Below the pieces are notes generated by a model. The model was given only the letters and a program-made list of their open reading frames with translations, had not been told where the DNA came from and did not search any database. A program made the translations under genes and the position numbers. Positions 1-64,000 of a DNA stretch of 64,000 bases are shown in pieces (within the stretch, counting starts at the first letter, position 1; each line of letters begins with the position of its first letter). This stretch comes from Candidatus Tectimicrobiota bacterium (GTDB taxonomy: Bacteria; JACPUC01), in the NCBI GenBank assembly GCA_016192455.1, contig JACPUC010000007.1:68720-132719 (forward strand). The letters are read 5' to 3'.

Positions 1-685
1 CGCGCCAGCGCACCTCCCGGCATGCGGCATCGAGCACGCGCCCGATGGACTCGTACCAGAGCTTGATCGCCGCAGCGTCAAGCTTCGAGCAGAGCGTCTT
101 CGGATGCAGACCCGCCTCAAAGAGAATCTCATCGGCATAGGCATTGCCGATGCCTGCCAAATTCTCATCGTTGACGAGAAAGCTCTTCAGCTGGGCGCGG
201 TTGCCACGCACCAGTGACTGAAACGCTGTCAGCGTGAACGCTGGCGACAGCGGAGCGAGGCCCACCGAGGACCACCTCGGCACCTCAGCAAGACGAACAT
301 CTTCAACAAGATAGAGCTTCCCCATGCGCTTGGGGTCGTGATAGATGAGCCGCGTTCCCTGAAGCTCGAACTCTAGCGCCAGGCAGGCGCTCTTCGGTAC
401 TGGGTGTCGCGGCCGTTGGGACCGCGCCGCCTCGACGAGCTCGAAACGCCCGCTCAGCATGAAGTGACAGATGAGCGACAGCCCGGCGCTAAAGCGAAGC
501 CTCAAGAATGGCCCATGACGCTCGCAGCGTTGCAGCTTTTGGCCGACGAGGAGACGCGCGGGCTCCTCACGCAGCATGGAGCGAAGCACAATGGGCTGAT
601 ACACTTGAACGGCTACGATCCGCGCCCCGGCGAGCCTCCAGTTTAAGGTATCTCGTATGTACTCTAGATCAGGAATTTCAGGCAT
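1..685 (-). CDS. mutM: formamidopyrimidine-DNA glycosylase Fpg/MutM, N-terminal part (C-terminus beyond window start)
   Basis: Minus-strand translation from ATG (revcomp of 683-685) reads MPEIPDLEYIRDTL...GQKLQRCERHGPF...LAGIGNAYADEILFEAGLHP. This matches the Fpg catalytic N-terminus (Pro2, Glu3) and the H2TH motif. The ORF runs off the window so it is not in the supplied track. Confidence 0.8.
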   Translation of the reverse strand, partial: MPEIPDLEYIRDTLNWRLAGARIVAVQVYQPIVLRSMLREEPARLLVGQKLQRCERHGPFLRLRFSAGLSLICHFMLSGRFELVEAARSQRPRHPVPKSACLALEFELQGTRLIYHDPKRMGKLYLVEDVRLAEVPRWSSVGLAPLSPAFTLTAFQSLVRGNRAQLKSFLVNDENLAGIGNAYADEILFEAGLHPKTLCSKLDAAAIKLWYESIGRVLDAACREVRWR

Positions 686-691
686 ATAGCT

Positions 692-2896
692 CTACTTTTC
701 GAAGTTTGATTCGAGACGTAGGCTTGCCCATCCAGCGCCGTCGTAGCGCGAGTCGTCGGCTGGTCCAGGGTTAGTCTGCAAGGTGAGCTCAATTCTAGCT
801 CCAGAAAAGGACTTAAGCGAAACCTCATGATCAAACCAACGCCGCTCATAAGGGCGCTCTTTTGCATTTATGTATTGAGTAAAAATAAGCTTCTTAAGTC
901 CTTGATAAGCCACAATAATCTCAAAATTCATACCATCTCCTACTTGAGTGCCCCAGAGGTTGGGATCGGCGGCGATGGCAAAGCGTAGCGTCGCCTCCGG
1001 GGGGATTGCAAGCGTGTAGGTCGCACTCGCGGGGGGGTGCATGAACAGCACCGTTCGGCGATCGCCGTTAATGTTAAAGGACTGCAGCCCCACGTGATCC
1101 GCTTGGGGGGCGCGAACCGAGGCATGCGCCAGGTCGAATGGCCCCAGATCCAGGATGCGGAAGATATGGATCACCTCGAGGGGACGACGGGAGACGCTAT
1201 AGGGGAGATGTCCCCAACCATGCGAGTAGAAACCCGCCTTGCCGTGGCTGTCGATGAGGCGCAGGGGAATTGCCGCGGCATAGTCGCGGCGCTCCACCGG
1301 AGCAAGTCGGCGCTGCAAGGGGGGCGGCAGGGCGTGCGGTACCGGCAGGGTAGGAACGATGAGATAATCTCCATCCCGTGGGGTACCCAAAGCTTGGCGC
1401 ATGGCGGGGGGCAGGTTGGGATCGTTGAGCAGGTAGCGAGCCCCTACCTTCTCGAGGTAGTACCGAAACCCCCAGTCGCCGTTGAACCAGACCGTCGCTC
1501 CCCTGCCCTCTTGCATCGCTGTCGCAGCCCCATCTTGCAGTCGCTCCAGCCGCTCCGCCGTTTGTTGCGCGAAGCTTCGATAGATACTTGCCGTGCGCGC
1601 ATCGACGGCCGCCAGACCCAGGGTGATGAGAAGCTGCGCCGCGCCTCCGACAAGGGCCGCCCGTTTCCACGACCTTAGTCCCAAGTTGCGCTCTCCCCAG
1701 GAGGCAAGGAGAAGAATGAAAGGGGGGAATAAGGGCAATGCGTAGCGAACGGCGCCCCAGGGCATGACGGCGATGTTGTAGAACGCCACCCCCAAGAACC
1801 AGAGAAGGAGAAGGAGCCAGTGGGCGGCTTCGAGATAGCTTCCTTGAGCGTCCCGCCGCGTGGCGAAGGTCTCGTGCCAGGCGTTTCTCAGGCGCTGCGT
1901 CGCAAACACGCTCAGCTCCACGAGCAGGGCCAGGCCGGTGCCCAAGAAGAGAACCCACAGGAGATTGGCTGGCCATTCGTAGCCGTTCTTCACCATGCTT
2001 CCCGCTGCCCAAACAAGAAGGTACGAGGCGCCGAGAAGCAGCGCCGTACGGCGGGTGCGCAGGAGCAGGTGGAGAACGAGGAGCGGCAAGACCACCGCTC
2101 CCCCCAAGGTGCCCAGGAAGCTCGCGCCGCGATCCAGGAGATTACGGGCCGAGAGCAGCGCCGCGCCGTGCACGTACTTCACATGGGCAAAGGCCAGGGG
2201 CGGCGACCCTGCAAGGAGCCAGGTGACCAGCGCCATGGCCAAGAAGAGCGCCGGCGCCAGGAGGAGGATGGCGACGGCCCGCCGGGAGCGCTGCCGGTGC
2301 GCCAGCGCGAAGGCCAGCAGCAGGGGCATGACGCTGATCCCCTGGTACGCCGTGAGGCTTGCCGCAAGCGCCGCCGCCGCCCCTCCCCCCAGCCAGCGCG
2401 CCGACTGCCTCTCAATCCCATGCAACGTTGCCACAACCGCAAGAAGCCAGAAGGCCAAAAGCGGAACGTCGAGCATGATGGCGTGCGACATCACCACAAA
2501 GCCGGGCGAGACGACGAGCAAGCCCACGGCCAGCAGGGGGGCACGCAGCCAGCGGCGGCAGAGCCACGCAAAGGCGACGACAGCGGTGATCGGGAAGATG
2601 AGGTAGGCGAGATGCAGGACCCACTCCCGCGTTCCTCCACTGAGAGCCAGCACCGCCGCCGTATAGTACTGCAAAAGCAGGGGATGGGTGGACTCGTTGA
2701 GCCGCCCCACATGAAGCTGTCCGGCGAAGGGGTAGCGAATTTCCACGAAAGGATTGAAGGGATGCTGGCGGACGAGCTCGGAGATGCGCACCCAGAACTG
2801 GTCGTCAACGTGCAAGGGACGCCAGAGGAACGGCACGGTGAGGCAGAGCAGCAAGACGAGAGGAGGGACGTTGAATCGCAGCGTCCGGCGGATCAT
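692..2896 (-). CDS. GT-C fold membrane glycosyltransferase (family 39 / ArnT-PMT-like) with C-terminal soluble domain
   Basis: 735 aa from internal Met MIRRTLRF (ORF 692..3067). About 12 predicted TM helices in the first ~400 aa, then a hydrophilic C-terminal domain. The upstream ORF stop at 2920 sets the start. The neighbouring GT2 and ArnB-like genes make a lipid-linked sugar transferase plausible. Confidence 0.5.
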   Translation of the reverse strand: MIRRTLRFNVPPLVLLLCLTVPFLWRPLHVDDQFWVRISELVRQHPFNPFVEIRYPFAGQLHVGRLNESTHPLLLQYYTAAVLALSGGTREWVLHLAYLIFPITAVVAFAWLCRRWLRAPLLAVGLLVVSPGFVVMSHAIMLDVPLLAFWLLAVVATLHGIERQSARWLGGGAAAALAASLTAYQGISVMPLLLAFALAHRQRSRRAVAILLLAPALFLAMALVTWLLAGSPPLAFAHVKYVHGAALLSARNLLDRGASFLGTLGGAVVLPLLVLHLLLRTRRTALLLGASYLLVWAAGSMVKNGYEWPANLLWVLFLGTGLALLVELSVFATQRLRNAWHETFATRRDAQGSYLEAAHWLLLLLWFLGVAFYNIAVMPWGAVRYALPLFPPFILLLASWGERNLGLRSWKRAALVGGAAQLLITLGLAAVDARTASIYRSFAQQTAERLERLQDGAATAMQEGRGATVWFNGDWGFRYYLEKVGARYLLNDPNLPPAMRQALGTPRDGDYLIVPTLPVPHALPPPLQRRLAPVERRDYAAAIPLRLIDSHGKAGFYSHGWGHLPYSVSRRPLEVIHIFRILDLGPFDLAHASVRAPQADHVGLQSFNINGDRRTVLFMHPPASATYTLAIPPEATLRFAIAADPNLWGTQVGDGMNFEIIVAYQGLKKLIFTQYINAKERPYERRWFDHEVSLKSFSGARIELTLQTNPGPADDSRYDGAGWASLRLESNFEK

Positions 2897-2919
2897 GTTC
2901 GAGCGGGGAAGAGCTTGCA

Positions 2920-5472
2920 CTAGTCTCGTAGGCTCTCGTGCGGCACGGCGCGGTGGCGCCGCCGCCAGGCTGCGCGCGTCGCCGCAACCCCCACGCAGGC
3001 AAGGCCGACAAAGGTGAGGAGCGAGATGACCGCCCCGACGCGCACCGACCAGGGGGAGAAGAACCACTCCACGCGATGGCGTCCGGCAGGCACGTACACC
3101 GCGCGCAGGACATAGTTGGCCGTGTGGACGCGGGCCGACGTTCCATCCACGCGTGCCCGCCAGCCGGGATAGTTGATCTCACTCAGCACCAGGTAAGCCG
3201 GCTGCCGCGCCTCTACCTCCACTACCAGGCGGTTTGGCTCAAACCTGCTGATTTGGGCAGTGCCAACCGCCCCTTCCGCTTCATCCCCCCGCGACGTCGG
3301 CAGGAAACGGGCCGACGCCAGCCGCTCGTGCCGCCCCTCGCCCGCCGCTGCCGAGCCAGCCGTCGCACTCTGAGGCTGGGCAGGCTGCAGTACCTCCTCC
3401 GCCGGCGGCGGCGCTTCGAAGAGCACGCTGCTGCGCGGGTCAAAGGAAGGGCTGCGCAAGAGGTTGAAGATCGCCTTCTCACGCGGCTCGACGATGATCC
3501 TGGATACCAGGAAAGCGCGCGGCAGCGCGTCAACGTTGCGGTAGACCTTCATCTCGCCATCGCGAATACGCTCCAGTCCCGGCAGGAACAGGGCCTCGTC
3601 GGCCAGTACGAAGCGCGTATTCAGGAGGTCGAGAAGGCGATGCGTGCCGTGCGCAAACTCATTCTCCGCCGATACTCCGAAGGTCCGAAAGCGGTTGATC
3701 TTCAAGGAGTCATACCCGATGACGCTGGAGAAACGATAGAGCATGGGAACGTTGTAGGGCAAATGGTCCTTAACGCGCAACATTGTTTCCAGGTCGTGCT
3801 TCTCGTAGCCGCGATGGTGGAAGACGTAGTTGTAAAACTTGCGTGTATCTTGCCGCGTCCGGTGGTAGGTCCACAAGCGGAAGGGCTCGCGCTCCTGCTG
3901 TAGGAGATCGATGGTTGCCGTCGAGGAGCTCGCCAGACGCGCATCGGTGAGGGGCGTCAGTTTCATGCCGAAGATGAGGAGATCGGCGGCAACACTGAGA
4001 AAGAGCAGCACCGTGGCGAGGCGGACAGCGAAGGGGCCGCGCTTGCCGAGCCGGTTCCAGAGCAGCAGGATCAGCAGCGTCAAGGTCAGGAAAACGAGCG
4101 GCGTCCAGAGGTCCGTGGCCGCGGTGTGAAAGCCTACCTCATTGGCGAATGAGAGGAGGGAACGAACCCCCGGCAATGCTAACAGCGGCAGGCTGAGGGC
4201 GAGCAGCCAGTCGTTGTACTTTTGGGCAACCAGCAGGAACGTGAAGAAGGCAAGGAGCAGGATAACCCCCGCCCCGGCTCCCCACTTCAAGCGTTGTCCG
4301 AGTTGCTGCCGCCCGAAGGCCTCGAAGCCCCTGGCGGCGAGAATACTGAGGGCAAACGTGGAGAGGAGGATGAACATCGTTGGGTAGCGCAGACGGCTGA
4401 AGACCGGCAGGGCGAAGATGAGGCGGTAGGCGGGAGTGTGGTTGCCGAGCGTCAGGAGGAGCGAGGCGCTAGCCAGGATCGTTGCGAATCGCGCCAGCAC
4501 GTGGCGGTGCTGCAGGAGACTTCCCAGCACTGCCAGGAGGAGCGGCACGACGCCGACGTAGAGGCAGGTGATCCAGAAGAACCCCTCCCCCCAGTAGGTG
4601 TTCTTCGCCGGATCGCCGAAGAGGTAGGGTGCGACCAGCGTGAGGAGCTGGCGGGGTGGCAGGGAGAGCTGCGTCACGTAGCCGTAGTCGGCAGCCGCGC
4701 GATTGGAGAGCCTGGAGTATTCGAGGGCCGGCAGGAGCTGGGCGGCGGCGAGCAGACCACTGAGGAGGTTCATGGCGAGGAAGAGAAGGAGCGGCGCGTG
4801 CCAGGGCTGGCGCCCATGCCTCGCGTCAGGCGAGGCAGCCCTGCAAAGGGCGTAGGCAAGAAGGCCGAGCTGGGTGTAGAGGAAGAGTGGATGGCCGCTG
4901 AGGACCTGCAGCCCGGAGACGGCGCCGCCGAGGTAGAGGTAGGGGTTGCCCCGGAGTCGACAGGGCTGGCGCCGGGCGAGCTCGAAGCAGAAGAAGACGA
5001 GCGGCGTCCAGGCTACCGTCGAGACATGCGGGAAGACCTCCAGGTGCTTCACGAACCAGCCGCTTCCCAGGTACACCAGGCCGCCGAAGAGGGCCGCGCC
5101 CTGCGAGCTTCCCGCGGCGCGCAAGAACGCATACATGAAGCAACCGGCCAGGAAGATGTGGAACACGGCGCTGAGCGCCATGCTGTACCAGAGAGGACCG
5201 AGGAAGAGCAGCAGGTTGAGGGGGTAAAGGACGCCGGAGTGTTGATTGGCGAGAAAGGGTTGGCCGCCATAGGCGTAGGGGTTCCAGAGCGGCAGAATGC
5301 CCTGCCGATAGCTCTCCAGGAGAAAGTGGCGCCAGGGATAGAAGATGACGAAGGAATCGCGACCGACAAGCATCTCGCCGGAGAAGAGGACTTTCCAGAA
5401 GAGCAGGAGTACAACGACGAGATAAAGGAGGAGGGCCTGGAGCGTGGGACGGAACTGAGTGGAATACAGCAT
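2920..5472 (-). CDS. YfhO family membrane protein
   Basis: 850 aa from Met MLYSTQF. Polytopic N-terminus with FYPW/LWNPY motifs and a large C-terminal extracytoplasmic domain, typical of YfhO-like glycosyl-carrier-dependent transferases. Confidence 0.65.
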   Translation of the reverse strand: MLYSTQFRPTLQALLLYLVVVLLLFWKVLFSGEMLVGRDSFVIFYPWRHFLLESYRQGILPLWNPYAYGGQPFLANQHSGVLYPLNLLLFLGPLWYSMALSAVFHIFLAGCFMYAFLRAAGSSQGAALFGGLVYLGSGWFVKHLEVFPHVSTVAWTPLVFFCFELARRQPCRLRGNPYLYLGGAVSGLQVLSGHPLFLYTQLGLLAYALCRAASPDARHGRQPWHAPLLLFLAMNLLSGLLAAAQLLPALEYSRLSNRAAADYGYVTQLSLPPRQLLTLVAPYLFGDPAKNTYWGEGFFWITCLYVGVVPLLLAVLGSLLQHRHVLARFATILASASLLLTLGNHTPAYRLIFALPVFSRLRYPTMFILLSTFALSILAARGFEAFGRQQLGQRLKWGAGAGVILLLAFFTFLLVAQKYNDWLLALSLPLLALPGVRSLLSFANEVGFHTAATDLWTPLVFLTLTLLILLLWNRLGKRGPFAVRLATVLLFLSVAADLLIFGMKLTPLTDARLASSSTATIDLLQQEREPFRLWTYHRTRQDTRKFYNYVFHHRGYEKHDLETMLRVKDHLPYNVPMLYRFSSVIGYDSLKINRFRTFGVSAENEFAHGTHRLLDLLNTRFVLADEALFLPGLERIRDGEMKVYRNVDALPRAFLVSRIIVEPREKAIFNLLRSPSFDPRSSVLFEAPPPAEEVLQPAQPQSATAGSAAAGEGRHERLASARFLPTSRGDEAEGAVGTAQISRFEPNRLVVEVEARQPAYLVLSEINYPGWRARVDGTSARVHTANYVLRAVYVPAGRHRVEWFFSPWSVRVGAVISLLTFVGLACVGVAATRAAWRRRHRAVPHESLRD

Positions 5473-5632
5473 GAGTCGTCTACGGGAGCTGCCCGCCTGC
5501 TGCTGGTGACTGCTCGCCCGGCAACGGCAAGACAAAAAAGAACCCTCCTTGCGGGGAGGGCTCTTTGCATTATTCCAGTGGGTCCGTGCAGCCCACGGAG
5601 GGGACCTCGACCGGAGACTCCCGTTTCACCCG

Positions 5633-6244
5633 TTAGTTAAACACTGACGAGTACTGCGTGCCGTAGCCGTCGTAGCCGCCTCCGCTAGGCAGCGGCTCCT
5701 GTGGCGCCCTGGCGAACTCGAGGCGTGGGAAGAAGTGCGCGCGCCCCTCGACATCAAACACGGCAACCAGGAGGTCTCCGGTCCCATTCCCGATGTTCAG
5801 GGAGATATCCGTCCCGAAGAGATCGGTCTCACCGAGACCCACGTCGGCAAAGCGGAACGGCTGCCCACGCCAGATCACGTCCTGATCAATCCTGCGGTCC
5901 GTGCGATGCAGCTCCTCGAACGGCAGAAGCTCCCCCGTGTCGGTAACGACGAACGCCTCAACGCGGTCGATGGGGGTTCCGCCTTCGCGGATAAGCGCCA
6001 GCAACGTAATCTCGTAGCGACGGTCCACGAAAACGAGAGGCTGATCAAGGCCCACCGCCAGAATCTGCGAGCGACCCGGCTCGAAGCGATCGCGCGTCGG
6101 GGGCGGGGGAGCAAAGAGGTCCAGCAGGGATCCCTGGCTCTCCACGCGCGGCGGGCTGAAGGCGCCAAAAGCCACCAGACCCAGCAGAACCAGCGCCATC
6201 GCCCCAGGTATTCCAATCTTCCAATGCCGGTAGAGAAAACGCAT
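5633..6244 (-). CDS. hypothetical secreted/membrane-anchored protein
   Basis: ORF 5633..6310. Internal Met MRFLYRHWKIGIPGAMALVLLGLVAFGAF gives a signal/anchor helix. No recognisable family. Confidence 0.4.
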   Translation of the reverse strand: MRFLYRHWKIGIPGAMALVLLGLVAFGAFSPPRVESQGSLLDLFAPPPPTRDRFEPGRSQILAVGLDQPLVFVDRRYEITLLALIREGGTPIDRVEAFVVTDTGELLPFEELHRTDRRIDQDVIWRGQPFRFADVGLGETDLFGTDISLNIGNGTGDLLVAVFDVEGRAHFFPRLEFARAPQEPLPSGGGYDGYGTQYSSVFN

Positions 6245-6518
6245 TGGGATGACTCCTTGCGATAATGAACCAACGCGCAGCTTGTGAAGGGTGAAGGATT
6301 TATACTTCATTTCTCGTAACTTGTCAAGCGAAAGTTAACTTTATCTTTGCGTGGAAACGAGGCGGTTGGTAAAAACTTCTTGACGAAGCGGGAGGTTCCG
6401 GCGGATGGTGTGCGGCAATCAGCGCCGGAGACGTCGTCAGCCGCACCGCGAGCGCGGCGTCGCGTGGTCGACGCAGCCTCTCCACCGCGCCACCTCGCCG
6501 TGAGAGCGCAGCAACGTC

Positions 6519-7529
6519 ATGGTGCGTGCAACCGAAGGCGAACGCGCCGTTGGAGACCGAGGAGCCGCCCCGATGCCCCCGCCCAGCACCGACAGCGCCG
6601 TTGCCGACCGCCACTCCTTGAGCGTCCTGGTGCCGGTGCGCAACGAAGCCGGCAATCTACGGCGGGCCTACGCGGCGTTGCGCCAGGTGCTCGACGCCTG
6701 CCCCGAGATCAGCGCCTGGGAACTGCTCTTCATTGACGATGGCAGCAGCGACAGCAGTTGGGAGGAGAGCCTTGCCCTGGCAGCCAGCGATCCCAGGGTA
6801 CGCTGTCTGAAGCTGGCCCTCCCCGTCGGGCAGCACGCCGCCCTTTGCGCGGGGATGGAAGCCGCGCTGGGCGAAATCCTGCTCACCTGCGATGCCGATC
6901 TCCAGGTGCCGCCGGTCGAGCTGCCTCGCCTCTGGCGCGCCATCGGCGAGGGCGTGGACCTGGTGCGGGGCTGGCGGAAGGAGCGGGCGCACCGCTCCAG
7001 GCTACGCCGCTGGCTCTCCTTCCTGACCACGCAGGTGGTGAGCCTGCTTCTGGGGCGGCGCTACCGCGACCTCACCTCTCCGTACGCCGCTTTGCGCGCG
7101 GAGCTGGGGAGAAGCCTGCTGAAATCCGGCATCCGGCGTCATGCGCTCGGCGTCGCCGCGGTGCAGCTCGCCCCGCAGGTCGTCGAGCTGCCGGTGCGGC
7201 ACCTTCCCAGGGTTTCGGGCCGTTCGCGCTACACTTGGCGGAGCCTCCTGCGGCTCGGCAGCGTCATGCTCGCCACCTGTTTTCCGGCTGTACCCCGGCG
7301 GCTCGCGGTGGCGGCGGGTTTCCTTGCTCTCCTGGGGGGGACCGCCGCGGCGGCGCTGCACCTGGGAGGCTTCGGGGCGGCGTCGGCGGCCCTGGCGGCG
7401 CTGCTCGGCGGCGCTCCCGCGCTGCTCCTGCTGAGCTTCGCCGGCTTCCTGCACGTGCGCCGTCGGCGCCTGCTGCGGGCCGAGGAGCAGCCGCTCTACC
7501 GCATTGCCGAACGCTATCCGCCGTCGTAA
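6519..7529 (+). CDS. GT2 family polyprenyl-phosphate glycosyltransferase (ArnC/DPM1/GtrB-like)
   Basis: LSVLVPVRNE...FIDDGSSD...TCDADLQ are the GT-A DXD and ED motifs of dolichol-P-mannose synthase-like enzymes. C-terminal hydrophobic helices. Confidence 0.8.
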   Translation: MVRATEGERAVGDRGAAPMPPPSTDSAVADRHSLSVLVPVRNEAGNLRRAYAALRQVLDACPEISAWELLFIDDGSSDSSWEESLALAASDPRVRCLKLALPVGQHAALCAGMEAALGEILLTCDADLQVPPVELPRLWRAIGEGVDLVRGWRKERAHRSRLRRWLSFLTTQVVSLLLGRRYRDLTSPYAALRAELGRSLLKSGIRRHALGVAAVQLAPQVVELPVRHLPRVSGRSRYTWRSLLRLGSVMLATCFPAVPRRLAVAAGFLALLGGTAAAALHLGGFGAASAALAALLGGAPALLLLSFAGFLHVRRRRLLRAEEQPLYRIAERYPPS

Positions 7530-7540
7530 GAGGGAGCCAG

Positions 7541-8554
7541 GTGTCCGCCCGTCTCCTCCGCCTCCAGACCAGCCATGCAGCGGCGCTGAAGGAGTTCCTC
7601 GAGACGCCCGGGGAACTGCCGTGGCCAGGCATGCGGCAGGCCAGCGAAAGGCTCCGCCGCGGCGTCCTGAGCTGGCAGATGCGCCAGCATCTGGAGCTGC
7701 CGGCTGCGCAGGCGCTCACCCTGGCGGCGGTCGCTCCGTCGACGGCGGGCGCCGCCGCAGCGCCTGAGATCGAAGGGCTTGCCCAGGTGCGCCTGCTGGA
7801 ATGGGATACCGGGGTGCTGAGCACGGGCTGTGGCCGCGTTGACGCGCTGCGCGCCCGCGGGTCGTATACGCAGCAGCGCGCCACGCTTGCCGAGGTCCTG
7901 CCGCCGGCGCTCGCTTGGCTGCGTGATCACGGGGTGCGCCTGGTCCATGCCCGCCTGCCGATCCTGGCACGCGCCGCCATCCACACCCTGGAAGAGGCGG
8001 GATTCCGCTTCATGACCTGCCTCGCCTGCTTCTACCGGGCCCCGGGCAGCTTCTCCGCGGCCTGGACGCGCTCCCTGGCGCAGCGCTTCCAGGTGCGGCG
8101 CGGCCGCCGCGGCGATCTGCCGCACCTGCAAACCATGGCCCTGGGAGCCTTTCAGCAGAACCGCTTCTCGCTCGATGCTCGCCTCGACGCCGGGCGGGTT
8201 GACCGCCTCTATGCGGCCTGGATCAGCGGCGCCCTGCAGCGCAGGCAGAACCGCCTCCTGGTCTGCGAGCAGCAGAAGAAGCCGATCGCCTTCCTTCTCT
8301 ACGAAGTGCAGCGCTTTACGGTCGGGAGGGAGCGTTTGCGCCTGGGGAGACTGGTGCTGGCCGCTTCCGCGACCGCCGAGCGCTCCCGGGGCGCCGCCCT
8401 GGCCTGCCTGCTGCGGTGCATGGAGGAACAGCAGGGACAGGTGGACGTCCTGGAGGCCGTCGTGGGGACGACGAACGACGCCGCCTGCCGGGCCTTGCGG
8501 CGATTCGGTTTCCATTGCCTCAACACGCTCATCGACCTGCATGCGTGGTTGTGA
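7541..8554 (+). CDS. GNAT-family N-acetyltransferase domain protein (possible aminosugar N-acyltransferase)
   Basis: True frame inside the artefactual ORF 6758..8554. GTG start at 7541 lies 5 nt after an AGGGAG RBS and just after the GT2 stop. The C-terminal segment RLGRLVLAAS...RSRGAALACLL...RRFGFH resembles the GNAT motif A/B. Confidence 0.45.
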   Translation: MSARLLRLQTSHAAALKEFLETPGELPWPGMRQASERLRRGVLSWQMRQHLELPAAQALTLAAVAPSTAGAAAAPEIEGLAQVRLLEWDTGVLSTGCGRVDALRARGSYTQQRATLAEVLPPALAWLRDHGVRLVHARLPILARAAIHTLEEAGFRFMTCLACFYRAPGSFSAAWTRSLAQRFQVRRGRRGDLPHLQTMALGAFQQNRFSLDARLDAGRVDRLYAAWISGALQRRQNRLLVCEQQKKPIAFLLYEVQRFTVGRERLRLGRLVLAASATAERSRGAALACLLRCMEEQQGQVDVLEAVVGTTNDAACRALRRFGFHCLNTLIDLHAWL

Positions 8555-8565
8555 GGGTAAACCCG

Positions 8566-9717
8566 ATGACGCAGCGCGACGCCCTCCCCTTTCAGCGTCC
8601 CTGCCTTGGCGAGGCCGAGGCGGAGGCGGTGCGCGAGGTGCTCCTGTCGGGGTGGATCACCACGGGTCCGAAGACGCGCGCCTTCGAGGAGGCCTTTGCC
8701 GGCTTCGTCCGCGCCCCCTTCGCCCTGGGGCTGAACTCCTGCACCGCCGGGCTGCACTTGGCCCTCATGGCGGCGGGGGTGCAGCCGGGGGACGAGGTGA
8801 TCACCACGCCCATCGGCTTCGCCGCAAGCGCCAATGTCATCGACCACCTCGGAGCGCGCGCCGTCTTCGTTGATGTGCGCCCGCAGGACCTGAACCTCGA
8901 CGTCGGCCGCATCGAGGCGGCCGTCACGCCCTCCACCCGGGCGATCCTGCCGGTGCACCTGGCCGGCAATCCCTGCGACATGGCGCCGCTCCTCGAGCTG
9001 GCGCAGAGGCTCGGCCTGCCGGTCATCAGCGATGCCGCGCATGCGACGGATGCGGAGTACCACGGCAGGCGCATGGGGGAGCTGGGGGATTACGCCACTT
9101 TCAGCTTTTACGCCACGAAGCCGATCACCACGGCCGAAGGGGGTATGTTGACCACCCCGCATGGGGAGCAGCTCGACTGGCTGCGCACGCTCAGCCTACA
9201 GGGCCTCAGCCGCGATGCCTGGACGCGCTTCGGGCGCGACTACCAACACTGGGAGATCGTCGTAGCGGGGTACAAATTCAACATGTTCGATGTGCAGGCG
9301 GCCCTGGGCCTGGTGCAGCTCCAGCGGGCGGAGGAGTTCCGACGGCAACGGAGCCGCATCGCCGCGATCTACGATGCGGCCTTCACCGAAATCGAGGAGC
9401 TGGCGCCGCTGCGGCCCCTGGCGGGGTGCACGCCGTCGCACCATCTCTACATCGTGCTGCTGCGCCCGGAGGCGGCGGGGATGACGCGGGACGCCTTCAT
9501 GAACGCGTTGCAGTGCGAGGGCATCGGTGTGGGCGTTCACTTCCGGGCGCTGCACCTCCATCCCTACTATCAGCAGAAGTTCGGGTACGGAGCCGGCCTG
9601 GCGCCGCGGGCCGAGGCGGCCTCCAAGCACATCCTCTCCCTGCCGCTCTTCAACGGCATGCGGGAGCGCGACGCCGAGCGCGTCATTGACGCCGTCCAGC
9701 GCATCCTCAGGCGATGA
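8566..9717 (+). CDS. DegT/DnrJ/EryC1/StrS PLP-dependent sugar aminotransferase (ArnB-like)
   Basis: ATG at 8566 in ORF 8416..9717. The PLP-lysine motif SFYATKPITTAEGGM and the overall DegT architecture (QRPCLGEAE...DAAHA) are present. Confidence 0.85.
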   Translation: MTQRDALPFQRPCLGEAEAEAVREVLLSGWITTGPKTRAFEEAFAGFVRAPFALGLNSCTAGLHLALMAAGVQPGDEVITTPIGFAASANVIDHLGARAVFVDVRPQDLNLDVGRIEAAVTPSTRAILPVHLAGNPCDMAPLLELAQRLGLPVISDAAHATDAEYHGRRMGELGDYATFSFYATKPITTAEGGMLTTPHGEQLDWLRTLSLQGLSRDAWTRFGRDYQHWEIVVAGYKFNMFDVQAALGLVQLQRAEEFRRQRSRIAAIYDAAFTEIEELAPLRPLAGCTPSHHLYIVLLRPEAAGMTRDAFMNALQCEGIGVGVHFRALHLHPYYQQKFGYGAGLAPRAEAASKHILSLPLFNGMRERDAERVIDAVQRILRR

Positions 9718-9738
9718 GAGAAGAGGCAGAGGGCGGCA

Positions 9739-10506
9739 TCAAGCGCGGCTGTGGAATGCCGTCATGTATGATTTGGCCGCGTTGACGATGAGGCGGGTGG
9801 TATCGAAGACGATGAGCTGGTAGCCCTCCGCGACCAGTTTGCGGGCGGTCTGCGGGTCGCCTGCCACCGTACCGAGAGGCAGGCCTGCCGCCCGGGTCTT
9901 GGCGGCGATCTCCGCGATGGCGGCTTGCACCGTTGGGTGCTGCCGCTGGCCGGGCAGGCCGAGGGAGTGCGACAGATCGCTGGGGCCGATAAAGATCGCA
10001 TCGATCCCCGGCACCTCGAGGATGCTGTCGAGGTTGCGCAGACCCTCGACGCTCTCGATCTGGGCGATGAGGAGGGTCTCCTCGTTCGCCCGCTGCACAT
10101 AGTTCGGAATATCCTCGCTCCCATAGCCGGTCAGGCGCGTCACCGAGCCCAGGCCACGCTGCCCCAACGGCGTGAAGCGCGCCGCCTGCACGATGGCCCG
10201 CGCCTCGTCGGCGCTGTCGACGTGCGGCAGCAACAGTCCCTGGGCGCCGGCGTCGAGCGCCTTGTTGATGACGGCGGGGGCATGCAGGTAGACGCGCACG
10301 ATCGGCGTCACGTTCCAGAGCTCGGCGGCGCGGATGAGGTCCTCGACGGCAAGCATGTCGAGGGCGGAGTGCTCCGTGTCGATGAGGACGAAGTCGCAGC
10401 CGCCGACTCCCAGCAGCTCCACGACCATCGGCGCCGGAATACCCAGGAAGGGCCCGGCTACCGCGCGCCCTTCACGCAGCGCCAGCTTGACGCGATTTAC
10501 CCGCAT
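9739..10506 (-). CDS. HpcH/HpaI family 2-keto-3-deoxy-sugar-acid aldolase
   Basis: From Met MRVNRVKLALREGRAVAG. It carries the divalent-metal aldolase signature of HpcH/HpaI/YfaU-like enzymes. Confidence 0.75.
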   Translation of the reverse strand: MRVNRVKLALREGRAVAGPFLGIPAPMVVELLGVGGCDFVLIDTEHSALDMLAVEDLIRAAELWNVTPIVRVYLHAPAVINKALDAGAQGLLLPHVDSADEARAIVQAARFTPLGQRGLGSVTRLTGYGSEDIPNYVQRANEETLLIAQIESVEGLRNLDSILEVPGIDAIFIGPSDLSHSLGLPGQRQHPTVQAAIAEIAAKTRAAGLPLGTVAGDPQTARKLVAEGYQLIVFDTTRLIVNAAKSYMTAFHSRA

Positions 10507-10756
10507 GGCCGACTCCTCACCGCGCAGCGCGGCGGCGGTTGACACCCCAAAGGCCGGAGCGTACCTTAGCCGCGATGCTCGTGGGTGTCAAGCGTCTCGA
10601 CGCGCCGCGCCTCGTCAGCCGACCGCTTCCGCGCTGCCCCGCGTAAGGGCCTTGGAGCAGGCAGGAGCGTCGACGCTCCTCCCACGCCTCGTCGCATGCC
10701 CTCCTCCCCCATCCGACCCTGCTCGATCGCCGCGTGCCGCGCGCAAGGAGTCCAGC

Positions 10757-12076
10757 GTGATTCAAAAAGGTGCTGAGATCGCTCCACCGAGCGGCAAGCT
10801 CGGAATCCTCCTCCCCGGCATGGGGGCCGTCTCGACGACGTTCATCATCGGCGTCCTGGCGATCCGCCGCGGCCTGGGCGAGCCGATCGGCTCCCTCACC
10901 CAGCTCGGCACCATTCGGCTGGGGAAACGGACCGAGGGGCGCAGCCCGCTCATCAAGGACTTCGTGCCCCTGGCCGGCCTCGACGATCTCGTCTTCGGCG
11001 GCTGGGACATCTTCGCTGACTCCTGCTACGAGGCGGCCTTGCGCGCCGGCGTGCTGGAGCGGGGCCTGATCGAGGCGCTGCGGCCGGAGATCGAACAGAT
11101 CAAGCCGTGGCCGGGGGTCTTCGATCAAAGCTACGTGCGCAACCTGCATGGGACCCACGTGAAGCGCGGCGACAGCAAGATGGACCTGGCCGAGCAGATC
11201 ATGGAGGACGTGCGGCATTTTCAGCAGGAGCAGCGGCTTGCCCGCATGGTCGCCATCTGGTGCGGCAGCACCGAGGTGTTCTGCGAGGCGCAGCCGGTGC
11301 ACGCCAGCGTCGCCGCCTTCGAGAAGGGCCTGCGCGACAGCGACCCCGCCATCGCGCCCAGCCAGGTCTACGCTTACGCCCTGCTGAAGAGCGGCGTCCC
11401 CTTCGCCAACGGCGCGCCGAACCTCACCGTCGATCTGCCGGCCTTCATCGAGCTGGCGCGCGAGCATGCCCTGCCGATCATGGGCAAGGACTTCAAGACC
11501 GGGCAGACGCTCATGAAGACGATCATCGCCCCCGGCCTGAAGGCGCGCATGCTCGGCATGAAGGGCTGGTTCTCGACGAACATCCTGGGGAACCGCGACG
11601 GCGAAGTGCTGGACGACCCCTCCTCGTTCAAGACGAAGGAGCAGAGCAAGAAGTCGGTGCTCGAATACATCCTGCAGCCGGAGCTCTACAAGAACCTCTA
11701 CGGCAACGTGCACCACGTGGTGCGCATCAACTACTACCCGCCGCACGGCGACAACAAGGAGGGCTGGGACAACATCGACATCTTCGGCTGGCTCGGCTAC
11801 CCGATGCAGATTAAGGTGAATTTCCTCTGCCGCGACAGCATCCTGGCGGCCCCTCTGGTGCTCGACCTGGCGCTCTTCATGGACCTGGCCCAGCGCGCCG
11901 GCATGAGCGGCATCCAGGAGTGGCTCTCCTTCTACTTCAAAAGCCCCATGTGCGCCCCCCAAGTCTACCCCGAACACGACCTCTTCATCCAACTCATGAA
12001 ACTCAAAAACACCCTGCGCTACCTCCGCGGCGAAGAACAAATTACGCACCTGGGGGTGGAGTATTATGAGGCGTAG
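10757..12076 (+). CDS. ino1: inositol-3-phosphate synthase (MIPS)
   Basis: GTG start at 10757 within ORF 10334..12076. The N-terminal Rossmann motif GILLPGMGAVSTTFIIG matches archaeal/bacterial MIPS (GxxGxVSTT). The length (440 aa) and the remainder align to the MIPS fold. Confidence 0.7.
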   Translation: MIQKGAEIAPPSGKLGILLPGMGAVSTTFIIGVLAIRRGLGEPIGSLTQLGTIRLGKRTEGRSPLIKDFVPLAGLDDLVFGGWDIFADSCYEAALRAGVLERGLIEALRPEIEQIKPWPGVFDQSYVRNLHGTHVKRGDSKMDLAEQIMEDVRHFQQEQRLARMVAIWCGSTEVFCEAQPVHASVAAFEKGLRDSDPAIAPSQVYAYALLKSGVPFANGAPNLTVDLPAFIELAREHALPIMGKDFKTGQTLMKTIIAPGLKARMLGMKGWFSTNILGNRDGEVLDDPSSFKTKEQSKKSVLEYILQPELYKNLYGNVHHVVRINYYPPHGDNKEGWDNIDIFGWLGYPMQIKVNFLCRDSILAAPLVLDLALFMDLAQRAGMSGIQEWLSFYFKSPMCAPQVYPEHDLFIQLMKLKNTLRYLRGEEQITHLGVEYYEA

Positions 12077-12188
12077 GATTTGGGGAAAGAGAGGGTGCAG
12101 TGTATCGGCGAGTTTACGATGTTGGCAACCCGGGGACGGCTTCGGTGTGACGCGACTGATTCAGAAGCCGCATAGCCAGGAATAAGCA

Positions 12189-14096
12189 GTGCGTGTCCGG
12201 CGACTCACAATTCAGAACTTCCGTGGCATATCGAGCGGCGTCGTTGATTTCGCGCGCGATACCCTGCTTGTCGGTGGCAATAACGCGGGAAAGTCCACAG
12301 TCTGCGAAGCGCTCGATCTAGTCCTGGGTCCGGAACGATTGTATCACCGCCCCGTAATCAACGAGCACGACTTTTACAAGGGTCGATATCTCGATGATGA
12401 GGGCGCGCCGGTCGAGATTCGGATTGAAGCCCTACTGCTAGACATCTCTGAAGAGGCAGAGCGACGGTTTCACAACCATCTGCGCCGCTGGAACGACACG
12501 AAGGGCTGTTTCGCTGACGAAGAAGGCGCCGGTCCTGAGGCGGGGGATGCGGACGGAACCTGCTGGGCATTACCCGTTGTTTTTATCGGCCGCTACGATG
12601 AAATTGAGGATGACTTTGTCGGCAATACCTTTCTTGCGCATCCCCTAAATGCCGTAGAGATAGAAGACGATGAGGAAACAAGGATCGGGGCGGGCTTCCG
12701 GGTATTCACCCGGGATCATAAGCGGCTATGTGGATTTCTATACTTGCGGACACTACGCACGGGATCAAGGGCGCTGAGCCTGCAACGCGGATCACTGCTT
12801 GATACGACTCTCCGGATCGGCGGGACCGGTCTCGAAAAGATGTGGCAGGATACTCTTGAGCGCTTGCAGAACCTCGATCCGCCTATCGGAGAGATCGACC
12901 AGCTCAAAAAAATCCGATCCGAAGTCGAAAAACGCATGAGTCAATTTGTCGGTCTGGCCCCGGCGGGAGAGGCGACTGCTTTCTTCGCATCGGACATGAC
13001 GCGGGAAAATTTGCGGGAAGTAGTCCGCTTTTTTGTCGCGTCCGAGCAAAGCGGGCACCTGCTGCCGTTCCAGCGCCTGGGAAGCGGCGCCATCAATATC
13101 CTGGTTTTCGCTCTCCTGACGTTCATTGCGGAACTGAAGGAGAAGCAGTCTGTCATCTTCGCCATGGAAGAACCCGAGATCGCCCTGCCGCCACATACAC
13201 AAAGGCGTGTGGTCCGATTCTCGCTCCGCGAGATGGGCCAGACGATCGTAACGTCGCACTCCCCTTACGTCATTGAGCAGTTCGAGCCCGAACAGATCGT
13301 TATGCTCAATCGGGGGGGCGACGGGACTCTGTCAGGCAAACCCATCGACACGCAAGGTATTAGGATGAAGACGTTCAAAACCGAACGGAAACAGTTTGCC
13401 GAAGCTGTCCTGAGCCGCGCGGTGCTTGTCGTGGAAGGCTCAACCGAGGCTGCCATCTTCTCCCAAGCATCCACGGTAATGGAGAAGGCGCGCGGCTCTG
13501 AAAAGTACACGCACTTTGACCTGGCCGGTGTAACCGTATTCAACGCGGGAGGTGACGGGTCTGTGCCGCGCTACGGCCCCGTTTTCATGGCTCTTAATAA
13601 GCAGATATTTGGGTTTTTCGACAAACTGAGTTCACCTTTATCCGGCGATGCAACGACAAAACTCGCGAGCTACACAAAGTACTGGGAGTCGCCACACAAG
13701 GGCATCGAAAACCTGCTCGTCGAGGAAATGTCTGTCGCTACGCTGCGCCGCTTCCTGGAAAAGGTCGGGGCGCGCCCAGACTATCCGTTACATCATCCGC
13801 ATCTGGCCGACACGATGAATGATGCGGAGGTCAAGGATCTGGCGCATAGGCTCCTGAAGGACCGTAAGGGTGATGCGTATGGATACGGCGCGCTGCTCAT
13901 TGCTGAATCCACGACGGAACATGAGCTGCCGAATACCATCCGCACCATTCTTGACGAGATAAATGAAAGGCTCGCACCGCCCGCCAAAAAGGACGGGCCT
14001 GCTGAAGATACCCAATCTGCCGCGGCTGTCGCCGCAGAGAATACAACCGGCCCTGTTTCAGCGTCCGAGGGTATGGCGATTGCGGCTGAACCTTGA
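12189..14096 (+). CDS. gajA: GajA-like OLD-family ATPase-Toprim nuclease (Gabija effector / class 2 OLD)
   Basis: GTG start. N-terminal ABC-type ATPase with Walker A LLVGGNNAGKST. C-terminal Toprim with the catalytic glutamate in VLVVEGSTEAAIF and an acidic DxD-type region in FDLAGVTVFNAGGDGS. Adjacent to a UvrD-like helicase, as in Gabija. Confidence 0.8.
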   Translation: MRVRRLTIQNFRGISSGVVDFARDTLLVGGNNAGKSTVCEALDLVLGPERLYHRPVINEHDFYKGRYLDDEGAPVEIRIEALLLDISEEAERRFHNHLRRWNDTKGCFADEEGAGPEAGDADGTCWALPVVFIGRYDEIEDDFVGNTFLAHPLNAVEIEDDEETRIGAGFRVFTRDHKRLCGFLYLRTLRTGSRALSLQRGSLLDTTLRIGGTGLEKMWQDTLERLQNLDPPIGEIDQLKKIRSEVEKRMSQFVGLAPAGEATAFFASDMTRENLREVVRFFVASEQSGHLLPFQRLGSGAINILVFALLTFIAELKEKQSVIFAMEEPEIALPPHTQRRVVRFSLREMGQTIVTSHSPYVIEQFEPEQIVMLNRGGDGTLSGKPIDTQGIRMKTFKTERKQFAEAVLSRAVLVVEGSTEAAIFSQASTVMEKARGSEKYTHFDLAGVTVFNAGGDGSVPRYGPVFMALNKQIFGFFDKLSSPLSGDATTKLASYTKYWESPHKGIENLLVEEMSVATLRRFLEKVGARPDYPLHHPHLADTMNDAEVKDLAHRLLKDRKGDAYGYGALLIAESTTEHELPNTIRTILDEINERLAPPAKKDGPAEDTQSAAAVAAENTTGPVSASEGMAIAAEP

Positions 14097-15789
14097 ACAG
14101 AAACACGAGGACATCATCAAGGCACCCCGACACCTACTTGTGACGGGTGGTCCGGGGTCGGGTAAGACGACTATCGCGCTGCTCAAAGCGAAAGAGCGCA
14201 GTCAGACCCTGAAACCTGGCCAGGAAATTCTGTTTCTCAGTTTCTCGCGCGCGGCTGTCAGACAAATCCTCACTGCCTGCAAGGACATCCTGACAGCGAA
14301 AGAGCGCAAGCTCATTCAGGTTAAAACCTATCATTCTTTCTGCCTTGAGGTTCTAGAATCCCATGGCCGTCTTCTCTCTGGCCGCCCCGTTAGTTTCTTG
14401 TACCCTAGTGACGAACGTATCCGCAAATCCACTTTTCACGGTGACTGGGGTGCCGAGCGGAGCCGCCTTTCGATCCAAGAGGGCCTCTATTGCTTTGATC
14501 TTTTCGCTCCTTCTGTCGCAACACTCTATAAACAGTGTAACGCTCTCAGGACGCTCTACGCGGACAAGTATCCTTTTGTGATCGTGGATGAGTTTCAGGA
14601 CACAGACGATGATCAGTGGCGCATCATCCAGGAATTTCTGCGTGTCACGGATGTATTCTGCCTTGCCGATCCGGAGCAGAGGATATTCGAGTACCGGGAA
14701 AATGTCGATCCCCGCCGTATCGAGTCGTTGCGGGAACTGGTAAAGCCCGCAGAGTTTGATTTAGGAGGCGATAACCACCGCAGCCCTGCCACAGGTATTC
14801 TGCAGTTTGCCGACGGCATCCTCCATAACCGCTCGCCATTGCCAAAGGCTAACGAGGTCGAGATTGTCTGTTACTACAACCGGACTTTCGAATCCACGGT
14901 CCATGCGGTCGTTCTCTGGACCTTCAGCAAGCTTAGGAGCGAGGGTATCCAAAGCCCCTGCGTCGCGGTTCTTTGCCGGAGCAACCATTTTGTCGCGCGA
15001 CTCTCCGGCATTCTCGCTGAAAGGCATAAGTTCAAGGACCAGCCATTACGGCCCGTAGAGCACGATGTCGTATGGGATGCAGATCTATCCGCGGCCTCTG
15101 CACAAGTTGTCAGCTCGATTCTCGAGTGGCAAACGAAGGCCCCCCGTCTCGCTGTCCACGATACTTTGCAAATCATCGCACACTACTATCGACTCAAGAA
15201 CGCTGAATCCCCATCCAAAACGGCTGCAGACAACGCCAGTAAGTTCCAAAAGGCTGCTAATGCCGTAAGTGAGGCCCGTAATCCGCTCATCAAGGGCGGA
15301 AAGGAGCTTTTACGCCTTGCCGGGGAGGGACTTACCTACGTTGGATCCCCGGTGACGGACTGGCTGCGGGCACGGCGTATTCTTAATGACATTGCGTCGC
15401 TTAACGAGCTGTTTCGCGAGGCACGGCTCGTCAGGTTGTTCCGGGCGACCGATGCGCTAGCAACAGGCCTTTCAGATTTATGGTTGTCACAGGGAACCTA
15501 TGCCGGGGCAGCCGATCTGGTGAAACGGATTCTTGACCGTGAACGATTGCTGGCGGCCGACCGTGATCCACATGGATGCATGCTCAAGACAATCCACAAA
15601 TCGAAGGGCAAAGAGTATGACGGCGTGGTGCTTGTCGAAGGCGCCTACGAATCCACTTTCTTCGATCAGAATCGTGAAAGACCGCCATATCCAGCCAGTC
15701 GCCGTTTGCTCCGCGTGGGAATCACACGAGCTCGCAGCCAGGTCACCCTTGTGCGGCCACACGGTGCGTATCTGCTTGTCGATCCTTGA
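14080..15789 (+). CDS. gajB: GajB-like UvrD/PcrA-family helicase
   Basis: ORF 13963..15789. Walker A LLVTGGPGSGKTT, DEFQD box VIVDEFQDTDDDQ, and C-terminal LKTIHKSKGKEYDGVVLV / VGITRARSQ motifs. The start is uncertain (TTG 14080 or CTG 14086 overlapping the gajA stop; ATG 13963 would overlap gajA by 130 nt). Confidence 0.75.
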   Translation: MRLNLEQKHEDIIKAPRHLLVTGGPGSGKTTIALLKAKERSQTLKPGQEILFLSFSRAAVRQILTACKDILTAKERKLIQVKTYHSFCLEVLESHGRLLSGRPVSFLYPSDERIRKSTFHGDWGAERSRLSIQEGLYCFDLFAPSVATLYKQCNALRTLYADKYPFVIVDEFQDTDDDQWRIIQEFLRVTDVFCLADPEQRIFEYRENVDPRRIESLRELVKPAEFDLGGDNHRSPATGILQFADGILHNRSPLPKANEVEIVCYYNRTFESTVHAVVLWTFSKLRSEGIQSPCVAVLCRSNHFVARLSGILAERHKFKDQPLRPVEHDVVWDADLSAASAQVVSSILEWQTKAPRLAVHDTLQIIAHYYRLKNAESPSKTAADNASKFQKAANAVSEARNPLIKGGKELLRLAGEGLTYVGSPVTDWLRARRILNDIASLNELFREARLVRLFRATDALATGLSDLWLSQGTYAGAADLVKRILDRERLLAADRDPHGCMLKTIHKSKGKEYDGVVLVEGAYESTFFDQNRERPPYPASRRLLRVGITRARSQVTLVRPHGAYLLVDP

Positions 15790-15830
15790 CACCCGTTCTT
15801 GGCTCGTGCATCACGTAGGCTGCGTCGCGT

Positions 15831-16136
15831 TCATCGGGAGGCATAGATGACCTCCGCCGTTGCCAAGATTCCCCGGCGCCGAAAGGGGTTCTTCAACCCT
15901 CCCTTGGCTACCAGATTAACTTCCCGCCCGAAAAGTTCCTTCAGCTCGTCGATCATGTCGAGCCAGTCATAGAGGCTCAGACCATGCCCCGGCTGCAGGT
16001 CCACCAAAACATCCACGTCGCTCTCCGGGCCGAAGTCTTCCCGCAGCGCCGAGCCGAAGATGGAGAGCTCCCTCACCCTCCACTTGCGGCAAAAGGCTGC
16101 GATGCGCTCCCGGTCGATTTCAATCTGAAGCGCCAT
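15831..16136 (-). CDS. minimal nucleotidyltransferase (MNT/HepT-system antitoxin-like), orphan
   Basis: IFGSALREDFGPESDVDVLVDL is the GSxxxGx5SDxD polymerase-beta-fold nucleotidyltransferase motif. No HEPN/HepT partner ORF is adjacent. Confidence 0.7.
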   Translation of the reverse strand: MALQIEIDRERIAAFCRKWRVRELSIFGSALREDFGPESDVDVLVDLQPGHGLSLYDWLDMIDELKELFGREVNLVAKGGLKNPFRRRGILATAEVIYASR

Positions 16137-16346
16137 CGCCAGTACTTCCTTCACGTCCCTTCAATGCGGGGACGCGAGGTTGGTGAGGTCGTATCGCCGC
16201 GCATCAACAAATGTTTCGCTTGCCTACTCCCACAGCCCGCCGCGCTGCTTGCTGGACATGTTACCGTGAAGCGGAGCTTCCCGAAAGCCTGACCAGCCGC
16301 GTCAGTCCCTGCTGGGAGCCCCCTGCTCCCCCACACCCCCTCTCAC

Positions 16347-16369
16347 CGCGAGCTGCGCAGCAGCTCGCG
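16347..16369. repeat. perfect GC-rich palindrome (9-bp stem, 5-nt loop) CGCGAGCTG-CGCAG-CAGCTCGCG
   Basis: Read directly. Lies in the intergenic region between the MNT and MBL genes. No U-tract follows. Confidence 0.6.
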
Positions 16370-16376
16370 TAGAAGA

Positions 16377-16406
16377 GGTGCGCGAGGGGGCGCGGCTCCC
16401 TCGCAG
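16377..16406. repeat. 30-bp direct repeat copy 1 (GGTGCGCGAGGGGGCGCGGCTCCCTCGCAG) containing hairpin GCGAGGG-N9-CCCTCGC
   Basis: An identical 30-mer recurs 78 bp downstream. Contains an internal 7-bp inverted repeat. Confidence 0.6.
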
Positions 16407-16454
16407 ACTTAGTTCCGGGTGGGGCAAGCCCCGTCCCTACGATCAGCCCTTGAA

Positions 16455-16484
16455 GGTGCGCGAGGGGGCGCGGCTCCCTCGCAG
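16455..16484. repeat. 30-bp direct repeat copy 2
   Basis: Identical to 16377..16406. Lies ~70 bp downstream of the stop of the minus-strand MBL gene. Confidence 0.6.
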
Positions 16485-16552
16485 TCCTCATTCTACGAGA
16501 CACGTCAGCACGCGGTCTTGTGCCGCGTCGCCCTCCCCTCTTCCCGCCGCTC

Positions 16553-17380
16553 TCACACCACCATCAGGTCCTCGCCCACGACGATCTCTCCCTGGTAGTC
16601 GCGGCGCACCACCTCGAGCAGCTTGGCCACGTCGGTGTTGGGGACGAGGTGGGTCAGCACCAGCTTCTTCACCCGCGCCTCCCGCGCCACTTTGCCCACA
16701 TCCTCGGGGAGCGTGTGGTAGGAGCCGAGGTCGCGCACCATCTCCGCCTCCGAGTTCCAGCTTGCCTTTAGGGCCGGGGGCAGGTTCGTCAACTGCATGC
16801 ACTCGTGGATGAGGACGTCGGCGCCGCGGGCGTTCTTGATCACGGCATCGCAGGGGCGGGTGTCGCCGGAGATGACGATACAGCGGTTCGGCGCTTCGAA
16901 GCGGATGCCGAAGGACGGGGTGACGGGGGGATGCTCGTTCTCGAAGAAGGCGGCGCGCCAGCCCTTCCCTTCGAGGACGAACCCCTGGTCGACCTCATGG
17001 GCGGCGATGCTCGGGTAGGGCCGCGTGCCCCCCTTGAACGAGCGGCGCAGCTCGATGTCGTAGGCGTGCAGATCGAGGAGCGTCTCCGAGATGCGCTTCA
17101 TGCGTTCCCCGCCGTAGACCCGCAGGGGATCGTGCCGGCCCATCACCCAGCTCGTGAGCAGGAAATGGCCGTAGTCGATATTGTGGTCCGAGTGGTGGTG
17201 CGTGAAGAGCAGCGTCTTGACCTTCTTCAGCGGCACGCCGGCGCGCACCAACTGCATGGCCGCGCCGCTGCCGCAGTCGACGAGCACGCTCTCGCCGCTC
17301 TCGAAGAGCATCACCTGGCTGGGCCCCTGCCGCTGAACATCCGGGATGGGACACCCCGTTCCGAGTAGCTGGCAGCGCAT
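16553..17380 (-). CDS. MBL-fold metallo-hydrolase
   Basis: The HxHxDH motif appears as LLFTHHHSDHNIDYG. Later H/D ligands (VLIHE, THL) are present. Confidence 0.8.
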   Translation of the reverse strand: MRCQLLGTGCPIPDVQRQGPSQVMLFESGESVLVDCGSGAAMQLVRAGVPLKKVKTLLFTHHHSDHNIDYGHFLLTSWVMGRHDPLRVYGGERMKRISETLLDLHAYDIELRRSFKGGTRPYPSIAAHEVDQGFVLEGKGWRAAFFENEHPPVTPSFGIRFEAPNRCIVISGDTRPCDAVIKNARGADVLIHECMQLTNLPPALKASWNSEAEMVRDLGSYHTLPEDVGKVAREARVKKLVLTHLVPNTDVAKLLEVVRRDYQGEIVVGEDLMVV

Positions 17381-17567
17381 CTCTCCCCCTTCTCGCGCGG
17401 TGTGGGTGTGGAATGGCTTTGACGTGGTCTGGTCTCAGTAGTATAGCAGCTCCGTGGCCGAAGAAGATGGGGCGGCGCGGCTCCCTCCTCCCCATACCCA
17501 AAGGCTGGGCCGAGAGCCGGAGAAGCCTCTCTCGGTCGTCGTTCCACCTCCTTGGCTTTATCCTCCT

Positions 17568-18449
17568 ATGCCCGCGGAACTCTTCGCGCTGCTCGCCGCC
17601 CTCTTCCTTGGCAGCGCCACCGGCTGTTCAGGGCTGGCCCTGCGCACCAGCACAACCCTGACGGTGCTCAACTTCTCCGTCGTCATGAATGCCGTCGTTC
17701 TCTGGTTGATCTTGCTGGTGCGCTTGGCGGGAGGAGCCACGTCCCCGTTCCTTACCTTCCGGGCCCTCGTTCCCTTCATTGTCGCGGGACTCTTCGTTCC
17801 ACTCATTGCGCGCATCTTCTTCTTTGAGGGGGTGCGGCGACTGGGACCTTCGCGCACGAGTTTCCTAAGCTCCTCCCAACCTCTCCTCGCCACCATGCTA
17901 GGGGTGCTCTTGTTGGGGGAGTCTCTCGCGTTGACGACCATCGCCGGCACCGCATGCATCGTCGGCGGCGTTCTCCTGCTCGCCAAGCGGAGCCCAGAGC
18001 AAGGCGCGATCTGGCGCTGGAAAGCGGCTGATGTCATCTTCCCGCTGATCTCGGCGTCGCTGTTCGCCTCGCGCGACGCCTTGGTGCGCGACGCCATGTT
18101 CACCTTGCGGGACCCGTACCTGGCCGCGACCGCGGCGGCAACCACCTCGGCCGTCTGCCTCGTCAGCTACATGACGGCGCGGGGACGCTGGCGCGATCTG
18201 GTCATCAGCCGTTCCAACTTCACGCCGTTGTTCCTCAGCGGTGTCGCCGCTGGCGTTTATTACTTTTTCCTTTTCCAGGCGCTCGGGCGCGGGCGGGTCT
18301 CGGTGGTGAACCCCCTCGTGGCAAGCTCTCCGCTTGTCGTGCTGCTGATCGCCATCATCTTCATGCGCGGCCAGGAGCTGATCACGCGCCGGCTGGTCCT
18401 GGGCGGCGGTCTCATCATGCTGGGCGGCTTCTTCATCACCACCTTCTGA
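17568..18449 (+). CDS. DMT superfamily (EamA-like) transporter
   Basis: ORF 17454..18449 from Met MPAELFALL. About 10 TM helices in two EamA-like halves. Confidence 0.65.
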   Translation: MPAELFALLAALFLGSATGCSGLALRTSTTLTVLNFSVVMNAVVLWLILLVRLAGGATSPFLTFRALVPFIVAGLFVPLIARIFFFEGVRRLGPSRTSFLSSSQPLLATMLGVLLLGESLALTTIAGTACIVGGVLLLAKRSPEQGAIWRWKAADVIFPLISASLFASRDALVRDAMFTLRDPYLAATAAATTSAVCLVSYMTARGRWRDLVISRSNFTPLFLSGVAAGVYYFFLFQALGRGRVSVVNPLVASSPLVVLLIAIIFMRGQELITRRLVLGGGLIMLGGFFITTF

Positions 18450-18593
18450 GGCGGGCTGCGCAGCGCGTCGGTGTGCGGGCCGTTCGCGCCAGTTTTTCCT
18501 TGCCTCGCCCGCGCCGTTCGCATATAGTCCGGCCTGCGGAGAGGAATCCCTCCCATGAGCTCCGAGTGTTACCTGTTCCCGAGGCGGTTGTGA

Positions 18594-18790
18594 AGCTTTA
18601 CGGGCGATGCGATAAATGCCAGGCGCCGATCTTCATGCACGTTGACAACGACCGGGACGCCTACAAGGTGCGGTCGTTCCGCTGTTGGAATGGCCATTAC
18701 CGAAGCTTTGAGAACGTGCGGCTCTCCATCCTGCCGCTCGATGAGCAGGAGCTGGAGGTTGTGGCCACGGTGCAATTCTTGGATCAGTAG
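18594..18790 (+). CDS. small zinc-ribbon-like protein (hypothetical)
   Basis: GTG start within ORF 18473..18790. CxxC...C-x-x-x-H pattern (GRCDKCQ...FRCWNGH). Weak support. Confidence 0.25.
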
Positions 18791-19276
18791 CCGTCAGCGG
18801 CGTTCTTGATTTTTATTCTCCTTCCCTCTCACCTGCTGTCATTCCCTCCGCTTCCCCTGCGCGGCGGCGCCCTGGCCCGAGGGGAGATGCCAGGGGCGCC
18901 TCAGTGTCAGTCTCATCGCCAGCTTAGAGCAAACAGGTGCCGTCGGCCGCCGCCGCACCTCCGGGATGCGCCGCGTCAGCCACTCTTGGGCTGGAGCCGA
19001 GGCTCATGGCCGAGGCGATCCCCAGAGGCCGGCATACGCGCTCGTCCGAGAGGTTCACGTCGGCGCGGCGCTGCGGTGGTGATGTGGAAGGCCCGAACGG
19101 AGGCTGCCCCGCGCGCTGTCCTTGCCAAAGTCGAGCGCGCCCCCAGGCGCGACACTGATGGCGCCGCACTCCTGGAGTTTAGAGAGGTGGGTACGAGGTG
19201 GCCGCCAGGCTCGGCGAGAGAGTGCCGCCGGGCTCCCTCCGGCAGGGTCGGAAGCAGGGTGGCTTTCGCTAGGTTC

Positions 19277-19756
19277 TCAGATGCGCAGGCGGCTGCTGAG
19301 CATGCCGAGGAGGACGAGGGCAAGGATGAGGACGAAGCCGTTGAGGCGCACCGCGAGCCGGTGCAAGCGGTTGAACTCGCCGTCGATTTCGGCGCGGCGG
19401 GGCGTCTCCTGAGCGATGCGGCTCTCTTCCTTGAGCTGGTGAGCCCGGGGGGTGATGACCTGCCCCGCATAGAGCATGGCGATGAGCATGACGCCGAGCA
19501 GGATGATGCTTGCCAGCGAGCTACGCGCCGCGGCTCCCTCCCGCCAGAACAGGAAGGCGCTGGCCGCCAAGGTTACGGCGATGGCAATGGCGCTCAGCAG
19601 GTAGTAGCCAGGAAAGAGAAGGCTCACGATGTCGCCGGCCTGCTCGCGCGGCAAGCCGCGGAAGAGCGTCGGCGCCACGATGAACGAGAAGTAGCTCGTG
19701 CCGCCAAGGAGTACGCTGAGACCAAGGAGCTGGAAGAAGCGGAGCGTCGTCCACAT
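19277..19756 (-). CDS. DUF4149-like small integral membrane protein
   Basis: 159 aa with four hydrophobic helices. N-terminus FSFIVAPTLFRGLPREQAGDIVSLLFPGYY is typical of the DUF4149 family. The 359-aa plus-strand ORF overlapping it is judged spurious. Confidence 0.5.
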   Translation of the reverse strand: MWTTLRFFQLLGLSVLLGGTSYFSFIVAPTLFRGLPREQAGDIVSLLFPGYYLLSAIAIAVTLAASAFLFWREGAAARSSLASIILLGVMLIAMLYAGQVITPRAHQLKEESRIAQETPRRAEIDGEFNRLHRLAVRLNGFVLILALVLLGMLSSRLRI

Positions 19757-20369
19757 AGCCTCTCCTCGTCGTCAACGCATCAGGCGCCTCGAGGTCCAGG
19801 GCCGCACCCCGGCCAGAGCCACACCCACGTTACTACCACAGCCGCCAGCCAGGCTCAAGGCACAGAGTATGGAGAGGATGATTGACCCTGCAGAGCCCCC
19901 CCTTCACCCTATCTTTCTCCCGGCGGGCGAGGGGGGCGGGGCGAGAAGGGCGTGTGGAGGCACGGCCCTCTCAAGAGAACCTGCACCGAATCCGCTAACC
20001 AAGGTCCGAAACACATTTCCGAGGCGGAGCAGCAGAGGACTCAACAACGTCGCGACGGCGGAAAGGCCGCGGCGGCGAGGCTGAAGCGCTGGGGTGCGGC
20101 GTGCAAGAGGTCAGGCCCCCCGCTCCGCTCCTGACGCTGGCGGTGGAGGGGAGTGAAGGGCCTGATGGAGGAGGGAAGCTATGGTAACCGTAATAGACGA
20201 GCTGCCTTCCTCTTTCTTGCTTGCCGCTGCAAAAATCTTTTGCGGGTTTGATGGGCGCGCCTGAGCGGAGGGTGACGCGATCTCACCATGCTCTCCGCAG
20301 GGATAGGGATCAGGACGCCGAGCGCGGAAGGAGGCGCACCGTTCCGCGCCTGCTGCAACAGGAACCGAG

Positions 20370-20477
20370 ATGAAACGCACCATCATCAAGCTGCTTATCT
20401 TTCTCGCCCTCGTCTTCGGCCTCATCCTCGGGTGGTTCTATGCGCTCTCCGTCATGATGGCCCCCTCGGGACCCTAA
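20370..20477 (+). CDS. small hydrophobic peptide (35 aa, single TM helix)
   Basis: MKRTIIKLLIFLALVFGLILGWFYALSVMMAPSGP. An AGGAA RBS lies 6 nt upstream. Below the track's size cutoff. Sits 180 nt upstream of the diiron protein gene. Confidence 0.35.
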   Translation: MKRTIIKLLIFLALVFGLILGWFYALSVMMAPSGP

Positions 20478-20565
20478 GGCGGCGAGGGCAGCTACGGAAG
20501 TCCGGCGAGAGGCCCGCTCGACCCGGCGATGCGCCGGCGGCCGAAGCCGCGCGCGCCCCCGGGCC

Positions 20566-20593
20566 TTGACAGCGTGGCGCTGGGTGCTAAAGT
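20566..20593 (+). promoter_or_regulatory. candidate sigma70 promoter (TTGACA-16 nt-TAAAGT)
   Basis: Read directly ~60 nt upstream of the GAAGGAGAG RBS and ATG 20656. The -10 element is weak. Confidence 0.3.
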
Positions 20594-20655
20594 TACACCA
20601 CTAGCTACTGTCGAAACCGCCGAAACCCACGCTGGAAAGCGAAGGAGAGAAGAGC

Positions 20656-21393
20656 ATGGAGGTGCTTGAGCTTTACGAAACCGCCAAGGTCTCGCAGTGG
20701 AACGCCACGCGCGACATCCCCTGGGATCGGGATGAGCCGATGACGGCGACGGAGCACGAGGTGCTGCGCGGCCTGCTGTCGAACTACCATTTCGGCGAGA
20801 TGGCGGGCATTGAGATTCCGGCCTTTGCGCTCCTGAAGGTGAAAGACCGCGAGGCCAAGCTCTTTCTCTCCACGCAGCAGATGGACGAGGCGCGTCACGT
20901 CGAGGCCTTCGACCTGCGCCTGCAGCAGATTGGCTGCGACGTCAAGCAGGTGCAGATGGGCAACGTGGCATTCAGCAAGGCCCTGGCCGATCTCCTCACC
21001 CTGGAGACCGCCGAGGAAGCGATCGCCGGCATCCACATCGTCTTCGAGAACCTCGGCTCGGTGGCCTTTCGCTCGCACTACCGCGCCCTCTGCAAGACCG
21101 GCCGCGATCCCGTGACGCGCGAGATTCTGAAGCGCGTCATCGCCGACGAGACGCGCCATGAGCAGTTCGGCCGCACCTGGATGAAGAAGTTCCTGGAAGC
21201 GAACCCGGAGCGCCTCGAGGTGGTGGACGGGGTGCAGAAGCGCATTGCCCCGATGATGATCGAGACGCTCCTCCACAAGAGCGCCAAGATGAAGGTGTGG
21301 GAGATCGAGCGTGAGGAGGACGTGGCGAGCGCCGTGAAAAAGTTCACCTGGATTCTTGACGACCTCGGACTCGACAGCAGCTACTTGAACTGA
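20656..21393 (+). CDS. ferritin-like diiron-carboxylate protein (AurF/CADD-like oxygenase family)
   Basis: Two E...ExxH motifs (DEARHVEAF and DETRHEQFG) with intervening helices, characteristic of the four-helix-bundle diiron family. Confidence 0.65.
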   Translation: MEVLELYETAKVSQWNATRDIPWDRDEPMTATEHEVLRGLLSNYHFGEMAGIEIPAFALLKVKDREAKLFLSTQQMDEARHVEAFDLRLQQIGCDVKQVQMGNVAFSKALADLLTLETAEEAIAGIHIVFENLGSVAFRSHYRALCKTGRDPVTREILKRVIADETRHEQFGRTWMKKFLEANPERLEVVDGVQKRIAPMMIETLLHKSAKMKVWEIEREEDVASAVKKFTWILDDLGLDSSYLN

Positions 21394-21601
21394 GCGGGGC
21401 CCCGCGGCTGGCGGGACTCCGGCACGGCAAAGCCCGGAAACAACGGCGGGGCCTCACCAAACGAGGCCCCGCGACGCGTCTGCGTGCGCTCCCGGCGTCA
21501 CTGGCAGCGCCGGCGCCCCGCCTGCATCCCCCAGCTTCATTTTCTTGCCCGCCTGGCAGTTTCCTGCCTGCCGGCAGGCAGACCCCGCGCTTCCCAAAAC
21601 C

Positions 21602-23062
21602 TTAGCTTGCCGGCACCTGCTCGATCAGCACCTGCGCGGCTTGATCGGCGCTGTGGATGCAGTCGGGAATGCCGATGCCGCGGTAGGCATTGCCGGCCAG
21701 GGCGAAGCCTGGCACCCGGCGGCGCAGCGCCTCGATGGCGCGGACCTTGTCGAGGTGACCGAGGTGGTACTGCGCCATGGCGCCGGGGTGGCGGCTGACG
21801 CGCGCGAGGAGCGGCTCCTCCTTGATGCCAAGGACCGGCCGCAGATCGCCGAGCAGCGCCTGGACCATGTCGGCATCGCTCAGGGCATAGCGCTCCGGCT
21901 GCACCGCGCCGCCCACGAAAGCCCGCAGCAGCGCCACGTCCCGCGGCGAGCGCCCCTCGAACTTCACACTGCTGAACGAGCACGCGATGAGCGACTTGTC
22001 CTCAGAGCGGGGCACGACGAACCCCATGCCATCGAGGGGATGGGCGATGCTCCGGCGCCTGAACGCCAGGTTGACGATGGCCGAGGAGGCGTAGGGAACG
22101 CCGGCAAGTTGCTTGGCGAGGTCCGGCAGGAGGCCGCCTAGGAGCGCCGCGGCGGGCGGGGCCGGCAGGGCGACGCAGATGCCGTCGGCGCGCAGCGAGG
22201 CGCCGCCCTCGATGCGCACCTTCCACTGCGGCGCCTCGCCGCAATGCTCGAGCGCCACGACGCGGCAGCCGGTCCTCACGCTGCCCTCCGGAAGCTGCCC
22301 GGCAAGCCGCTCGATGAGCGTGCCGAGGCCGCGGCGCAGGGTCAGGAAGAGGCCGTAGCGCGCGCCGGCATCCTGGCGCGTATCGAGACCGCGCTTGCGC
22401 ATGGCGCGGCGGTTCTTCCACATGGCGCGGATGATGCTGCGCTCCTGCTCCTCCATCTCGAGCATCTGCGGCATGGTGGCCTGCAGGCTGAGCTGCCGCG
22501 CGTCGCCCGTGTAGATGCCGGCCACCAGCGGCTGGGCCATGCGCTCCAGAGCTTCGCGTCCCAGGCGACGGATCACGAAGGCCTCGAGCGACTCGTCCTG
22601 CGGCGCCCCGCCGTCTCGCCGTCGTCGCGGCAGCACCAAGTCCATGGCCATGCGCAGCTTGCCCCGCCAGGTGAAGAGGGGGGTGCGCAGGAATGGCCAC
22701 AGCGAGGTGGGGGCGAAGAGGAGAAACCCCTCCGGCATCGGGTGCAGGGTGTTGTCCCGCAGGATAAAGCTACCGTGCGGGGTGGACTGGGTGCGGATGA
22801 GATCATCTTGGAGCCCCAGTTCCTGGCAGAGTTTCAAGGCCCACGGCTTCGTCGTGATGAAGGCGTCGGGCCCCTCCTCCAGCAGCAGGCCTTCCTCGTG
22901 GTGGCTGTGGATGACGCCGCCGAGGCGCTGCTGGGCTTCCAGCAGGATGACCTCCACCTTCCCGCCGCGCTCGCGGCCGAGCCGCGTCAGGCGGTAGGCG
23001 GCGGCCAAGCCGGAGATTCCCCCGCCGATGACCGCAAGCTGCCGTGGAGCGTCCTGGAGCAT
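21602..23062 (-). CDS. hemY: protoporphyrinogen/coproporphyrinogen III oxidase (HemY/CgoX)
   Basis: N-terminal FAD fold VIGGGISGLAAAY and HemY-family length (486 aa). Immediately downstream of hemE. Confidence 0.8.
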   Translation of the reverse strand: MLQDAPRQLAVIGGGISGLAAAYRLTRLGRERGGKVEVILLEAQQRLGGVIHSHHEEGLLLEEGPDAFITTKPWALKLCQELGLQDDLIRTQSTPHGSFILRDNTLHPMPEGFLLFAPTSLWPFLRTPLFTWRGKLRMAMDLVLPRRRRDGGAPQDESLEAFVIRRLGREALERMAQPLVAGIYTGDARQLSLQATMPQMLEMEEQERSIIRAMWKNRRAMRKRGLDTRQDAGARYGLFLTLRRGLGTLIERLAGQLPEGSVRTGCRVVALEHCGEAPQWKVRIEGGASLRADGICVALPAPPAAALLGGLLPDLAKQLAGVPYASSAIVNLAFRRRSIAHPLDGMGFVVPRSEDKSLIACSFSSVKFEGRSPRDVALLRAFVGGAVQPERYALSDADMVQALLGDLRPVLGIKEEPLLARVSRHPGAMAQYHLGHLDKVRAIEALRRRVPGFALAGNAYRGIGIPDCIHSADQAAQVLIEQVPAS

Positions 23063-23137
23063 CGTTCTTCCATTCAGCGCCGGAGCGAGGGGGCGGATCA
23101 GCGCGTTCGCCGCCGCAGAGGGTGGCGAGCCGTCAAC

Positions 23138-24190
23138 TCAGTGGCCGTAGGCATGCACCATGTCAACGAGCGCCAGCACGTTATCCACGGGAGTCTCGGG
23201 CAGGATGCCATGGCCAAGGTTGAAGATGTGACCGCGCTTGCCAGCCGCTTGGCGCAGGATGTCGTGCGTCTTGCGGCGCAGCACCGCGCGCTCGGCGAAG
23301 AGCGCGGCGGGATCGAGGTTGCCCTGCACGCCGACGTCGCCGACCTGCTCCCAGGCGCGCCCGAAGTCGAGGTAGTGATCAATGCCGATGATCGTGCCTC
23401 CCGCCTCGCGCATCAGGGTGAGGAGCTGCGCCGTGTGGGTGCCGAAATGAATCACCGGCACTTCCGCATGGAGTCGCGCGAAGAGGGCGCGCATGTGCGG
23501 CAGCACGTACTCGGCGTAGTCAGCCGGCGACAGGCAGCCGACCCAGCTATCGAAGACTTGCAGCGCCTGCGCCCCCGCCGCAACCTGCCCGTCGAGGTGG
23601 CTTGCCACGCAGCGGCTCAGCAGCTCCATCAGCGCCTGCCAGGCCCGTGGCTCGTTGTACATGAAGGCCTTGGTGTGACGGTAGTGCCGCGACGAGCCGC
23701 CTTCGAGCATGTACGAGGCAAGGGTGAACGGCGCCCCGGCGAAGCCGATGAGCGGGATGTCCTTCGGCAGCGCGGCGCGTGTCAGGCGGAGCGCCTCGTG
23801 GACGAACGCCAGCGTTTCCCCGGGTTGGACCTCGCGCAATTTCTGCACGTCCGCGCTGGTCCGTATGCGGTTGCCCAGGCGCGGCCCGCCGTTGTCGGGA
23901 TAGTCGAGCTGCATCCCCATCGGTTCAAGAAGGACAAGGATGTCCGAGAAGATGATCGCCGCGTCCGTCTGCAGACGCCGCTGCGCCGTCACCGTCACCT
24001 CGGCGGCAAGCTCCGGCCTCTTGCAGAGATCGAGGAAGGAGACTTTGCGGCGCACCTCGCGGTACTCCCGCATGTACCTCCCCGCCTGGCGCATCAGCCA
24101 GATGGGGGTTGCGTCCACGGCTTCACGCCGGCAGGCTCGCAAGAACCGCGACTTCCTCAGCTCGTCGGAGAGCAGCGGAAGAGATGGCAA
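23138..24190 (-). CDS. hemE: uroporphyrinogen decarboxylase
   Basis: PIWLMRQAGRYM and the subsequent URO-D signature regions. 350 aa. Confidence 0.9.
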   Translation of the reverse strand: MPSLPLLSDELRKSRFLRACRREAVDATPIWLMRQAGRYMREYREVRRKVSFLDLCKRPELAAEVTVTAQRRLQTDAAIIFSDILVLLEPMGMQLDYPDNGGPRLGNRIRTSADVQKLREVQPGETLAFVHEALRLTRAALPKDIPLIGFAGAPFTLASYMLEGGSSRHYRHTKAFMYNEPRAWQALMELLSRCVASHLDGQVAAGAQALQVFDSWVGCLSPADYAEYVLPHMRALFARLHAEVPVIHFGTHTAQLLTLMREAGGTIIGIDHYLDFGRAWEQVGDVGVQGNLDPAALFAERAVLRRKTHDILRQAAGKRGHIFNLGHGILPETPVDNVLALVDMVHAYGH

Positions 24191-24309
24191 GGCAGGAATC
24201 GTCTCGTTCCCCCATCCACGACGGTCCGTGGTCAGCGCGGGGCGGTCACCCCTCCCCCTTGAGCGCGGGAAAGAGGCTCCGAGCCACCCTCGCGATGTCT
24301 GAAAATCGT

Positions 24310-24318
24310 TGATATGAT
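24310..24318 (+). promoter_or_regulatory. candidate extended -10 element TGaTATGAT in hemE/hemH divergent region
   Basis: Read directly. Lies 177 nt upstream of the hemH ATG. Confidence 0.25.
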
Positions 24319-24494
24319 AGAGCCTTCCTCTTCTGGTGTCAACGTTCGGCGCGGCGTCGGCGAGGGGAGGAGCGGCGCTTCATCGCGCGGCGTCGACAAA
24401 TTGCTTCGAAAACTCTACATTTGAGGGGATGAACCCGCAGCCCGCGGCTAGAGCGGCGCGCTGGCACACCGCAAAGGAGGGAGGAAGCGCGTGC

Positions 24495-25490
24495 ATGGCG
24501 AGTGGTGAGCAGACCTCAGGCGGAACGAGCTACGATAGTATTCTCCTCATTGCTTTCGGTGGCCCCACTTCGGGCGACCAGAGCTACGACTACGTGAAGG
24601 GGATTGTCGGCAACCGTGCCGGCGCCGAGCCGCGCATCCGGGCGGTGGCGCGTCACTACGAGCATTTCGACGGCAGCCCCTTCAATGAGCATACCTTCCG
24701 CCAGGCGGAGCATCTGCGGGCTGCCTTGGCGCGGCGCGGCCTCGATGTGCCGGTCTACTGCGGCATGCGGCACTGGCACCCCTACGTGCGCGAGGTGCTG
24801 GCGCGGATGGCCGAGGCCGGCTGCCGCAACACCCTCGGTGTCATCATGGCGCCGCACCAATGCTGGATAAGCTGGGATTGGTACCAAAACTGCGTCAACG
24901 AGGGGAACGGCCGCCTCGGCGACCGGCGCCTGACGTTCACCTACGTCGATCCGTGGTGGCAGGAGCCGGCCTTCATCGAGGCCAATGCGGCGCGCCTTCA
25001 GGAGGCCTTCGCCAGGCTTTGCGGGCAAGCGGCGCAGGCCCAGCTCATCTTCTCGGCGCATGCCATCCCCATCAACGCCTGCCAGTTCTGCAAGAATGAA
25101 GAACGCCGCTGTCCGTACTCGGTGCAGTTCGAGGAGACGGCGCGCCTGGTGGCCCAGGCGGTTGGGCGGGGCGCCGACTACCTCACCTGCTACCAGAGCC
25201 AGGCAGGCGTGGCGAGCGAGTGGACCAGACCCGCCGTGCGCGAGGTCATCGCCGCCTGCAAGCAGAGAGGAGTAGGCGCGGTGGTGATCAGCCCCATCGG
25301 TTTCCTCGTCGATCACATCGAGGTGCTCTGGGACCTCGACATGGACGTCAAGAAGCTCTGCGAGGAGTACCGCATTACTTACGAGCGCGCCGAGACTGTG
25401 GAGTCCCATCCCGCCTTCATCGAGCTGCTCGCCGACCGGGTGCTGGCGCGCTACCAAGGCCGCGCGCGGCTTGAAGCGCCGCTGCACTGA
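24495..25490 (+). CDS. hemH: ferrochelatase (possibly coproporphyrin ferrochelatase CpfC)
   Basis: ATG at 24495 preceded by AAGGAGGG. ILLIAFGGP..., a conserved His in MAPHQCW, and the C-terminal ISPIGFLVDHIEVLWDLD match the ferrochelatase fold. Confidence 0.85.
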   Translation: MASGEQTSGGTSYDSILLIAFGGPTSGDQSYDYVKGIVGNRAGAEPRIRAVARHYEHFDGSPFNEHTFRQAEHLRAALARRGLDVPVYCGMRHWHPYVREVLARMAEAGCRNTLGVIMAPHQCWISWDWYQNCVNEGNGRLGDRRLTFTYVDPWWQEPAFIEANAARLQEAFARLCGQAAQAQLIFSAHAIPINACQFCKNEERRCPYSVQFEETARLVAQAVGRGADYLTCYQSQAGVASEWTRPAVREVIAACKQRGVGAVVISPIGFLVDHIEVLWDLDMDVKKLCEEYRITYERAETVESHPAFIELLADRVLARYQGRARLEAPLH

Positions 25491-25733
25491 GTGCGGCGCG
25501 GCGCACGGCGGCGGCGGCGGCGGCCTGGTTCGAACCTTCTTCCTGCAACGGCGCAAGTGTACTGCGGTGCGGGGCCCGAGGGAGCGATGTCTGGCGCCGC
25601 GACGGCGCCAGGGTGCGTTGTCGGGAAAGCGGCTGCGATTGCCTTGGCGGGGTGAAAGGCCCAATGCTGGGCGATAAGGGGAGATGCGGGGGTGAACTGA
25701 TGGCAGCGCGCGGGGAGCGCCGCGCGGCCGCGC

Positions 25734-26096
25734 CTACCGCCCCAACAGACCAGCCGTGACGCTCGACTCCAACATGGCGAAATCGACCGGCTTCGTCAGG
25801 TAGTCCACCGCGCCAAGGTGCATGCCCGTCTCGCCCAGCTCCCGCTGGTGGACCGCCGTCAGGATGATCACGGCGATACCGGGACGCATCGACTTCAGGT
25901 GCTTCAGCGTTTCCATCCCGTCCATAGTGGGCATCCGGAGATCGAGCAGGACCAGGTCGGGTGGCTCCTGGCCGACCTTCTCCAGCGCCTCCTCTCCGCT
26001 CAAGGCGTAGTCGACGGTATGGCCAAGCGTCACCAGGTACGACTGCAGCACCCGACAGGCATCCACCTCATCGTCAACCACCAAGATCCGGCCCAT
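25734..26096 (-). CDS. stand-alone CheY-like response-regulator receiver protein
   Basis: From Met MGRILVVDDE. Has the phospho-acceptor Asp in LVLLDLRMP, the conserved T (ILTA) and K (LTKP). No output domain. Confidence 0.8.
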   Translation of the reverse strand: MGRILVVDDEVDACRVLQSYLVTLGHTVDYALSGEEALEKVGQEPPDLVLLDLRMPTMDGMETLKHLKSMRPGIAVIILTAVHQRELGETGMHLGAVDYLTKPVDFAMLESSVTAGLLGR

Positions 26097-26924
26097 TGCG
26101 ACATCTTTCTCCCATCGAAACCCCTCGCTCACGAAACTTCCCGGTCCATGCTCTTCACCGGTGAAAGCGCCCTCGTGCATGGCCGTCTCCCCCTCCCTGA
26201 CAGTGACCAGGCGCCCTGAAAGAGATGCGTGCGGCGCCTGGCCCTCATCCTTGCCGCAGGCGTGTGGCTGCGCGCCCGCATGACCCCTCCGGGCCCCTCG
26301 GGGCCTCTCCCCGAGGATGAAGCCGGAGGCTCAGCTCTTCCGCCGTAAACTGACGCACCGAGGCAAGGAATCTTTCTCTAGGGTGAACGATTCTTCGTCG
26401 ATTGGCAAGCTGATCCTTAGCATCTTGCCCTCCGCCTCGACGGGTGGTGAGCGGCGCCGTGGCGCTACGGCGCCATCGCCGCGAGCGTCGTCGCCGCAAG
26501 CGCGACCTTGCAGCCAGGGCATAGCCCCAAGGCGCTCACCGCCGCCCTGGGCGGGCCGTCTCCCGCCGGGCTTCCTCCCACCACTCCCCTCACTTTGCCA
26601 GTGAACCCGTCGAGTCTCCTTCCCCTCCTGCCGCCCGGCATGTTGACCGTCGGACCCAACGTGTTGCGCCTTCACTCCAGGCAACCCTCCCGGTAGGTGG
26701 CGGGAAGCCACATCTACGTGGGGGCGCAGGGGCACCATCCGCCCCCGGCGCAGCGGCTGGGCCGTGCGCGCCCCACCCCGCCGCGGTCGGCAAGAAACCG
26801 CCGCCTCTCCCCCGCCGTGGCCCAACTATTGCTTGTAGAACACACAAAGTGAAGGTTTCTTGACTTCCCAGTCGAGACGCCTTACCCCAGGAGTGGCACA
26901 CTGCGCAACGGAGAGGAGCCGACG

Positions 26925-27908
26925 GTGTTACGCCTCGACGAGAGCCCCATCATCCTCTTCGGCGGCAAGGGGGGCGTCGGAAAGACAACCTGCGCCTGCG
27001 CCGCCGCGGTCCATCTCGCCAGCCGAGGCAAGAAGACCCTCGTTATCTCAACCGACCCAGCTCATTCCCTGGGCGATAGCCTGGGGCAACGTCTGGGGGA
27101 TGAGATGACGCAGATCACGGCGCTGCCCTCCCTCACTGCTCTCGAGCTGAACGCGGCGAAGTCCCTGCGGGAGTTCAAGGAAGAGTATGAGGAGGAGATT
27201 CTCTCCCTCCTGCGCACGGGAAGCTACCTCGATGATGCCGATCTCGCCGAGATTCTCTCCCTGAGCATCCCCGGCTTGGATGAGGTGATGGGGTTCAAAC
27301 GCATCACCGATCTCCTCGCCAGCGCCCGAGCTGACCACGTTCTCATCGATACCGCCCCGACCGGCCATGCCCTGCGCCTCCTCATGATGCCGGAGCTTGC
27401 CGACCAGTGGGTAAAGGTGCTCGCAAGCCTGCGCTGGAAGTACCGCCGGATGGTCACGCAGCTCGTCGGCGGGGTGGCGGCCGAGCGCGGCGACGACTTC
27501 CTCCTTACTCTGAAGCGCAGCGTGAAACGCATGCGCACCTGGCTGCGGGATCGACGGCGCACCCAGTTTGTCGTCGTCACCATCCCGGAGTACCTGGCGG
27601 TACGCGAGACCCAACACCTCGTCGAGGAGCTGCGCGCCGCCCACGTGCCGCTGCGGCACCTGATCATCAACCACGTGCGGGCCGGCGGCGCCCTTCCCTG
27701 TCCGTTCTGCGCCGAGGCGCGCATGGCCCAGCAACCGTACATCGCCGCGCTGCGCGCCGCCTATCCCGACCTCGCGGTAACCCTCATGATCCAGGAGCCG
27801 CGCGAGGTGCGCGGCCTCAATGCCTTGCGCTGTGTGGGGCGGCAGCTCTTCGACCGGCTTGAACCTCGCGGCCTCAGCGAGCACCTCCTGCACGCACCGG
27901 CGGGCTAG
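26925..27908 (+). CDS. ArsA/Get3-family P-loop ATPase with CxxC motif
   Basis: GTG start after GGAGAGGAG RBS. Deviant Walker A GGKGGVGKTT, the ArsA/Get3 signature DTAPTGHALRLL, and a C-terminal CPFC pair as in the Get3 zinc-bridged dimer. Confidence 0.8.
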   Translation: MLRLDESPIILFGGKGGVGKTTCACAAAVHLASRGKKTLVISTDPAHSLGDSLGQRLGDEMTQITALPSLTALELNAAKSLREFKEEYEEEILSLLRTGSYLDDADLAEILSLSIPGLDEVMGFKRITDLLASARADHVLIDTAPTGHALRLLMMPELADQWVKVLASLRWKYRRMVTQLVGGVAAERGDDFLLTLKRSVKRMRTWLRDRRRTQFVVVTIPEYLAVRETQHLVEELRAAHVPLRHLIINHVRAGGALPCPFCAEARMAQQPYIAALRAAYPDLAVTLMIQEPREVRGLNALRCVGRQLFDRLEPRGLSEHLLHAPAG

Positions 27909-28009
27909 CGACGCGGCGCGGAGGCGCGAGCGGCGCAAAAGAGATGGCGCGGCAAGCGCGCCAGAGAGCCTGGAGATGCCAGCGAGCGGCGGAGGCGGAG
28001 GAAGGAATC

Positions 28010-29059
28010 ATGGGAGTGCGGCTCTACTGCATTGTTGAGAAGGCCACGGCGCCGAGCAGCGCGGTGCCGCAGCTTCCGGAGCTGGCGCTCGGCAGCATTC
28101 AGTACCGGGACCTCCTGGCGCTGACGAGTCGTGAGCTGCAGGCGGGGCTTGCCGATCTCGACGAGGCGGCGCTGCGCGAGCAGCTTGCGCGCCACCACCG
28201 GGTGAATGAGGCGGCGGCGAAGCTTGGGGCGGTGGTGCCGCTGCGGTTCGGCACCATCGCCGCCAACCACCGCGAGGTGCGGGCCCTCCTGAAGCACGGC
28301 TACATCGAGCTGCGCAGGCTGCTTGAAAAAGTGCGCGATCGGGTGGAGGTGGTGGTGCACGGGCGCCTCGACCGCGCGCTCATCCTGCACCAGATCGCCC
28401 GCCAGGATGGCGAGGTGCAGCGCCTGCGCGCCGCCCCCCCGAGCACCGATCCCGAGACCTGCCGCGAGCAGCAGATCGCCCTCGGGAAGGCGGTGTACGA
28501 GGCCATCCATGCCTATGAACGCGGCTGCATCGCGGAGGTGCGCGCACGGCTTGGCAGGCATGCGGAGGAGGCTGCGGAGGGACGCTTGCTGGCGGAGGAG
28601 ATGGTGCTGAACCTCGGCTTCCTGGTCAGGAGCTTGGAAATCCCGGCATTCCGCGCCGCCCTCGCGGAGCTCAACCGCTCGTTCGCGGGCAACCTCATCT
28701 TGACCTGGCACGGTCCCTTGCCGCCTTACAGCTTCGCGAGCCTGCAGTTCCACCACGTCGAGTTCGAGCGCATCGACGCGGCGCGGCGGAATCTGGGCCT
28801 CGACGAAGAGGCGACGACGGCGGAGATCACCACCGCCTACCACGACCTGGCGCGCCGCTTCCATCCCGACGGCGCGGGCAATGGCGAGGGCGCCGAGACC
28901 TTCAAGGAGCTGAGCGCGGCGCGGGCGATTTTGCTGCGTTACTGCCAGAACTACCGCTACTCATTCCGACGCGAGGCCGTGGCGCGCAGCGTCATCGTCC
29001 GGGCCACCGACGCGGCGGCGGACTACACGCGGAGTCTCACCTATGTCGAAGCCTCCTGA
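28010..29059 (+). CDS. GvpL/GvpF-family gas vesicle protein fused to C-terminal DnaJ J-domain
   Basis: N-terminus GVRLYCIV, NLGFLV and WHGPLPPYSF are GvpF/L hallmarks. The C-terminal ~60 aa LGLDEEATTAEITTAYHDLARRFHPDG...FKELSAARAIL carry the HPD tripeptide and helix pattern of a J-domain. Confidence 0.75.
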   Translation: MGVRLYCIVEKATAPSSAVPQLPELALGSIQYRDLLALTSRELQAGLADLDEAALREQLARHHRVNEAAAKLGAVVPLRFGTIAANHREVRALLKHGYIELRRLLEKVRDRVEVVVHGRLDRALILHQIARQDGEVQRLRAAPPSTDPETCREQQIALGKAVYEAIHAYERGCIAEVRARLGRHAEEAAEGRLLAEEMVLNLGFLVRSLEIPAFRAALAELNRSFAGNLILTWHGPLPPYSFASLQFHHVEFERIDAARRNLGLDEEATTAEITTAYHDLARRFHPDGAGNGEGAETFKELSAARAILLRYCQNYRYSFRREAVARSVIVRATDAAADYTRSLTYVEAS

Positions 29060-29828
29060 GGCCGGCGTCTACTGCTACGGCATCTGCCGCAGCTCAACCC
29101 CGCGGAGCTTCGGCCCCCTCGGCATCGGCGCGCACGGTGACGAGGTGCGGACCCTCGCCGTCGGGGAGATCGCCGCGGTGGTGAGCTGCTCGCCGGCCGG
29201 CACGTACCGCGTCTCGCGCCAGAACGTCCTGGCCCATCAGCAAGTCCTCGAGGCCGTCATGCCGCACTCGCCGGTGCTGCCGATCCGTTTCAGCACCGTC
29301 GCCGACTCCGCCGCGCAGGTCATCGCCGTTCTGGAATCCCGCTACGAGGAATTCGACCACCTCCTCGAACGCATGACGGGGAAGCATGAGCTGGGCGTGA
29401 AGGCGATCTACCGCGAGGCCGTCATCTATGCGGAGCTCGTCGAGGCTGAGCCACGCATTCAGCGCCTGAAACAACGGCTCACGGGAACGCGTCTCGAGGA
29501 GAGCTACTACCCGCGTCTCGAGCTGGGTCGCCTCGTGGAGGCCGCCCTGGCGGCGAAGCGCGAGCGGGAGGGGGCGGCTCTCCTCGCCCTCCTGGCGCCG
29601 CATGCGGTGGAGCACCGACAGGGGCGGCTGTTGCACGAGCGGATGCTCCTAAATGCGGCCTTCCTTGTCGAGAAGGCCCGGGAACGCTCCTTCGATGAGG
29701 TCGTGGAGGAGCTGTCGCGGCGACACGACGCGCGCATAGAGCTGCGGTACGTGGGCCCCATGCCGCCCTACAACTTCGTGAACCTCACGATCAACCTGCG
29801 CGCCGAGCGTGCGCCCTCGCCGCGCTAG
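29043..29828 (+). CDS. gvpF: GvpF/GvpL-family gas vesicle protein
   Basis: GVYCYGI..., LNAAFLV, YVGPMPPYNF. 261 aa. Confidence 0.75.
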   Translation: MSKPPEAGVYCYGICRSSTPRSFGPLGIGAHGDEVRTLAVGEIAAVVSCSPAGTYRVSRQNVLAHQQVLEAVMPHSPVLPIRFSTVADSAAQVIAVLESRYEEFDHLLERMTGKHELGVKAIYREAVIYAELVEAEPRIQRLKQRLTGTRLEESYYPRLELGRLVEAALAAKREREGAALLALLAPHAVEHRQGRLLHERMLLNAAFLVEKARERSFDEVVEELSRRHDARIELRYVGPMPPYNFVNLTINLRAERAPSPR

Positions 29829-29859
29829 GTTGCCTGAAGCAGCCTGGGGGAGAACTTCC

Positions 29860-30090
29860 ATGTTCCTTCTCGACGATCTTCTCCTGCTCCCTTTCCGCGG
29901 CTTGCTCGGCATCCTGAAGGAGATTCAGCGGCTCGCCGAGCAGGAGACCTCCGATCGCGCCAGGCTGCACGAGAAGTTGCTCTACGCGCAGCTCCAGTTT
30001 GAGCTCGATGAAATCACCGAGGCCGAGTACCAGCAGCGCGAGGAGGAGATTCTCCAGCGCTTGCAGCTCCTGGAAGAGGTTGAGCGCTGA
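29860..30090 (+). CDS. gvpG: gas vesicle protein GvpG
   Basis: From Met MFLLDDLLLLPFRGLLGILKEI... with an acidic coiled-coil tail, as in GvpG (~80 aa). A GGGGGAG RBS is upstream. Confidence 0.6.
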   Translation: MFLLDDLLLLPFRGLLGILKEIQRLAEQETSDRARLHEKLLYAQLQFELDEITEAEYQQREEEILQRLQLLEEVER

Positions 30091-30455
30091 TGCCGAGCAG
30101 ACGACCCAGAACCTCGGAACGGCGAGGCGGCGACAACGGCGACCTTGAGGGCGCGGCTCCTCCTCAAGGTTGCGCTGAGACGAGAGGACACCCTGCCATG
30201 CAGCTCAGAGAGGCGGGCGAGGCGGTGCGGCGGGCGCTCTCGGAGGTGCTCGCCAAGCGGGGCGAGATCGTCACCCTGCGCAGGACCGAGGAGGGGTGGG
30301 AGTCGCACGTCGAGGTAGTGGAAGAGAACGAGTACCTCAAGGCCCTCGGCAAGCATGTCGTGGATCGGAACTACTACGTGATCGAGCTCAGCGAGGCGTT
30401 GGAGGTGGTCGCCTACGACCGCCTGGCGAAGAAGCCCCCGGCACGAGAAGAGTAA
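30090..30455 (+). CDS. gvpO: gas vesicle protein GvpO
   Basis: ATG overlaps the gvpG stop (TGATG). The core LRRTEEGWESHVEVVEENEY resembles the GvpO motif LRRSDDGWRVTMDVVE. An alternative start is ATG 30198. Confidence 0.6.
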   Translation: MPSRRPRTSERRGGDNGDLEGAAPPQGCAETRGHPAMQLREAGEAVRRALSEVLAKRGEIVTLRRTEEGWESHVEVVEENEYLKALGKHVVDRNYYVIELSEALEVVAYDRLAKKPPAREE

Positions 30456-30458
30456 CGC

Positions 30459-31391
30459 ATGGCTCCCCTGCAGACCCCTGATACTCCCGCGCGCGGCCTC
30501 TACGCCTACGCTGTCCTCGAGCCCCACCGCCAACCGCCGCCTGGGGGGCCGCTTGGGGTCATCGGCATCGACGGCGCGAGCCCGGTGGAATTCGTCGGCC
30601 ATGGAGCCGTCCTGGCCGCGGTGAGCGAGGTGGCACTCGAGGAGTTCACGGGCGAGCGTCTGAAGGCCAATCTCCAGGAGATGCGCTGGCTCTCCCGCAG
30701 GGTTAGCGCCCACGAGGCCGTCGTGGAGCGCCTGATGGCATGGGGAACCCTGGCGCCCATGAAGTTCGGCACCCTCTTCTCGAGTCTCGCCGCGCTGCGG
30801 CGGTTTCTGCGCGCCTCCCATGAGGATCTGCGCGACACCCTGGCGGCGCTGCGCCTGCATGAGGAGTGGGGCGTGAAGGTCTACGGCCGTAGCCCAGCGG
30901 TGCGGACGCTGCGTCGCCGGCTGGAGGACGACCAGGAGCGCTTAGGCACGGAGCGGAGCGAGGCGGCGTCCCTGCCTGCCGGGCGCGCCTACTTCCAGCG
31001 CAAGCAAACCGAATGGGCGCTGCTGCGGGAGAGCGACGCGACCATGGAAGCCCTGGCGCGGCATATCCACGCCCTGCTCGGCGGCCAGGCGTCGCGCAGC
31101 GCGATCAGCCCCGCGCCGGGCGGCTTTCCCCTCGCTGCCGCGCCAGCGGAGCGCGGCGCGCAGGACCGTGGCGCAGAGGAGGGCGGCCCACGGGGGGGGA
31201 CGAGGGAGAGCTGGGAACTGCTCCTCAATGCAGCCTACCTCGTGCCGCTCGGTAACCGGCAGCGCTTCCTGGCCTGCGCCGCCTGGTCAAACGACCAGCA
31301 CCAGGCGCCTGGCCTGCGTCTGGCGATCACCGGCCCGTGGCCACCCTATCATTTCACCCCTTCATGCTGGAAGCGAGGTGCCCGTGTTTGA
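30459..31391 (+). CDS. gvpL: GvpL/GvpF-family gas vesicle protein
   Basis: GLYAYAV..., LNAAYLV, ITGPWPPYHF. 310 aa. Confidence 0.75.
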   Translation: MAPLQTPDTPARGLYAYAVLEPHRQPPPGGPLGVIGIDGASPVEFVGHGAVLAAVSEVALEEFTGERLKANLQEMRWLSRRVSAHEAVVERLMAWGTLAPMKFGTLFSSLAALRRFLRASHEDLRDTLAALRLHEEWGVKVYGRSPAVRTLRRRLEDDQERLGTERSEAASLPAGRAYFQRKQTEWALLRESDATMEALARHIHALLGGQASRSAISPAPGGFPLAAAPAERGAQDRGAEEGGPRGGTRESWELLLNAAYLVPLGNRQRFLACAAWSNDQHQAPGLRLAITGPWPPYHFTPSCWKRGARV

Positions 31392-31608
31392 CGACCCCAT
31401 CGTTGAGAACGAGCAGACATCGATGCGGCGCGTAAAACTCGTCGAGGTCCTCGACCGGCTCCTCAACCGCGGGGTGTACCTGGAGGGAGACCTGACGCTG
31501 GCGGTTGCCAACATCGACCTCATCTACGTCGGGCTGCGCGTCCTCGTCAGCTCAATTGAGACGGCGCAGCGGATCGCCTCCCGGAGCGGCAGTGGAGCCT
31601 GCGAGTGA
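31378..31608 (+). CDS. GvpA-family small gas vesicle protein (GvpS/GvpM/GvpJ-like)
   Basis: In-frame inside ORF 31168..31608. LVEVLDRLLNRGVYLEGDLTLAVANIDLIYVGLRVLVSSIETAQR matches the GvpA core. Start is GTG 31378 (after GAAGCGAGG) or ATG 31423. Confidence 0.75.
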   Translation: MPVFDDPIVENEQTSMRRVKLVEVLDRLLNRGVYLEGDLTLAVANIDLIYVGLRVLVSSIETAQRIASRSGSGACE

Positions 31609-31621
31609 GCTTGGAGGAAGC

Positions 31622-32380
31622 ATGAGCGGCGAACTCTACGTCTACGGCATCGTCGACAGCCGCTGCGGCCTGGCGATCGCGGGGCGCGGCATGGCCGGAG
31701 GCTCCTTGCAGCTCCTGGCCTGGCATGAGATCGGCGCCGTGGTCAGCAGCGGCGGCTCCTTCCCTCTGCGCTATGAGACCGAACACGTCCTGCACCACGA
31801 GCGCGTCCTGGAGCGGCTCATGAAGGGCCATAGCGTGCTTCCCTGTCGCTTCGACTTGCGCCTGCGGGACGAGGAGGAGGTGGCGGCGCTCCTGCAAGGG
31901 AAGTATGCCGCATTCCGGGCAAACTTGCGGCGCGTCGCGGACACGCAGGAGTGGTGCGTGAGAGCGCTGTGGGACCCCGAGGAGCTGGCCGCCTGGGAAG
32001 AGCTGTCGCCCCATGGAAGTTCTGAACGCATCAACGTCGATGTCTCGGATTCGCCTGACGGCGGCGCGGCCTACCTGCTCCGCAAGTGCCAGGCCTGGCG
32101 GCGGGAGGCGCTCCTGCATGACTTCGCCGAGACCCTCATCGAGGCGGTCCACGAGCCTCTCCAACGTCATGCCCAGGAGAGCCTCACGCGCAAGTGCCTG
32201 AGCGAGCGACTCATTCTCGCCGCCGCCTATCTGGTGCCGCGATGCCGGGCTGCCGAGTTTGTGGCCTGCTTCCGCCGCCAACGTCTGGCGTTCGCGCATC
32301 TCCAGTTTCTCCTTAGCGGACCCTGGCCGCCCAGCAGCTTCATCGACGAAGAGCTGCGGGGGCCGCTCATGGTCACCTGA
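31622..32380 (+). CDS. gvpF: GvpF/GvpL-family gas vesicle protein
   Basis: ATG after GGAGGAAG RBS. ELYVYGIV, LAAAYLV, LSGPWPPSSF. Confidence 0.75.
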   Translation: MSGELYVYGIVDSRCGLAIAGRGMAGGSLQLLAWHEIGAVVSSGGSFPLRYETEHVLHHERVLERLMKGHSVLPCRFDLRLRDEEEVAALLQGKYAAFRANLRRVADTQEWCVRALWDPEELAAWEELSPHGSSERINVDVSDSPDGGAAYLLRKCQAWRREALLHDFAETLIEAVHEPLQRHAQESLTRKCLSERLILAAAYLVPRCRAAEFVACFRRQRLAFAHLQFLLSGPWPPSSFIDEELRGPLMVT

Positions 32381-32432
32381 GACGGCTCTGCCGAGAAGGG
32401 CGCCGCGGCTGAAAAGGTAGAATGGGGGGAAC

Positions 32433-32774
32433 ATGTTTAACGAGTCGACCATTCACGGTGAGCGACTGGAGGACTTCGCCGCTGAGATGGAAAGGATCGC
32501 CAAGCCTCGCGCGCGGCGCATCAATGCAGATCCAGAGCGCGCCGAACAAGGGCTGGCCAAGCTGGTGCTGACACTCATCGAGCTGCTGCGCCAGCTCCTC
32601 GAACGGCAGGCGGTGCGGCGGGTCGAGGCCGGCAGCCTGAGCGCCGATGAGGTGGAGCGGCTGGGTCTGACGCTCATGAAGCTCGAGGCGAAGATGGAAG
32701 AGCTGAAATCCCTCTTCGGTCTGCATGATCAGGATCTCAACCTGAACCTGGGGCCGTTCGGCGATCTCCTCTAG
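32433..32774 (+). CDS. gvpK: gas vesicle protein GvpK
   Basis: GLAKLVLTLIELLRQLLERQAVRRVEAGSLSADEVERLG is the conserved GvpK core. Confidence 0.7.
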   Translation: MFNESTIHGERLEDFAAEMERIAKPRARRINADPERAEQGLAKLVLTLIELLRQLLERQAVRRVEAGSLSADEVERLGLTLMKLEAKMEELKSLFGLHDQDLNLNLGPFGDLL

Positions 32775-32867
32775 CCTGGCGGCGCACCTTCCCAGGTTGG
32801 CGCGCCGGCGCGAGAGAAACCCCTGAGGAAGGCGGCAGCGGCCCGAAGAAAGGAGTCAGGCTGGCAT

Positions 32868-32918
32868 CGAGATAAAGCATAACTTGCTCTTGGATAAGGT
32901 ACGAAACATACTTTTGTT
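32868..32918. promoter_or_regulatory. AT-rich island in otherwise GC-rich intergenic DNA (putative promoter/IHF-type region)
   Basis: GATAAAGCATAACTTGCTCTTGGATAAGGTACGAAACATACTTTTGTT lies 160 nt upstream of the strong AAGGAGGG RBS of the gene at 33081. Confidence 0.3.
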
Positions 32919-33080
32919 CTCGGCGCTGACCTGTCAGGCGATGTCGAGCGACCCCCAGGGGACGCGCGCAGGCCAGGAGGCGACGGTGCGGCGCCAGGCG
33001 TGGGAGCAGGCGGGCGCGCGGATGAGCGCGACAGATCACGCCCGCGGCGAAATCAGGAAGCTGAGTAAGGAGGGTCAACG

Positions 33081-33473
33081 ATGTCGTGGAGCACAGAGAT
33101 GCAGGCACTTCGGATGGAGATTGAGTCTTCGTTCAAGGATCGACGCCAGATGCTCCTTGGCCTGCAGCGGCGGGAGTACGCGCGCAAGGAGAGCTGCGCT
33201 GATTTCATGACGGCGCTGCACACGGCGCAGGGCGAACAGACGCGGGCGCTGTGGGCAATGCTCGGTGAGAGCCGGCGCCAGGGCCGGCAGCGTTTCAACA
33301 CGCTCATGGAGGGCTGCAAGGCGAAGCGGCGCGAACACCGCGAAATCCTCGCGGCCCTGTTCCGTTCCAGTCGCGCCAGCCTTGCGGCGCTGCGCCGCGC
33401 CTTGGAGCAGAGCGGTGAGGAGTGGCGCGCCATGCGGAGCAGAATTGCCGCGGGTGTCGGCGCGCCGCACTAG
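33081..33473 (+). CDS. hypothetical basic helical protein inside gvp cluster
   Basis: 130 aa, Arg/Glu-rich, no recognisable family. Strong RBS. Confidence 0.5.
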   Translation: MSWSTEMQALRMEIESSFKDRRQMLLGLQRREYARKESCADFMTALHTAQGEQTRALWAMLGESRRQGRQRFNTLMEGCKAKRREHREILAALFRSSRASLAALRRALEQSGEEWRAMRSRIAAGVGAPH

Positions 33474-33708
33474 GAGCTGTCGCCGGCCGTTGTGAAGTCG
33501 TGCTCCTCGACCGGGCAGGTGGAGGCGCGAGCAACAACCCGCCCTACAGTAAGCAGGGCGAGCAGCATGGGGAGAGCCACCGGTAGCGCCTCCGCTGCCG
33601 CTGCCGTGGGAGAGTCCGAAGGAGCGGCGCAGCCGACGACCGACGCCGCGCGCTCAGCGCCGTCGCCGGCTGCGCGACGTTGCGACAGAGCAGCGCGCCG
33701 TTCGCCCG

Positions 33709-33735
33709 CGTGGTTCCAGACTCGTGGTTCCAGAC
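33709..33735. repeat. tandem direct repeat CGTGGTTCCAGAC x2 (14-bp period)
   Basis: Read directly, ~110 nt upstream of the gvpJ-like start. A candidate operator. Confidence 0.4.
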
Positions 33736-33843
33736 CACGGGACCCGACACGGCAGGCGAAGCCGACAGGGGGTGTTCCCGGCCCGCGCGGGGGGTGATCT
33801 CAACGCCCACACCACGCGCCCCTGGCGCCCACCAAGGAGCTGC

Positions 33844-34152
33844 ATGGAAACCGCGCCAATAACGAGCATCTCGCACTCGACCGGGGCGGTGACGCTCGCG
33901 GACATCTTGGAGCGAGTCCTCGACAAGGGAATCGTCATTGCCGGCGACATCAGCATCTCGCTGGCTGACGTGCAGCTCCTGACGATCAGGATTCGGCTGC
34001 TCATCGCCTCTGTCGACAAGGCGCGGGAGATGGGCATCTCCTGGTGGGAAGGCGACGGCTTCCTCTCCTCGAAGGCGCGCGAGATCGAGGCGGAGAACCG
34101 CGACTTGAAGGCGCGTCTCGCCCGGCTCGAGGAGGGTTGCAACGCCTCCTGA
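33844..34152 (+). CDS. gvpJ: GvpA-family gas vesicle protein with C-terminal extension (GvpJ-like)
   Basis: ATG after AAGGAG RBS. LADILERVLDKGIVIAGDISISLADVQLLTIRIRLLIASVDKAREMGI is the GvpA/J core. A ~40-aa coiled-coil tail follows. Confidence 0.8.
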   Translation: METAPITSISHSTGAVTLADILERVLDKGIVIAGDISISLADVQLLTIRIRLLIASVDKAREMGISWWEGDGFLSSKAREIEAENRDLKARLARLEEGCNAS

Positions 34153-34344
34153 GCAGGGGCGTTGGAGGTTCCTCCCGCGGCGGGAGGAGCAGGTCCTCCT
34201 CGGCGGGGCGAGGGGCGTGGTGAGAGGTCGGCAGGAGCGGCGCGGAGCACACACAGCCGGCGCGGTAGGCCGGCAGGAGGCAGCAAGACGACACGGCTGC
34301 CGCTGTCTTCACGAGGCAGGAGTCAAGCCAGGGAGAGCGTCACG

Positions 34345-35499
34345 ATGGCGATCGAGGAGTTTCCCACACTCTTGGCGCCGCGGCAGGCGGATGGGTTTGT
34401 CGAGACGGCGTACGTCCGCGACCTCAGCACGCGCAGTCTCGCTGCCATTGAAGCCGGTTTCCCCATTCACTTCCGCGGCGTCTCCGGCAGCGGCAAGACG
34501 ACGCTGGCGATGCACGTGGCCTCCAAGGTCGGCAGGCCGGTGGTCCTCTTGCACGGCAACGAAGAGCTGAGCACGTCGGAGCTGATCGGCGGCGAACAGG
34601 GCTACCGCTTCCGCCGCGTGGTCGACCGCTTCATTCACTCGGTGCTGAAGACCGAGGAAGACCTCACGAAGCACTGGGTCGACAACCGGCTCACCATCGC
34701 CTGCAAGCACGGCTTCACCCTCGTTTACGACGAGTTCAGCCGCTCGCGCCCCGAGGCCAACAACATCCTTCTCTCCATCCTGCAGGAGAAGATTCTCGAC
34801 CTGCCGATGCTGCGAGGCCACGAGCACTACCTGAAGGTGCACCCCAACTTCACCGCCATCTTCACCAGCAACCCCGAGGACTATGCCGGCGTCTTCAAGA
34901 CGCAGGACGCCTTGCGTGACCGCATGATCACCTTCGACCTCGACTTCTTCGACCGCGCCACGGAGGCGGCGATCAGCCAGGCCAAGTCCGGCCTGCCGCT
35001 CGGCGCGGTGGAACGCATCGTCGACCTCGTGCAAGGGTTTCGACAAAGCCAGCAGTACGACTTCGCCCCCACGGTGCGGGCCTGCATCATGATCGCCAAG
35101 CTGACGCGCGTGCGCGGCGCCTCGGCGGCCGCCAACGACCCGGTGTTCCGCCAAATCTGCGCCGACGTGCTCATTTCGGAAACGAGCCGGGTGGGTCTGC
35201 ACGGCAAGAGATTGAAGGTCGATCAGATGCTGGCGCGCCTGATCGACAGGCACTGCGCGGCGGCGCCGCAGGCGAGCCAAGCGAGGAAGAGCTCTCCAGC
35301 CTCTCTCGGTCCCGAGGCGCAGAGCATGGCGGCGAACGGCCCCTCCTCGAGCAGTAGCGGTGGCTTGCAGGAGAACCGGAACCCGACCCGAGGCGCGGGG
35401 GCAAACGCACCAGCGGGACTCTGGCAGCGGCGACAGGGTGAGCCGGTTGCCCCAGCCTCGGCAGGCAATCAGGCGCCCGGCACGCACCGCCACGTTTAG
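34345..35499 (+). CDS. gvpN: gas vesicle AAA+ ATPase GvpN (CbbQ/NorQ family)
   Basis: ATG after AGGGAGAG. Walker A FRGVSGSGKTT, Walker B LVYDEFSRS, and AAA sensor regions. Typical GvpN size. Confidence 0.85.
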   Translation: MAIEEFPTLLAPRQADGFVETAYVRDLSTRSLAAIEAGFPIHFRGVSGSGKTTLAMHVASKVGRPVVLLHGNEELSTSELIGGEQGYRFRRVVDRFIHSVLKTEEDLTKHWVDNRLTIACKHGFTLVYDEFSRSRPEANNILLSILQEKILDLPMLRGHEHYLKVHPNFTAIFTSNPEDYAGVFKTQDALRDRMITFDLDFFDRATEAAISQAKSGLPLGAVERIVDLVQGFRQSQQYDFAPTVRACIMIAKLTRVRGASAAANDPVFRQICADVLISETSRVGLHGKRLKVDQMLARLIDRHCAAAPQASQARKSSPASLGPEAQSMAANGPSSSSSGGLQENRNPTRGAGANAPAGLWQRRQGEPVAPASAGNQAPGTHRHV

Positions 35500-35523
35500 G
35501 AAACCAGCAGGAGAACGTTCACC

Positions 35524-35829
35524 ATGAAGGGCCTCGCGGATCTCAAAACCGCTCGACACGTGAAGATGCGGGGTATGCCGCAGGTCGCGCAGTCTCCGCC
35601 CATCGAACTCTTCATGCTCGGCAAGCAGAAGGAGCGCCTGGAGAAGGAAGAGCAGCAGCTCCTGAAAGCCTTGCAGCGCACGCAGCACACCCTGCGACAC
35701 CTGGCGCAGCGCCTGGAGAGCCTGCGGCAGGAGATCGCCAGGGAAGGCGGCGGCGCCGCGAACGCCGAGCCAGCAGCAGGAGAGCCGCACGGCACGCGCG
35801 GCTGGCAGACGATGCCGTTAACCTACTGA
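35524..35829 (+). CDS. small coiled-coil protein (paralog of 37204..37401)
   Basis: [39 protein letters not shown] is a heptad-rich helix. It shares a QKER-L...L motif with the ORF at 37204. Confidence 0.4.
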
Positions 35830-35995
35830 GCCGTTGCGGAGCCTTGCACTCTCGAAGCGCAGGCAGGCGTCGGAGCGTAACCAAGACGAACGAGCACGCC
35901 GCACGGAGTGCGTGCGGAAACGTGGCAAAGGCATCGGTGTGGGGAGGCCACACAACTCTCAGGAGACTGAGAACCACCTTTGGAGGAATCGAATC

Positions 35996-36211
35996 ATGGC
36001 AGTCGAAAAAGCAATCGGGTCATCGAGCCTGGTCGAAGTGGTCGACCGCATCCTGGACAAGGGCATCGTCATCGACGCCTGGGTGAGAGTCTCCCTCGTG
36101 GGGATCGAGCTCCTGGCAATCGAAGCCCGCGTCGTCGTCGCGGGTGTCGACACGTATCTGAAGTACGCCGAGGCCATCGGCCTGACGGCCACGGCCGCCG
36201 CGCCCGCGTAG
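35996..36211 (+). CDS. gvpA: major gas vesicle structural protein GvpA
   Basis: [63 protein letters not shown] is nearly identical to canonical cyanobacterial GvpA. A GGAGG RBS lies 9 nt upstream. Confidence 0.9.
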
Positions 36212-36258
36212 CGGGTGGCCCATCTTCCTGGACGCCGCCCGCGGGCGCAGGCGAGGGG

Positions 36259-36338
36259 GGGTTAGGCACTGCGGTTTCCCCCACCGATTCCCAGGTTCGG
36301 GTCCACTTTGCAGGATCAACCCGAGCACTGCCTAACCC
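36259..36338. repeat. long-range inverted repeat GGGTTAGGCACTGC / GCACTGCCTAACCC (14-bp arms, 1 mismatch, 52-nt loop) downstream of gvpA
   Basis: Read directly 48 nt after the gvpA stop. No T-tract follows. Possible terminator or processing structure. Confidence 0.45.
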
Positions 36339-36401
36339 GTTATCGAAGCGCTCCGCGGGGGCGTTGAGGTCGAGGCGCGGTTCTGCTGCCGCCGCCAACG
36401 G

Positions 36402-36426
36402 GGAACATGTTCCACGTGGAACATTC
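36402..36426. promoter_or_regulatory. overlapping perfect palindromes GGAACATGTTCC and GTTCCACGTGGAAC (three alternating GGAAC half-sites)
   Basis: Read directly in the gvpA-gvpH intergenic region. A candidate protein-binding site. Confidence 0.4.
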
Positions 36427-36587
36427 GCCCGGCGGCGGCAGGCCCGCCGCGTCCTAAAGGTCCGGTCGGGCGGCAGGCTGCCGTTCCCGGAGCCGACGGT
36501 CCGCCCCGGGCGGCCGGCATGGACGCCGGCGCCTCATTCGTTCATCCCGCACCGATCCAGGTGCCATGGCAAGAAGGAGACCGGCTG

Positions 36588-37139
36588 ATGAGTCGGCGCA
36601 AGACGAGCGGCCCAGCGGGGCTCGGTGGCGTCTTCAAGGGTATCGCCTCGTTCATCGACCTCCTCGTTGACCTCACCGAGGAGGGTGCAGGCAAAGAGGA
36701 GGACAGCACCGAGGAGGGCAAGGGGATCAAGCGGTCGCGGGAGTTCCGCGGCGCCACGGCGAGCGGCAAAGAGTTTCGCGGCGTGTACGGGTTTTCGGTG
36801 CGGATGGGACTGGGCGGGCCGGAGGTGGAGACGTTCGGCAACCTCCACCCCGCCGACGAGGGCGCCGTGGTGGAGGAACGCCGCGAGCCCCTGGTCGACG
36901 TCTTCGATGAGGGGCAAAGCCTGCAGGTGGTGGTGGAGCTGCCGGGGGTGGAGGAGGAGAGCATTGATGTTCGCCTCGCCGACGATGTCCTCATCCTCTC
37001 CACCGAGCGCGGCGCCCGCAAGTACTACAAGGAGGTGCTGCTGCCCGCGCCGGTGGAGGCGCAGAGCCTGGTCCGCACCTACCGCAACGGCATCTTCGAG
37101 GTGCGCCTGCAGAAGCGAGCCGAGCCGCCGCGGGAGTGA
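36588..37139 (+). CDS. Hsp20/alpha-crystallin family small heat-shock protein (GvpH-like)
   Basis: ATG after AAGGAGA. Alpha-crystallin domain VDVFDEGQSLQVVVELPGVEEESIDVRLADDVLILSTERG...GIFEVRL. Confidence 0.8.
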   Translation: MSRRKTSGPAGLGGVFKGIASFIDLLVDLTEEGAGKEEDSTEEGKGIKRSREFRGATASGKEFRGVYGFSVRMGLGGPEVETFGNLHPADEGAVVEERREPLVDVFDEGQSLQVVVELPGVEEESIDVRLADDVLILSTERGARKYYKEVLLPAPVEAQSLVRTYRNGIFEVRLQKRAEPPRE

Positions 37140-37203
37140 GCGGCCTCGCTATCGTTCCTCATCCCGCCTCTTCTCGGCGCGCCGATCTCTTGGGAGGAGA
37201 ATT

Positions 37204-37401
37204 GTGAACGCAGCCCCTTCGGAGCTCCTCGCGCGGCAACTCCGCCGCACCAGGGCCAAGCTGATGAAGAAGATCCAGGATCTCCAGGAGAGGCAGCGCA
37301 CGCTGCCCGCGAAGTGGCTCGAACGGCTCGGCCAGAAAGAGCGTGAGCTGCGCGCCTTGGCGGAGCAGCTCGACGAGCTGCTGCACCGTCTCTCCCGTTA
37401 G
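37204..37401 (+). CDS. small coiled-coil protein (paralog of 35524..35829)
   Basis: GTG after GGGAGGAG RBS. LMKKIQDLQERQRTL...GQKERELRALAEQLDELLHRL. Confidence 0.35.
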   Translation: MNAAPSELLARQLRRTRAKLMKKIQDLQERQRTLPAKWLERLGQKERELRALAEQLDELLHRLSR

Positions 37402-37613
37402 GCTCTCCGCCGCGCCCCATCGCGGTCCTTCTTCGGCTCACGGATACAAGCCCCTCTCGTCCCTCTCTTAATCTCTATCTCTGCGCGTATGGAGCCTTGT
37501 GAGGGATCATCCCCCCGGTTTACGCGAGTGCGCGGCACCGGCGCGAAGGGGGGGGCGTGCATCCCCCGCCCCTCGTGTTGACAATAATGCAGCGACGATG
37601 GCTTTGTCTTCAA

Positions 37614-39779
37614 TCACGTTGACCGATCACTAGCGCCACGCCGCCAAGGGCGCAGCGCCTCGTCGAAGTGGCGCCCGGAGATGCGCAAGGAGCCAGCCCC
37701 GTCATCGGCGGCGTTGCGGCCGCGCAGGAATTCCCGCACGGCGCACATCCCGGCCTCGCGGCAGAGGGCCTCAATCTGCGCTCCCTGCCAACCGCTGGTG
37801 GCGAGGACCAGCGCCGCCAGATCGACATCGGCGCTTAGCGGCATGCGGCGGGTGTGCACCTCGAGAATCTCCCGCCGCCCCTCATCATCCAGGGGCCCCA
37901 CCTCGAGCTGCAGGTCGAAGCGCCCGGAGCGCAGCAGCGCCGGATCGACCATATCAATGCGGTTCGTGGTGGCCAGGACGATCACCCCCTTCTGGCTCTC
38001 GATGCCGTCAAGCTCGGTAAGGAGCTGGCTGACCACCCGCTCGGTGACGCCGGCGCTCTCGCCGTGCCCGCGCACCGGCGCCAGGGCGTCGATCTCATCG
38101 AAGAAGAGGATGCACGGCGCCGCCTGCCGGGCTTTGCGGAAGAGCTCCCGCACGCCCCGCTCCGCCTCGCCCACCCACTTGGAGATGAGCTCCGGCCCCT
38201 TCACGGAGATGAAGTTGATCTGGCACTCCGTGGCGACGGCCTTCGCCAGCAGGGTCTTGCCGCAGCCGGGAGGGCCGTAGATGAGGATGCCCTTCGGAGG
38301 GCGCAGGTGCGCCTCCTCGAACAGCCGCCGGTGGCGCAGCGGCCACTCGATGTTCTCCTGCAACCACTGTTTCGTCGCCGCCAGGCCACCCACATCGTCC
38401 CAGCTCACGTTCGGCACCTCAAGGGAGACCTCCCGCAAGCCCGAGGGCTCGACCTCCCGCAGGGCCGCCAGGAAGTCGTCGCGCCCCACCCGCAGATCGA
38501 GGAGCTCCTCGTAGGGGATGCGCTGGCTCTCAAAGTCGACCCGCGGCAGGAGGCGGCGCAGGGCCACCATGGCGGCTTCGCGGCAGAGGGCCTGGAGATC
38601 GGCGCCGACGAAGCCAAGGGTGAGCTGGGCGAACTCCTGCAGGTCCACCTCCTCGGAGAGCGGCATGCCGCGGGTGTGGATCTCGAGGATACGCTGGCGC
38701 CCGGTGGTGTCGGGCACGCCGATGACGAGCTCGCGGTCGAACCTCCCCGGGCGGCGCAGGGCCGGGTCGAGGGCGTTCGGGATGTTCGTGGCGCCGATCA
38801 CGATCACCTGGCCGCGCTCGCGCAGACCGTCCATGAGCGCTAGAAGCTGCGCCACGACGCGCTTCTCCACCTCGCCGATGGCCGTCTCCCGCTTCGGCGC
38901 GATGGCATCAATCTCATCCAGGAAGAGGATGCTGGGCGCCTGCTTGCTTGCCTCGTCGAAGAGCTTGCGCAGCTTCGCCTCGCTCTCGCCGTAGAACTTG
39001 TGGATGACCTCCGGCCCGTTGACCGCGAGGAAGTGGGCTTCGGTCTCGTGCGCCACGGCGCGGGCGATGAGGGTCTTGCCGCAGCCCGGCGGGCCGACCA
39101 GGAGCACGCCCTTGGGGGCGTCGATGCCAAGGCGCTCGAAGACCTGCGGGTGCTTCAACGGCAGCTCGATCATCTCGCGGATGCGCTGCACCTCCCGCCC
39201 CAGGCCGCCGATGTCGTCATACGTCGTCTTTGCCGGGCTGGGACGCGCTCCTTTCTCGTGGGCGATACTGAGAACGGTGGTGGGGTGCACCACCACGGCG
39301 CCGTCCGGGATCGTCTCGGCGACGAGGAAGTCATAGGAGCGCGCCCCGAAAAGGTTGGCCCGCACCGTATCCCCCCTGGTCACCGGCAGGCCCTCCATGA
39401 GGCGCACCAGGTAGCGGTGATCGCGCTCCGACAGGGGGCTGCGCAGAAGCGTGCGCGGGTTCAGCGTGATCTTGGCGGCGGCCTGGCAGGCGGTTTTCTC
39501 CACCAGCACCTTCTCGTCCAGCCCCACCTTGGCGTTGCCGCGCACCAGGCCATCGATCTGCACCAGGCGCTGGCCGCGCTCGGCGGCAAAGGCCGGCATC
39601 GCCTTCGCCACGGTCTGCTGCTTGCCCGTAATGCGCACGACATCGCCCACCGCCACATCGAGCTCCTTCATATCCGCCGGATCGAGGCGGGCGATGCCGC
39701 GGCCGACATCCTTGGAATGCGCCTCCACAACACGGAGCTGCAAGCTGGCCTGGGGTTCGGCCTCGGGCGCCATACTCAT
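37614..39779 (-). CDS. Cdc48/VCP/VAT-like double AAA+ ATPase
   Basis: N-terminal double-psi/Cdc48 domain, then two AAA modules, each with Walker A GPPGCGKT, Walker B DEID and second-region-of-homology motifs. Convergent with the gvp operon. Confidence 0.85.
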   Translation of the reverse strand: MSMAPEAEPQASLQLRVVEAHSKDVGRGIARLDPADMKELDVAVGDVVRITGKQQTVAKAMPAFAAERGQRLVQIDGLVRGNAKVGLDEKVLVEKTACQAAAKITLNPRTLLRSPLSERDHRYLVRLMEGLPVTRGDTVRANLFGARSYDFLVAETIPDGAVVVHPTTVLSIAHEKGARPSPAKTTYDDIGGLGREVQRIREMIELPLKHPQVFERLGIDAPKGVLLVGPPGCGKTLIARAVAHETEAHFLAVNGPEVIHKFYGESEAKLRKLFDEASKQAPSILFLDEIDAIAPKRETAIGEVEKRVVAQLLALMDGLRERGQVIVIGATNIPNALDPALRRPGRFDRELVIGVPDTTGRQRILEIHTRGMPLSEEVDLQEFAQLTLGFVGADLQALCREAAMVALRRLLPRVDFESQRIPYEELLDLRVGRDDFLAALREVEPSGLREVSLEVPNVSWDDVGGLAATKQWLQENIEWPLRHRRLFEEAHLRPPKGILIYGPPGCGKTLLAKAVATECQINFISVKGPELISKWVGEAERGVRELFRKARQAAPCILFFDEIDALAPVRGHGESAGVTERVVSQLLTELDGIESQKGVIVLATTNRIDMVDPALLRSGRFDLQLEVGPLDDEGRREILEVHTRRMPLSADVDLAALVLATSGWQGAQIEALCREAGMCAVREFLRGRNAADDGAGSLRISGRHFDEALRPWRRGASDRST

Positions 39780-39915
39780 CTCCTTTCGCGGTACTCCGCT
39801 CCACCTGCCGAGCTGTCCTGGAATCAACAGCCGAACGGCCGGCTCGCGCCCGCGACACGGGGAGGTGCAGCGAGGCGAGTCGCGCTCCGGCAGCGGCCGG
39901 CGCGCTCGCCGCGGT

Positions 39916-41430
39916 TCAGGCGCCGTTCCTTGTCACCGCCAGGCAGCGGCTCGACCAGGTGCAGCGCTGGGCGCTCTCGTCATCGCAGAGACGCACCGTC
40001 TGAGTCCTCTGCAGCGTCTGGTAGAGCTTCTTGCGATCAATCTTCAGGAGGCGCGCGGCGGCGGACTTGTTGTTGCTCGTCGCCTGCAGCGTCGCCGCCA
40101 CCACCTGGTGAGCAAAGCTCTCCAGGAGGTCGTTCAAGGTCGCCCCCTGGCTGAGAGTTCGCAGTTGGCTGGCAAGGTTGAAGGCCTCGGTGCAGGGGAC
40201 CGGCGCTCCACCGCCATTCGTCGAGGGCTCCGCCGACGTGGCGGACTTCGTGGCATCGAAGGTGATCGCCGCGGCTTCGACGCGCTCCCCAGCGGCAAAG
40301 AGAACCGCCCGCCGCACGATGTTGAAGAGCTCGCGGACATTGCCGGGATAGTCGTAGCCGCGCAGCAGGGCCAGAGCTTCCGGCGTGATGCTGTGGACGT
40401 TGCGCTGCAACTCCTGGGCGGCCTCCGCGATGAAGCGCTCGACAAGGTAGGGGAGGTCTTCCTTGCGATCGCGCAGCGGCGGCACCTCGATGGTGAACTC
40501 GCTGAGGCGATGGTAGAGGTCGAGGCGGAAGCCGCTGCGCTTCACCTCGGCCGGCAGATCGAGGTTCGAAGAGGCGACGACGCGCAGATCAACCGGCACC
40601 ACCGTGGTGGACCCCAGGGGTTGCACCTCGCGCTCCTGGAGGGCGCGCAGCAGCTTCGCCTGCATGCCGTAGCCGAGGTTTGAAATCTCGTCCAGGAAGA
40701 GGGTGCCGCCGTGCGCCCTCACGAAGGCGCCCTGCTTGGCTCGATCAGCGCCGGTGAAGGCGCCTTTCTCGTGACCGAACAACTCGCTCTCCAGCAGCGA
40801 TTCGGGGATGCCGCCGCAGTCGAGGGCCACGAAGGGGCCGCTGCGCCAGGGGCTGCGATGGTGGATGGTGCGGGCCACGACCTCCTTGCCGACGCCGCTC
40901 TCGCCACAAATCAGGACGGAGAGCTTCGAGGACGCCACCACCTCGAGTTGCCGGTGCAGGCGTTGCACGGCCGGCCCATGCCCCATCATCTTGCAGAGGT
41001 GATCGACGTGCACCCACCCTTCCTGGAGGGACTCGAGGTGCTGGACCCGGCGCACGTGCTCGGTCGCTTTCTGCAGGCGCTGCACGAGGTCCTTGTTATC
41101 GAAGGGTTTCGTCACGTAGTCGTAGGCGCCGAGCTTCATGGCCTCGACGGCGGAGGTGACGCTGGCATGGCCGGTGATCACCAGCACCGGCATCCACGGC
41201 GATTGATCCAGGAGTCGCTTCAGCAGCTCGAGGCCCTTGATGTCCGGCAGCACGAGGTCGAGGAAGACGATGTCCGGCTTCTCTTCCGCCAGGCGCGCCA
41301 GGGCCTGGCTGCCGTCCTGGGCCACAATGGCGCGGCCTGCCGAGCGCTTGACGAGCTCGCTGAGGACCCAGCGCGTCTCGGCTGAATCATCAACGATGAG
41401 GACCGTGGTGAGTGCTTCGCTGCGGTGCAT
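39916..41430 (-). CDS. sigma54-dependent NtrC-family response regulator (REC-AAA-HTH)
   Basis: Receiver VLIVDDSAE...D in FLDLVLPD. Sigma54 activator motifs GESGVGKE and GAFTGA. C-terminal Fis-type HTH AAARLLKIDRKKLYQ. Confidence 0.85.
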   Translation of the reverse strand: MHRSEALTTVLIVDDSAETRWVLSELVKRSAGRAIVAQDGSQALARLAEEKPDIVFLDLVLPDIKGLELLKRLLDQSPWMPVLVITGHASVTSAVEAMKLGAYDYVTKPFDNKDLVQRLQKATEHVRRVQHLESLQEGWVHVDHLCKMMGHGPAVQRLHRQLEVVASSKLSVLICGESGVGKEVVARTIHHRSPWRSGPFVALDCGGIPESLLESELFGHEKGAFTGADRAKQGAFVRAHGGTLFLDEISNLGYGMQAKLLRALQEREVQPLGSTTVVPVDLRVVASSNLDLPAEVKRSGFRLDLYHRLSEFTIEVPPLRDRKEDLPYLVERFIAEAAQELQRNVHSITPEALALLRGYDYPGNVRELFNIVRRAVLFAAGERVEAAAITFDATKSATSAEPSTNGGGAPVPCTEAFNLASQLRTLSQGATLNDLLESFAHQVVAATLQATSNNKSAAARLLKIDRKKLYQTLQRTQTVRLCDDESAQRCTWSSRCLAVTRNGA

Positions 41431-41818
41431 GAACCGGCTCCCCCCGTAGAATCCTCCGCACTAGGCGCCGCACCTCTTGGATGTCGAAGGGTTTTTCCAA
41501 GAAGGTGGCGATGGTTCCGCTTTCCACGCTCTTTCGTACGATCGGGTCGTCGCGGTAGAAGTAGCCGGAGACAAGGATGGCGATGGTCTGCAATCCCTGT
41601 TCGCGCAGCAGGGCGCAAAGATGAAGTCCTTCCATGTCCGGCAGCTTGGCATCGATGAACATCAGCCCAACCGTGTGCCTGCTCAGCAGGGCCAAGGCCT
41701 CGCTCCCCCGCAGCACGCTCTCCACGCGGCACCCCTCCGGCTCCAGCACGGTGCGCAGCACCCAACACATGTCGGGGTCGTCGTCAACGATGAGCACGAT
41801 CGGCGTCGCCTGCGTCAT
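41390..41818 (-). CDS. stand-alone response-regulator receiver protein
   Basis: From Met MTQATPIVLIVDDD. Asp in LMFIDAKLPD and conserved K in LEKP. Overlaps the downstream activator gene by 41 nt. Confidence 0.75.
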   Translation of the reverse strand: MTQATPIVLIVDDDPDMCWVLRTVLEPEGCRVESVLRGSEALALLSRHTVGLMFIDAKLPDMEGLHLCALLREQGLQTIAILVSGYFYRDDPIVRKSVESGTIATFLEKPFDIQEVRRLVRRILRGEPVHAPQRSTHHGPHR

Positions 41819-41870
41819 GGCTGTCTCAGGTCCTTGCCAGGTTGCGAAGAGCTTCCGGGCCCACCCGAAG

Positions 41871-43361
41871 CTAAGGTTCCAGCGGCAGCTCGACCTCAAA
41901 GGTTGAGCCGCTGCCTACTTCGCTCGTCACGTGGATGCAGCCCCCCATCTGCTTCACGATGCTGTAGCTCACCGACAGGCCAAGCCCCGTCCCCTGCCCT
42001 ACCGGCTGGGTGGTGAAGAAGGGGTCGAAGATGCGGCTGAGGTTTTCGCGCGGGATGCCGCAACCCTGGTCGGTGAAGGAGACGAGCACACTGCGGCGCT
42101 CCCCTCCCGTCTTGCAGCGTGTGGCGACCAGCAGCTCGCCTCCTCCCTCTCGCATGGCGTTCACCGCGTTCAGCGTGATGTTCAGGAAGACCTGCTGCAG
42201 CAGGTTCTTGATGCCGCGGACGCGCAGGGACTGCTTGCCATAGCGCTTCACCAAGGTGATCTGCGACAGGATCAACTGATTGCTCACCAGGCTGACGATC
42301 TCATCGAGGCTTGCCTCGAGCGGAAATACCTCGAAGGCGCCGCTCGACGGCCGGGCGAAGCGCAGGAGGTTTTCGATGATGCGCGAGGCCTGCGCGATGT
42401 TCGTGTAGATCTTCTGCGCGGCTTCCTTGCGGAACTGCCCGTCGCCGTGGTCATCGAGCAGAAGCTGGGCGGCCGAGGAGCTGACGGCCAGGGGGTTGCG
42501 AATCTCGTGCGCGATGCCTCCCGCCATCACCCCCATGGCCGCCATCTTCGCCGTTTGGATGAGCTGCGCCTCCATGCGCTTGCGCTCCGTCAAGTCGCGT
42601 CCCACCGCCACGATGCCGCTGAGGTGGCCCGTATCGTCGCGCAGGGCGGAGAACGACCAGGAGACGGGCAGCCGCTGGCCCTTGCTGTCGCGCAGGTCGA
42701 TCTGCAGGTCGCGCTGCGGCGCCCCCAGCGCCAGCGCCCGGAAGGCCCGCTCCATCTTCTCGACCTCGCTCTCGTCGACGCACAGGCTCATCACCTTGAT
42801 GCCCCGCAGCGCCCGCGGCTTGTAGCCGGAGATCTCCTCGGCGGCCTTGTTCCAGGTCTGGATGGTGCCGTCGGGCGTGGCCGAGAAGATAATGTCGGTG
42901 ACGCTCTCGACGGCGCTGGCCCAGTGCCGCCAGGCGGAGCGCACCTCCGCCCCCAGGCGTTCCTTCTCCGTGATATCCTCCAGCAGGAGCATCACCAGGG
43001 AGGGTCGCGCGCCCTCCTCCAGGAGAGGAATGACGAGGTAGTAGTAGACCGTCGCCGCAATGCCCGGCGCCTTGTAGGTGAGCTTCCCCTCGCGCACGCA
43101 GTCGCCGTCGCTGAAGCTGTTCTGGACTTTGCCGATGAGGTCGGTGGACTCGGAGAAGACGCGCGGAAACACCTCCTCGATGCGCCGCCCCAGCACATCC
43201 TTGGCGTGCTGGCGCGACTTCTTCAGAAAATTCCGATTCGCCTCCAGAACCTTCAAGTTGGCGTCGAGGATGAAGATGGAGAACGGCACCGTCTCCAGGA
43301 TCGCTTCGTAGAGGCGCTTGTACGAGATGCCGGGAAGGACCTCGGTTCCATTCATGTCCAT
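41871..43361 (-). CDS. PAS-domain sensor histidine kinase
   Basis: Two PAS modules, H-box GIAHEIRNPL, N/G boxes NAVNAM...DQGCGIP...GTGLGLS. Confidence 0.85.
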   Translation of the reverse strand: MDMNGTEVLPGISYKRLYEAILETVPFSIFILDANLKVLEANRNFLKKSRQHAKDVLGRRIEEVFPRVFSESTDLIGKVQNSFSDGDCVREGKLTYKAPGIAATVYYYLVIPLLEEGARPSLVMLLLEDITEKERLGAEVRSAWRHWASAVESVTDIIFSATPDGTIQTWNKAAEEISGYKPRALRGIKVMSLCVDESEVEKMERAFRALALGAPQRDLQIDLRDSKGQRLPVSWSFSALRDDTGHLSGIVAVGRDLTERKRMEAQLIQTAKMAAMGVMAGGIAHEIRNPLAVSSSAAQLLLDDHGDGQFRKEAAQKIYTNIAQASRIIENLLRFARPSSGAFEVFPLEASLDEIVSLVSNQLILSQITLVKRYGKQSLRVRGIKNLLQQVFLNITLNAVNAMREGGGELLVATRCKTGGERRSVLVSFTDQGCGIPRENLSRIFDPFFTTQPVGQGTGLGLSVSYSIVKQMGGCIHVTSEVGSGSTFEVELPLEP

Positions 43362-43848
43362 GTCGCGGGTGCTCCCTGTGCGGGGCGGGCGGCGTGTTGA
43401 GGCGCGGCGGTTCCGGCCGTTGCGGCCGAGCCAGCCGCGCCCTGCTTATCCAGCAGGGCGGCGCGACGGGGCGGCTTGCAGGCAGTCCCGCCGCCGCGCC
43501 GCCCAGACGTTAGGTTGTGTGCCTGTAACAAAGCAATATTATATTGTAAAAGAGAATTGTCAATCCTACGTTTGAACATGATGAAGTATCTCCGCCTTAA
43601 CTCGTGGCGCGCCGCCTGGTCGCGTTGCTCGTGACGAGTCGTGATGCGGGCAGCGCAGCTCGCTCCCGGCGTGGCGCAAGCACCTCCGCCGGGGGAGCTT
43701 TCTTTGCCAACGGGACAGCGCGTCTGGGCCGAGGCGACGTTCCGCCTCGTCCGCGCCGCGGGGCTGGCGCCATGGCGGGGCGTTGCCGAGCGGCGGCGGC
43801 GAAGCCACCCGCCCAGGTGGTCTGCCGGCGGGCGCGGCTGAGCAGGCA

Positions 43849-43864
43849 AGGCACGCAACTTGCT
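43849..43864 (+). promoter_or_regulatory. candidate sigma54 (-24/-12) promoter AGGCACGCAACTTGCT
   Basis: Matches TGGCAC-N5-TTGC with exact GG...GC spacing (GG 43850-51, GC 43862-63). Lies 170 nt upstream of the 1804-aa kinase start. An AT-rich island (43530-43600) lies ~300 nt upstream. Confidence 0.5.
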
Positions 43865-44035
43865 ATTCATTCCCTCAGCGCTCACTGGTACAAGCGGGCA
43901 AGGGGCGTGCTATACTAAAAAGCGGGCGGAACGCGCCGCGGCGTGTTCCAGGCTGACCTGCCGGGGGGCGTGGGGGAACGATGACGCCGCGCCGGGTTTC
44001 ACCCTTGCGCGCCGCCGTGGCATGAGGGGCTCTGC

Positions 44036-47000
44036 GTGGAAGAGTCGTCTGCGCCGGCTCAACGAGCAAGTCAAGGGCCACCTGCCTGCGAGGGTGACGG
44101 CGCCCCGGCGGGCGGGGGGCGCGATCACCTTGCGCAGCTCATCGAGGCGGCGGGGGATGTCATTGTTACGGTCAACCCCGACCTGCGCATCACCTTTTGG
44201 AATCGGGCCGCCGGGGCGTTGTACGGCCGCGACGCCGGCTCCATGCTGGGGCAGTCCGTCCTCACCCTGTGGGGGAAGCGGACGCGGGAGGCGCGCGACC
44301 TCCACGCGCGGGTGCTGGCCGGGGAGACGCTGCACGACCTGACGCTGACCTGGCGGAAGCAGGACGGGACGCGCAGCACGCTCCTCTTCAGCCTGTCGCC
44401 GATCCGCGACGCCGCTGGGGCGATCGTCGGCATCCTGGGGGTGGGCCGCGACATCACCCGCCAGCAACTGATCGAACGCGCCCTGCGGCGGCACAATCAG
44501 CAGCTCCTGGCGTTGCAGCGCATCGGCGCCGCCGTCTCCGCGACGCTCAGCCCGCAGAAGTTGTTCCAGCTCATCGTCGAGCATGCCCTGGAGATCCTGG
44601 ACGGGAAGTTTTCCCTCCTGCGGCTGCTGACGCCGAATGGGAAGTTCCTGGCGCTCGTTGCGGGCATCGGCTCGATGGCGCGCCTGGTTAGGCATGTCCC
44701 CGCGCAGGGCAGCTTCGCCGAGGAGACCTTTCAGAGCAGGAGGGGCCTCTGTCTTAGCAGCGGGGAGGCGCAACGCCGCGCGCGGCCACCCTATCAGAGG
44801 ATCCTTGAACAATGGCCGCACCATGTCCTGGTGGCCCCGCTCTTGTTAGGCGAGGAGGCGCTCGGCAGCATCTACGTCGGTCGCGGCGTGGAGCAGCCGC
44901 CGTTTGACGACACCGACCTGGCGCTCCTCGAGCTTCTCTCCACCCAGGCCGCCATCGCCATCCGCAATGCGCGCGAGCATGCGCAGCTCGAGCAGACGGA
45001 AACCAGGTACCGCGAGCTCTACGACAAGGCTCCCGACCTCTACCACACGGTGGACGCGCAGGGGATCATCCTGAGCTGCAACGAAACCTATGCCAACGCT
45101 CTCGGCTATGCGAAAGAGGAGCTCATCGGCGCCTCCTACTTTGACCTCTTGCTGCCGGAGGAGCGCGACGAAGCCCGCCGGGGCGTGGCGAAGACGTTTG
45201 AGGGCGGCACGGCGAGCACGAGCGAGCGCACCTTCGTGCGCAAAGACGGCTCGCTGCTGCCGCTGGAGATCAATGTCCGGCTCATGCCCGATGCCGCCGG
45301 CGGCATGAGTTACTCCTACACGCTCCTGCGCGACATCAGCGAGCGCAAGCGGGTGGAGATCGAGGCTCGCCTGCTGCAGAACTTGACCCAGGCCATCGCC
45401 GCCTGTGATGGGTTCGAGGAAGCGCTGGCGGTGTCGCTCCGAGGCATCTGCGAGGTCACTGGCTGGAGCTATGGCGATGCCTGGGTGCCGCGGGCCGACC
45501 AGTCGGTCCTGGAGCGCAGCCCGGCAAACTTTGTCAGTGCGCCGCGCTTCGAGCGATTCAGAGAGGAGAGTCTCGGCATGACCTTCCCCCCCGGCAAGGG
45601 GGTGCCGGGGCGCGTCTGGGCATCGCGCCAGGCGGAGATCGTGGAAAGCAACCGCGATCTTTCTGACGCCGAGAACCCACGCCTGCCCCTGGCGCGGGAG
45701 CTTGGCCTCGCGGCGGCGGTGGGCATCCCGATTATTGCGGAGAACGACGTCCTCGCCGTCCTCATGTTCGCCATGCGTGAGTTCCAGCCGGAGGACCGCC
45801 GCAAGATCGACCTTGTCTGCGCCGTCGCCACGCAGCTCAGCGCCCTCGTCTTGCGCAAGTGGGCGGAATCGGCCCTGCGGGAGAGTGAAGAGCGCAGCCG
45901 GCAGATCTTTGACACGGCCCTGGACGCCATCGTCACCACCGACGAGCGCGCCATCATCGAGTCGATGAACCCGGCGGCCGAACGCATCTTCGGCTACGCG
46001 GCCGCCGAGGCGCTGGGCAAGAACGTCATCAGCCTCCTCTTGGGCGAGGCCCAGCAGGCGACCGAGGTTGCCGCGCTGAACGAGTATCTGCGCGGCGGCA
46101 AGCCGCCAATCCTCGGCAAGGTGCGGCTGGTTGAGGGCAAGCGCCGCAACGGCGAGACCTTCCCGATGGAGCTGGCGATCACCGAGATGCGCGTCAACGG
46201 CGAGCGCAAGTTCGTCGGCATCGGGCGCGACGTGAGCGAGCGCAACGCGGCGGAGGAGGCGCTGCAGGCGGCCCTGGCGGAGCTGGCGGCGGCGGAGGCC
46301 CGCTACCGCGATCTCTACGATCTTTCCCCCGACCTCTACCACTCGCTGGACGCCGAGGGGGTGATCCTCAACTGCAACGAGACCTACGCCAGGACCCTGG
46401 GCTACAGGAAGGAGGAGCTGATCGGGCGCTGCTTCTTCGATTTCCTCCCCCCAGCCGAGGAGCGGCCGGGCGCGTGGGAGGCGTTCCGCCAGAACGTTGC
46501 GCGACGGCGCCCCGGCGCGGAGGAAATGGGCCGACTCGAGCGCACGCTGCTCCGCCGCGACGGCTCACCGTTGGCAACCGAGGTCAGCTACCGGAACTTC
46601 TACGACGCCGAAGGGAGGTTTGCCCACTCCAACACCGTGCTGCGCGACATCACGGAGCGCACACGGGCCGAGGCGGCTCTGCGTCAGGCGCACGCGCAAC
46701 TCGCCGAAGCGGAGGCCCGCTACCGCGATCTCTACGATCACGCGCCAGACATGTACCACTCGCTGGACGCCAACGGCATGATCCTCACCTGCAACGAGAC
46801 TTACGCCAGGACCCTGGGCTACACGAAAGCGGAGCTCATCGGCCGCTGCTTCTTTGACCTCGTCAGCGCCGAAGAGCGGCAGGAAGCATCCCAATTGTTT
46901 CACCGCAACAGCTCACTGCAGCTTCGCGACCAAGAGGCGACAGGGCGCGACGAGCGCATGCTGATCCGCCGCGATGGTTCGAGGCTGGCGTCCGAGATTA

Positions 47001-49450
47001 ACTTCCGGAACCTCTACGACGCCGAGGGGAGGTTCATCTGCTCGAACACCGTGCTGCGCGACATCACGGAGCGCAAACGGGCCGAGGCGGCGCTGCGCCA
47101 GGCGCATGAGCAGCTCGAAAAGGCGGAAGCGCGCTACCGGGACCTCTACGACCACGCCCCGGACATGTACCTCTCGCTTGACCGCCGCGGCGTCATCGAG
47201 GCCGCCAACACGACGCTCGCCGAGACCCTCGGGTACAGCCGCGAGGAGATCCTCGGCAGCAAGCTCCTCACCTACCTCCAGCCTGAGCATCGTGACGCCG
47301 CCTTGCGCTACTTCCGCAGGCTTCTCGATGGAACCGGAGCTCTGGAGACGGAGTCGCTGCTCCTGCGCCGCGACGGCTCGTGCGTCCCGGTCGAGGTCAG
47401 GGTGCGGCTGGTGCTCGGTGAGGCCGGCAAGGCCGCGCGCATCGACATGATGATCCGCGATGTCACCAAGCGCAAAGAGGCCGAGGAGGCCTTGCAGACG
47501 GCCCTGCGCGAGCTGACGAAGGCGGAGGCGAGCTACCGGGACCTCTACGACCACGCCCCGGACATGCTGCACTCCCTCGATGACCAGGGACGCATCGTCA
47601 ACTGCAACCAGACCTTCTGCGGCGCCGTCGGCTACGCGAAAGAGGAGTTGATCGGCCGCTCCTACCTCGACTTCCTGCCCCCCGGGCAGCGCGAGCTGTC
47701 GTTCAATACCTTTCAGTACAATATCACCCACGGCATTGTCGGCAGTGACCCCGAGAGGCTGTTGGAACGCACCTTCCTGCGCCGCGACGGCTCCACCTTC
47801 GAAGTGGAGCTGCGCTTCCGGAACGACTTTGATGGGCATGGGAAGTTCCTGCGCTCCGATACGATCCTGCGCGACATCAGCACGCGCAAGGAGGCGGAGC
47901 GCGACCGCCAGCGCCTGGCGACCGCCATCGAGTGCGCCGCCGAGAGTGTGACCATCACGGATCCCGCCGGCATCATCTTCTACGTCAACCCCGAGTTCGA
48001 GCGCACCACCGGCTACAGCCGCCAGGAGGCCATCGGCCAGCACTCCCGCATCCTCAAGAGCTTCAACCATGACCGCAGCTTCTACGAGAACCTGTGGCAG
48101 ACCATCACGCGGGGGAACGTCTGGGCCGGTCGCTTCATCAACCGACGGAAAGACGGCGCGATCTACTTCGACCAGGCGACGATCTCGCCGGTCTTCGCCT
48201 CGGACGGCACGATCACGAATTTCGTCAAGGTGGCGCGCGACGTCACCCGCGAGGTGGAGCTGCAGGCGCAGCTTCGCCATGCCGATAAGCTTGCCAGCAT
48301 CGGCACCTTGGCGGCGGGCGCGGCCCACGAGATTCTCAATCCCTCCAACATCATCAGCATGTTCGCGCAACTCCTGCAGAAGAAGCGCGCCGACGATGAC
48401 GAGGTGGCCTCCACGGCGGAGACCATCATCAAGCAGGTGAAGCGCATCGAGAACATCTGCGACTCCTTGCGGCGCTTCTCGCGCTCGGGGACCGGCGAGC
48501 GCGCCACGTTCGACCTCAACGAGCTCATCGAGGAGACGCTGCAGCTTTTGGGCCCCGACCTGCGGCAACAGGAAGTCGCCGTCGTCCGCCAGCTTGATCC
48601 CGAGTTGCCGAAGCTGACGGCCAACCGCGACGAGATCGCCCAGGTGCTCCTCAACCTCTGCACCAATGCCATGGACGCCATGCCCGCGGCCGGGACGTTG
48701 ACCCTGCGCACCGAGTCCTTGAGGGGGGAAGACCGATCCTTGCTGCGCCTGGCGGTGGAAGATACGGGCCACGGCATGTCGGAAGAAGTGCTGAAGCGCA
48801 TCTTTGATCCCTTCTTCACGACAAAGCCGCAAGACTACGGCACCGGCTTGGGACTTTCGATCACCTACGGCATCATCGAAGCGCACCGCGGCACCATTCA
48901 AGTGGTCAGCAAGCCGGAAAAGGGAACGGTCTTCACCATCGAAATCCCCACCGGCGAGGAATCGCGGGAACTTTCGCCGCAGCCGCATTTCGCCGATACC
49001 CTGCGCGAGTTCCAGAACCTGAAGACGGACGCCGCGCAGCTCTACCAGCAGCGCCTGCAGCAGAGCGATGCCCAGCGACCCTTCCAGCTATGCTGGCGCG
49101 CCCTGCACCGCTGCGCCTCGACGCAGCTCCTCATGCTGCAGCGCCTGGAGCGCTGGGCGAAGCTCGCCTCCTTCAGTCTGCCGGCGGATGAGCTGGAGAA
49201 CCTCTCGCCCCAGCTCGGCGAGATGGTGGCGCGGGCGCGGGCGGCCCAGGAGGACATGAGGAGCGCCTCGGGGCAGGACGTGGCCCTGCTGCGGCTTGCC
49301 TACGAGCTGGAGGTGCAAACGAACGAGATGTGCAGCGCGGTGGCCAATCTCTTCCGCCACCGCATGCCGGAGTTTCATGCCCACGTGGCGCGGGCCTTGT
49401 GCAGCCAACTGGAGCTGCTGGCGGAGATGCTGCCACGCTACCTCGACTGA
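44036..49450 (+). CDS. giant multi-PAS/GAF sensor histidine kinase (about 9 PAS, 2 GAF, HisKA-HATPase, C-terminal helical extension)
   Basis: GTG start. Repeated PAS cores, GAF segments, H-box AAGAAHEILNP, HATPase NLCTNAMDAM...DTGHGM...GTGLGLS, plus ~170 aa after the ATPase domain. Confidence 0.85.
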   Translation: MEESSAPAQRASQGPPACEGDGAPAGGGRDHLAQLIEAAGDVIVTVNPDLRITFWNRAAGALYGRDAGSMLGQSVLTLWGKRTREARDLHARVLAGETLHDLTLTWRKQDGTRSTLLFSLSPIRDAAGAIVGILGVGRDITRQQLIERALRRHNQQLLALQRIGAAVSATLSPQKLFQLIVEHALEILDGKFSLLRLLTPNGKFLALVAGIGSMARLVRHVPAQGSFAEETFQSRRGLCLSSGEAQRRARPPYQRILEQWPHHVLVAPLLLGEEALGSIYVGRGVEQPPFDDTDLALLELLSTQAAIAIRNAREHAQLEQTETRYRELYDKAPDLYHTVDAQGIILSCNETYANALGYAKEELIGASYFDLLLPEERDEARRGVAKTFEGGTASTSERTFVRKDGSLLPLEINVRLMPDAAGGMSYSYTLLRDISERKRVEIEARLLQNLTQAIAACDGFEEALAVSLRGICEVTGWSYGDAWVPRADQSVLERSPANFVSAPRFERFREESLGMTFPPGKGVPGRVWASRQAEIVESNRDLSDAENPRLPLARELGLAAAVGIPIIAENDVLAVLMFAMREFQPEDRRKIDLVCAVATQLSALVLRKWAESALRESEERSRQIFDTALDAIVTTDERAIIESMNPAAERIFGYAAAEALGKNVISLLLGEAQQATEVAALNEYLRGGKPPILGKVRLVEGKRRNGETFPMELAITEMRVNGERKFVGIGRDVSERNAAEEALQAALAELAAAEARYRDLYDLSPDLYHSLDAEGVILNCNETYARTLGYRKEELIGRCFFDFLPPAEERPGAWEAFRQNVARRRPGAEEMGRLERTLLRRDGSPLATEVSYRNFYDAEGRFAHSNTVLRDITERTRAEAALRQAHAQLAEAEARYRDLYDHAPDMYHSLDANGMILTCNETYARTLGYTKAELIGRCFFDLVSAEERQEASQLFHRNSSLQLRDQEATGRDERMLIRRDGSRLASEINFRNLYDAEGRFICSNTVLRDITERKRAEAALRQAHEQLEKAEARYRDLYDHAPDMYLSLDRRGVIEAANTTLAETLGYSREEILGSKLLTYLQPEHRDAALRYFRRLLDGTGALETESLLLRRDGSCVPVEVRVRLVLGEAGKAARIDMMIRDVTKRKEAEEALQTALRELTKAEASYRDLYDHAPDMLHSLDDQGRIVNCNQTFCGAVGYAKEELIGRSYLDFLPPGQRELSFNTFQYNITHGIVGSDPERLLERTFLRRDGSTFEVELRFRNDFDGHGKFLRSDTILRDISTRKEAERDRQRLATAIECAAESVTITDPAGIIFYVNPEFERTTGYSRQEAIGQHSRILKSFNHDRSFYENLWQTITRGNVWAGRFINRRKDGAIYFDQATISPVFASDGTITNFVKVARDVTREVELQAQLRHADKLASIGTLAAGAAHEILNPSNIISMFAQLLQKKRADDDEVASTAETIIKQVKRIENICDSLRRFSRSGTGERATFDLNELIEETLQLLGPDLRQQEVAVVRQLDPELPKLTANRDEIAQVLLNLCTNAMDAMPAAGTLTLRTESLRGEDRSLLRLAVEDTGHGMSEEVLKRIFDPFFTTKPQDYGTGLGLSITYGIIEAHRGTIQVVSKPEKGTVFTIEIPTGEESRELSPQPHFADTLREFQNLKTDAAQLYQQRLQQSDAQRPFQLCWRALHRCASTQLLMLQRLERWAKLASFSLPADELENLSPQLGEMVARARAAQEDMRSASGQDVALLRLAYELEVQTNEMCSAVANLFRHRMPEFHAHVARALCSQLELLAEMLPRYLD
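46295..47930 (+). repeat. four tandem in-frame PAS-module repeats (417/414/399-bp periods) inside the kinase gene
   Basis: The 30-mer GCGGAGGCCCGCTACCGCGATCTCTACGATC occurs at 46291-46320 and 46710-46739. Units 1-2 are ~85% identical at DNA level over >150 bp. Units 3-4 share TACCGGGACCTCTACGACCACGCCCCGGACATG. Confidence 0.7.
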
Positions 49451-49564
49451 TAGGCCTGCGCCGCGGCAAGCAGGTAGACCCCGCCTCGATCCAGGTTGAT
49501 CCCGCGCTCGCGCCGCGGCCGTTGGCAGCCGCCGCGGCCTCGCCACGGAGGGCGAGCTGAGACC

Positions 49565-49924
49565 ATGACGAACCGAATCCTTGTCGTTGATGACGAAGAG
49601 ATGGTCTGCGAGGTACTCAAGCAGTTCCTCATCGCGCGCGGCTTCGAGGTCGAGTGCGGCTTCACCGGCCCCGCGGCGCTGGCGAAAGTCGAGGCCGAAC
49701 CGCCCGACCTGGTGTTGCTCGATATCCGTATGCCGGGAATGAGTGGCGAGCAGGTGTTGGCGAAAATCAAGGCCACGCACCCCGGCATCGCCGTGATCAT
49801 GGTGACGGCGCTGCGCGACGTTGAGGTGAGCATGCGCTGCATGCAGCTCGGCGCCATCGAGTGCTTGTCCAAGCCCCTCGATCTGGAGAATCTCGAACGC
49901 TGCATCCGCTCCAGCCTGCGCTGA
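49565..49924 (+). CDS. stand-alone response-regulator receiver protein
   Basis: MTNRILVVDDEE, Asp in LVLLDIRMPG, SKP lysine. Confidence 0.8.
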   Translation: MTNRILVVDDEEMVCEVLKQFLIARGFEVECGFTGPAALAKVEAEPPDLVLLDIRMPGMSGEQVLAKIKATHPGIAVIMVTALRDVEVSMRCMQLGAIECLSKPLDLENLERCIRSSLR

Positions 49925-50119
49925 GGGGGAAGGAGCAAGCAGAGTTCCAACTCAAGACGCCACGCTGGCCCAGCCGCCGCCGCGGGCGGCGCCTCGCGGC
50001 GCCTGGGCGTGCGTGGCTGCGACGCTCTCCTGCTTTGGGGCGAGGATCGCGCCGCGCGCCTTGAGGCTTGCGGCCTGGCGGGGCGGACAGGAAACCTGAC
50101 GGATCAAAGGGGAGTCGCG

Positions 50120-50482
50120 ATGAGAGAGATCCTGGTCGTCGATGATGAGGTCGACGTCTGTCGGTCACTCCAGAAATACTTGTCGTTAAAGGGCTACGAG
50201 GTAACGTACGCAATGACAGGGGAAGCGGCGCTGGAGATCATCCGTCACCAACCCCCCCTCCTCGTGCTTCTCGATATCTGCCTGCCAGGGATGGGAGGCG
50301 TCGAGCTGCTCGTGCGCCTCAAGGATGCCTGGCCGGACCTCCCCGTGCTCATGGTCACGGCGGTGAATGAGGAGGAGTTGGGCCGGCAGACCTTGAAGCT
50401 TGGCGCGCTCGATTACATCACCAAACCCATTGACCTGAGCTACCTGGAGACCAGCATCCTCGCCAGCATCTTCGCCGACTGA
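50120..50482 (+). CDS. stand-alone response-regulator receiver protein
   Basis: ATG after AAAGGGGAG. MREILVVDDE, Asp in LVLLDICLPG, TKP. Confidence 0.8.
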   Translation: MREILVVDDEVDVCRSLQKYLSLKGYEVTYAMTGEAALEIIRHQPPLLVLLDICLPGMGGVELLVRLKDAWPDLPVLMVTAVNEEELGRQTLKLGALDYITKPIDLSYLETSILASIFAD

Positions 50483-50546
50483 GGGCCTCGCCCCGCCCGC
50501 CGGCCAGGCCCTTGCCGGCCCTGCCCTCCCCAATCGGCTCGCAGCC

Positions 50547-50951
50547 CTACCTCCCTTCCTTCGGCAGCAGTTTCAAGGCCACCGAGTTAATGCAGTAGCG
50601 CAGGTGGGTCGGCGGCGGCCCATCGTCGAAGACGTGGCCAAGGTGGGCCCCGCAACGGCCGCAGAGGACCTCCGTCCGCACCATCCCGAAGCCGCTGTCC
50701 GTCTCGGTCTCGATGCTCTCGGAAACCAGCGGCGACCAGAAGCTCGGCCAACCGCTGCCGGAGTCAAACTTCGACTCCGAGCTGAACAGCTCGTTGCCGC
50801 AGCAGACGCACAGGTAGCGGCCTTTCGTCTTGGTGTCGTAGTAGGCCCCCGTGAAGGCGCGCTCGGTCCCCTTCTGGCGGCAGACCGCATACTGATCGGG
50901 CGTGAGGAGGGCTTTCCACTCGTCATCACTTTTTTGCATCTTCTCTGGCAT
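50547..50951 (-). CDS. msrB: peptide-methionine (R)-S-oxide reductase
   Basis: Two CxxC zinc pairs and the catalytic region [11 protein letters not shown]...RYCINS. Confidence 0.9.
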
Positions 50952-51072
50952 GGCGGAGGACTCCCCTGTACGTTCGCACCCGGAGAGACTGGGCGAGGAG
51001 ATGCTCCCCGCGCGGCATCCTTCCGGAGGAATGGTTCACCTCGTTGCTCTGGCGTAGTCCTGCACATGGCGT

Positions 51073-52281
51073 CTACTCGATGACGAGGAGCTCCGGGGTG
51101 GGGTGCGTTGACAGCAGCTCGTAGCCGTCGCTGGTGATGACGACCTGCTCCTCGGCATTCAGCAGCCCATCCGCCGTCTCGATCTTCGGCTCGGGCGTGA
51201 CGATCATCCCGGCCTGCAGCGGCGTATGATCGAACGCATTGAAGTAGGGCGGCTCGGTCTCCAGCCCGATGCCGTGCCCGATGCGTTTCGCCGGATGATC
51301 GGAGTAGTTGCGGAAGTCAAGCCGGCTCAACTCCTGCTGCGAGAAGGCGAAAACCTCCGATGCCGGGACGCCGGGCTTGAGCTGCCGCATGACACGGCCG
51401 AGGATCTCCCACATCGTCGCATGCTCGTAGCGCTGCCGCGCGCTCGGCGGGCCGAAAACGGCGCGGCGCGTGAAGTCCATCTTGTAGCCGAGGTACGATG
51501 GGCCGGTATCGAGATAGAGGACATCCCCTTTCTGGAACGTGCCGTTCGCACCCGTCGCCCCCAGCACCGTCAGGGGGCAGAAGTCCAGGTCCAGACCCTC
51601 CTCGGCGTAGTAGCGGTAGATCTTCTTCTTAAACTCCAGCGCCGAGTCGCCGATGCGCAGCTCGCTCAGAGCCCGCTGCCAGGCCCTGCCGCCCAGCTCG
51701 CAGGCTTTGCGGGCGCACGCGATCTCCCATGCCGACTTGATCATCCGGCAGCCCCAGATGATCCGCCCGGAGTCGACAAAGCGCGCCCTCGGAAGCTCCT
51801 CCCGCAGGCGGAGGAAATCGTTCACGGCGATGCCCAGCCAGGTCTCGCGCCCCAGCTCGAGGGCGATGGCGCTCTGCCGCAGGCCGCGATCCTCCAGCAC
51901 CTCGCGAAGACCCCAATCAACGGTGCTGTCAGTACTGAATGGCAGGTCCGGGTAGAATTTGCGATCCTCCACCCAGGAGGGGAAGGGCTGGTGGTAGCAG
52001 CGAGCAAGGACGTCGGGACCGGCCCAGCAGCGGATGGCCGGCTCGCCCTGGCGCGGCAGCACGAAGAGGAAGGGCCGGCTGCGCAGGCCGCCCGACGGCT
52101 TGTGGCCCGCGAAGTAGGAGTAGCTGGTCGGATCGGTCACCACCAGGGCGTCGACGGCATGCCGCTCCATGAGCTGCCGCGCCCGCTCCACGCGCCACGC
52201 GTACTCCTCCCGAGGCACTCCCGCCATGCGCCCTCCCGTGGCGATCTCGTCCGCTTCCCGCGCGCCCGCGGGGAGACTCAC
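51073..52281 (-). CDS. M24 family Xaa-Pro aminopeptidase/creatinase-like metallopeptidase
   Basis: Pita-bread fold metal ligands (D...D...H...E...E pattern: YLDTGPSYLGYKMDFTRR, HGIGLETHEPP-like GHGIGLETEPP). An alternative start is Met at 52227. Confidence 0.75.
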   Translation of the reverse strand: MSLPAGAREADEIATGGRMAGVPREEYAWRVERARQLMERHAVDALVVTDPTSYSYFAGHKPSGGLRSRPFLFVLPRQGEPAIRCWAGPDVLARCYHQPFPSWVEDRKFYPDLPFSTDSTVDWGLREVLEDRGLRQSAIALELGRETWLGIAVNDFLRLREELPRARFVDSGRIIWGCRMIKSAWEIACARKACELGGRAWQRALSELRIGDSALEFKKKIYRYYAEEGLDLDFCPLTVLGATGANGTFQKGDVLYLDTGPSYLGYKMDFTRRAVFGPPSARQRYEHATMWEILGRVMRQLKPGVPASEVFAFSQQELSRLDFRNYSDHPAKRIGHGIGLETEPPYFNAFDHTPLQAGMIVTPEPKIETADGLLNAEEQVVITSDGYELLSTHPTPELLVIE

Positions 52282-53192
52282 TCTAGCAACGTCAGCCAGT
52301 CCTTGTGCAGCTCATTGCGGCCCTGCACGGCAGCGAAGAAGAGGCGCTGCACGCGCTTCGTCACCGCGCCCGGCGCGCCGTCGCCGATGGGCCGCCGGTC
52401 CAGCTCGATAACCGGCGTGACCTCCGCCCCCGTGCCGCAGAAGAAGACCTCGTCCGCCGTGTACACAAAGTCGCGGCTGAAGCACTCTTCCCGCACCGTG
52501 AAGTCGGCCTCCCGTGCCAGCCGGATGATGGTGTCGCGGGTGATTCCCTCAAGGATGTGCGTCCGCGGCGGCGTGATGATCTCCCCATGCTGGACAAGAA
52601 AGATGTTCTCCACCGATCCCTCGGCCACCTGCCCGTGCGCATCGAGGAGCAGGGCCTCATCGTAGCCGTCGCGGCGCGCTTCGCTGCGCGCCAGTTGAAA
52701 CAGCAGGTAGTTGCCGCACGCCTTCGCCTTCGTCATCGCGGCGTTGATGTGGTGGCGTGTGTAGGACGACGTCTTGACACGGATGCCGTGCTCGAGCGTC
52801 CCCTCGCCACAGTACTCGCCCCAGAACCAGACCGCGATGGCCGCGCTGACACGCGTCTCGCTGGTGTCCAGCGCCATGCCGCCGTACCCGATGTAGACGA
52901 TCGGACGCAGGTAGCACACTGCAAAGCCGTTCGCCCGGATCGTCTCTTTGCACGCCTCCAGCAGCTCCTGCCGCGTGTAGGGAACCTCCATGCCGAGGAT
53001 TTTTGCGGAGTTAAAGAGGCGGGCGACATGCTCCCGGAGACGAAAGACGGCTGGTCCTGCGTCAGTCTCGTAGCAACGGATGCCCTCGAACACCCCATAG
53101 CCGTACTGGAAGGTGTTGCTGATGAGGTGCACGGTGGCGTCAGCCCAGTCGACCAGCCTGCCGTCGATCCAGATTTTCCGCCCCGATTCCAT
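52278..53192 (-). CDS. ilvE: branched-chain amino acid aminotransferase
   Basis: From Met MESGRKIW within ORF 52278..53339. Fold-type IV PLP motifs (EGxxxNxF, LLDAHGQVAEGSVENIF, TPPRTHILEGITR). 304 aa. Confidence 0.85.
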   Translation of the reverse strand: MESGRKIWIDGRLVDWADATVHLISNTFQYGYGVFEGIRCYETDAGPAVFRLREHVARLFNSAKILGMEVPYTRQELLEACKETIRANGFAVCYLRPIVYIGYGGMALDTSETRVSAAIAVWFWGEYCGEGTLEHGIRVKTSSYTRHHINAAMTKAKACGNYLLFQLARSEARRDGYDEALLLDAHGQVAEGSVENIFLVQHGEIITPPRTHILEGITRDTIIRLAREADFTVREECFSRDFVYTADEVFFCGTGAEVTPVIELDRRPIGDGAPGAVTKRVQRLFFAAVQGRNELHKDWLTLLE

Positions 53193-53274
53193 CGCTCCAC
53201 CCTCCGGCTGGGAACGAGCTCCATGCAAGGCGCCCCAGGCTCGATGCCGCGGTGTTGAGCCCGCGGCGCTGCGC

Positions 53275-54837
53275 TCACCAGCCGCACGCCGCGGCGTCGC
53301 GCCGCCGATCGGCGGCGCCGAGGAGCGCCACCCCATCATCGACCACCGCCATGAGCGAGCCGAAGGGCTGCGACCCCGCGGGCGCCACGAGCGGTCCGTG
53401 AGCGTGCCGGTGCAGTTCGCTGAGCACCGCCCCCTCCATCATATCCTCGAGGACGAACCGGCCGTCGAGGGTGACCGACCAGCGCGGCGCGGCAATGGCC
53501 TCGCCCGCATCCTGCCCGCAGGCCAGGACGCGAGTAAGGAACTGCGCCAACGTTGCGGTCTGGCCTGGTCCGCCAGGTGTGCCGCAGGCGATGCACGGCA
53601 CGCCGTCGCGCAGCACCATCACCGGCGTCAGCGTGTGCGCCGGCCGACGCCGCGGCGCCACGCAGTTGGGGTGGCCCAGGTCCAAATGAAAGCCGAGCAT
53701 GCGGTTGTTCAGCACCACCCCGGCGCCGCGCGGCGCCACGCAGCTCCCGAAGAAATGGAAGACGCTCTGGATGAGCGACACGGCGTTGCCGAACTGGTCC
53801 ATGACCACCACGTTCGAGGTATCGGAGCCCCCGGAGCCGGCCGGCGCCCGACCCTGCCGCGGCATCCCATCGCCTCGTCGCCCCTGCACCCGCAAGGCCG
53901 CGATCTTCTTCTCCAGGAGGGCGCGCGCCTCGTTTTCGACGGCCGCGGGATCGGCAATGACGCCCAGGGCCTCGAGGTAGGCGTGGACCCGCGCCTGCAT
54001 GCCGCGCCGCAGCATCTCAACGCTCCCCGCCTCATACCCGGCGATGCCATCGGCTTCGAGCTCCGCGAGCTGCAAGAGGAGCGTCACCCCGTACGAGTTC
54101 GGGGGCATGGTTGCCACGGTGCAGCCGTAGAAATCAACCTTCAGCGGCTCCTGCCAGAGGCAGGAGTGCTCGGCGAGGTCCTCCAGGGACAGGAGACCAC
54201 CCTGCTCCCGGCTGGCGGCGACGAGCCGCTCGGCAATCGCACCGCGGTAGAACGCAGCGCTCCCCTCCGAGCCGAGGAGCTGCAGGGTGGCGGCGAGGTC
54301 TCGCTGCGGCAGGACCTCGCCGGCTTGCGGGGGTCGCCCCTGCGGCAGAAAGGTTGCCTTGGCGCCTAGGTCCTGCTCCAGGTGCGCCGCCACGAGCCCG
54401 ACGTTGCGCGCCAGGTTGGGGTAGACCGGGAACCCCTCGGCGGCGTAGCTGATGGCCGGCTGCAGGAGGTCCGCCAGGCCGCGCGTGCCGAAGCGCTCGA
54501 GCGCGGCTTCCCAGGCAGCGACCATTCCCGGCACACTGACGGCCCGGATGCCCGTGGTCGGGATGCCCGCCGCAAAGGCGTGTCGATCCGCTGCCGCCGG
54601 CGATCGGCCGCTGCCGTTCAGGCCGTGCAGCGTCTTCGCGGCGGCATCATAGATGAGCATGAAGAGATCGCCGCCCAGCCCGCAGGCGTCAGGGCAGACA
54701 ACCGCCAGGACGGCTCCGGCCGCCACCGCCGCATCGACCGCGTTGCCACCCTGGCGGAGGATGCTCGCCGCCTCGAAGCTCGCCAGGTGGTGGCCCGACA
54801 CCACCATCCCGGATCGCCCCCGCACCACCTGGACCAT
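53275..54837 (-). CDS. ggt: gamma-glutamyltransferase
   Basis: Ntn-hydrolase autoprocessing site ...GSGGSDTSNVVVMDQFGNAVS (catalytic Thr). GGT length and conserved GG pairs. Confidence 0.85.
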   Translation of the reverse strand: MVQVVRGRSGMVVSGHHLASFEAASILRQGGNAVDAAVAAGAVLAVVCPDACGLGGDLFMLIYDAAAKTLHGLNGSGRSPAAADRHAFAAGIPTTGIRAVSVPGMVAAWEAALERFGTRGLADLLQPAISYAAEGFPVYPNLARNVGLVAAHLEQDLGAKATFLPQGRPPQAGEVLPQRDLAATLQLLGSEGSAAFYRGAIAERLVAASREQGGLLSLEDLAEHSCLWQEPLKVDFYGCTVATMPPNSYGVTLLLQLAELEADGIAGYEAGSVEMLRRGMQARVHAYLEALGVIADPAAVENEARALLEKKIAALRVQGRRGDGMPRQGRAPAGSGGSDTSNVVVMDQFGNAVSLIQSVFHFFGSCVAPRGAGVVLNNRMLGFHLDLGHPNCVAPRRRPAHTLTPVMVLRDGVPCIACGTPGGPGQTATLAQFLTRVLACGQDAGEAIAAPRWSVTLDGRFVLEDMMEGAVLSELHRHAHGPLVAPAGSQPFGSLMAVVDDGVALLGAADRRRDAAACGW

Positions 54838-54861
54838 CGCCGCCTTGCCTCCCGCGCGGGA

Positions 54862-56838
54862 TCAGATGACCCGCTCGTTGCCGCCATCGACGGGAATCTG
54901 CGCCCCGGTCGTCTTCGCAAAGACGGGTCCGGCAAGGGCGCAGACCACTTGGGCCACGTCGCTCGCCGTCACCTCCACCTTCAAGAGGTTGCTGGTCTTG
55001 TATTCCTCGACGCTCTGGCCGTAACGGGCGGCGCGCTCGCGCAGCACCTCGGGGGTCCAGATGCCGGTATCGAAGACCGCGTTGGGATGCACGACGTTGA
55101 CGCGGATGCCGCTTCCCGCCAGCTCCAGCGCCGCGACCCGCGCCAATTGCGTCAGGCCGGCCTTGGCGACGGAATAAGCGGCGGCGCCCGGGCCGGGGGC
55201 CGGGACGTTCTTCGATCCCACGACGATCACCGCCGGCTCAAGCCCCACCTCGAGGTAGGGGATGCACGCCTGCAAGAGGCGCTGGTGGCTCGACAGGTTC
55301 ACCTCCAGGCTGCGGCTCCAGGTCGCCGCATCCATTTCCGCGATACTGCGGCTGGCCGGGAAGATGCCGGCGTTGCTGATGAGCAGATCAAGGCCCCCGA
55401 AGGCTTCCACGACGCCCTCGACGGCCGTCGCCACGGCGGACGCATCGGTGACGTCGCAGGTGACGCCGACGGCGTCGCGCCCGGCGAACAGGCGGGTCAC
55501 CTCGTCGTTCTTGTCGAGGGCCGCGACCGCGGCGCCCTGGGCGCGCAACGCCTCCGCGCAGGCCCGGCCGATGCCGCTGGCGCCTCCCGTCACCAAGGCG
55601 ACCTTGCCCTGGAAGGGTGCGCTGGCCGCCCCCTTGGCGAGCTTCGCCTGCTCGAGCTCCCAGTACTCGACATCAAAGAGCTCCTCCTCCGGCAGCGCCC
55701 GCCACCCCCCCAGCGCCTCGCCCCACTGGATGGCGCGGATGGTGTGGGCGACGATGTCCGCCACCACTAGCGCCTCGTGCGCCGAGCGCCCCAAGGCGAG
55801 CGTCCCGTACCCCGGCCACACCGCCCAGCGCGGCGCGGCATCGAGGCGGGTGAGCCGCGGCGCGGCGTGGCGCTCGAAGTAGCGCCGGTAAGCGTCCGCA
55901 TAGCGCGCCACCTCCTCCTCGGCATCATCCCCCATGATAACGGGGAGGCGCTTGGTGCGAATGATGTGATCCGGCGTGAGCGGACCACGGCTGGCGATGG
56001 CGGAGACATCGGGACGCTCGGCGAAGCCGCGCGCCGCCGCGCCCGCCTCCAGCCGAACCACGAGCGGCGCCCCCCGCACCGAGGAGGCGGCGCGCCGGAA
56101 GCGAGCCAGCGGCAGCAGGGGGAGCGCGGGCGGCGGCTCGGCGGCCAGGAGCACCCGCAAGACGCCGCGCCGCTCGAGGTAGTCCTCGGCCTCCGACACC
56201 AGGCCGATCATGCGCTCGTAGCTGGCGCGCGCCTCGTCGGCGAAGGTGAAGACGCCGTGGTTCAGCAGCACCATCCCCTCGAAGGCGCTCCAGTCGAGGT
56301 CGCGCGTCATCTCGTAGACCCTGCGCGCCAGGATGAAGCCGGGCATGACATAGGGGACGATGAGAACCCGCGCGCCGTAAATCTCCCGCATGCGCTCCTC
56401 GCCCGCGTCGGTATTGGTGATCGCCACGACGGCATCGGCGTGGGTATGATCGACGTAGGCGCGCGGGATGATGGCGTGCAGGATGGCTTCCACCGACGGA
56501 TTCGGCGCGTTGGGATCGAGCATCGCCGCTCGCTGGACGCGCACCATCTCGGCGTCGCTCATGCGCGCCACCCCGGCCATGCGGCGCAGCACCTGCAGCC
56601 GCACCGGCGCGAAGCCCGCCGCCTCGATGGTGGCGAGGTCCCAGCCGCTCCCCTTGACGTAGAGCACCTCTTCAAGATCGCCGAAGAAGTTGGCGGCTTT
56701 CATCTTCAGCGAGGTGTTGCCGCCGCCGTGCAGCACCAGGTCCGGCTCGCGCCCCAGCAACCGCGACGTGTAGACCCGCAGCGCCAGCGCGTCTCCAGCG
56801 CAGGCCCTCGCCTCGTCAGCGTCCCACAAGCTCTTCAC
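54862..56838 (-). CDS. bifunctional class II aldolase (RhaD-like)/short-chain dehydrogenase
   Basis: N-terminal aldolase-II fold. C-terminal SDR with TGGASGIGRA NAD(P) motif and YSVAKAG catalytic YxxxK. Confidence 0.8.
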   Translation of the reverse strand: MKSLWDADEARACAGDALALRVYTSRLLGREPDLVLHGGGNTSLKMKAANFFGDLEEVLYVKGSGWDLATIEAAGFAPVRLQVLRRMAGVARMSDAEMVRVQRAAMLDPNAPNPSVEAILHAIIPRAYVDHTHADAVVAITNTDAGEERMREIYGARVLIVPYVMPGFILARRVYEMTRDLDWSAFEGMVLLNHGVFTFADEARASYERMIGLVSEAEDYLERRGVLRVLLAAEPPPALPLLPLARFRRAASSVRGAPLVVRLEAGAAARGFAERPDVSAIASRGPLTPDHIIRTKRLPVIMGDDAEEEVARYADAYRRYFERHAAPRLTRLDAAPRWAVWPGYGTLALGRSAHEALVVADIVAHTIRAIQWGEALGGWRALPEEELFDVEYWELEQAKLAKGAASAPFQGKVALVTGGASGIGRACAEALRAQGAAVAALDKNDEVTRLFAGRDAVGVTCDVTDASAVATAVEGVVEAFGGLDLLISNAGIFPASRSIAEMDAATWSRSLEVNLSSHQRLLQACIPYLEVGLEPAVIVVGSKNVPAPGPGAAAYSVAKAGLTQLARVAALELAGSGIRVNVVHPNAVFDTGIWTPEVLRERAARYGQSVEEYKTSNLLKVEVTASDVAQVVCALAGPVFAKTTGAQIPVDGGNERVI

Positions 56839-56871
56839 GAACCGCCTCCACGCGCGCCCATCTCAAGAAGA

Positions 56872-56953
56872 GAACCACTGATGGACACGGATAGACACGG
56901 ATGATGCAGCATTTTCACTTCTCCGTGTTCATCTGTGTTCATCCGTGGTTCCT
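56872..56953. repeat. hairpin-forming direct repeat copy A (GAACCACTGATGGACACGG...CATCTGTGTTCATCCGTGGTTCC)
   Basis: An imperfect ~30-bp-stem palindrome. Also carries a cryptic duplicate of the GxxExxY ORF start codons (ATGAACACAGATGAACAC on the minus strand). Confidence 0.7.
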
Positions 56954-56969
56954 TCCTCATCCGCGGTTC

Positions 56970-57437
56970 TCACAGAACAACCCTTTTCCATTCGAGTTTC
57001 GGACGCTTGAAATTCAGAATGATCCCGACTCTTAATCTTGTGATTTTGAGGTAGTTTAGAATCTGAGCGAGCTCCAGATCCGTGATCTTCTCGACGGCCT
57101 TCGTATCGACAACGATCTGGTTGAAGGCGATCAGATCGGGCACGTAGTCCCCAACTTTCACGCCCTTGTAGATGACATCGAAGCGAGACTGCTGCTGAAC
57201 AGGGATGTTGCGCAGACCAAACTCGACGACCAAGGCGTTTTCGTAGGGCTTCTCAAGTAGTCCATGCCCCAGGCCATTTAACACTTCCATTGCGCAACCG
57301 ATAATCTGCCACGTCTCTTCTTCATGCAGGAATGGACCTTCTTGAACCACTGATGGACACGGGTTCACACGGATGTCTTTTGCAAGAGAACCCTGATCTT
57401 TTTCCCGTCCCATAAATCCGTGTCCATCTGTGTTCAT
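56970..57437 (-). CDS. GxxExxY family protein (PD-(D/E)xK-like)
   Basis: IIGCAMEVLNGLGHGLLEKPYENALVVEF...DLIAFNQIVVDTKAVEKI...KRPKLEWKRVV matches the GxxExxY family. The gene is ~47% GC. Confidence 0.7.
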   Translation of the reverse strand: MNTDGHGFMGREKDQGSLAKDIRVNPCPSVVQEGPFLHEEETWQIIGCAMEVLNGLGHGLLEKPYENALVVEFGLRNIPVQQQSRFDVIYKGVKVGDYVPDLIAFNQIVVDTKAVEKITDLELAQILNYLKITRLRVGIILNFKRPKLEWKRVVL

Positions 57438-57447
57438 CCGTGGTTCC
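57344..57447. repeat. hairpin-forming direct repeat copy B (overlaps the 5' end and start codon of the GxxExxY ORF)
   Basis: Shares GAACCACTGATGGACACGG and CATCTGTGTTCATCCGTGGTTCC with copy A, with a 25-nt larger loop. Confidence 0.7.
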
Positions 57448-57455
57448 CTTCCTCC

Positions 57456-58157
57456 CTACCCCGCCATCCAACGCAGGAACTGCTCGAACAGCGCCTGGCG
57501 ATCGATGCCCTCGAAGAAGTGCGTGCCGCCTTCCAGGAGGGGGGTCTCGCAGGGTCCGGCGGCGTTGGCGGCGATGCGCCGCGCGTGCTGGTAGGGAATC
57601 GCCGCGTCGCCCTTGCAGTGGACGAGGTAGATCGGCCGCGGCGCAATCGCGGTGACGTTCACCTTGGCGTTCGCCGCGGCGGTATCGGCGTCGTCCAGCT
57701 CGCCGAAACGGTCGCGCAGAATGCCGCGGCTGTCAGGCCGGTCGCGGTAGACGTCCTCCAGGGAGGCGAACGAGGCGAGGGCGATGCCGCCGGCGATCAG
57801 CGGGTCGCGCGCCGTGGCCGTCACCGTCATTGTCCCACCCGTGCTTAACCCCATCATCCAGACCCTGAGGCCCCGTTCGCGCAGCCAGCCGGCGAGGAAA
57901 CTCATGTCCCGCGGCCAGGCCGCCAGCTTCGGAGCGCCGGTGGATCGCCCGTAGCCGCGATGCTCCAAACTCAGCACGTGCGCGCCGCGCTCAGCGAGGT
58001 ATTCCTGCAGGTCCCGGAACTTGTGGCTTCCACCCCAGCCATGACTGAAGACGACGCCCAGGCCGTCGGCGGCGCGCGGCACAAAGAACTTGCAGAAGAG
58101 GAAACACCCCTCGTGCTCGAGGTGGAGGTCCCAATGTCGCGGCGGCGGTTTCATGCT
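57456..58157 (-). CDS. alpha/beta hydrolase
   Basis: From Met MKPPPRHW. HGWGG oxyanion region and nucleophile elbow GLSTGG. Confidence 0.65.
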   Translation of the reverse strand, partial: SMKPPPRHWDLHLEHEGCFLFCKFFVPRAADGLGVVFSHGWGGSHKFRDLQEYLAERGAHVLSLEHRGYGRSTGAPKLAAWPRDMSFLAGWLRERGLRVWMMGLSTGGTMTVTATARDPLIAGGIALASFASLEDVYRDRPDSRGILRDRFGELDDADTAAANAKVNVTAIAPRPIYLVHCKGDAAIPYQHARRIAANAAGPCETPLLEGGTHFFEGIDRQALFEQFLRWMAG

Positions 58158-58291
58158 GCCCTCATGGCGGGGGGGACGCTCCGCGTCCCTCGCGCGCGAG
58201 GCATGGCGTATGCCGGGGCGGCGCTTGCCCCGCCCGCTTACTGCGTCTCTCGCGCGCGCAGAGACGGCTCGTGGGGCCGGCTGGCGACGCG

Positions 58292-58663
58292 TCAGAAGGA
58301 GACCACCTTCTCCGCCTCCACGACCCACCTCACGAGGTCCTGCATGGAAGCGATCTCGGCGCCCTCAATCATCTCACCCTGTTCCAGAGCACGCTCCGCC
58401 GCGCAGACCCCGCACAGCTTCACGCGCACCCCTTGCGCGAGGGCGGCCTTCATGAGCCCCTCGCAGTTCGGCATGCGCTCATCCGCAAGAAAGGGCATCT
58501 CCTTCGGCGCCTGACCTTTCTTGCAGACGAGCACCGCATCCTCGAACAGGAAGAGGTTCACCTCGTGGTTCTCGTAGCGTGCCGCCAGGACGAAGCGCAG
58601 GGTGGTGTAGAGCCGCTCCTTGCCGTACGGCGGCTCCCCAACAATCACCGTAATGGTTGCCAT
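58292..58663 (-). CDS. DsrE/DsrF-like (TusD-fold) family protein
   Basis: 123 aa. MATITVIVGEPPYG...VKLCGVCA is a conserved Cys-containing DsrE-like pattern. Confidence 0.6.
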   Translation of the reverse strand: MATITVIVGEPPYGKERLYTTLRFVLAARYENHEVNLFLFEDAVLVCKKGQAPKEMPFLADERMPNCEGLMKAALAQGVRVKLCGVCAAERALEQGEMIEGAEIASMQDLVRWVVEAEKVVSF

Positions 58664-59044
58664 GCACCTCCTCCTTCGTCACAGCTCGGCAGCGTCACCT
58701 GGCAGCGAATGAGGGGATGCTTCCACGGCGGCAGCCCAAAGAGACTGACCGGGACATCGCGGGCGTGGTTCGGGACCGGGAGGCGGCCGGCATCCTCCCC
58801 GGCGCCCCCTGGGATCACAGGCAACGCCAGATGGTGTGGCGGCTCGCCGTCTCGGCGGCGTATTCTTGCATGCTGGAGGGGCAAACTCAACGGCGCTCCG
58901 GGCGGCACGGCGAGCGGCACAGGCCCGCGCCAGCGCGCGCATCCCGGAGGCCGCGATCGGCAGGCGCAAGACCGCGCCGACGGCGCCGCGCCCTTGCGCG
59001 CCGCCACCACACGCTCAGCGGCATGGCGCCGATAGCGAAGCCTG

Positions 59045-59073
59045 TTGCTTTTCCTTTGCTCATAACGTATATT
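59045..59073 (+). promoter_or_regulatory. candidate sigma70 promoter TTGCTT-17 nt-TATATT upstream of rplC
   Basis: Read directly. Would give a ~85-nt leader. Confidence 0.4.
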
Positions 59074-59164
59074 GCGCCCCGTGCCCAAGGCCGGAGTGTG
59101 CTGGAGCGACAGGCGGCGGAGCATCTTTCTTTCCTGGATGCGGCGACTCACTCGGAGCAGAGCA

Positions 59165-59830
59165 ATGGCGTTAGGATTGATCGGCAAGAAACTCGGCATG
59201 ACGCATATCTTCGACTCGGAGGGGAACCCGATCCCCATCACGCTCATTGCCGCCGGGCCGTGCAAGGTGGCGCAGGTGAAGTCGGTGAAGCGGGACGGCT
59301 ACCGCGCCGTTCAACTGGCTTTCGAGGTCATGCGTGAAAAGCGCCTCTCCAAGCCGGAGGGGGGACATCTCCGCAAGGCGGGCATCGAGCCCATGCGGGT
59401 GCTGCGGGAATTTCGCCTCGACGCTTCGCAGCAGCCGGAGGTGGCGCCGGGAGACACGCTTGACGCCAGCCTCTTCAAGGTGGGCGACCTCGTCGATATC
59501 ATCGGCACATCGAAAGGGCGCGGCTTTACGGGCGTGATCAAGCGGCACGGATTCAGCGGCACCGCCAGCAACACGCATGGCTCCCATGAGTATTTCCGGC
59601 ATGGCGGCTCCATCGGTGGCCGTTTCCCTCAGCACGTCATCAAGGGGGTGGGGATGCCGGGGCGCTACGGCGGCAGCCGCGTCACCATGCAGAACCTGCA
59701 AGTGGTGGATGTGCGCCCGGCGCAGAACCTCCTGGCGGTGCGGGGAGCCGTGCCCGGCTCCCGCAACGGCTATGTCTTCATTCGCCCTGCGAAGAAGGGA
59801 CCGGCCCCGACCTCAACCTCCGGCTCGTAG
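59165..59830 (+). CDS. rplC: 50S ribosomal protein L3
   Basis: MALGLIGKKLGMTHIFDSEGNPIPITLIAAGPCKVAQVKS...GRGFTGVIKRHGFSG match uL3 throughout. Confidence 0.9.
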   Translation: MALGLIGKKLGMTHIFDSEGNPIPITLIAAGPCKVAQVKSVKRDGYRAVQLAFEVMREKRLSKPEGGHLRKAGIEPMRVLREFRLDASQQPEVAPGDTLDASLFKVGDLVDIIGTSKGRGFTGVIKRHGFSGTASNTHGSHEYFRHGGSIGGRFPQHVIKGVGMPGRYGGSRVTMQNLQVVDVRPAQNLLAVRGAVPGSRNGYVFIRPAKKGPAPTSTSGS

Positions 59831-60030
59831 AAGCGCCATCGCTGGCGATGGGCGCGGCGCCGTGGGGAGGGGGTGTTTTCCCCGCGCCCAGCCCGCCGCC
59901 GTACCCCACCGCCGCGAGCTTCGCAGGCGCGGCACCACGGAGCATGGGGGTCAATGATCCCCGCCACGCGCCTTCCCTCTCCTACCGCTCTCCACACCTC
60001 CGATGCCCCGGCGGGTGCCGCAACTTGCCG

Positions 60031-61260
60031 CTACGGCGCAGCGCGCAGCGCCTCAAAGCTTTCCGGCCGTTGCAGCATGGAGTCATAGGAAAAGAGGACG
60101 ATCAGGCCGGGCCGCAGCTCCTCCACCACGTCGAGCTGGCGGCGCAGTTGGCCGAGGTCGTCGAGCAGCATGTACGCCCCCAGGCCGATAGCGGCCCGCG
60201 AGCGACCCCCTACCGCCAGCGCCTGCCGGCTGAGGTGGCGAACGAGCTGCGTATCCGTCGAGTACGCCATCACCACGGCGAAATCGAGCAGCCCCTCATC
60301 CAACCATCCCCGCCAGTCCTGAAACGCCGTCAGGTACGCCCGATCGGCCCAGGCCAGCACCGCCGCCGAGAGCGCCATGTCGGGGTTCGCTTGCTTCACG
60401 AGCCGGTGCGCCCGGCGCACAAAGGCGTTCACCTGCCCGCGCCGCCACTCGTCCCAGCCCTTGGGAGCGATGAACCTGCCCTCCTGCCTGGTGAAGCGCC
60501 GCTGGCTCTGCCGCTCGAAGCGCTCCCGACTCTCCACGCCATAGCCGAAGTCCACCCCCGCGGCGAAGCGCACACCCGGGTTGATCGGCACGACGTACGG
60601 GTAGCGGAGGAAATCGAAGTGCACCCCATCAAGCTGCGGGTGGAGATCGATCAGCTCCGCCACGATGGCCAGGAGCTCCTGCTGCACCCGCTCGCTGCCG
60701 GGATCGAGCCAGTAACCGGGGGTGCCGAGAACGAAGTAGCGGCCCAGCTCGCCGGGGATGCGGAACTCCTCGTAGTCGAGCATGGAGCGACCGTAGTTAT
60801 CGACGAGCACGGCCTCGCGGCCGAGCCGCCGCAAGATCGGCGCCTGCCGATTCGCGGCGATGCGGAAAACGTTCACCCAGGCATGGACGCGCAGGTTGCG
60901 GCGGTGGGCCTGCTCGAGGATGTAGGCGAGAGGGCTGCGATACCCCGGGATGGCGGCGCGGCGGCTCGGTTCGTCATCGGCCAGCTTCGATGGGTACCAG
61001 GAGCGGTTGCCGCGGTAGACCTGCACGAACAGGTCATGCACCCCTGAGCTTTCGGCGCGGCTCAGCATCTCATCGATGCGGGCCTGCGAGTCGAGGGTGC
61101 GGTTGCTCCCCTCGTTGAGCACCCACCAGCCGAGCCGCGGCGGCAGGAGAAGGCCGCAGCCGCTGAGGAAGAGGCTGGAAAGAAGCAAAAGCAGCGCGGC
61201 GCCGCGGGCCCTGCACGCAGCGACTCGAGAGGCGGGGCGAGGGACGAACGACTCCTCCAT
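60031..61260 (-). CDS. glycoside-hydrolase-like family 10 (GHL10/DUF187) lipoprotein
   Basis: From Met MEESFVPRP. Signal peptide with lipobox LSGC, then a TIM-barrel-like GHL10 domain (VQVYRGNRSWYPS...HAWVNVF). Confidence 0.6.
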   Translation of the reverse strand: MEESFVPRPASRVAACRARGAALLLLLSSLFLSGCGLLLPPRLGWWVLNEGSNRTLDSQARIDEMLSRAESSGVHDLFVQVYRGNRSWYPSKLADDEPSRRAAIPGYRSPLAYILEQAHRRNLRVHAWVNVFRIAANRQAPILRRLGREAVLVDNYGRSMLDYEEFRIPGELGRYFVLGTPGYWLDPGSERVQQELLAIVAELIDLHPQLDGVHFDFLRYPYVVPINPGVRFAAGVDFGYGVESRERFERQSQRRFTRQEGRFIAPKGWDEWRRGQVNAFVRRAHRLVKQANPDMALSAAVLAWADRAYLTAFQDWRGWLDEGLLDFAVVMAYSTDTQLVRHLSRQALAVGGRSRAAIGLGAYMLLDDLGQLRRQLDVVEELRPGLIVLFSYDSMLQRPESFEALRAAP

Positions 61261-61381
61261 CCTCGCTACTCCACGTCGGGGATAGGCGGCTGAGAGGAGG
61301 GCCGGAGCAAGGAGATGCGGCGGCGGGCCGCGCCGGCAGGAGCAGCCCCCTGCCGGCGCGCGGGGCCGCCAGCGCCGGGCG

Positions 61382-62470
61382 CTACCACGTCGCCTGCAGC
61401 TCTTGGTGCTTCGCCTCGAGCTGCTGCTCGAGTGTCTGAATGCGGCTGCGCAGCTCCTCGAGATCGATGAGCTGTTCACTGCTGCGGCTGGCCGCGGCAG
61501 AGGTGGTGTAGCGCAGCGGCGTGAGCCGCTCGGGGTTGTAGTTGAGGCTGAGGACATCGTAGCGGCCATAGTTGCCCAGGATGTCATGCGTCCACTTCGC
61601 CTCGACGACGTCCTCGAAGTCGGCATCGGCGTAAAGAATGCCTTCCCCATCCTCCTTCGGACCCGCCCGGAACTCCCCGTTCGGACCGATGATGGCGGTG
61701 CAGCCGCCGCCATCAATGATGCGGGCCTTCTCTTCCGGCGTGTCGCACAAGGCGTCGATAGTCGCCTGGTCCATATAGCCGGTGGAGCTGATCAGGAAGA
61801 GCTTCCCCTCGTGGGCATGCTGGCGCACCCGGAAGAGAACGCTTTCGCGCTGCAACGCCGGGAAGAGGTTGCAGGGGAAGGCCGGCCAGCCTGCCACGTG
61901 AATCTTCTCGCCGCGCGCAATGAGGCAGAACTTCGCCAGGCTGTTGGCGTGCTCGCCGCAGAGCAGTCCCCCGAGCTCGCCATACTCGGTGGGGAAGACA
62001 TGCAGGTGGCTGCCATCGCCGCGTCCATAGATGAGCTTCTCGATGATCGTCGGCTGCAGCTTGCGGTGCACGCCGAGGATGTCGCCGGCGGGATTAATGA
62101 AGAGCTGGGCATTGTAGAGCGTGCCGAGGCTGTGGCGATCACGCTCGTTGATGCCGCAGACGACGTACATATGCGCGGCGCGCGCCGCCTGGCAGAGGCG
62201 ATCCGTCGCCGGGCTGGGCACCTCGATCCCCTCCCGGACGATGGCGCGGAAACGCCTCCCCTCCTCTTCCAGGAACGGGTTCGTCAGCTTCGTGAAGTAC
62301 CAGAAGGGCGGGCCGGAGATATGGAACTCTGGAAACCCGATGATCTTCGCGCCGTGGTCCGCCGCCTCCTCGATGAAGCGGCAGGTCTTCTCGATGGTCG
62401 CCTCGCGATCCATGTAGACCGAGGCGATCTGCGCCGCCGCCAAACGCACGCGTGGAAATACGTCGCCCAT
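61382..62470 (-). CDS. carbon-nitrogen hydrolase (nitrilase/aliphatic amidase family)
   Basis: Catalytic triad context E (FPEFHISG), K (HRKLQPT), C (GLLCGEHANS). C-terminal coiled-coil tail. Confidence 0.8.
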   Translation of the reverse strand: MGDVFPRVRLAAAQIASVYMDREATIEKTCRFIEEAADHGAKIIGFPEFHISGPPFWYFTKLTNPFLEEEGRRFRAIVREGIEVPSPATDRLCQAARAAHMYVVCGINERDRHSLGTLYNAQLFINPAGDILGVHRKLQPTIIEKLIYGRGDGSHLHVFPTEYGELGGLLCGEHANSLAKFCLIARGEKIHVAGWPAFPCNLFPALQRESVLFRVRQHAHEGKLFLISSTGYMDQATIDALCDTPEEKARIIDGGGCTAIIGPNGEFRAGPKEDGEGILYADADFEDVVEAKWTHDILGNYGRYDVLSLNYNPERLTPLRYTTSAAASRSSEQLIDLEELRSRIQTLEQQLEAKHQELQATW

Positions 62471-62806
62471 CTCTCTCCCTCCTCACCGAAATATCCCTGG
62501 AACGGGACATGCCCACCACCCGCCGCCGCGTTCTCTCATCTATAGCAGCCGCGGCGCCGGGAGACAAGCCGCAGGTTGTTGCGAACCACTTCCCGACGGC
62601 CCACCGCCGCAGCGCTTTTCTTGACACCTTGCGGCGGCGCTGGCAGAAGGAAGGCCAGGCTGGCGAGAGATCGGCAGCGACGGGCGGGAATTCCTTGCGA
62701 GGCGGCGGGTGTCGCTCCGCAAGGTACGCAGAGCGGCGGCTCCGCCATACCTCCTCCACCTTCAGGCGGGCCCGCTCCACGGCGCCCCCCTTCAGGCGGC
62801 GACACC

Positions 62807-62890
62807 ATGATGCTGGAAGCCGGGGTTCTCATCATTTTTTTTGCCGTGCTGGTGGTCTGCATCCTTATCATGATGTACGTGCGCCCCTGA
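62807..62890 (+). CDS. possible 27-aa hydrophobic micro-protein
   Basis: MMLEAGVLIIFFAVLVVCILIMMYVRP. Weak RBS. Lies 170 nt upstream of the glutamine synthetase gene. Confidence 0.2.
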   Translation: MMLEAGVLIIFFAVLVVCILIMMYVRP

Positions 62891-63059
62891 AGACTATGCC
62901 GCGGCGGCACGGAGGCCGGCGCCGAGCATTCGAGTTGACCTCGTTTCGCGGCGCACCGTATCATAGCTGAGCAGCTCGCGCCGCATCGGGGGGGAGCCTC
63001 GGCGGACTAAGTCCCAGAGCCGGGCCGCGCGCTAACCTCGCCGGCAGGGAGCCGCAAGC

Positions 63060-64000
63060 ATGGATGTCCATGCCGTTCTGAAGATGGCACGCGACGCGGG
63101 CGTGCAGATGGTTCGCTTCCTGTACTGCGGCAATGACGGCGTCATCCGCGGCAAGGCCACCCACATCGACTACCTGGAGCACCGCTTGGAGGCTGGGTTG
63201 GGGCTGACGGTGGCCATGCAGTCGTTCACCATGCTCGACCAGCTCGCCGAAGGCGCCAGCTTTGGGCCGGTGGGCGAGGTGCGCCTCATCCCCGACCGGG
63301 AAACGTTCCGCATCGTCCCCTACGCCCGCAGCTCGGCCCGCCTGCTGTGCGACCTCTACACGCTCGAGCACGAGCCCTGGGAGGTCTGCCCGCGTTCCTT
63401 CTTGAAGCGCATGATCGCCCGCGCCGCCAGCCAGGGCTACCTGATGAAGGCGGCGTTCGAGAACGAGTTCTACCTCGCCCGCCGGACGGAGCAGGGCTTC
63501 GTCCCGTTCGACACCAGCCCCTGTTTCAGCTCGATCGGCATGGACTCCGCCGATGCCGTCATGAGCGACATCATTGCGGCCTTGAACAAACAGCACGTCC
63601 ATGTCGAGCAGTACTACCCCGAGCTCGGTCCGGGGCAGCAAGAGGTACCGGTGCGCTATGGGGATGCCCTCGGCGCCGCGGATAACCAGCTCATCTTCCG
63701 CGACACGGTGCGCGGCGTCGCCGCCGCGCACGGCCTGCTCGCCAGCCTGGCGCCCAAACCCTTCGCCAAGCAGGCGGGCAACAGCTCCCACCTGCACTTC
63801 AGCATCTGGGATGGAGAGGGGCACCGCAACCTCTTCTTCGACGCTCAGGGTCAGTATGGCCTCAGCGACCTCGGGCGGCACTTCCTGGCCGGGGTGCTGC
63901 ATCACCTTCCCGCCCTCCTGGCGCTGACGGCTGCGAGCGTCAACTCCTATCGGCGCCTGCAGCCGCGTTTCTGGAGCTCCGCCTATATCTCCTATGGGCC
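63060..64000 (+). CDS. glutamine synthetase family protein (GlnA-like), 5' part (continues beyond window)
   Basis: Beta-grasp start MDVHAVLKMARDAGVQMVRFLYCGNDGVIRGKAT and catalytic-domain motifs (NQLIFRDTVRG, NSSHLHFSIW, SVNSYRRL). No stop codon in window. Confidence 0.8.
   Translation, partial: MDVHAVLKMARDAGVQMVRFLYCGNDGVIRGKATHIDYLEHRLEAGLGLTVAMQSFTMLDQLAEGASFGPVGEVRLIPDRETFRIVPYARSSARLLCDLYTLEHEPWEVCPRSFLKRMIARAASQGYLMKAAFENEFYLARRTEQGFVPFDTSPCFSSIGMDSADAVMSDIIAALNKQHVHVEQYYPELGPGQQEVPVRYGDALGAADNQLIFRDTVRGVAAAHGLLASLAPKPFAKQAGNSSHLHFSIWDGEGHRNLFFDAQGQYGLSDLGRHFLAGVLHHLPALLALTAASVNSYRRLQPRFWSSAYISYG

Follow-up and report, generated by a model that had tools for sequence, protein, structure and literature searches.

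The gene F-J encodes a genuine two-domain protein, in which a GvpF/L fold of gas-vesicle proteins is followed by a J-domain. By sequence comparison the fusion is not rare but represents a widespread orthologous group. What is observed directly is the presence of both domains, how well they are conserved, the grouping of F-J in one orthologous clade and the make-up of its gene neighbourhoods. From these we suggest that F-J is probably a specialised class-C J-protein, which would link Hsp70 to the gas-vesicle shell proteins. The fusion bears on how the very hydrophobic GvpA stays soluble and enters the shell, and on the role of the essential GvpF/L. The natural F-J fusion, often accompanied by an Hsp70 of the same cluster, is genomic evidence for GvpF/L as client adaptors of a chaperone pathway.

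Reading frame and domains of the fusion protein

The open reading frame of F-J in the analysed 64-kb stretch of DNA (the window; Table 1) translates without interruption. The product is identical over all 349 residues to the NCBI protein MBI3090076.1 of a Candidatus Tectomicrobia MAG, and the same sequence is found on 5 contigs. A longer frame starting at ATG 27944 was dropped, because the position of the Shine-Dalgarno-like GGAGGCGGAGGAAGG, the N-termini of the homologues and the length of the NCBI model favour the start at 28010.

It is vanishingly improbable that F-J is an artefact, in which a gvpF/L gene and a separate dnaJ-like gene were joined by a frameshift or a chimeric assembly or annotation error. 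The frame is continuous, and the sequence at the domain junction is ordinary, with no sign of a frameshift on inspection. The identical protein on several contigs argues against the artefact, as does an 87 % identical orthologue from a different sample with syntenic gene order (ferrochelatase / response regulator / ArsA / F-J / GvpF). The same holds for the more than 130 distant representatives with fixed domain spacing and for the best 80 of 345 genome loci, which span many phyla. The join of two genes by a frameshift, which the earlier note proposed to check, is thus ruled out by the continuous frame, the syntenic orthologue and the large family of like architecture.

Table 1. Features of F-J and of the surrounding gas-vesicle cluster (positions in the window)
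Feature	Position	Strand	Remarks
ArsA/Get3-family ATPase	26925..27908	+	directly 5' of F-J; PF02374 E 7e-69
Shine-Dalgarno-like GGAGGCGGAGGAAGG	27991..28005	+	5-19 nt 5' of ATG 28010; read from sequence
GvpF/L-J-domain fusion gene (F-J), complete	28010..29059	+	349 aa + stop
GvpL/GvpF domain	28022..28738	+	aa 5-243, ends in family motif GPLPPYSF; PF06386
J-domain	28763..28945	+	aa ~252-312; PF00226, model secondary structure, Foldseek
HPD tripeptide, CAT CCC GAC	28862..28870	+	H285-P286-D287, between helices II and III
Family-specific C-terminal tail, YCQNYRYSFRREAVARSVIVRATD...	28946..29056	+	~37 aa, conserved
Plain GvpF paralogue	29043..29828	+	ATG overlaps final 17 nt of F-J gene
GvpG	29809..30090	+	profile match
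GvpO	30090..30455	+	profile match
Plain GvpF/L paralogue	30459..31391	+	profile match
Plain GvpF/L paralogue	31505..32380	+	profile match
GvpK	32433..32774	+	
GvpJ-like GvpA-family member	33844..34152	+	
GvpN-type AAA_5 ATPase	34162..35499	+	true start probably near 34345
GvpA, major shell protein	35996..36211	+	PF00741 E 1e-16
Hsp20/GvpH-like small heat-shock protein	36519..37139	+	
Cdc48-family double-ring AAA+ ATPase	37614..39827	-	convergent with gvp cluster end

The assignment of the N-terminal ~260 aa to GvpF/L, made earlier from the motifs LYCIV (aa 5-9), NLGFLV (aa 201-206) and WHGPLPPYSF (aa 233-242), all of which are present in the translation, is borne out by both sequence profiles and structures. 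PF06386 covers aa 5-243 with 163.2 bits against a gathering score of 23.6 (E 1.4e-47). The AlphaFold2 model (pLDDT 89.3, pTM 0.80) matches the two-domain alpha/beta fold of the GvpF crystal structures 6L5D and 4QSG with E ~1e-12 in Foldseek (6l5d_B: E 7e-13, TM 0.78 normalised to the target), and the same two entries, together with J-domains, are the PDB sequence matches of F-J. Its scores with the NCBIfam equivalogs are 61.3 bits for GvpF (NF052351, cut-off 350) and 35.9 bits for GvpL (NF045778, cut-off 200); F-J is therefore assignable to neither of the two by name. In the studied systems GvpF binds the hydrophobic shell protein GvpA, and the partners of GvpL are GvpJ, GvpS/M, and GvpK.

The J-domain consists in the model of helix I (aa 252-261), helix II (aa 270-284), the HPD loop and helix III (aa 293-312). 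Aligning the C-terminus to PF00226, as had been proposed, gives scores above the gathering score of 27.8 bits both for the whole protein (aa 262-308, 38.9 bits, E 9.4e-10) and for its isolated C-terminal 104 aa (41.8 bits, E 1.2e-10). Foldseek finds more than 20 J-domain structures with probability 1.00 and rmsd of 0.9-1.6 Å over 51 residues. The two segments from which a J-domain had been recognised, TAYHDLARRFHPDG (aa 275-288) and FKELSAARAILL (aa 297-308), are both in the translation and the HPD is intact; only the placement in the last ~60 aa was wrong, as the domain occupies aa ~252-312 and a tail follows it. This tail is predicted to form a short helix (aa 321-325) and a beta-strand (aa 327-333) with the last 13 aa disordered, and its motif ...YC..SF..E.V...hhhhhR recurs among distant F-J members. 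The pTM of 0.80 suggests that the J-domain is packed against the GvpF body without a free linker. DnaJ_C and DnaJ_CXXCXGXG give no Pfam match in F-J at E <= 1, the DnaJ equivalog TIGR02349 scores 31.8 bits (cut-off 377), and a search of the window with the J-domain HMM of the family yields no second J-domain.

In E. coli DnaJ, the basic surface of helix II (R22, K26, R27) contacts Hsp70, and Y25, R26, and F47 are required for function. The F-J family keeps R/K22, Y25, R26, H33-P34-D35, and F47 (E. coli DnaJ numbering), helix II being basic in the consensus at positions 22 (R/K) and 26 (R). Of these, Y25, HPD, and F47 are retained in the window protein, whose helix II has T22, H26, and D27, with R30 and R31 nearby; its 87 % identical orthologue likewise has T22, H26, and D27 in place of the basic residues of the family and of DnaJ. 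Judging by these residues, the binding of Hsp70 to the window protein could be weakened.

The F-J clade and its gas-vesicle clusters

The family was collected by an exhaustive profile search, with representatives defined as clusters at 50 % identity, and among the best 150 representatives almost every one spans both the GvpF/L and the J-domain. Of 153 representatives, 137 contain the HPD, typically 47-48 aa after PPYSF, as do 169 of 217 C-termini; the three residues of the HPD are each at least 90 % conserved in the alignment of 150 sequences. When the J-domain is trimmed, the N-domain of F-J finds another F-J as its best match across loci in all 83 cases, and plain GvpF/L proteins find a plain GvpF/L in 144 out of 144. 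By these matches F-J forms its own orthologous clade within GvpF/L.

For the genome scan a C-terminal alignment of 12 sequences was used, and matches had to contain [VI]GPLPPYSF exactly. Of 345 confirmed matches, some of which may be plain GvpF/L, the 80 best were kept; the taxa and neighbourhood fractions from these 80 are those of a sample rather than of a census. All 80 loci are gvp clusters. The sampled taxa are Chloroflexota, Desulfobacterota, Planctomycetota, Nitrospinota, Actinomycetota, and others, among them a non-MAG genome of Oscillochloris sp. ZM17-4. The earlier note asked whether gvpL genes elsewhere carry the fusion, and a large family with more than 130 distant representatives in many phyla answers it. 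The note knew of no description of such a fusion, and no publication on a fusion of GvpF/L with a J-domain was found in the literature; the proteins themselves are widespread and already deposited, with 'GvpL/GvpF family' as their only name at NCBI.

In the window, F-J belongs to a gas-vesicle cluster with gvpA, gvpJ, gvpK, gvpG, and gvpN. The order of F-J followed by gvpF recurs in 49 of the best 80 of 345 loci. The ArsA/Get3 and Cdc48-family genes of the window score 241 bits with TIGR00345 (cut-off 135) and 911 bits with TIGR01243 (cut-off 803), respectively.

Chaperone genes are common in the related clusters. Among the best 80 of 345, a Cdc48-like AAA+ ATPase is encoded in 63 (directly 5' of F-J in 44), Hsp20 in 57, ArsA in 28, and a DnaK/Hsp70 paralogue, on the same strand as F-J, in 21. 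The last count lends independent support to the link to Hsp70 proposed earlier. About 17 of the 21 paralogues are full length (569-653 aa), the others being cut by the end of the locus; those tested score above the NCBIfam DnaK cut-off and align with the Pfam HSP70 model over its full length, and RI(I/V)NEPTA with the equivalent of R167 is kept in all 21. We infer that less than one hsp70 gene would fall by chance within the 1.08 Mb covered.

Proposed role in the handling of shell proteins

We suggest that the GvpF/L body would hold an aggregation-prone subunit of the GvpA family, or sit in a GvpF/G/J/K nucleation complex. The HPD loop would then set off ATP hydrolysis by an Hsp70, which would capture, pass on or release the client for entry into the growing shell instead of aggregation. 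In about a quarter of the related clusters this Hsp70 would be the one encoded within the cluster. Hsp20 and the Cdc48-like AAA+ ATPase, the usual companions of F-J, are probably parts of the same dedicated proteostasis module. The identity of the client, the stimulation of Hsp70 and the assembly step affected are those that we infer for this scheme. Recruitment of Hsp70 'to nascent vesicles', as the earlier note put it, may take place; the sequence data would equally fit a hand-off of soluble GvpA-type subunits by Hsp70 before assembly, or quality control. GvpF was proposed as a chaperone of GvpA2 (PMC11445434). It was also reported to bind the shell protein on its hydrophobic inner face, towards the gas (Xu et al. 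2014, cited in PMC11445434). This speaks against the scheme in part, as GvpF would there be out of the reach of Hsp70, and any Hsp70 step would have to precede incorporation.

More tentatively, it is possible that the gvp clusters of many mostly uncultured phyla encode a complete private chaperone machine, shell assembly being ATP-driven and Hsp70-dependent. It would consist of a small Hsp and an Hsp70 paralogue, of the J-protein with the GvpF/L fold as client adaptor, and of two further ATPases, a Cdc48-like unfoldase and one resembling Get3/ArsA. If this is true, the GvpF/L fold would generally serve to hold subunits of the GvpA type as a holdase, and the role of GvpF/GvpL would be settled. 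Heterologous expression of gas vesicles for ultrasound imaging is held back by proteotoxicity and chaperone capacity, and clusters with their own Hsp70, J-protein, sHsp, and AAA+ may serve as a better chassis or as a source of helper genes.

The relatives of F-J within its Pfam family are the cyanobacterial GvpF of Microcystis (4QSG) and Anabaena (6L5D), along with the GvpL/GvpF proteins known from haloarchaea and from Bacillus megaterium. The fold is alike over aa 5-249 of F-J, the PPY-x-F motif is C-terminal in both, and F-J likewise lies in a gvp cluster beside gvpG, gvpJ, and gvpK. However, the characterised proteins end after the PPYxF strand (solved chains of 244-253 residues), whereas F-J runs on into the J-domain and the tail and falls into a separate orthologous clade.

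Class-C (type III) J-proteins can work with a dedicated Hsp70: HscB has HscA as its partner in serving the Fe-S scaffold IscU, and auxilin has Hsc70 in the uncoating of the clathrin lattice. As in these, the J-domain of F-J is joined to a specialised module for binding of a client or site, the G/F region, zinc finger and DnaJ C-terminal domain are absent, and in many F-J loci the operon-like cluster includes a dedicated Hsp70 paralogue, much as hscA accompanies hscB. Unlike in HscB and auxilin, the J-domain is C-terminal and, in the model, apparently packed onto the client-binding domain. To our knowledge, no described J-protein has the GvpF/L fold as its client module. With the class A and B Hsp40 proteins DnaJ and CbpA, F-J shares the J-domain fold, HPD and the equivalents of Y25 and F47, but not their G/F, zinc-finger, and C-terminal substrate-binding domains.

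Hsp20/GvpH and ArsA homologues in gvp clusters were noted by Castillo & Saier 2010 (PMC2963123), who proposed chaperone and energising roles for them, and the window cluster has both, flanking the core genes. Neither DnaJ nor Hsp70 occurs in the text of that paper, and no paper was found in the literature that ties Cdc48-like ATPases to gvp clusters. The Hsp70/J-domain layer of these clusters seems undescribed so far.

Alternative roles of the J-domain

F-J, Hsp70, Hsp20, and the Cdc48-like unfoldase might instead form a dedicated disaggregase for quality control and recycling, which we consider rather unlikely as a replacement for subunit delivery. By analogy with the sHsp-DnaK/DnaJ-ClpB system, its task would be the extraction of GvpA lattices that are misassembled or have collapsed. 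The frequency of Cdc48-like genes (63 of the best 80 of 345 clusters, 44 of them immediately 5' of F-J) and of Hsp20 (57 of the same 80) is consistent with it, as are the presence of both genes in the window and the documented aggregation and proteotoxicity of GvpA in heterologous expression (PMC12848028, PMC11445434). However, F-J lies amid the core assembly genes F, G, J, and K, and its translation is coupled to that of gvpF. Delivery and extraction look alike in sequence, and the two roles are compatible.

Less probable still is that the C-terminal module is a 'J-like' structural or docking domain independent of Hsp70, with the HPD as an evolutionary leftover; its partner might be the Cdc48-like ATPase or another Gvp. 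Such a role would agree with the packing on the GvpF body suggested by the pTM of 0.80 and with positions 22, 26, and 27 of the window protein, which lack basic residues. It would also agree with the window itself, in which motif regexes and tblastn with the nucleotide-binding domain of E. coli DnaK reveal no Hsp70 gene; an Hsp70 partner of F-J, if there is one in this genome, must have its gene beyond these 64 kb. On the other hand, the HPD-bearing C-termini (169 of 217) conserve Y25, R26, and F47 as well, which is hard to explain without Hsp70, and cluster-encoded Hsp70 genes are strongly enriched.

A sizeable sister subclade without HPD, which comprises 38 of 114 newly found family matches, is likewise in line with the docking role. 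The HPD is replaced there, for example by EQRN, and the match to Pfam DnaJ drops to 17.8 bits or disappears, while the helices, the J fold and the tail are kept. Paralogues with and without HPD were not found together at any locus. Loss of the HPD was considered as a marker for the absence of a cluster Hsp70 and rejected: both HPD-less clusters examined (n=2) carry Hsp70, so that it does not discriminate. Since this subclade keeps the fold in Hsp70-bearing clusters, the J-domain of the family may have a task besides, or instead of, the stimulation of ATPase.

Domain architecture of the fusion protein

The fusion gene of the window is an uninterrupted ORF of 349 codons. Its product matches Pfam GvpL_GvpF (PF06386) over aa 5-243 (163.2 bits, E 1.4e-47) and DnaJ (PF00226) over aa 262-308 (38.9 bits against a gathering score of 27.8, E 9.4e-10); the C-terminal 104 residues alone score 41.8 bits with PF00226. 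The GvpF/L hallmarks quoted in the earlier note are all present (LYCIV at aa 5-9, NLGFLV at 201-206, WHGPLPPYSF at 233-242), as are its two J-domain strings, TAYHDLARRFHPDG at aa 275-288 and FKELSAARAILL at aa 297-308. Hence, both the GvpF/L assignment and the J-domain with HPD stand, the latter passing the Pfam comparison proposed in that note. Its placement at the extreme C-terminus does not, as the J-domain spans about aa 252-312, with a tail of 37 aa after it.

A longer ORF from ATG 27944 was considered and rejected: ATG 28010 is better backed by the strong Shine-Dalgarno-like GGAGGCGGAGGAAGG upstream of it, by the homologues, which begin at the equivalent residue, and by the identical 349-aa protein MBI3090076.1 in NCBI, titled 'MAG: GvpL/GvpF family gas vesicle protein [Candidatus Tectomicrobia bacterium]'. 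Pfam detects neither a G/F region nor a zinc finger nor a DnaJ C-terminal domain, and the protein falls below the NCBIfam equivalog cut-offs for DnaJ, cyanobacterial GvpF and GvpL. It is thus a class C J-protein, assignable to neither GvpF nor GvpL; judged by its profile matches, it belongs to the Pfam GvpL/GvpF and J-domain families and lies outside the named GvpF, GvpL and DnaJ equivalogs.

The AlphaFold2 model, built on a 118-sequence alignment, has a mean pLDDT of 89.3 and a pTM of 0.80. The predicted C-terminal part consists of helices 252-261 and 270-284, the HPD loop 285-287 and a long helix 293-312, followed by a short helix 321-325, a beta-strand 327-333 and 13 disordered final residues. 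Foldseek against the PDB places the GvpF crystal structures 6L5D (E 7e-13, target-normalised TM 0.78) and 4QSG at the top, followed by more than 20 J-domain structures (probability 1.00, rmsd 0.9-1.6 Å over 51 residues); the PDB sequence search again gives the GvpF and J-domain groups. The tail carries a motif conserved in family members, YC-x(3-6)-SF-x-x-E-x-V-x(3)-hydrophobic strand-R, modelled with good confidence as the short helix and beta-strand. Because of this predicted helix and strand and the pTM, the model suggests a J-domain that is in effect inserted and held in place against the GvpF body, rather than a free appendage.

The earlier note had also raised the possibility that a frameshift or chimera joined two genes. 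This is ruled out by the continuous ORF, by the junction DNA, which is ordinary coding sequence, and by relatives of the protein. A protein from an unrelated sequencing run, 87 % identical, has both Pfam domains and shares with the window the gene order ferrochelatase, response regulator (opposite strand), ArsA, fusion, GvpF. Both domains are also found in two proteins only 29-32 % identical to the window protein, and in one of these cases the fusion gene is flanked by genes for Hsp20 and GvpF.

Size, spread and origin of the family

HMMER, run exhaustively on 1.84 billion cluster representatives with a profile of the four first matches, yielded 736 proteins at E <= 1e-30. The best 150 of the 736 are nearly all 330-370 aa long and cover the profile from ~5 to ~315-340, that is, both domains. 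HPD occurs in the C-terminal part of 137 of 153 family sequences, typically 47-48 residues past PPYSF, and H285, P286 and D287 are each at least 90 % conserved in the 150-sequence alignment. A second search gave ~80 clusters with precomputed PF00226 and PF06386 matches, where the only NCBI name is 'GvpL/GvpF family gas vesicle protein' (Chloroflexota, Dehalococcoidia, Coprothermobacterota, Elusimicrobia) and one JGI record is named 'DnaJ-domain-containing protein 1'.

A scan with the PPYSF-plus-J-domain fragment, covering one genome for each GTDB species, confirmed 345 loci. Of these, the best 80 all reach through the J-domain and come from Nitrospinota, KSB1, Planctomycetota (also an anammox planctomycete), Desulfobacteraceae, Syntrophales, Chloroflexota (Anaerolineae, Dehalococcoidia, Chloroflexia, Ktedonobacter), Actinomycetota, Acidobacteriota, Omnitrophota, Bacteroidota, Verrucomicrobiota, Latescibacterota, Zixibacteria and one short contig binned as Methanoperedens. 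They include a non-MAG RefSeq genome, Oscillochloris sp. ZM17-4, whose fusion has both domains above threshold and HPD intact.

When the GvpF/L bodies were compared across loci with the J-domain trimmed off, the best match was another fusion for 83/83 fusions and a plain protein for 144/144 plain GvpF/L proteins; the three plain paralogues of the window behave likewise. The fusions form a single orthologous clade and, since fusion bodies match fusions only and plain bodies plain only, the sequences fit a single fusion event with subsequent inheritance with the cluster.

The earlier note knew of no description of such a fusion. We likewise found no paper describing a GvpF/L-J-domain protein, or Hsp70 as a gvp cluster component, with most subscription-journal papers outside coverage. 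The fusion is, however, not singular: it is a widespread clade already deposited under a generic name. A 2010 survey, which noted ArsA homologues and Hsp20 in gvp clusters, mentions neither DnaJ nor Hsp70 (PMC2963123).

In the 169 HPD-bearing family C-termini compared with the E. coli DnaJ J-domain (numbering of the latter), H33-P34-D35 is invariant and R/K22, Y25, R26 and F47 are found in 149, 147, 126 and 122, respectively. Y25, K26, HPD and F47 are reportedly the residues essential in vivo in DnaJ scanning mutagenesis. The window protein retains Y25, HPD and F47 and has T22, H26 and D27, which makes helix II much less basic than usual, with R30 and R31 nearby. This derived state is common to the window protein and its 87 % orthologue and, read from the sequence, is a real caveat for the window member.

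Gene neighbourhood and proposed function

The gene neighbourhood is the strongest functional evidence. ORFs were called in the 80 loci (1.08 Mb in total) and labelled by BLASTP, the references being the Gvp proteins of the window and the E. coli DnaK nucleotide-binding domain. All 80 hold a gvp cluster, and at 49 the fusion gene is immediately followed by a plain gvpF. A Cdc48-family double-ring AAA+ ATPase accompanies the fusion gene almost constantly (63/80 loci, directly upstream at 44); we found no literature on such ATPases as gas-vesicle cluster components. Hsp20 is present at 57 loci and an ArsA/Get3-like ATPase at 28.

At 21 of the 80 loci an Hsp70 gene lies on the same strand; given one to a few hsp70 genes per genome, we estimate that chance would place less than one in 1.08 Mb. 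The usual place of the Hsp70 gene is the far cluster end, where it follows a GvpA-family gene and, at most loci, precedes an Hsp20 gene; at three Anaerolineales loci it is directly upstream of the fusion gene. Full-length proteins (569-653 aa) are encoded by about 17 of the 21, and the others are cut by the locus end. Full-length paralogues occur in Chloroflexota, Planctomycetota and Desulfobacterota; those of Desulfobacterota are short (569 aa) and, compared with E. coli DnaK, have ~25 aa deleted from the nucleotide-binding domain. The Hsp70s tested match the Pfam HSP70 model over its full length (E < 1e-190) and score 908 and 727 bits against the NCBIfam DnaK cut-off of 648. RI(I/V)NEPTA, with the equivalent of DnaK R167, which contacts the J-domain aspartate, is kept in 21/21.

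We suggest, as the rather probable reading, that the window fusion is a specialised class-C J-protein with the GvpF/L fold as client or site module, working like the dedicated J-protein/Hsp70 pairs HscB/HscA and auxilin/Hsc70. Interaction work has identified GvpF as the main binding partner of the shell protein GvpA2, which it is proposed to 'chaperone', and has found GvpL to interact with GvpJ, GvpS and GvpK (PMC11445434). Fusion to a J-domain would put ATP-bound Hsp70 beside the bound hydrophobic subunit, and the J-domain would trigger Hsp70 capture or hand-over of this subunit. According to Xu et al. 2014 (as cited in PMC11445434), GvpF binds the shell protein on its hydrophobic, gas-facing side, out of Hsp70's reach, which argues against action on finished vesicles. 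The domains and how far they are conserved, the one clade and the gene neighbourhoods are shown by the data; we infer the client's identity, ATPase stimulation, and delivery to nascent vesicles, as proposed in the earlier note, versus pre-assembly holding. The feature is real and more general than the earlier note supposed, and the interpretation given there is essentially right. The mechanism stays inferential, and the window member has an atypical helix II, with an Hsp70 gene being found nowhere within the 64-kb window (motif search; tblastn with the E. coli DnaK nucleotide-binding domain). As Hsp70 partner, the housekeeping DnaK would have to serve, or a paralogue encoded elsewhere in the genome. 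The family J-domain HMM found no second J-domain within the window.

Two rival readings are less likely: a disaggregation or recycling role, exerted together with Hsp20 and the Cdc48-like unfoldase, which is compatible with the specialised J-protein reading, and a J-like docking role independent of Hsp70. HPD is lost in a subclade that makes up 38/114 (about a third) of the second match list. These proteins typically read AYRRLAAEEQRN, with for example EQRN or TLRS in place of HPD (P0175, P0200, P0236, P0243 and others), keep the J-like helices and tail, and score 17.8 bits or nothing with Pfam DnaJ. Both fetched HPD-less clusters still hold Hsp70 (split over two ORFs in one), Hsp20 and Cdc48-like genes, thus HPD loss does not track Hsp70 loss. 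HPD and HPD-less copies were found together in no locus examined. Docking, for instance, may be a second function of the domain; alternatively, the HPD-less proteins may depend on another J-protein. In one of these clusters (L085), the HPD-less fusion gene is directly preceded by small ORFs that faintly match the DnaJ zinc finger (CXXCXGXG).

For the gas-vesicle field, the specialised J-protein reading is a concrete, cheaply testable hypothesis on the role of GvpF/L, and the family points to a cluster-encoded chaperone suite.

Cluster and surroundings in the window

Positions of the features (window coordinates unless a locus is named)
Feature	Position	Strand	Remark
Low-GC island	12189-15789	+	
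GajA	12189-14096	+	PADLOC PDLC00086, E 1.7e-227
GajB	13963-15789	+	PADLOC PDLC00104, E 8.6e-199
ORF, 672 aa	22244-24262	+	no Pfam match
Single-domain response regulator	25734-26180	-	upstream of ArsA; conserved at 87 % orthologous locus
ArsA/Get3-type ATPase	26925-27908	+	
Fusion GvpF/L-J-domain	28010-29059	+	
Conserved tail of the fusion	28946-29056	+	
GvpF	29043-29828	+	start overlaps fusion gene by 17 nt
ORF, 130 aa	33081-33473	+	between gvpK and gvpJ; no Pfam match
ORF, 101 aa	35524-35829	+	between gvpN and gvpA; no Pfam match
Hsp20	36519-37139	+	end of listed cluster
Cdc48-family double-ring AAA+ ATPase	37614-39827	-	convergent
NtrC-type sigma-54-dependent response regulator	39916-41430	-	just past Cdc48-like gene
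PAS histidine kinase	41871-43361	-	just past Cdc48-like gene
Cluster Hsp70, example	L048:7471-9303		
Cluster Hsp70, example	L083:17455-19164		
Cluster Hsp70, example	L085:15160-16905		

After GvpF, the (+) strand continues with GvpG, GvpO, two more GvpF/L paralogues, GvpK, one unassigned ORF, GvpJ, GvpN and GvpA. The NtrC-type regulator and the PAS kinase at the cluster end are candidate regulators, by analogy with Serratia GvrA and GvrB. The three ORFs without a Pfam match, within or adjoining the cluster, may encode unrecognised Gvp accessory proteins, or may not be genes. The ArsA of the window is single-domain (327 aa), whereas the 2010 survey describes the gvp-associated homologues as having two domains and about 600 aa (PMC2963123). 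The low-GC island (GC 0.55-0.56 versus ~0.66 elsewhere) holds, by its profile matches, a complete Gabija anti-phage pair and was probably acquired horizontally.

Follow-up and report, generated by a model that had tools for sequence, protein, structure and literature searches.

The window analysed here, a stretch of 64,000 nucleotides of a Tectomicrobia genome, carries a gas-vesicle (gvp) cluster on the plus strand and, convergent with it, a set of regulatory genes on the minus strand (Table 1). A first-pass annotation had placed an NtrC-type activator, a stand-alone receiver, a PAS histidine kinase and a Cdc48 gene beside the gvp genes, and all four were found there, on the minus strand. The regulatory genes directly adjoin the gvp genes, and 142 nt separate the activator gene from the CDC48 gene downstream of it. 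All ORFs of the locus are intact with high third-position GC, and neither frameshifts nor mobile elements were noticed in it. Rfam and tRNA scans of the 64-kb window gave no matches, and no rpoN was seen among its annotated genes.

Table 1. Coordinates of genes and candidate promoters at the gas-vesicle locus
Feature	Position	Strand	Evidence
Third single-domain receiver	25734..26180	-	Pfam Response_reg
P1, strong sigma-54 -24/-12 candidate at the gvp operon head	26818..26833	+	TGGCCCAACTATTGCT
Co-directional gvp cluster, ArsA-like to Hsp20/GvpH-like, presumed target operon	26925..37139	+	Pfam
P3, degenerate sigma-54-like match, 57 nt before gvpA	35923..35938	+	TGGCAAAGGCATCGGT, PWM 6.8-6.9
gvpA, major gas-vesicle shell protein	35996..36211	+	tblastn, 84% identity to Anabaena GvpA
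CDC48-family double-AAA ATPase, gvpZ position of Serratia-type operon	37614..39773	-	TIGR01243
Sigma-54 enhancer-binding protein, REC-AAA+-HTH_8, 504 aa	39916..41430	-	Pfam Sigma54_activat, 210 bits
GvrC-like single-domain receiver, 142 aa	41390..41818	-	Pfam Response_reg only
PAS-PAS histidine kinase, GvrB-like and cytoplasmic, 496 aa	41871..43361	-	Pfam PAS_4/PAS_9/HisKA/HATPase_c
Sigma-70-type promoter candidate, kinase-receiver-activator(-CDC48) operon	43536..43563	-	TTGACA-16-TAATAT, 10/12 matches
P2, top-scoring sigma-54-like site in the window	43849..43864	+	AGGCACGCAACTTGCT, PWM 15.0
Giant 8xPAS/2xGAF histidine kinase (1804 aa) and receiver (49478-49924)	44036..49924	+	Pfam

The gvp cluster comprises 16 genes. 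Its order begins with ArsA/Get3-like, GvpL/F-DnaJ, GvpF, GvpG, GvpO, GvpF/L and a small GvpA-like ORF, and continues with GvpF/L, GvpK, orf, GvpJ-like, GvpN, orf, GvpA and Hsp20/GvpH-like. This order is atypical, with gvpA in 15th and not in first place and the CDC48 gene inverted away from the Hsp20 gene. Neither a sigma-70 consensus nor a convincing plus-strand terminator was found inside the cluster, and RNA structure in the gvpA 5′ region was unremarkable (z = -1.05).

The kinase contains two PAS domains followed by HisKA and HATPase_c, with the H-box HEIRNPL and no N-terminal hydrophobic segment; an identical sequence is present in NCBI, labelled Candidatus Tectomicrobia MAG. The receiver gene begins 52 nt past the kinase stop. 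Its ORF reaches 41899, but the ATG at 41818 is the likely start, and the same 142-aa gene call was found on independent contigs. The kinase belongs to a family of about 492 aa, whose sampled global homologues are 46-52% identical to it and gvp-linked in 4/4 cases (loci L171, L172, L173 of Candidatus Scalindua rubra, and L174), each with a following receiver and an enhancer-binding protein (EBP). A CDC48-based search independently gave five further gvp-linked kinases (42-46% identity), and a scan with the activator gave a sixth (L005); as a control, among 80 arbitrary EBP loci such a kinase was present only in the gvp-linked L005. Because the family recurs in gvp clusters, in the four global homologues and in the six independently found loci, the co-location of kinase and gvp genes is, on comparative grounds, in excess of chance. 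In seven related loci (L005, L126, L142, L171, L172, L173 and L174) the gene next after the kinase encodes a small receiver. In three of these, L005, L172 and L174, the gene order EBP-GvpH-CDC48-GvpF-GvpF-kinase-receiver is the published Serratia order (PMC4982088), and the gvrB position is held by a homologue of the window kinase, 44-47% identical over the full length. These comparisons tie the window kinase and receiver to the Serratia Gvr system.

The CDC48 ORF extends from 37614 to 39827, the ATG at 39773, with the RBS GGAG 6 nt before it, being the likely true start. The protein has CDC48_N, CDC48_2 and two AAA domains in Pfam and scores 911 bits against the TIGR01243 cut-off of 802.65. 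Its best 80 metagenome homologues (57-68% identity) lie near Hsp20/GvpH and/or gvp genes in 76 cases. Judged by this conserved neighbourhood, the gene is a member of the gvp cluster, in the gvpZ position; the first-pass annotation was right that it is adjacent to gvp, but its term "abutting" understates the relation. Since the nature of the GvpZ protein is not stated in the Serratia papers, equating CDC48 with GvpZ is a matter of position.

The activator consists of Response_reg, Sigma54_activat, AAA_lid_14 and HTH_8 domains, with GAFTGA at residues 223-228, a Walker A motif (GESGVGKE), a Walker B motif and the acceptor Asp in FLDL. Its start overlaps the 3′ end of the receiver gene by 41 nt. 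The protein scores below all NCBIfam equivalog cut-offs (NtrC TIGR01818, 402 against 558.6; AtoC NF008469, 368 against 714), and an exact look-up of its sequence returned no identical record. A genome scan gave only paralogues of 35-43% identity among the matches listed, with one syntenic locus (L005), and the closest relatives in a search of 5.8 billion proteins were only 42-46% identical. Of these relatives, the five whose contexts were read are not gvp-linked; their neighbours are unrelated genes, e.g. for cytochromes, PFOR and chemotaxis-like kinases. A first neighbour-joining tree of 99 EBPs had placed the window activator in one clade with all 16 gvp-linked EBPs (bootstrap 42/100). In a later tree with the 60 best global matches added, it no longer grouped with them; because these matches dissolved the clade and the five contexts were not gvp-linked, the clade was rejected as a sampling artefact. 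By its domains and position the activator appears to be the functional counterpart of GvrA, while its sequence does not mark it as a GvrA orthologue.

Candidate sigma-54 promoters were scored with a position weight matrix (PWM) built from a consensus, with a score threshold set after the data had been seen. The window as a whole showed no enrichment (22 consensus matches against 28 expected; 4 sites of PWM >=12 against 4.5 expected), so that the information lies solely in where the best sites fall. Positions suited to a promoter make up 4.7% of the window and include two of its three sites scoring at least 14, both of which flank the locus (p about 0.006 under that post hoc threshold). One is P1, the joint second-best match of the whole window, which has one mismatch to TGGCAC-N5-TTGCW and lies 92 nt upstream of the GTG at 26925, the start of the first gvp-operon gene, which is preceded by the RBS GGAGAGGAG. 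The other is P2, which is intergenic and 172 nt upstream of the giant kinase gene. The first-pass annotation had expected further sigma-54 promoters in the gvp intergenic regions and had proposed a matrix scan of 26100-37400; that scan recovered P1 as the sole plus-strand match of at least 8.2. Over the 11 kb of the gvp region, one strong site, at the operon head, was found where several had been expected, the gvpA-proximal site, P3, being degenerate. P3 lies near the usual place of the gvpA promoter in related clusters (60-95 nt from the ATG), a score of its level has a chance probability of about 0.03 at that position, and L172 and L174 keep a site likewise with GG at -13/-12. No sigma-54 site precedes the CDC48 gene in the PWM scan. 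The sigma-70 candidate is set in an AT-rich island, about 175 nt before the kinase ATG, and is the sole such site in 35400-44200; its 10/12 matches before the regulatory operon, together with the absence of a sigma-70 consensus from the gvp region, mirror the arrangement in Serratia.

A search for a shared activator-site motif in the regions upstream of P1, P2 and P3 gave counts equal to shuffle expectation. P1 and P3 share an upstream 17-mer, CCYGGCGCAGCGSCTGG, at distances of 58 and 207 nt respectively, an unproven lead for which the test is circular; a 9-mer, TGCGTGCGG, at 26226 and 35909 is not above chance.

The proposed three-part system is present in all its parts, but the local network is larger, with a giant PAS kinase and two more receivers. 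The giant kinase and its receiver probably belong to the same network: extra PAS kinases and receivers with their best matches in these window proteins flank many related gvp clusters (L092, L098, L111, L140, L144, L147, L172 and L174). The third receiver (25734-26180) and the gvp operon point away from each other on the two sides of the 745-bp region that contains P1, and homologues of this receiver with 45-48% identity are found inside the gvp clusters of L140, L143, L144 and L150.

Comparison with about 90 environmental gvp clusters revealed that, in related clusters with an EBP and gvpA, a sigma-54 site (PWM 9.9-18.6) is located between the EBP gene and gvpA in 16/16 cases, compared with 1/14 of the related clusters without a visible EBP. 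Family-wide, an activator is associated with a sigma-54 site before gvpA. The sequence of P1 lies inside the range of these 16 sites; gvpA of the window, unlike that of all 16 relatives, has no good proximal site. In L126 and L142 an OmpR-type regulator takes the place of the EBP, and no -24/-12 site is present upstream of gvpA.

Taken together, these data indicate that the locus is probably a Gvr-type gas-vesicle regulatory module, the comparison with Serratia being one of gene order and protein type. The first-pass suggestion of the same three-part logic, with sigma-54 control of buoyancy, is supported by the kinase and receiver comparison and by the site at the gvp operon head. From these features we infer the phosphotransfer partners, the sites bound by the activator, the signal and the firing of the promoters as follows. 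The sigma-70 promoter would transcribe kinase, receiver and activator, and possibly CDC48. The soluble PAS-PAS kinase would sense an intracellular cue; gas-vesicle genes of Serratia respond to low oxygen. It would then autophosphorylate on the H-box histidine and pass the phosphate to the receiver domain of the activator and/or to the stand-alone receiver. The phosphorylated activator would oligomerise, bind upstream DNA via its Fis-type HTH and, through the GAFTGA loop, remodel sigma-54 RNA polymerase at P1, switching on the 10-kb gvp operon that ends with gvpA and the Hsp20/GvpH-like gene. P3 may add output specific to gvpA, and P2 may put a second sensor, the giant kinase, under the same control.

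It is unlikely that the kinase-receiver-activator operon regulates other genes, such as the giant kinase operon or distant sigma-54 regulons, and adjoins gvp only through shared kinase-receiver ancestry. Such a role would fit the position of P2, the best site of the window, before the giant kinase and not before a gvp gene, the unrelated genes adjoining the activator's nearest sequence relatives, and the want of a good -24/-12 element close to gvpA. However, P1 stands at the gvp operon head with no other promoter consensus there, the activator gene overlaps translationally with a gvp-linked receiver gene and is close upstream of the gvp-cluster CDC48, and EBP, gvp genes and a sigma-54 site before gvpA occur together in 16/16 relatives. 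We give still less weight to the possibility that P1 is a chance match and that unrecognised promoters of another type, not dependent on sigma-54, account for most transcription of the gvp operon, the module tuning only its own operon and CDC48 or acting post-transcriptionally via the receivers. Chance alone would give about one site of PWM >=14 in 64 kb, the consensus scan lacks overall enrichment, the sigma-70 and sigma-54 consensus used may not be that of this phylum, and four internal gvp gaps of >150 nt could hide promoters; against this, a correctly oriented site of PWM >=14 has a chance of about 0.01 of landing in the 745-bp pre-operon region, P1 is in sequence within the range of the relatives' sites, and the CDC48 gene has no preceding sigma-54 site.

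The atypical gene order and the degenerate gvpA-proximal site might also be taken as signs of a rearranged, decaying or silent relic in which the regulators no longer work with the gvp genes. The intact ORFs with high third-position GC, the conserved catalytic motifs and the lack of visible frameshifts or mobile elements in the locus make this very improbable.

The finding is right, though for the most part ordinary: the module looks like another Gvr copy, in a new phylum and with a rearranged operon, and it opens no new biological question. It extends the Serratia-type control logic to an uncultured non-proteobacterial phylum; the papers searched included none on gas vesicles in Tectomicrobia, nor any on sigma-54 and gas vesicles beyond the Serratia work. 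Regulators that come with mined gvp clusters get in the way of acoustic-reporter engineering in practice (PMC10344784), and the promoter and regulator coordinates given here may be useful for expressing or switching this cluster. The comparison of about 90 clusters also suggests a simple rule: where the cluster has an activator, gvpA would be preceded by a -24/-12 promoter, and where it has an OmpR-type regulator, there would be none. A broader reading, which we regard as tentative and rather doubtful, is that gas-vesicle clusters across phyla (Tectomicrobia, Planctomycetota/Scalindua, delta- and gamma-proteobacteria) share a sensing core, the double-PAS kinase of about 492 aa and its receiver, while the output regulator is interchangeable, being in some clusters a sigma-54 activator, drawn from more than one lineage, and in others an OmpR-type protein, with the gvpA promoter type to match, and that the giant kinase is also activator-driven. 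If so, the activator would drive the giant 8-PAS kinase from a sigma-54 promoter in a feed-forward sensory cascade for buoyancy.

Among known systems, haloarchaeal GvpD/GvpE are likewise cluster-encoded regulators of gvp transcription, but they are unrelated in protein type and in mechanism, which relies on a bZIP-like activator and its antagonist and involves neither two-component signalling nor sigma-54. NtrB/NtrC and AtoS/AtoC share with the window an activator of REC-AAA+(GAFTGA)-Fis HTH type paired with a HisKA/HATPase kinase, and NtrC/AtoC and AtoS are the best NCBIfam similarities of the window pair. The scores, however, are far under the equivalog cut-offs (402<559, 368<714 and 256<646), the operon contains no nitrogen or acetoacetate genes, and the kinase is soluble and double-PAS. 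The environmental clusters L126 and L142 have the same kinase family (45-46% identity) and following receiver as the window, both directly upstream of gvpA, but their output regulator is REC + Trans_reg_C and not a sigma-54 activator.

The closest parallel is the Gvr system of Serratia sp. ATCC 39006 (Ramsay et al. 2011; Tashiro et al. 2016, PMC4982088). GvrA (NtrC-like), GvrB (kinase) and GvrC (CheY-like) are each needed there for full gvpA1 expression, in agreement with the first-pass annotation's statement that gas vesicles require them; a sigma-54 promoter has been mapped for gvpA1, and that of gvrA is of the sigma-70 type (PMC4982088). The window differs in that its sigma-54 site precedes the ArsA-like first gene and not gvpA, in its two more receivers and giant PAS kinase, in its host, which belongs to Tectomicrobia and not Proteobacteria, and in having no known quorum-sensing link. 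Its order of kinase, receiver, activator and CDC48 on the minus strand, with the Hsp20 and GvpF genes on the plus strand, does not match the Serratia gene layout, which the literature describes as usual and not defining. In both systems the gas-vesicle cluster carries genes for an NtrC-type sigma-54 activator, a sensor kinase and a CheY-like receiver together with gvpH-, gvpZ-position and gvpF-type genes, and the receiver immediately follows the kinase. The promoters, which in the window are predicted ones, are likewise of the same two types, -24/-12 for the structural operon and sigma-70 for the regulatory one.

The first-pass annotation had placed four genes beside the gvp cluster, and Pfam matches and third-position GC (the window has a GC content of 66%) confirmed all four as coding genes at those coordinates, on the reverse strand. 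The features of the region are listed in the table. The activator, a sigma-54 enhancer-binding protein (EBP), has GAFTGA at 223-228, the Walker A motif GESGVGKE and the acceptor Asp, and the kinase has the H-box HEIRNPL and is without a membrane segment. The receiver likely begins at 41818 (ATG; 142 aa), a call shared by independent contigs; for the CDC48 gene the best choice is the ATG at 39773, with GGAG in front. The activator scored below every NCBIfam equivalog cut-off (NtrC, 402 against 559; AtoC, 368 against 714) and is not NtrC or AtoC proper; the nearest family for the kinase was AtoS, also below cut-off (256 against 646).

Features of the gvp locus and its regulatory region in the window
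Feature	Position	Strand	Remarks
Left single-domain receiver	25734-26180	-	Divergent from gvp operon; 745-bp gap to first gene
P1, sigma-54-like site before gvp operon	26818-26833	+	TGGCCCAACTATTGCT; 92 nt before RBS-preceded GTG of first operon gene
gvp cluster	26925-37139	+	ArsA/Get3-like ATPase first, Hsp20/GvpH-like protein last
ArsA/Get3/TRC40-family ATPase	26925-27908	+	First gene of gvp operon
GvpL/GvpF with fused C-terminal DnaJ (J) domain	27944-29059	+	
Small third GvpA-like stretch, GvpS/M-like	about 31438-31590	+	Between two GvpF/L genes
P3, sigma-54-like site before gvpA	57 nt from gvpA ATG	+	TGGCAAAGGCATCGGT; PWM 6.8-6.9
GvpA proper	35996-36211	+	84% identity to Anabaena GvpA
CDC48-family gene	ORF 37614-39827	-	CDC48_N/CDC48_2 and two AAA (Pfam)
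Sigma-54 activator	39916-41430	-	Response_reg, Sigma54_activat, AAA_lid_14 and HTH_8 (Pfam)
Single-domain receiver	ORF 41390-41899	-	Response_reg alone (Pfam)
PAS histidine kinase	41871-43361	-	Two PAS, HisKA and HATPase_c (Pfam)
Sigma-70-type element of regulatory operon	43563-43536	-	TTGACA-16-TAATAT; 10/12 matches
P2, sigma-54-like site before giant kinase	43849-43864	+	AGGCACGCAACTTGCT; 172 nt before giant kinase; best sigma-54-like site of the window
Giant histidine kinase and receiver	44036-49924	+	Kinase 1804 aa; eight PAS and two GAF
Sigma-54-like site	49934-49949	-	TGGAACTCTGCTTGCT; PWM 14.2; 10 nt past receiver stop, antisense into receiver gene

A global search placed the window kinase in a large family of double-PAS kinases, about 492 aa long, whose members are 46-52% identical to it; an NCBI protein from a Candidatus Tectomicrobia bacterium MAG matches it exactly. 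Four members were picked for context by longer surrounding sequence or named source, and all four (at related loci L171, L172, L174 and, from Candidatus Scalindua rubra, L173) were found in gvp clusters, with a small receiver directly after the kinase and a sigma-54 activator in each cluster. Five further gvp-linked kinases (42-46% identity) were reached by the independent route of the CDC48 search and a sixth, L005, was recovered by the activator scan; as a control, among the 80 arbitrary EBP loci listed in the genome scan such a kinase was found only in L005, which is gvp-linked. This linkage of kinase and receiver to gvp is the strongest link of the window to GvrB and GvrC, the sensor kinase and CheY-like receiver of the gas-vesicle cluster of Serratia sp. 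ATCC 39006. In L173 (an anammox planctomycete; MAYW01000009.1), the EBP-kinase-receiver trio adjoins gvpA/gvpN. In L171, the EBP-kinase-receiver-gvpA cluster is directly preceded by a gene for a sigma-70-family sigma factor (690-1427), and an Hsp70 gene is located at the distal end.

Judged from sequence comparison, the tie of the activator to GvrA, the NtrC-like activator of Serratia, appears to be weaker. Its closest proteins in a search of 5.8 billion were only 42-46% identical, and gvp linkage was seen in none of the five contexts read for its nearest relatives. In an initial NJ tree, one clade of 19 held all 16 gvp-linked EBPs, that of the window among them (bootstrap 42/100); with the 60 best global matches added, the window activator grouped with non-gvp EBPs, and the clade was therefore rejected as a sampling artefact. 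The same GvrB-like kinase and receiver were also found with an OmpR-type regulator (REC and Trans_reg_C) in L126 (2905-3705) and L142 (2006-2707), and in L086 (2721-3665) and L087 (4186-4923) the third gene codes for REC-HisKA in place of the sigma-54 activator. The output regulator therefore appears to be exchangeable. On the boldest reading, which we consider less likely than not, gvp clusters would share a conserved kinase-receiver core to which different output regulators, each with its own promoter type, can be joined.

The CDC48 protein was scanned against metagenomes, and among the best 80 loci (57-68% identity) Hsp20/GvpH and/or gvp genes were present at 76 and explicit Gvp matches at 64; the gene directly upstream of CDC48 was usually Hsp20. 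The CDC48 gene of the window is a gvp-cluster gene. L005, L172 and L174 share the order EBP-GvpH-CDC48-(x)-GvpF-GvpF-kinase-receiver. Equating CDC48 with GvpZ would be a positional match, the literature found giving no fold for GvpZ.

Sigma-54 sites were scored with a PWM that we built from the published consensus YTGGCACGrNNNTTGCW, with approximate weights. In all 16 EBP-containing relatives with gvpA, the interval from the EBP gene to gvpA holds a -24/-12 site (PWM 9.9-18.6). Its distance to the gvpA ATG is 60-95 nt in most loci; it is further upstream in L111, L133, L157 and L161, in three of these ahead of a gene for a small receiver preceding gvpA, and 141 and 288 nt upstream in L098 and L173, respectively. 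Another sigma-54-like site is located upstream of the EBP gene in L173. Clusters without a visible EBP had such a site in 1 of 14 cases (L134, short flank), a contrast that is indicative and not a formal test, since the threshold was set after inspection and the search span differed in these clusters. In the two OmpR-type clusters (L126 and L142), no -24/-12 site was found before gvpA. These data indicate that, family-wide, an EBP in the cluster goes with a -24/-12 site before gvpA.

In the window, a search for TGGCAC-N5-TTGCW that allowed up to two mismatches showed no enrichment (22 versus 28 expected), and the self-built PWM gave 4 sites at ≥12 (4.5 expected under a first-order Markov model) and 3 at ≥14 (1.1 expected). 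Their positions are informative: two of the three top sites fall within the 4.7% of positions suited to promoters, i.e. intergenic, co-oriented and <300 nt from a gene start (p about 0.006). These two are P1 and P2, which flank the gvp regulatory locus; the third, TGGAACTCTGCTTGCT, may be a chance match or an antisense promoter. Sigma-54 promoters had been expected in the gvp intergenic regions, and the scan of 26100-37400 bore this out at the head of the operon with the strong candidate P1, the only plus-strand match above 8.1, while before gvpA only the degenerate P3 was found. P3 lies near the distance typical of the relatives (alone marginal, p about 0.03), and its non-canonical GG at -13/-12 recurs in the conserved site of L172 and L174. 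A search for activator binding found no motif common to the upstream regions of P1, P2 and P3 above chance; a dyad at 26744-26760 is a candidate upstream site. No sigma-70 consensus was found in the gvp region. About 175 nt before the kinase ATG, within an AT-rich island, lies the sigma-70-type element of the regulatory operon, the sole such site in 8.8 kb. The giant kinase and its receiver are transcribed divergently from this operon, and the final ~165 residues of the kinase have no Pfam match. In the divergent intergenic region, two opposed sigma-54-like elements (43851-43863 and 43898-43910) form an inverted repeat, GCACGCAACTTGC / GCAAGGGGCGTGC, with predicted starts facing each other about 10 nt apart.

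The gvp genes are arranged in the order ArsA/Get3-like ATPase, GvpL/F-DnaJ fusion, GvpF, GvpG, GvpO, GvpF/L, small GvpA-like ORF, GvpF/L, GvpK, a coiled-coil ORF without assignment, GvpJ-like, GvpN, an unassigned ORF, GvpA proper and Hsp20/GvpH-like; GvpA proper is 15th in the cluster and not first. The small GvpA-like stretch overlaps the mechanically listed start of an ORF at 31505. Many environmental gvp clusters have an ArsA-like homologue beside CDC48 (e.g. L098, L144, L172 and L174), in some cases tandem-duplicated into a 658-aa protein, and the GvpL/GvpF-DnaJ fusion also occurs in the unrelated metagenome cluster L171 (8683-9642). The best homologues of the left receiver (45-48%) are encoded between the Hsp20 and GvpL-DnaJ genes of other gvp clusters (L140, L143, L144 and L150); this receiver is flanked by haem biosynthesis genes (21602-25490) for a protoporphyrinogen oxidase-like protein (amine-oxidase-type), uroporphyrinogen decarboxylase and ferrochelatase. 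Both components of a Gabija anti-phage system are encoded in a low-GC island (about 0.55 versus 0.66) at 12189-15789 (+): GajA is an OLD-type ATPase/TOPRIM protein (PADLOC, 755 bits) and GajB a UvrD-like helicase (660 bits).

We propose that kinase, receiver and activator, perhaps with CDC48, would be transcribed by sigma-70, and that an intracellular cue would be sensed through the PAS domains of the kinase. Phosphate would be passed to the activator and/or the receiver, and activator oligomers would, via GAFTGA, open the sigma-54 holoenzyme at P1 and possibly at P3 and P2; CDC48 and Hsp20 may serve as assembly chaperones. The module may instead control targets other than gvp, as suggested by the rank of P2 as best site and by the activator's relatives outside gvp clusters. 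P1 may also be a chance match, with gvp driven by other promoters, or the rearranged gvp cluster may be silent. The ties at operon level, the pattern seen across the family and the fact that the ORFs are intact and codon-biased argue against all three.

In Serratia, 5'-RACE mapped a -24/-12 site ahead of the structural genes and a -35/-10 site ahead of the regulators (PMC4982088); likewise, in the window a -24/-12 candidate precedes the gvp genes and a -35/-10 candidate the regulators. The window module probably works like Serratia Gvr, and the three-part likeness to GvrA/B/C drawn by the first-pass annotation holds in structure and in the gvp linkage of kinase and receiver, but not in the usual operon layout, which the window lacks. 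Tashiro et al. (PMC4982088) had already reported gvrA/B/C from several clusters of beta-, gamma- and delta-proteobacteria, and the window system therefore belongs to a known kind. Our literature search found no paper joining Tectomicrobia and gas vesicles; compared with the known Gvr systems, what is new here is the phylum, the reshuffled operon and the larger sensory periphery.
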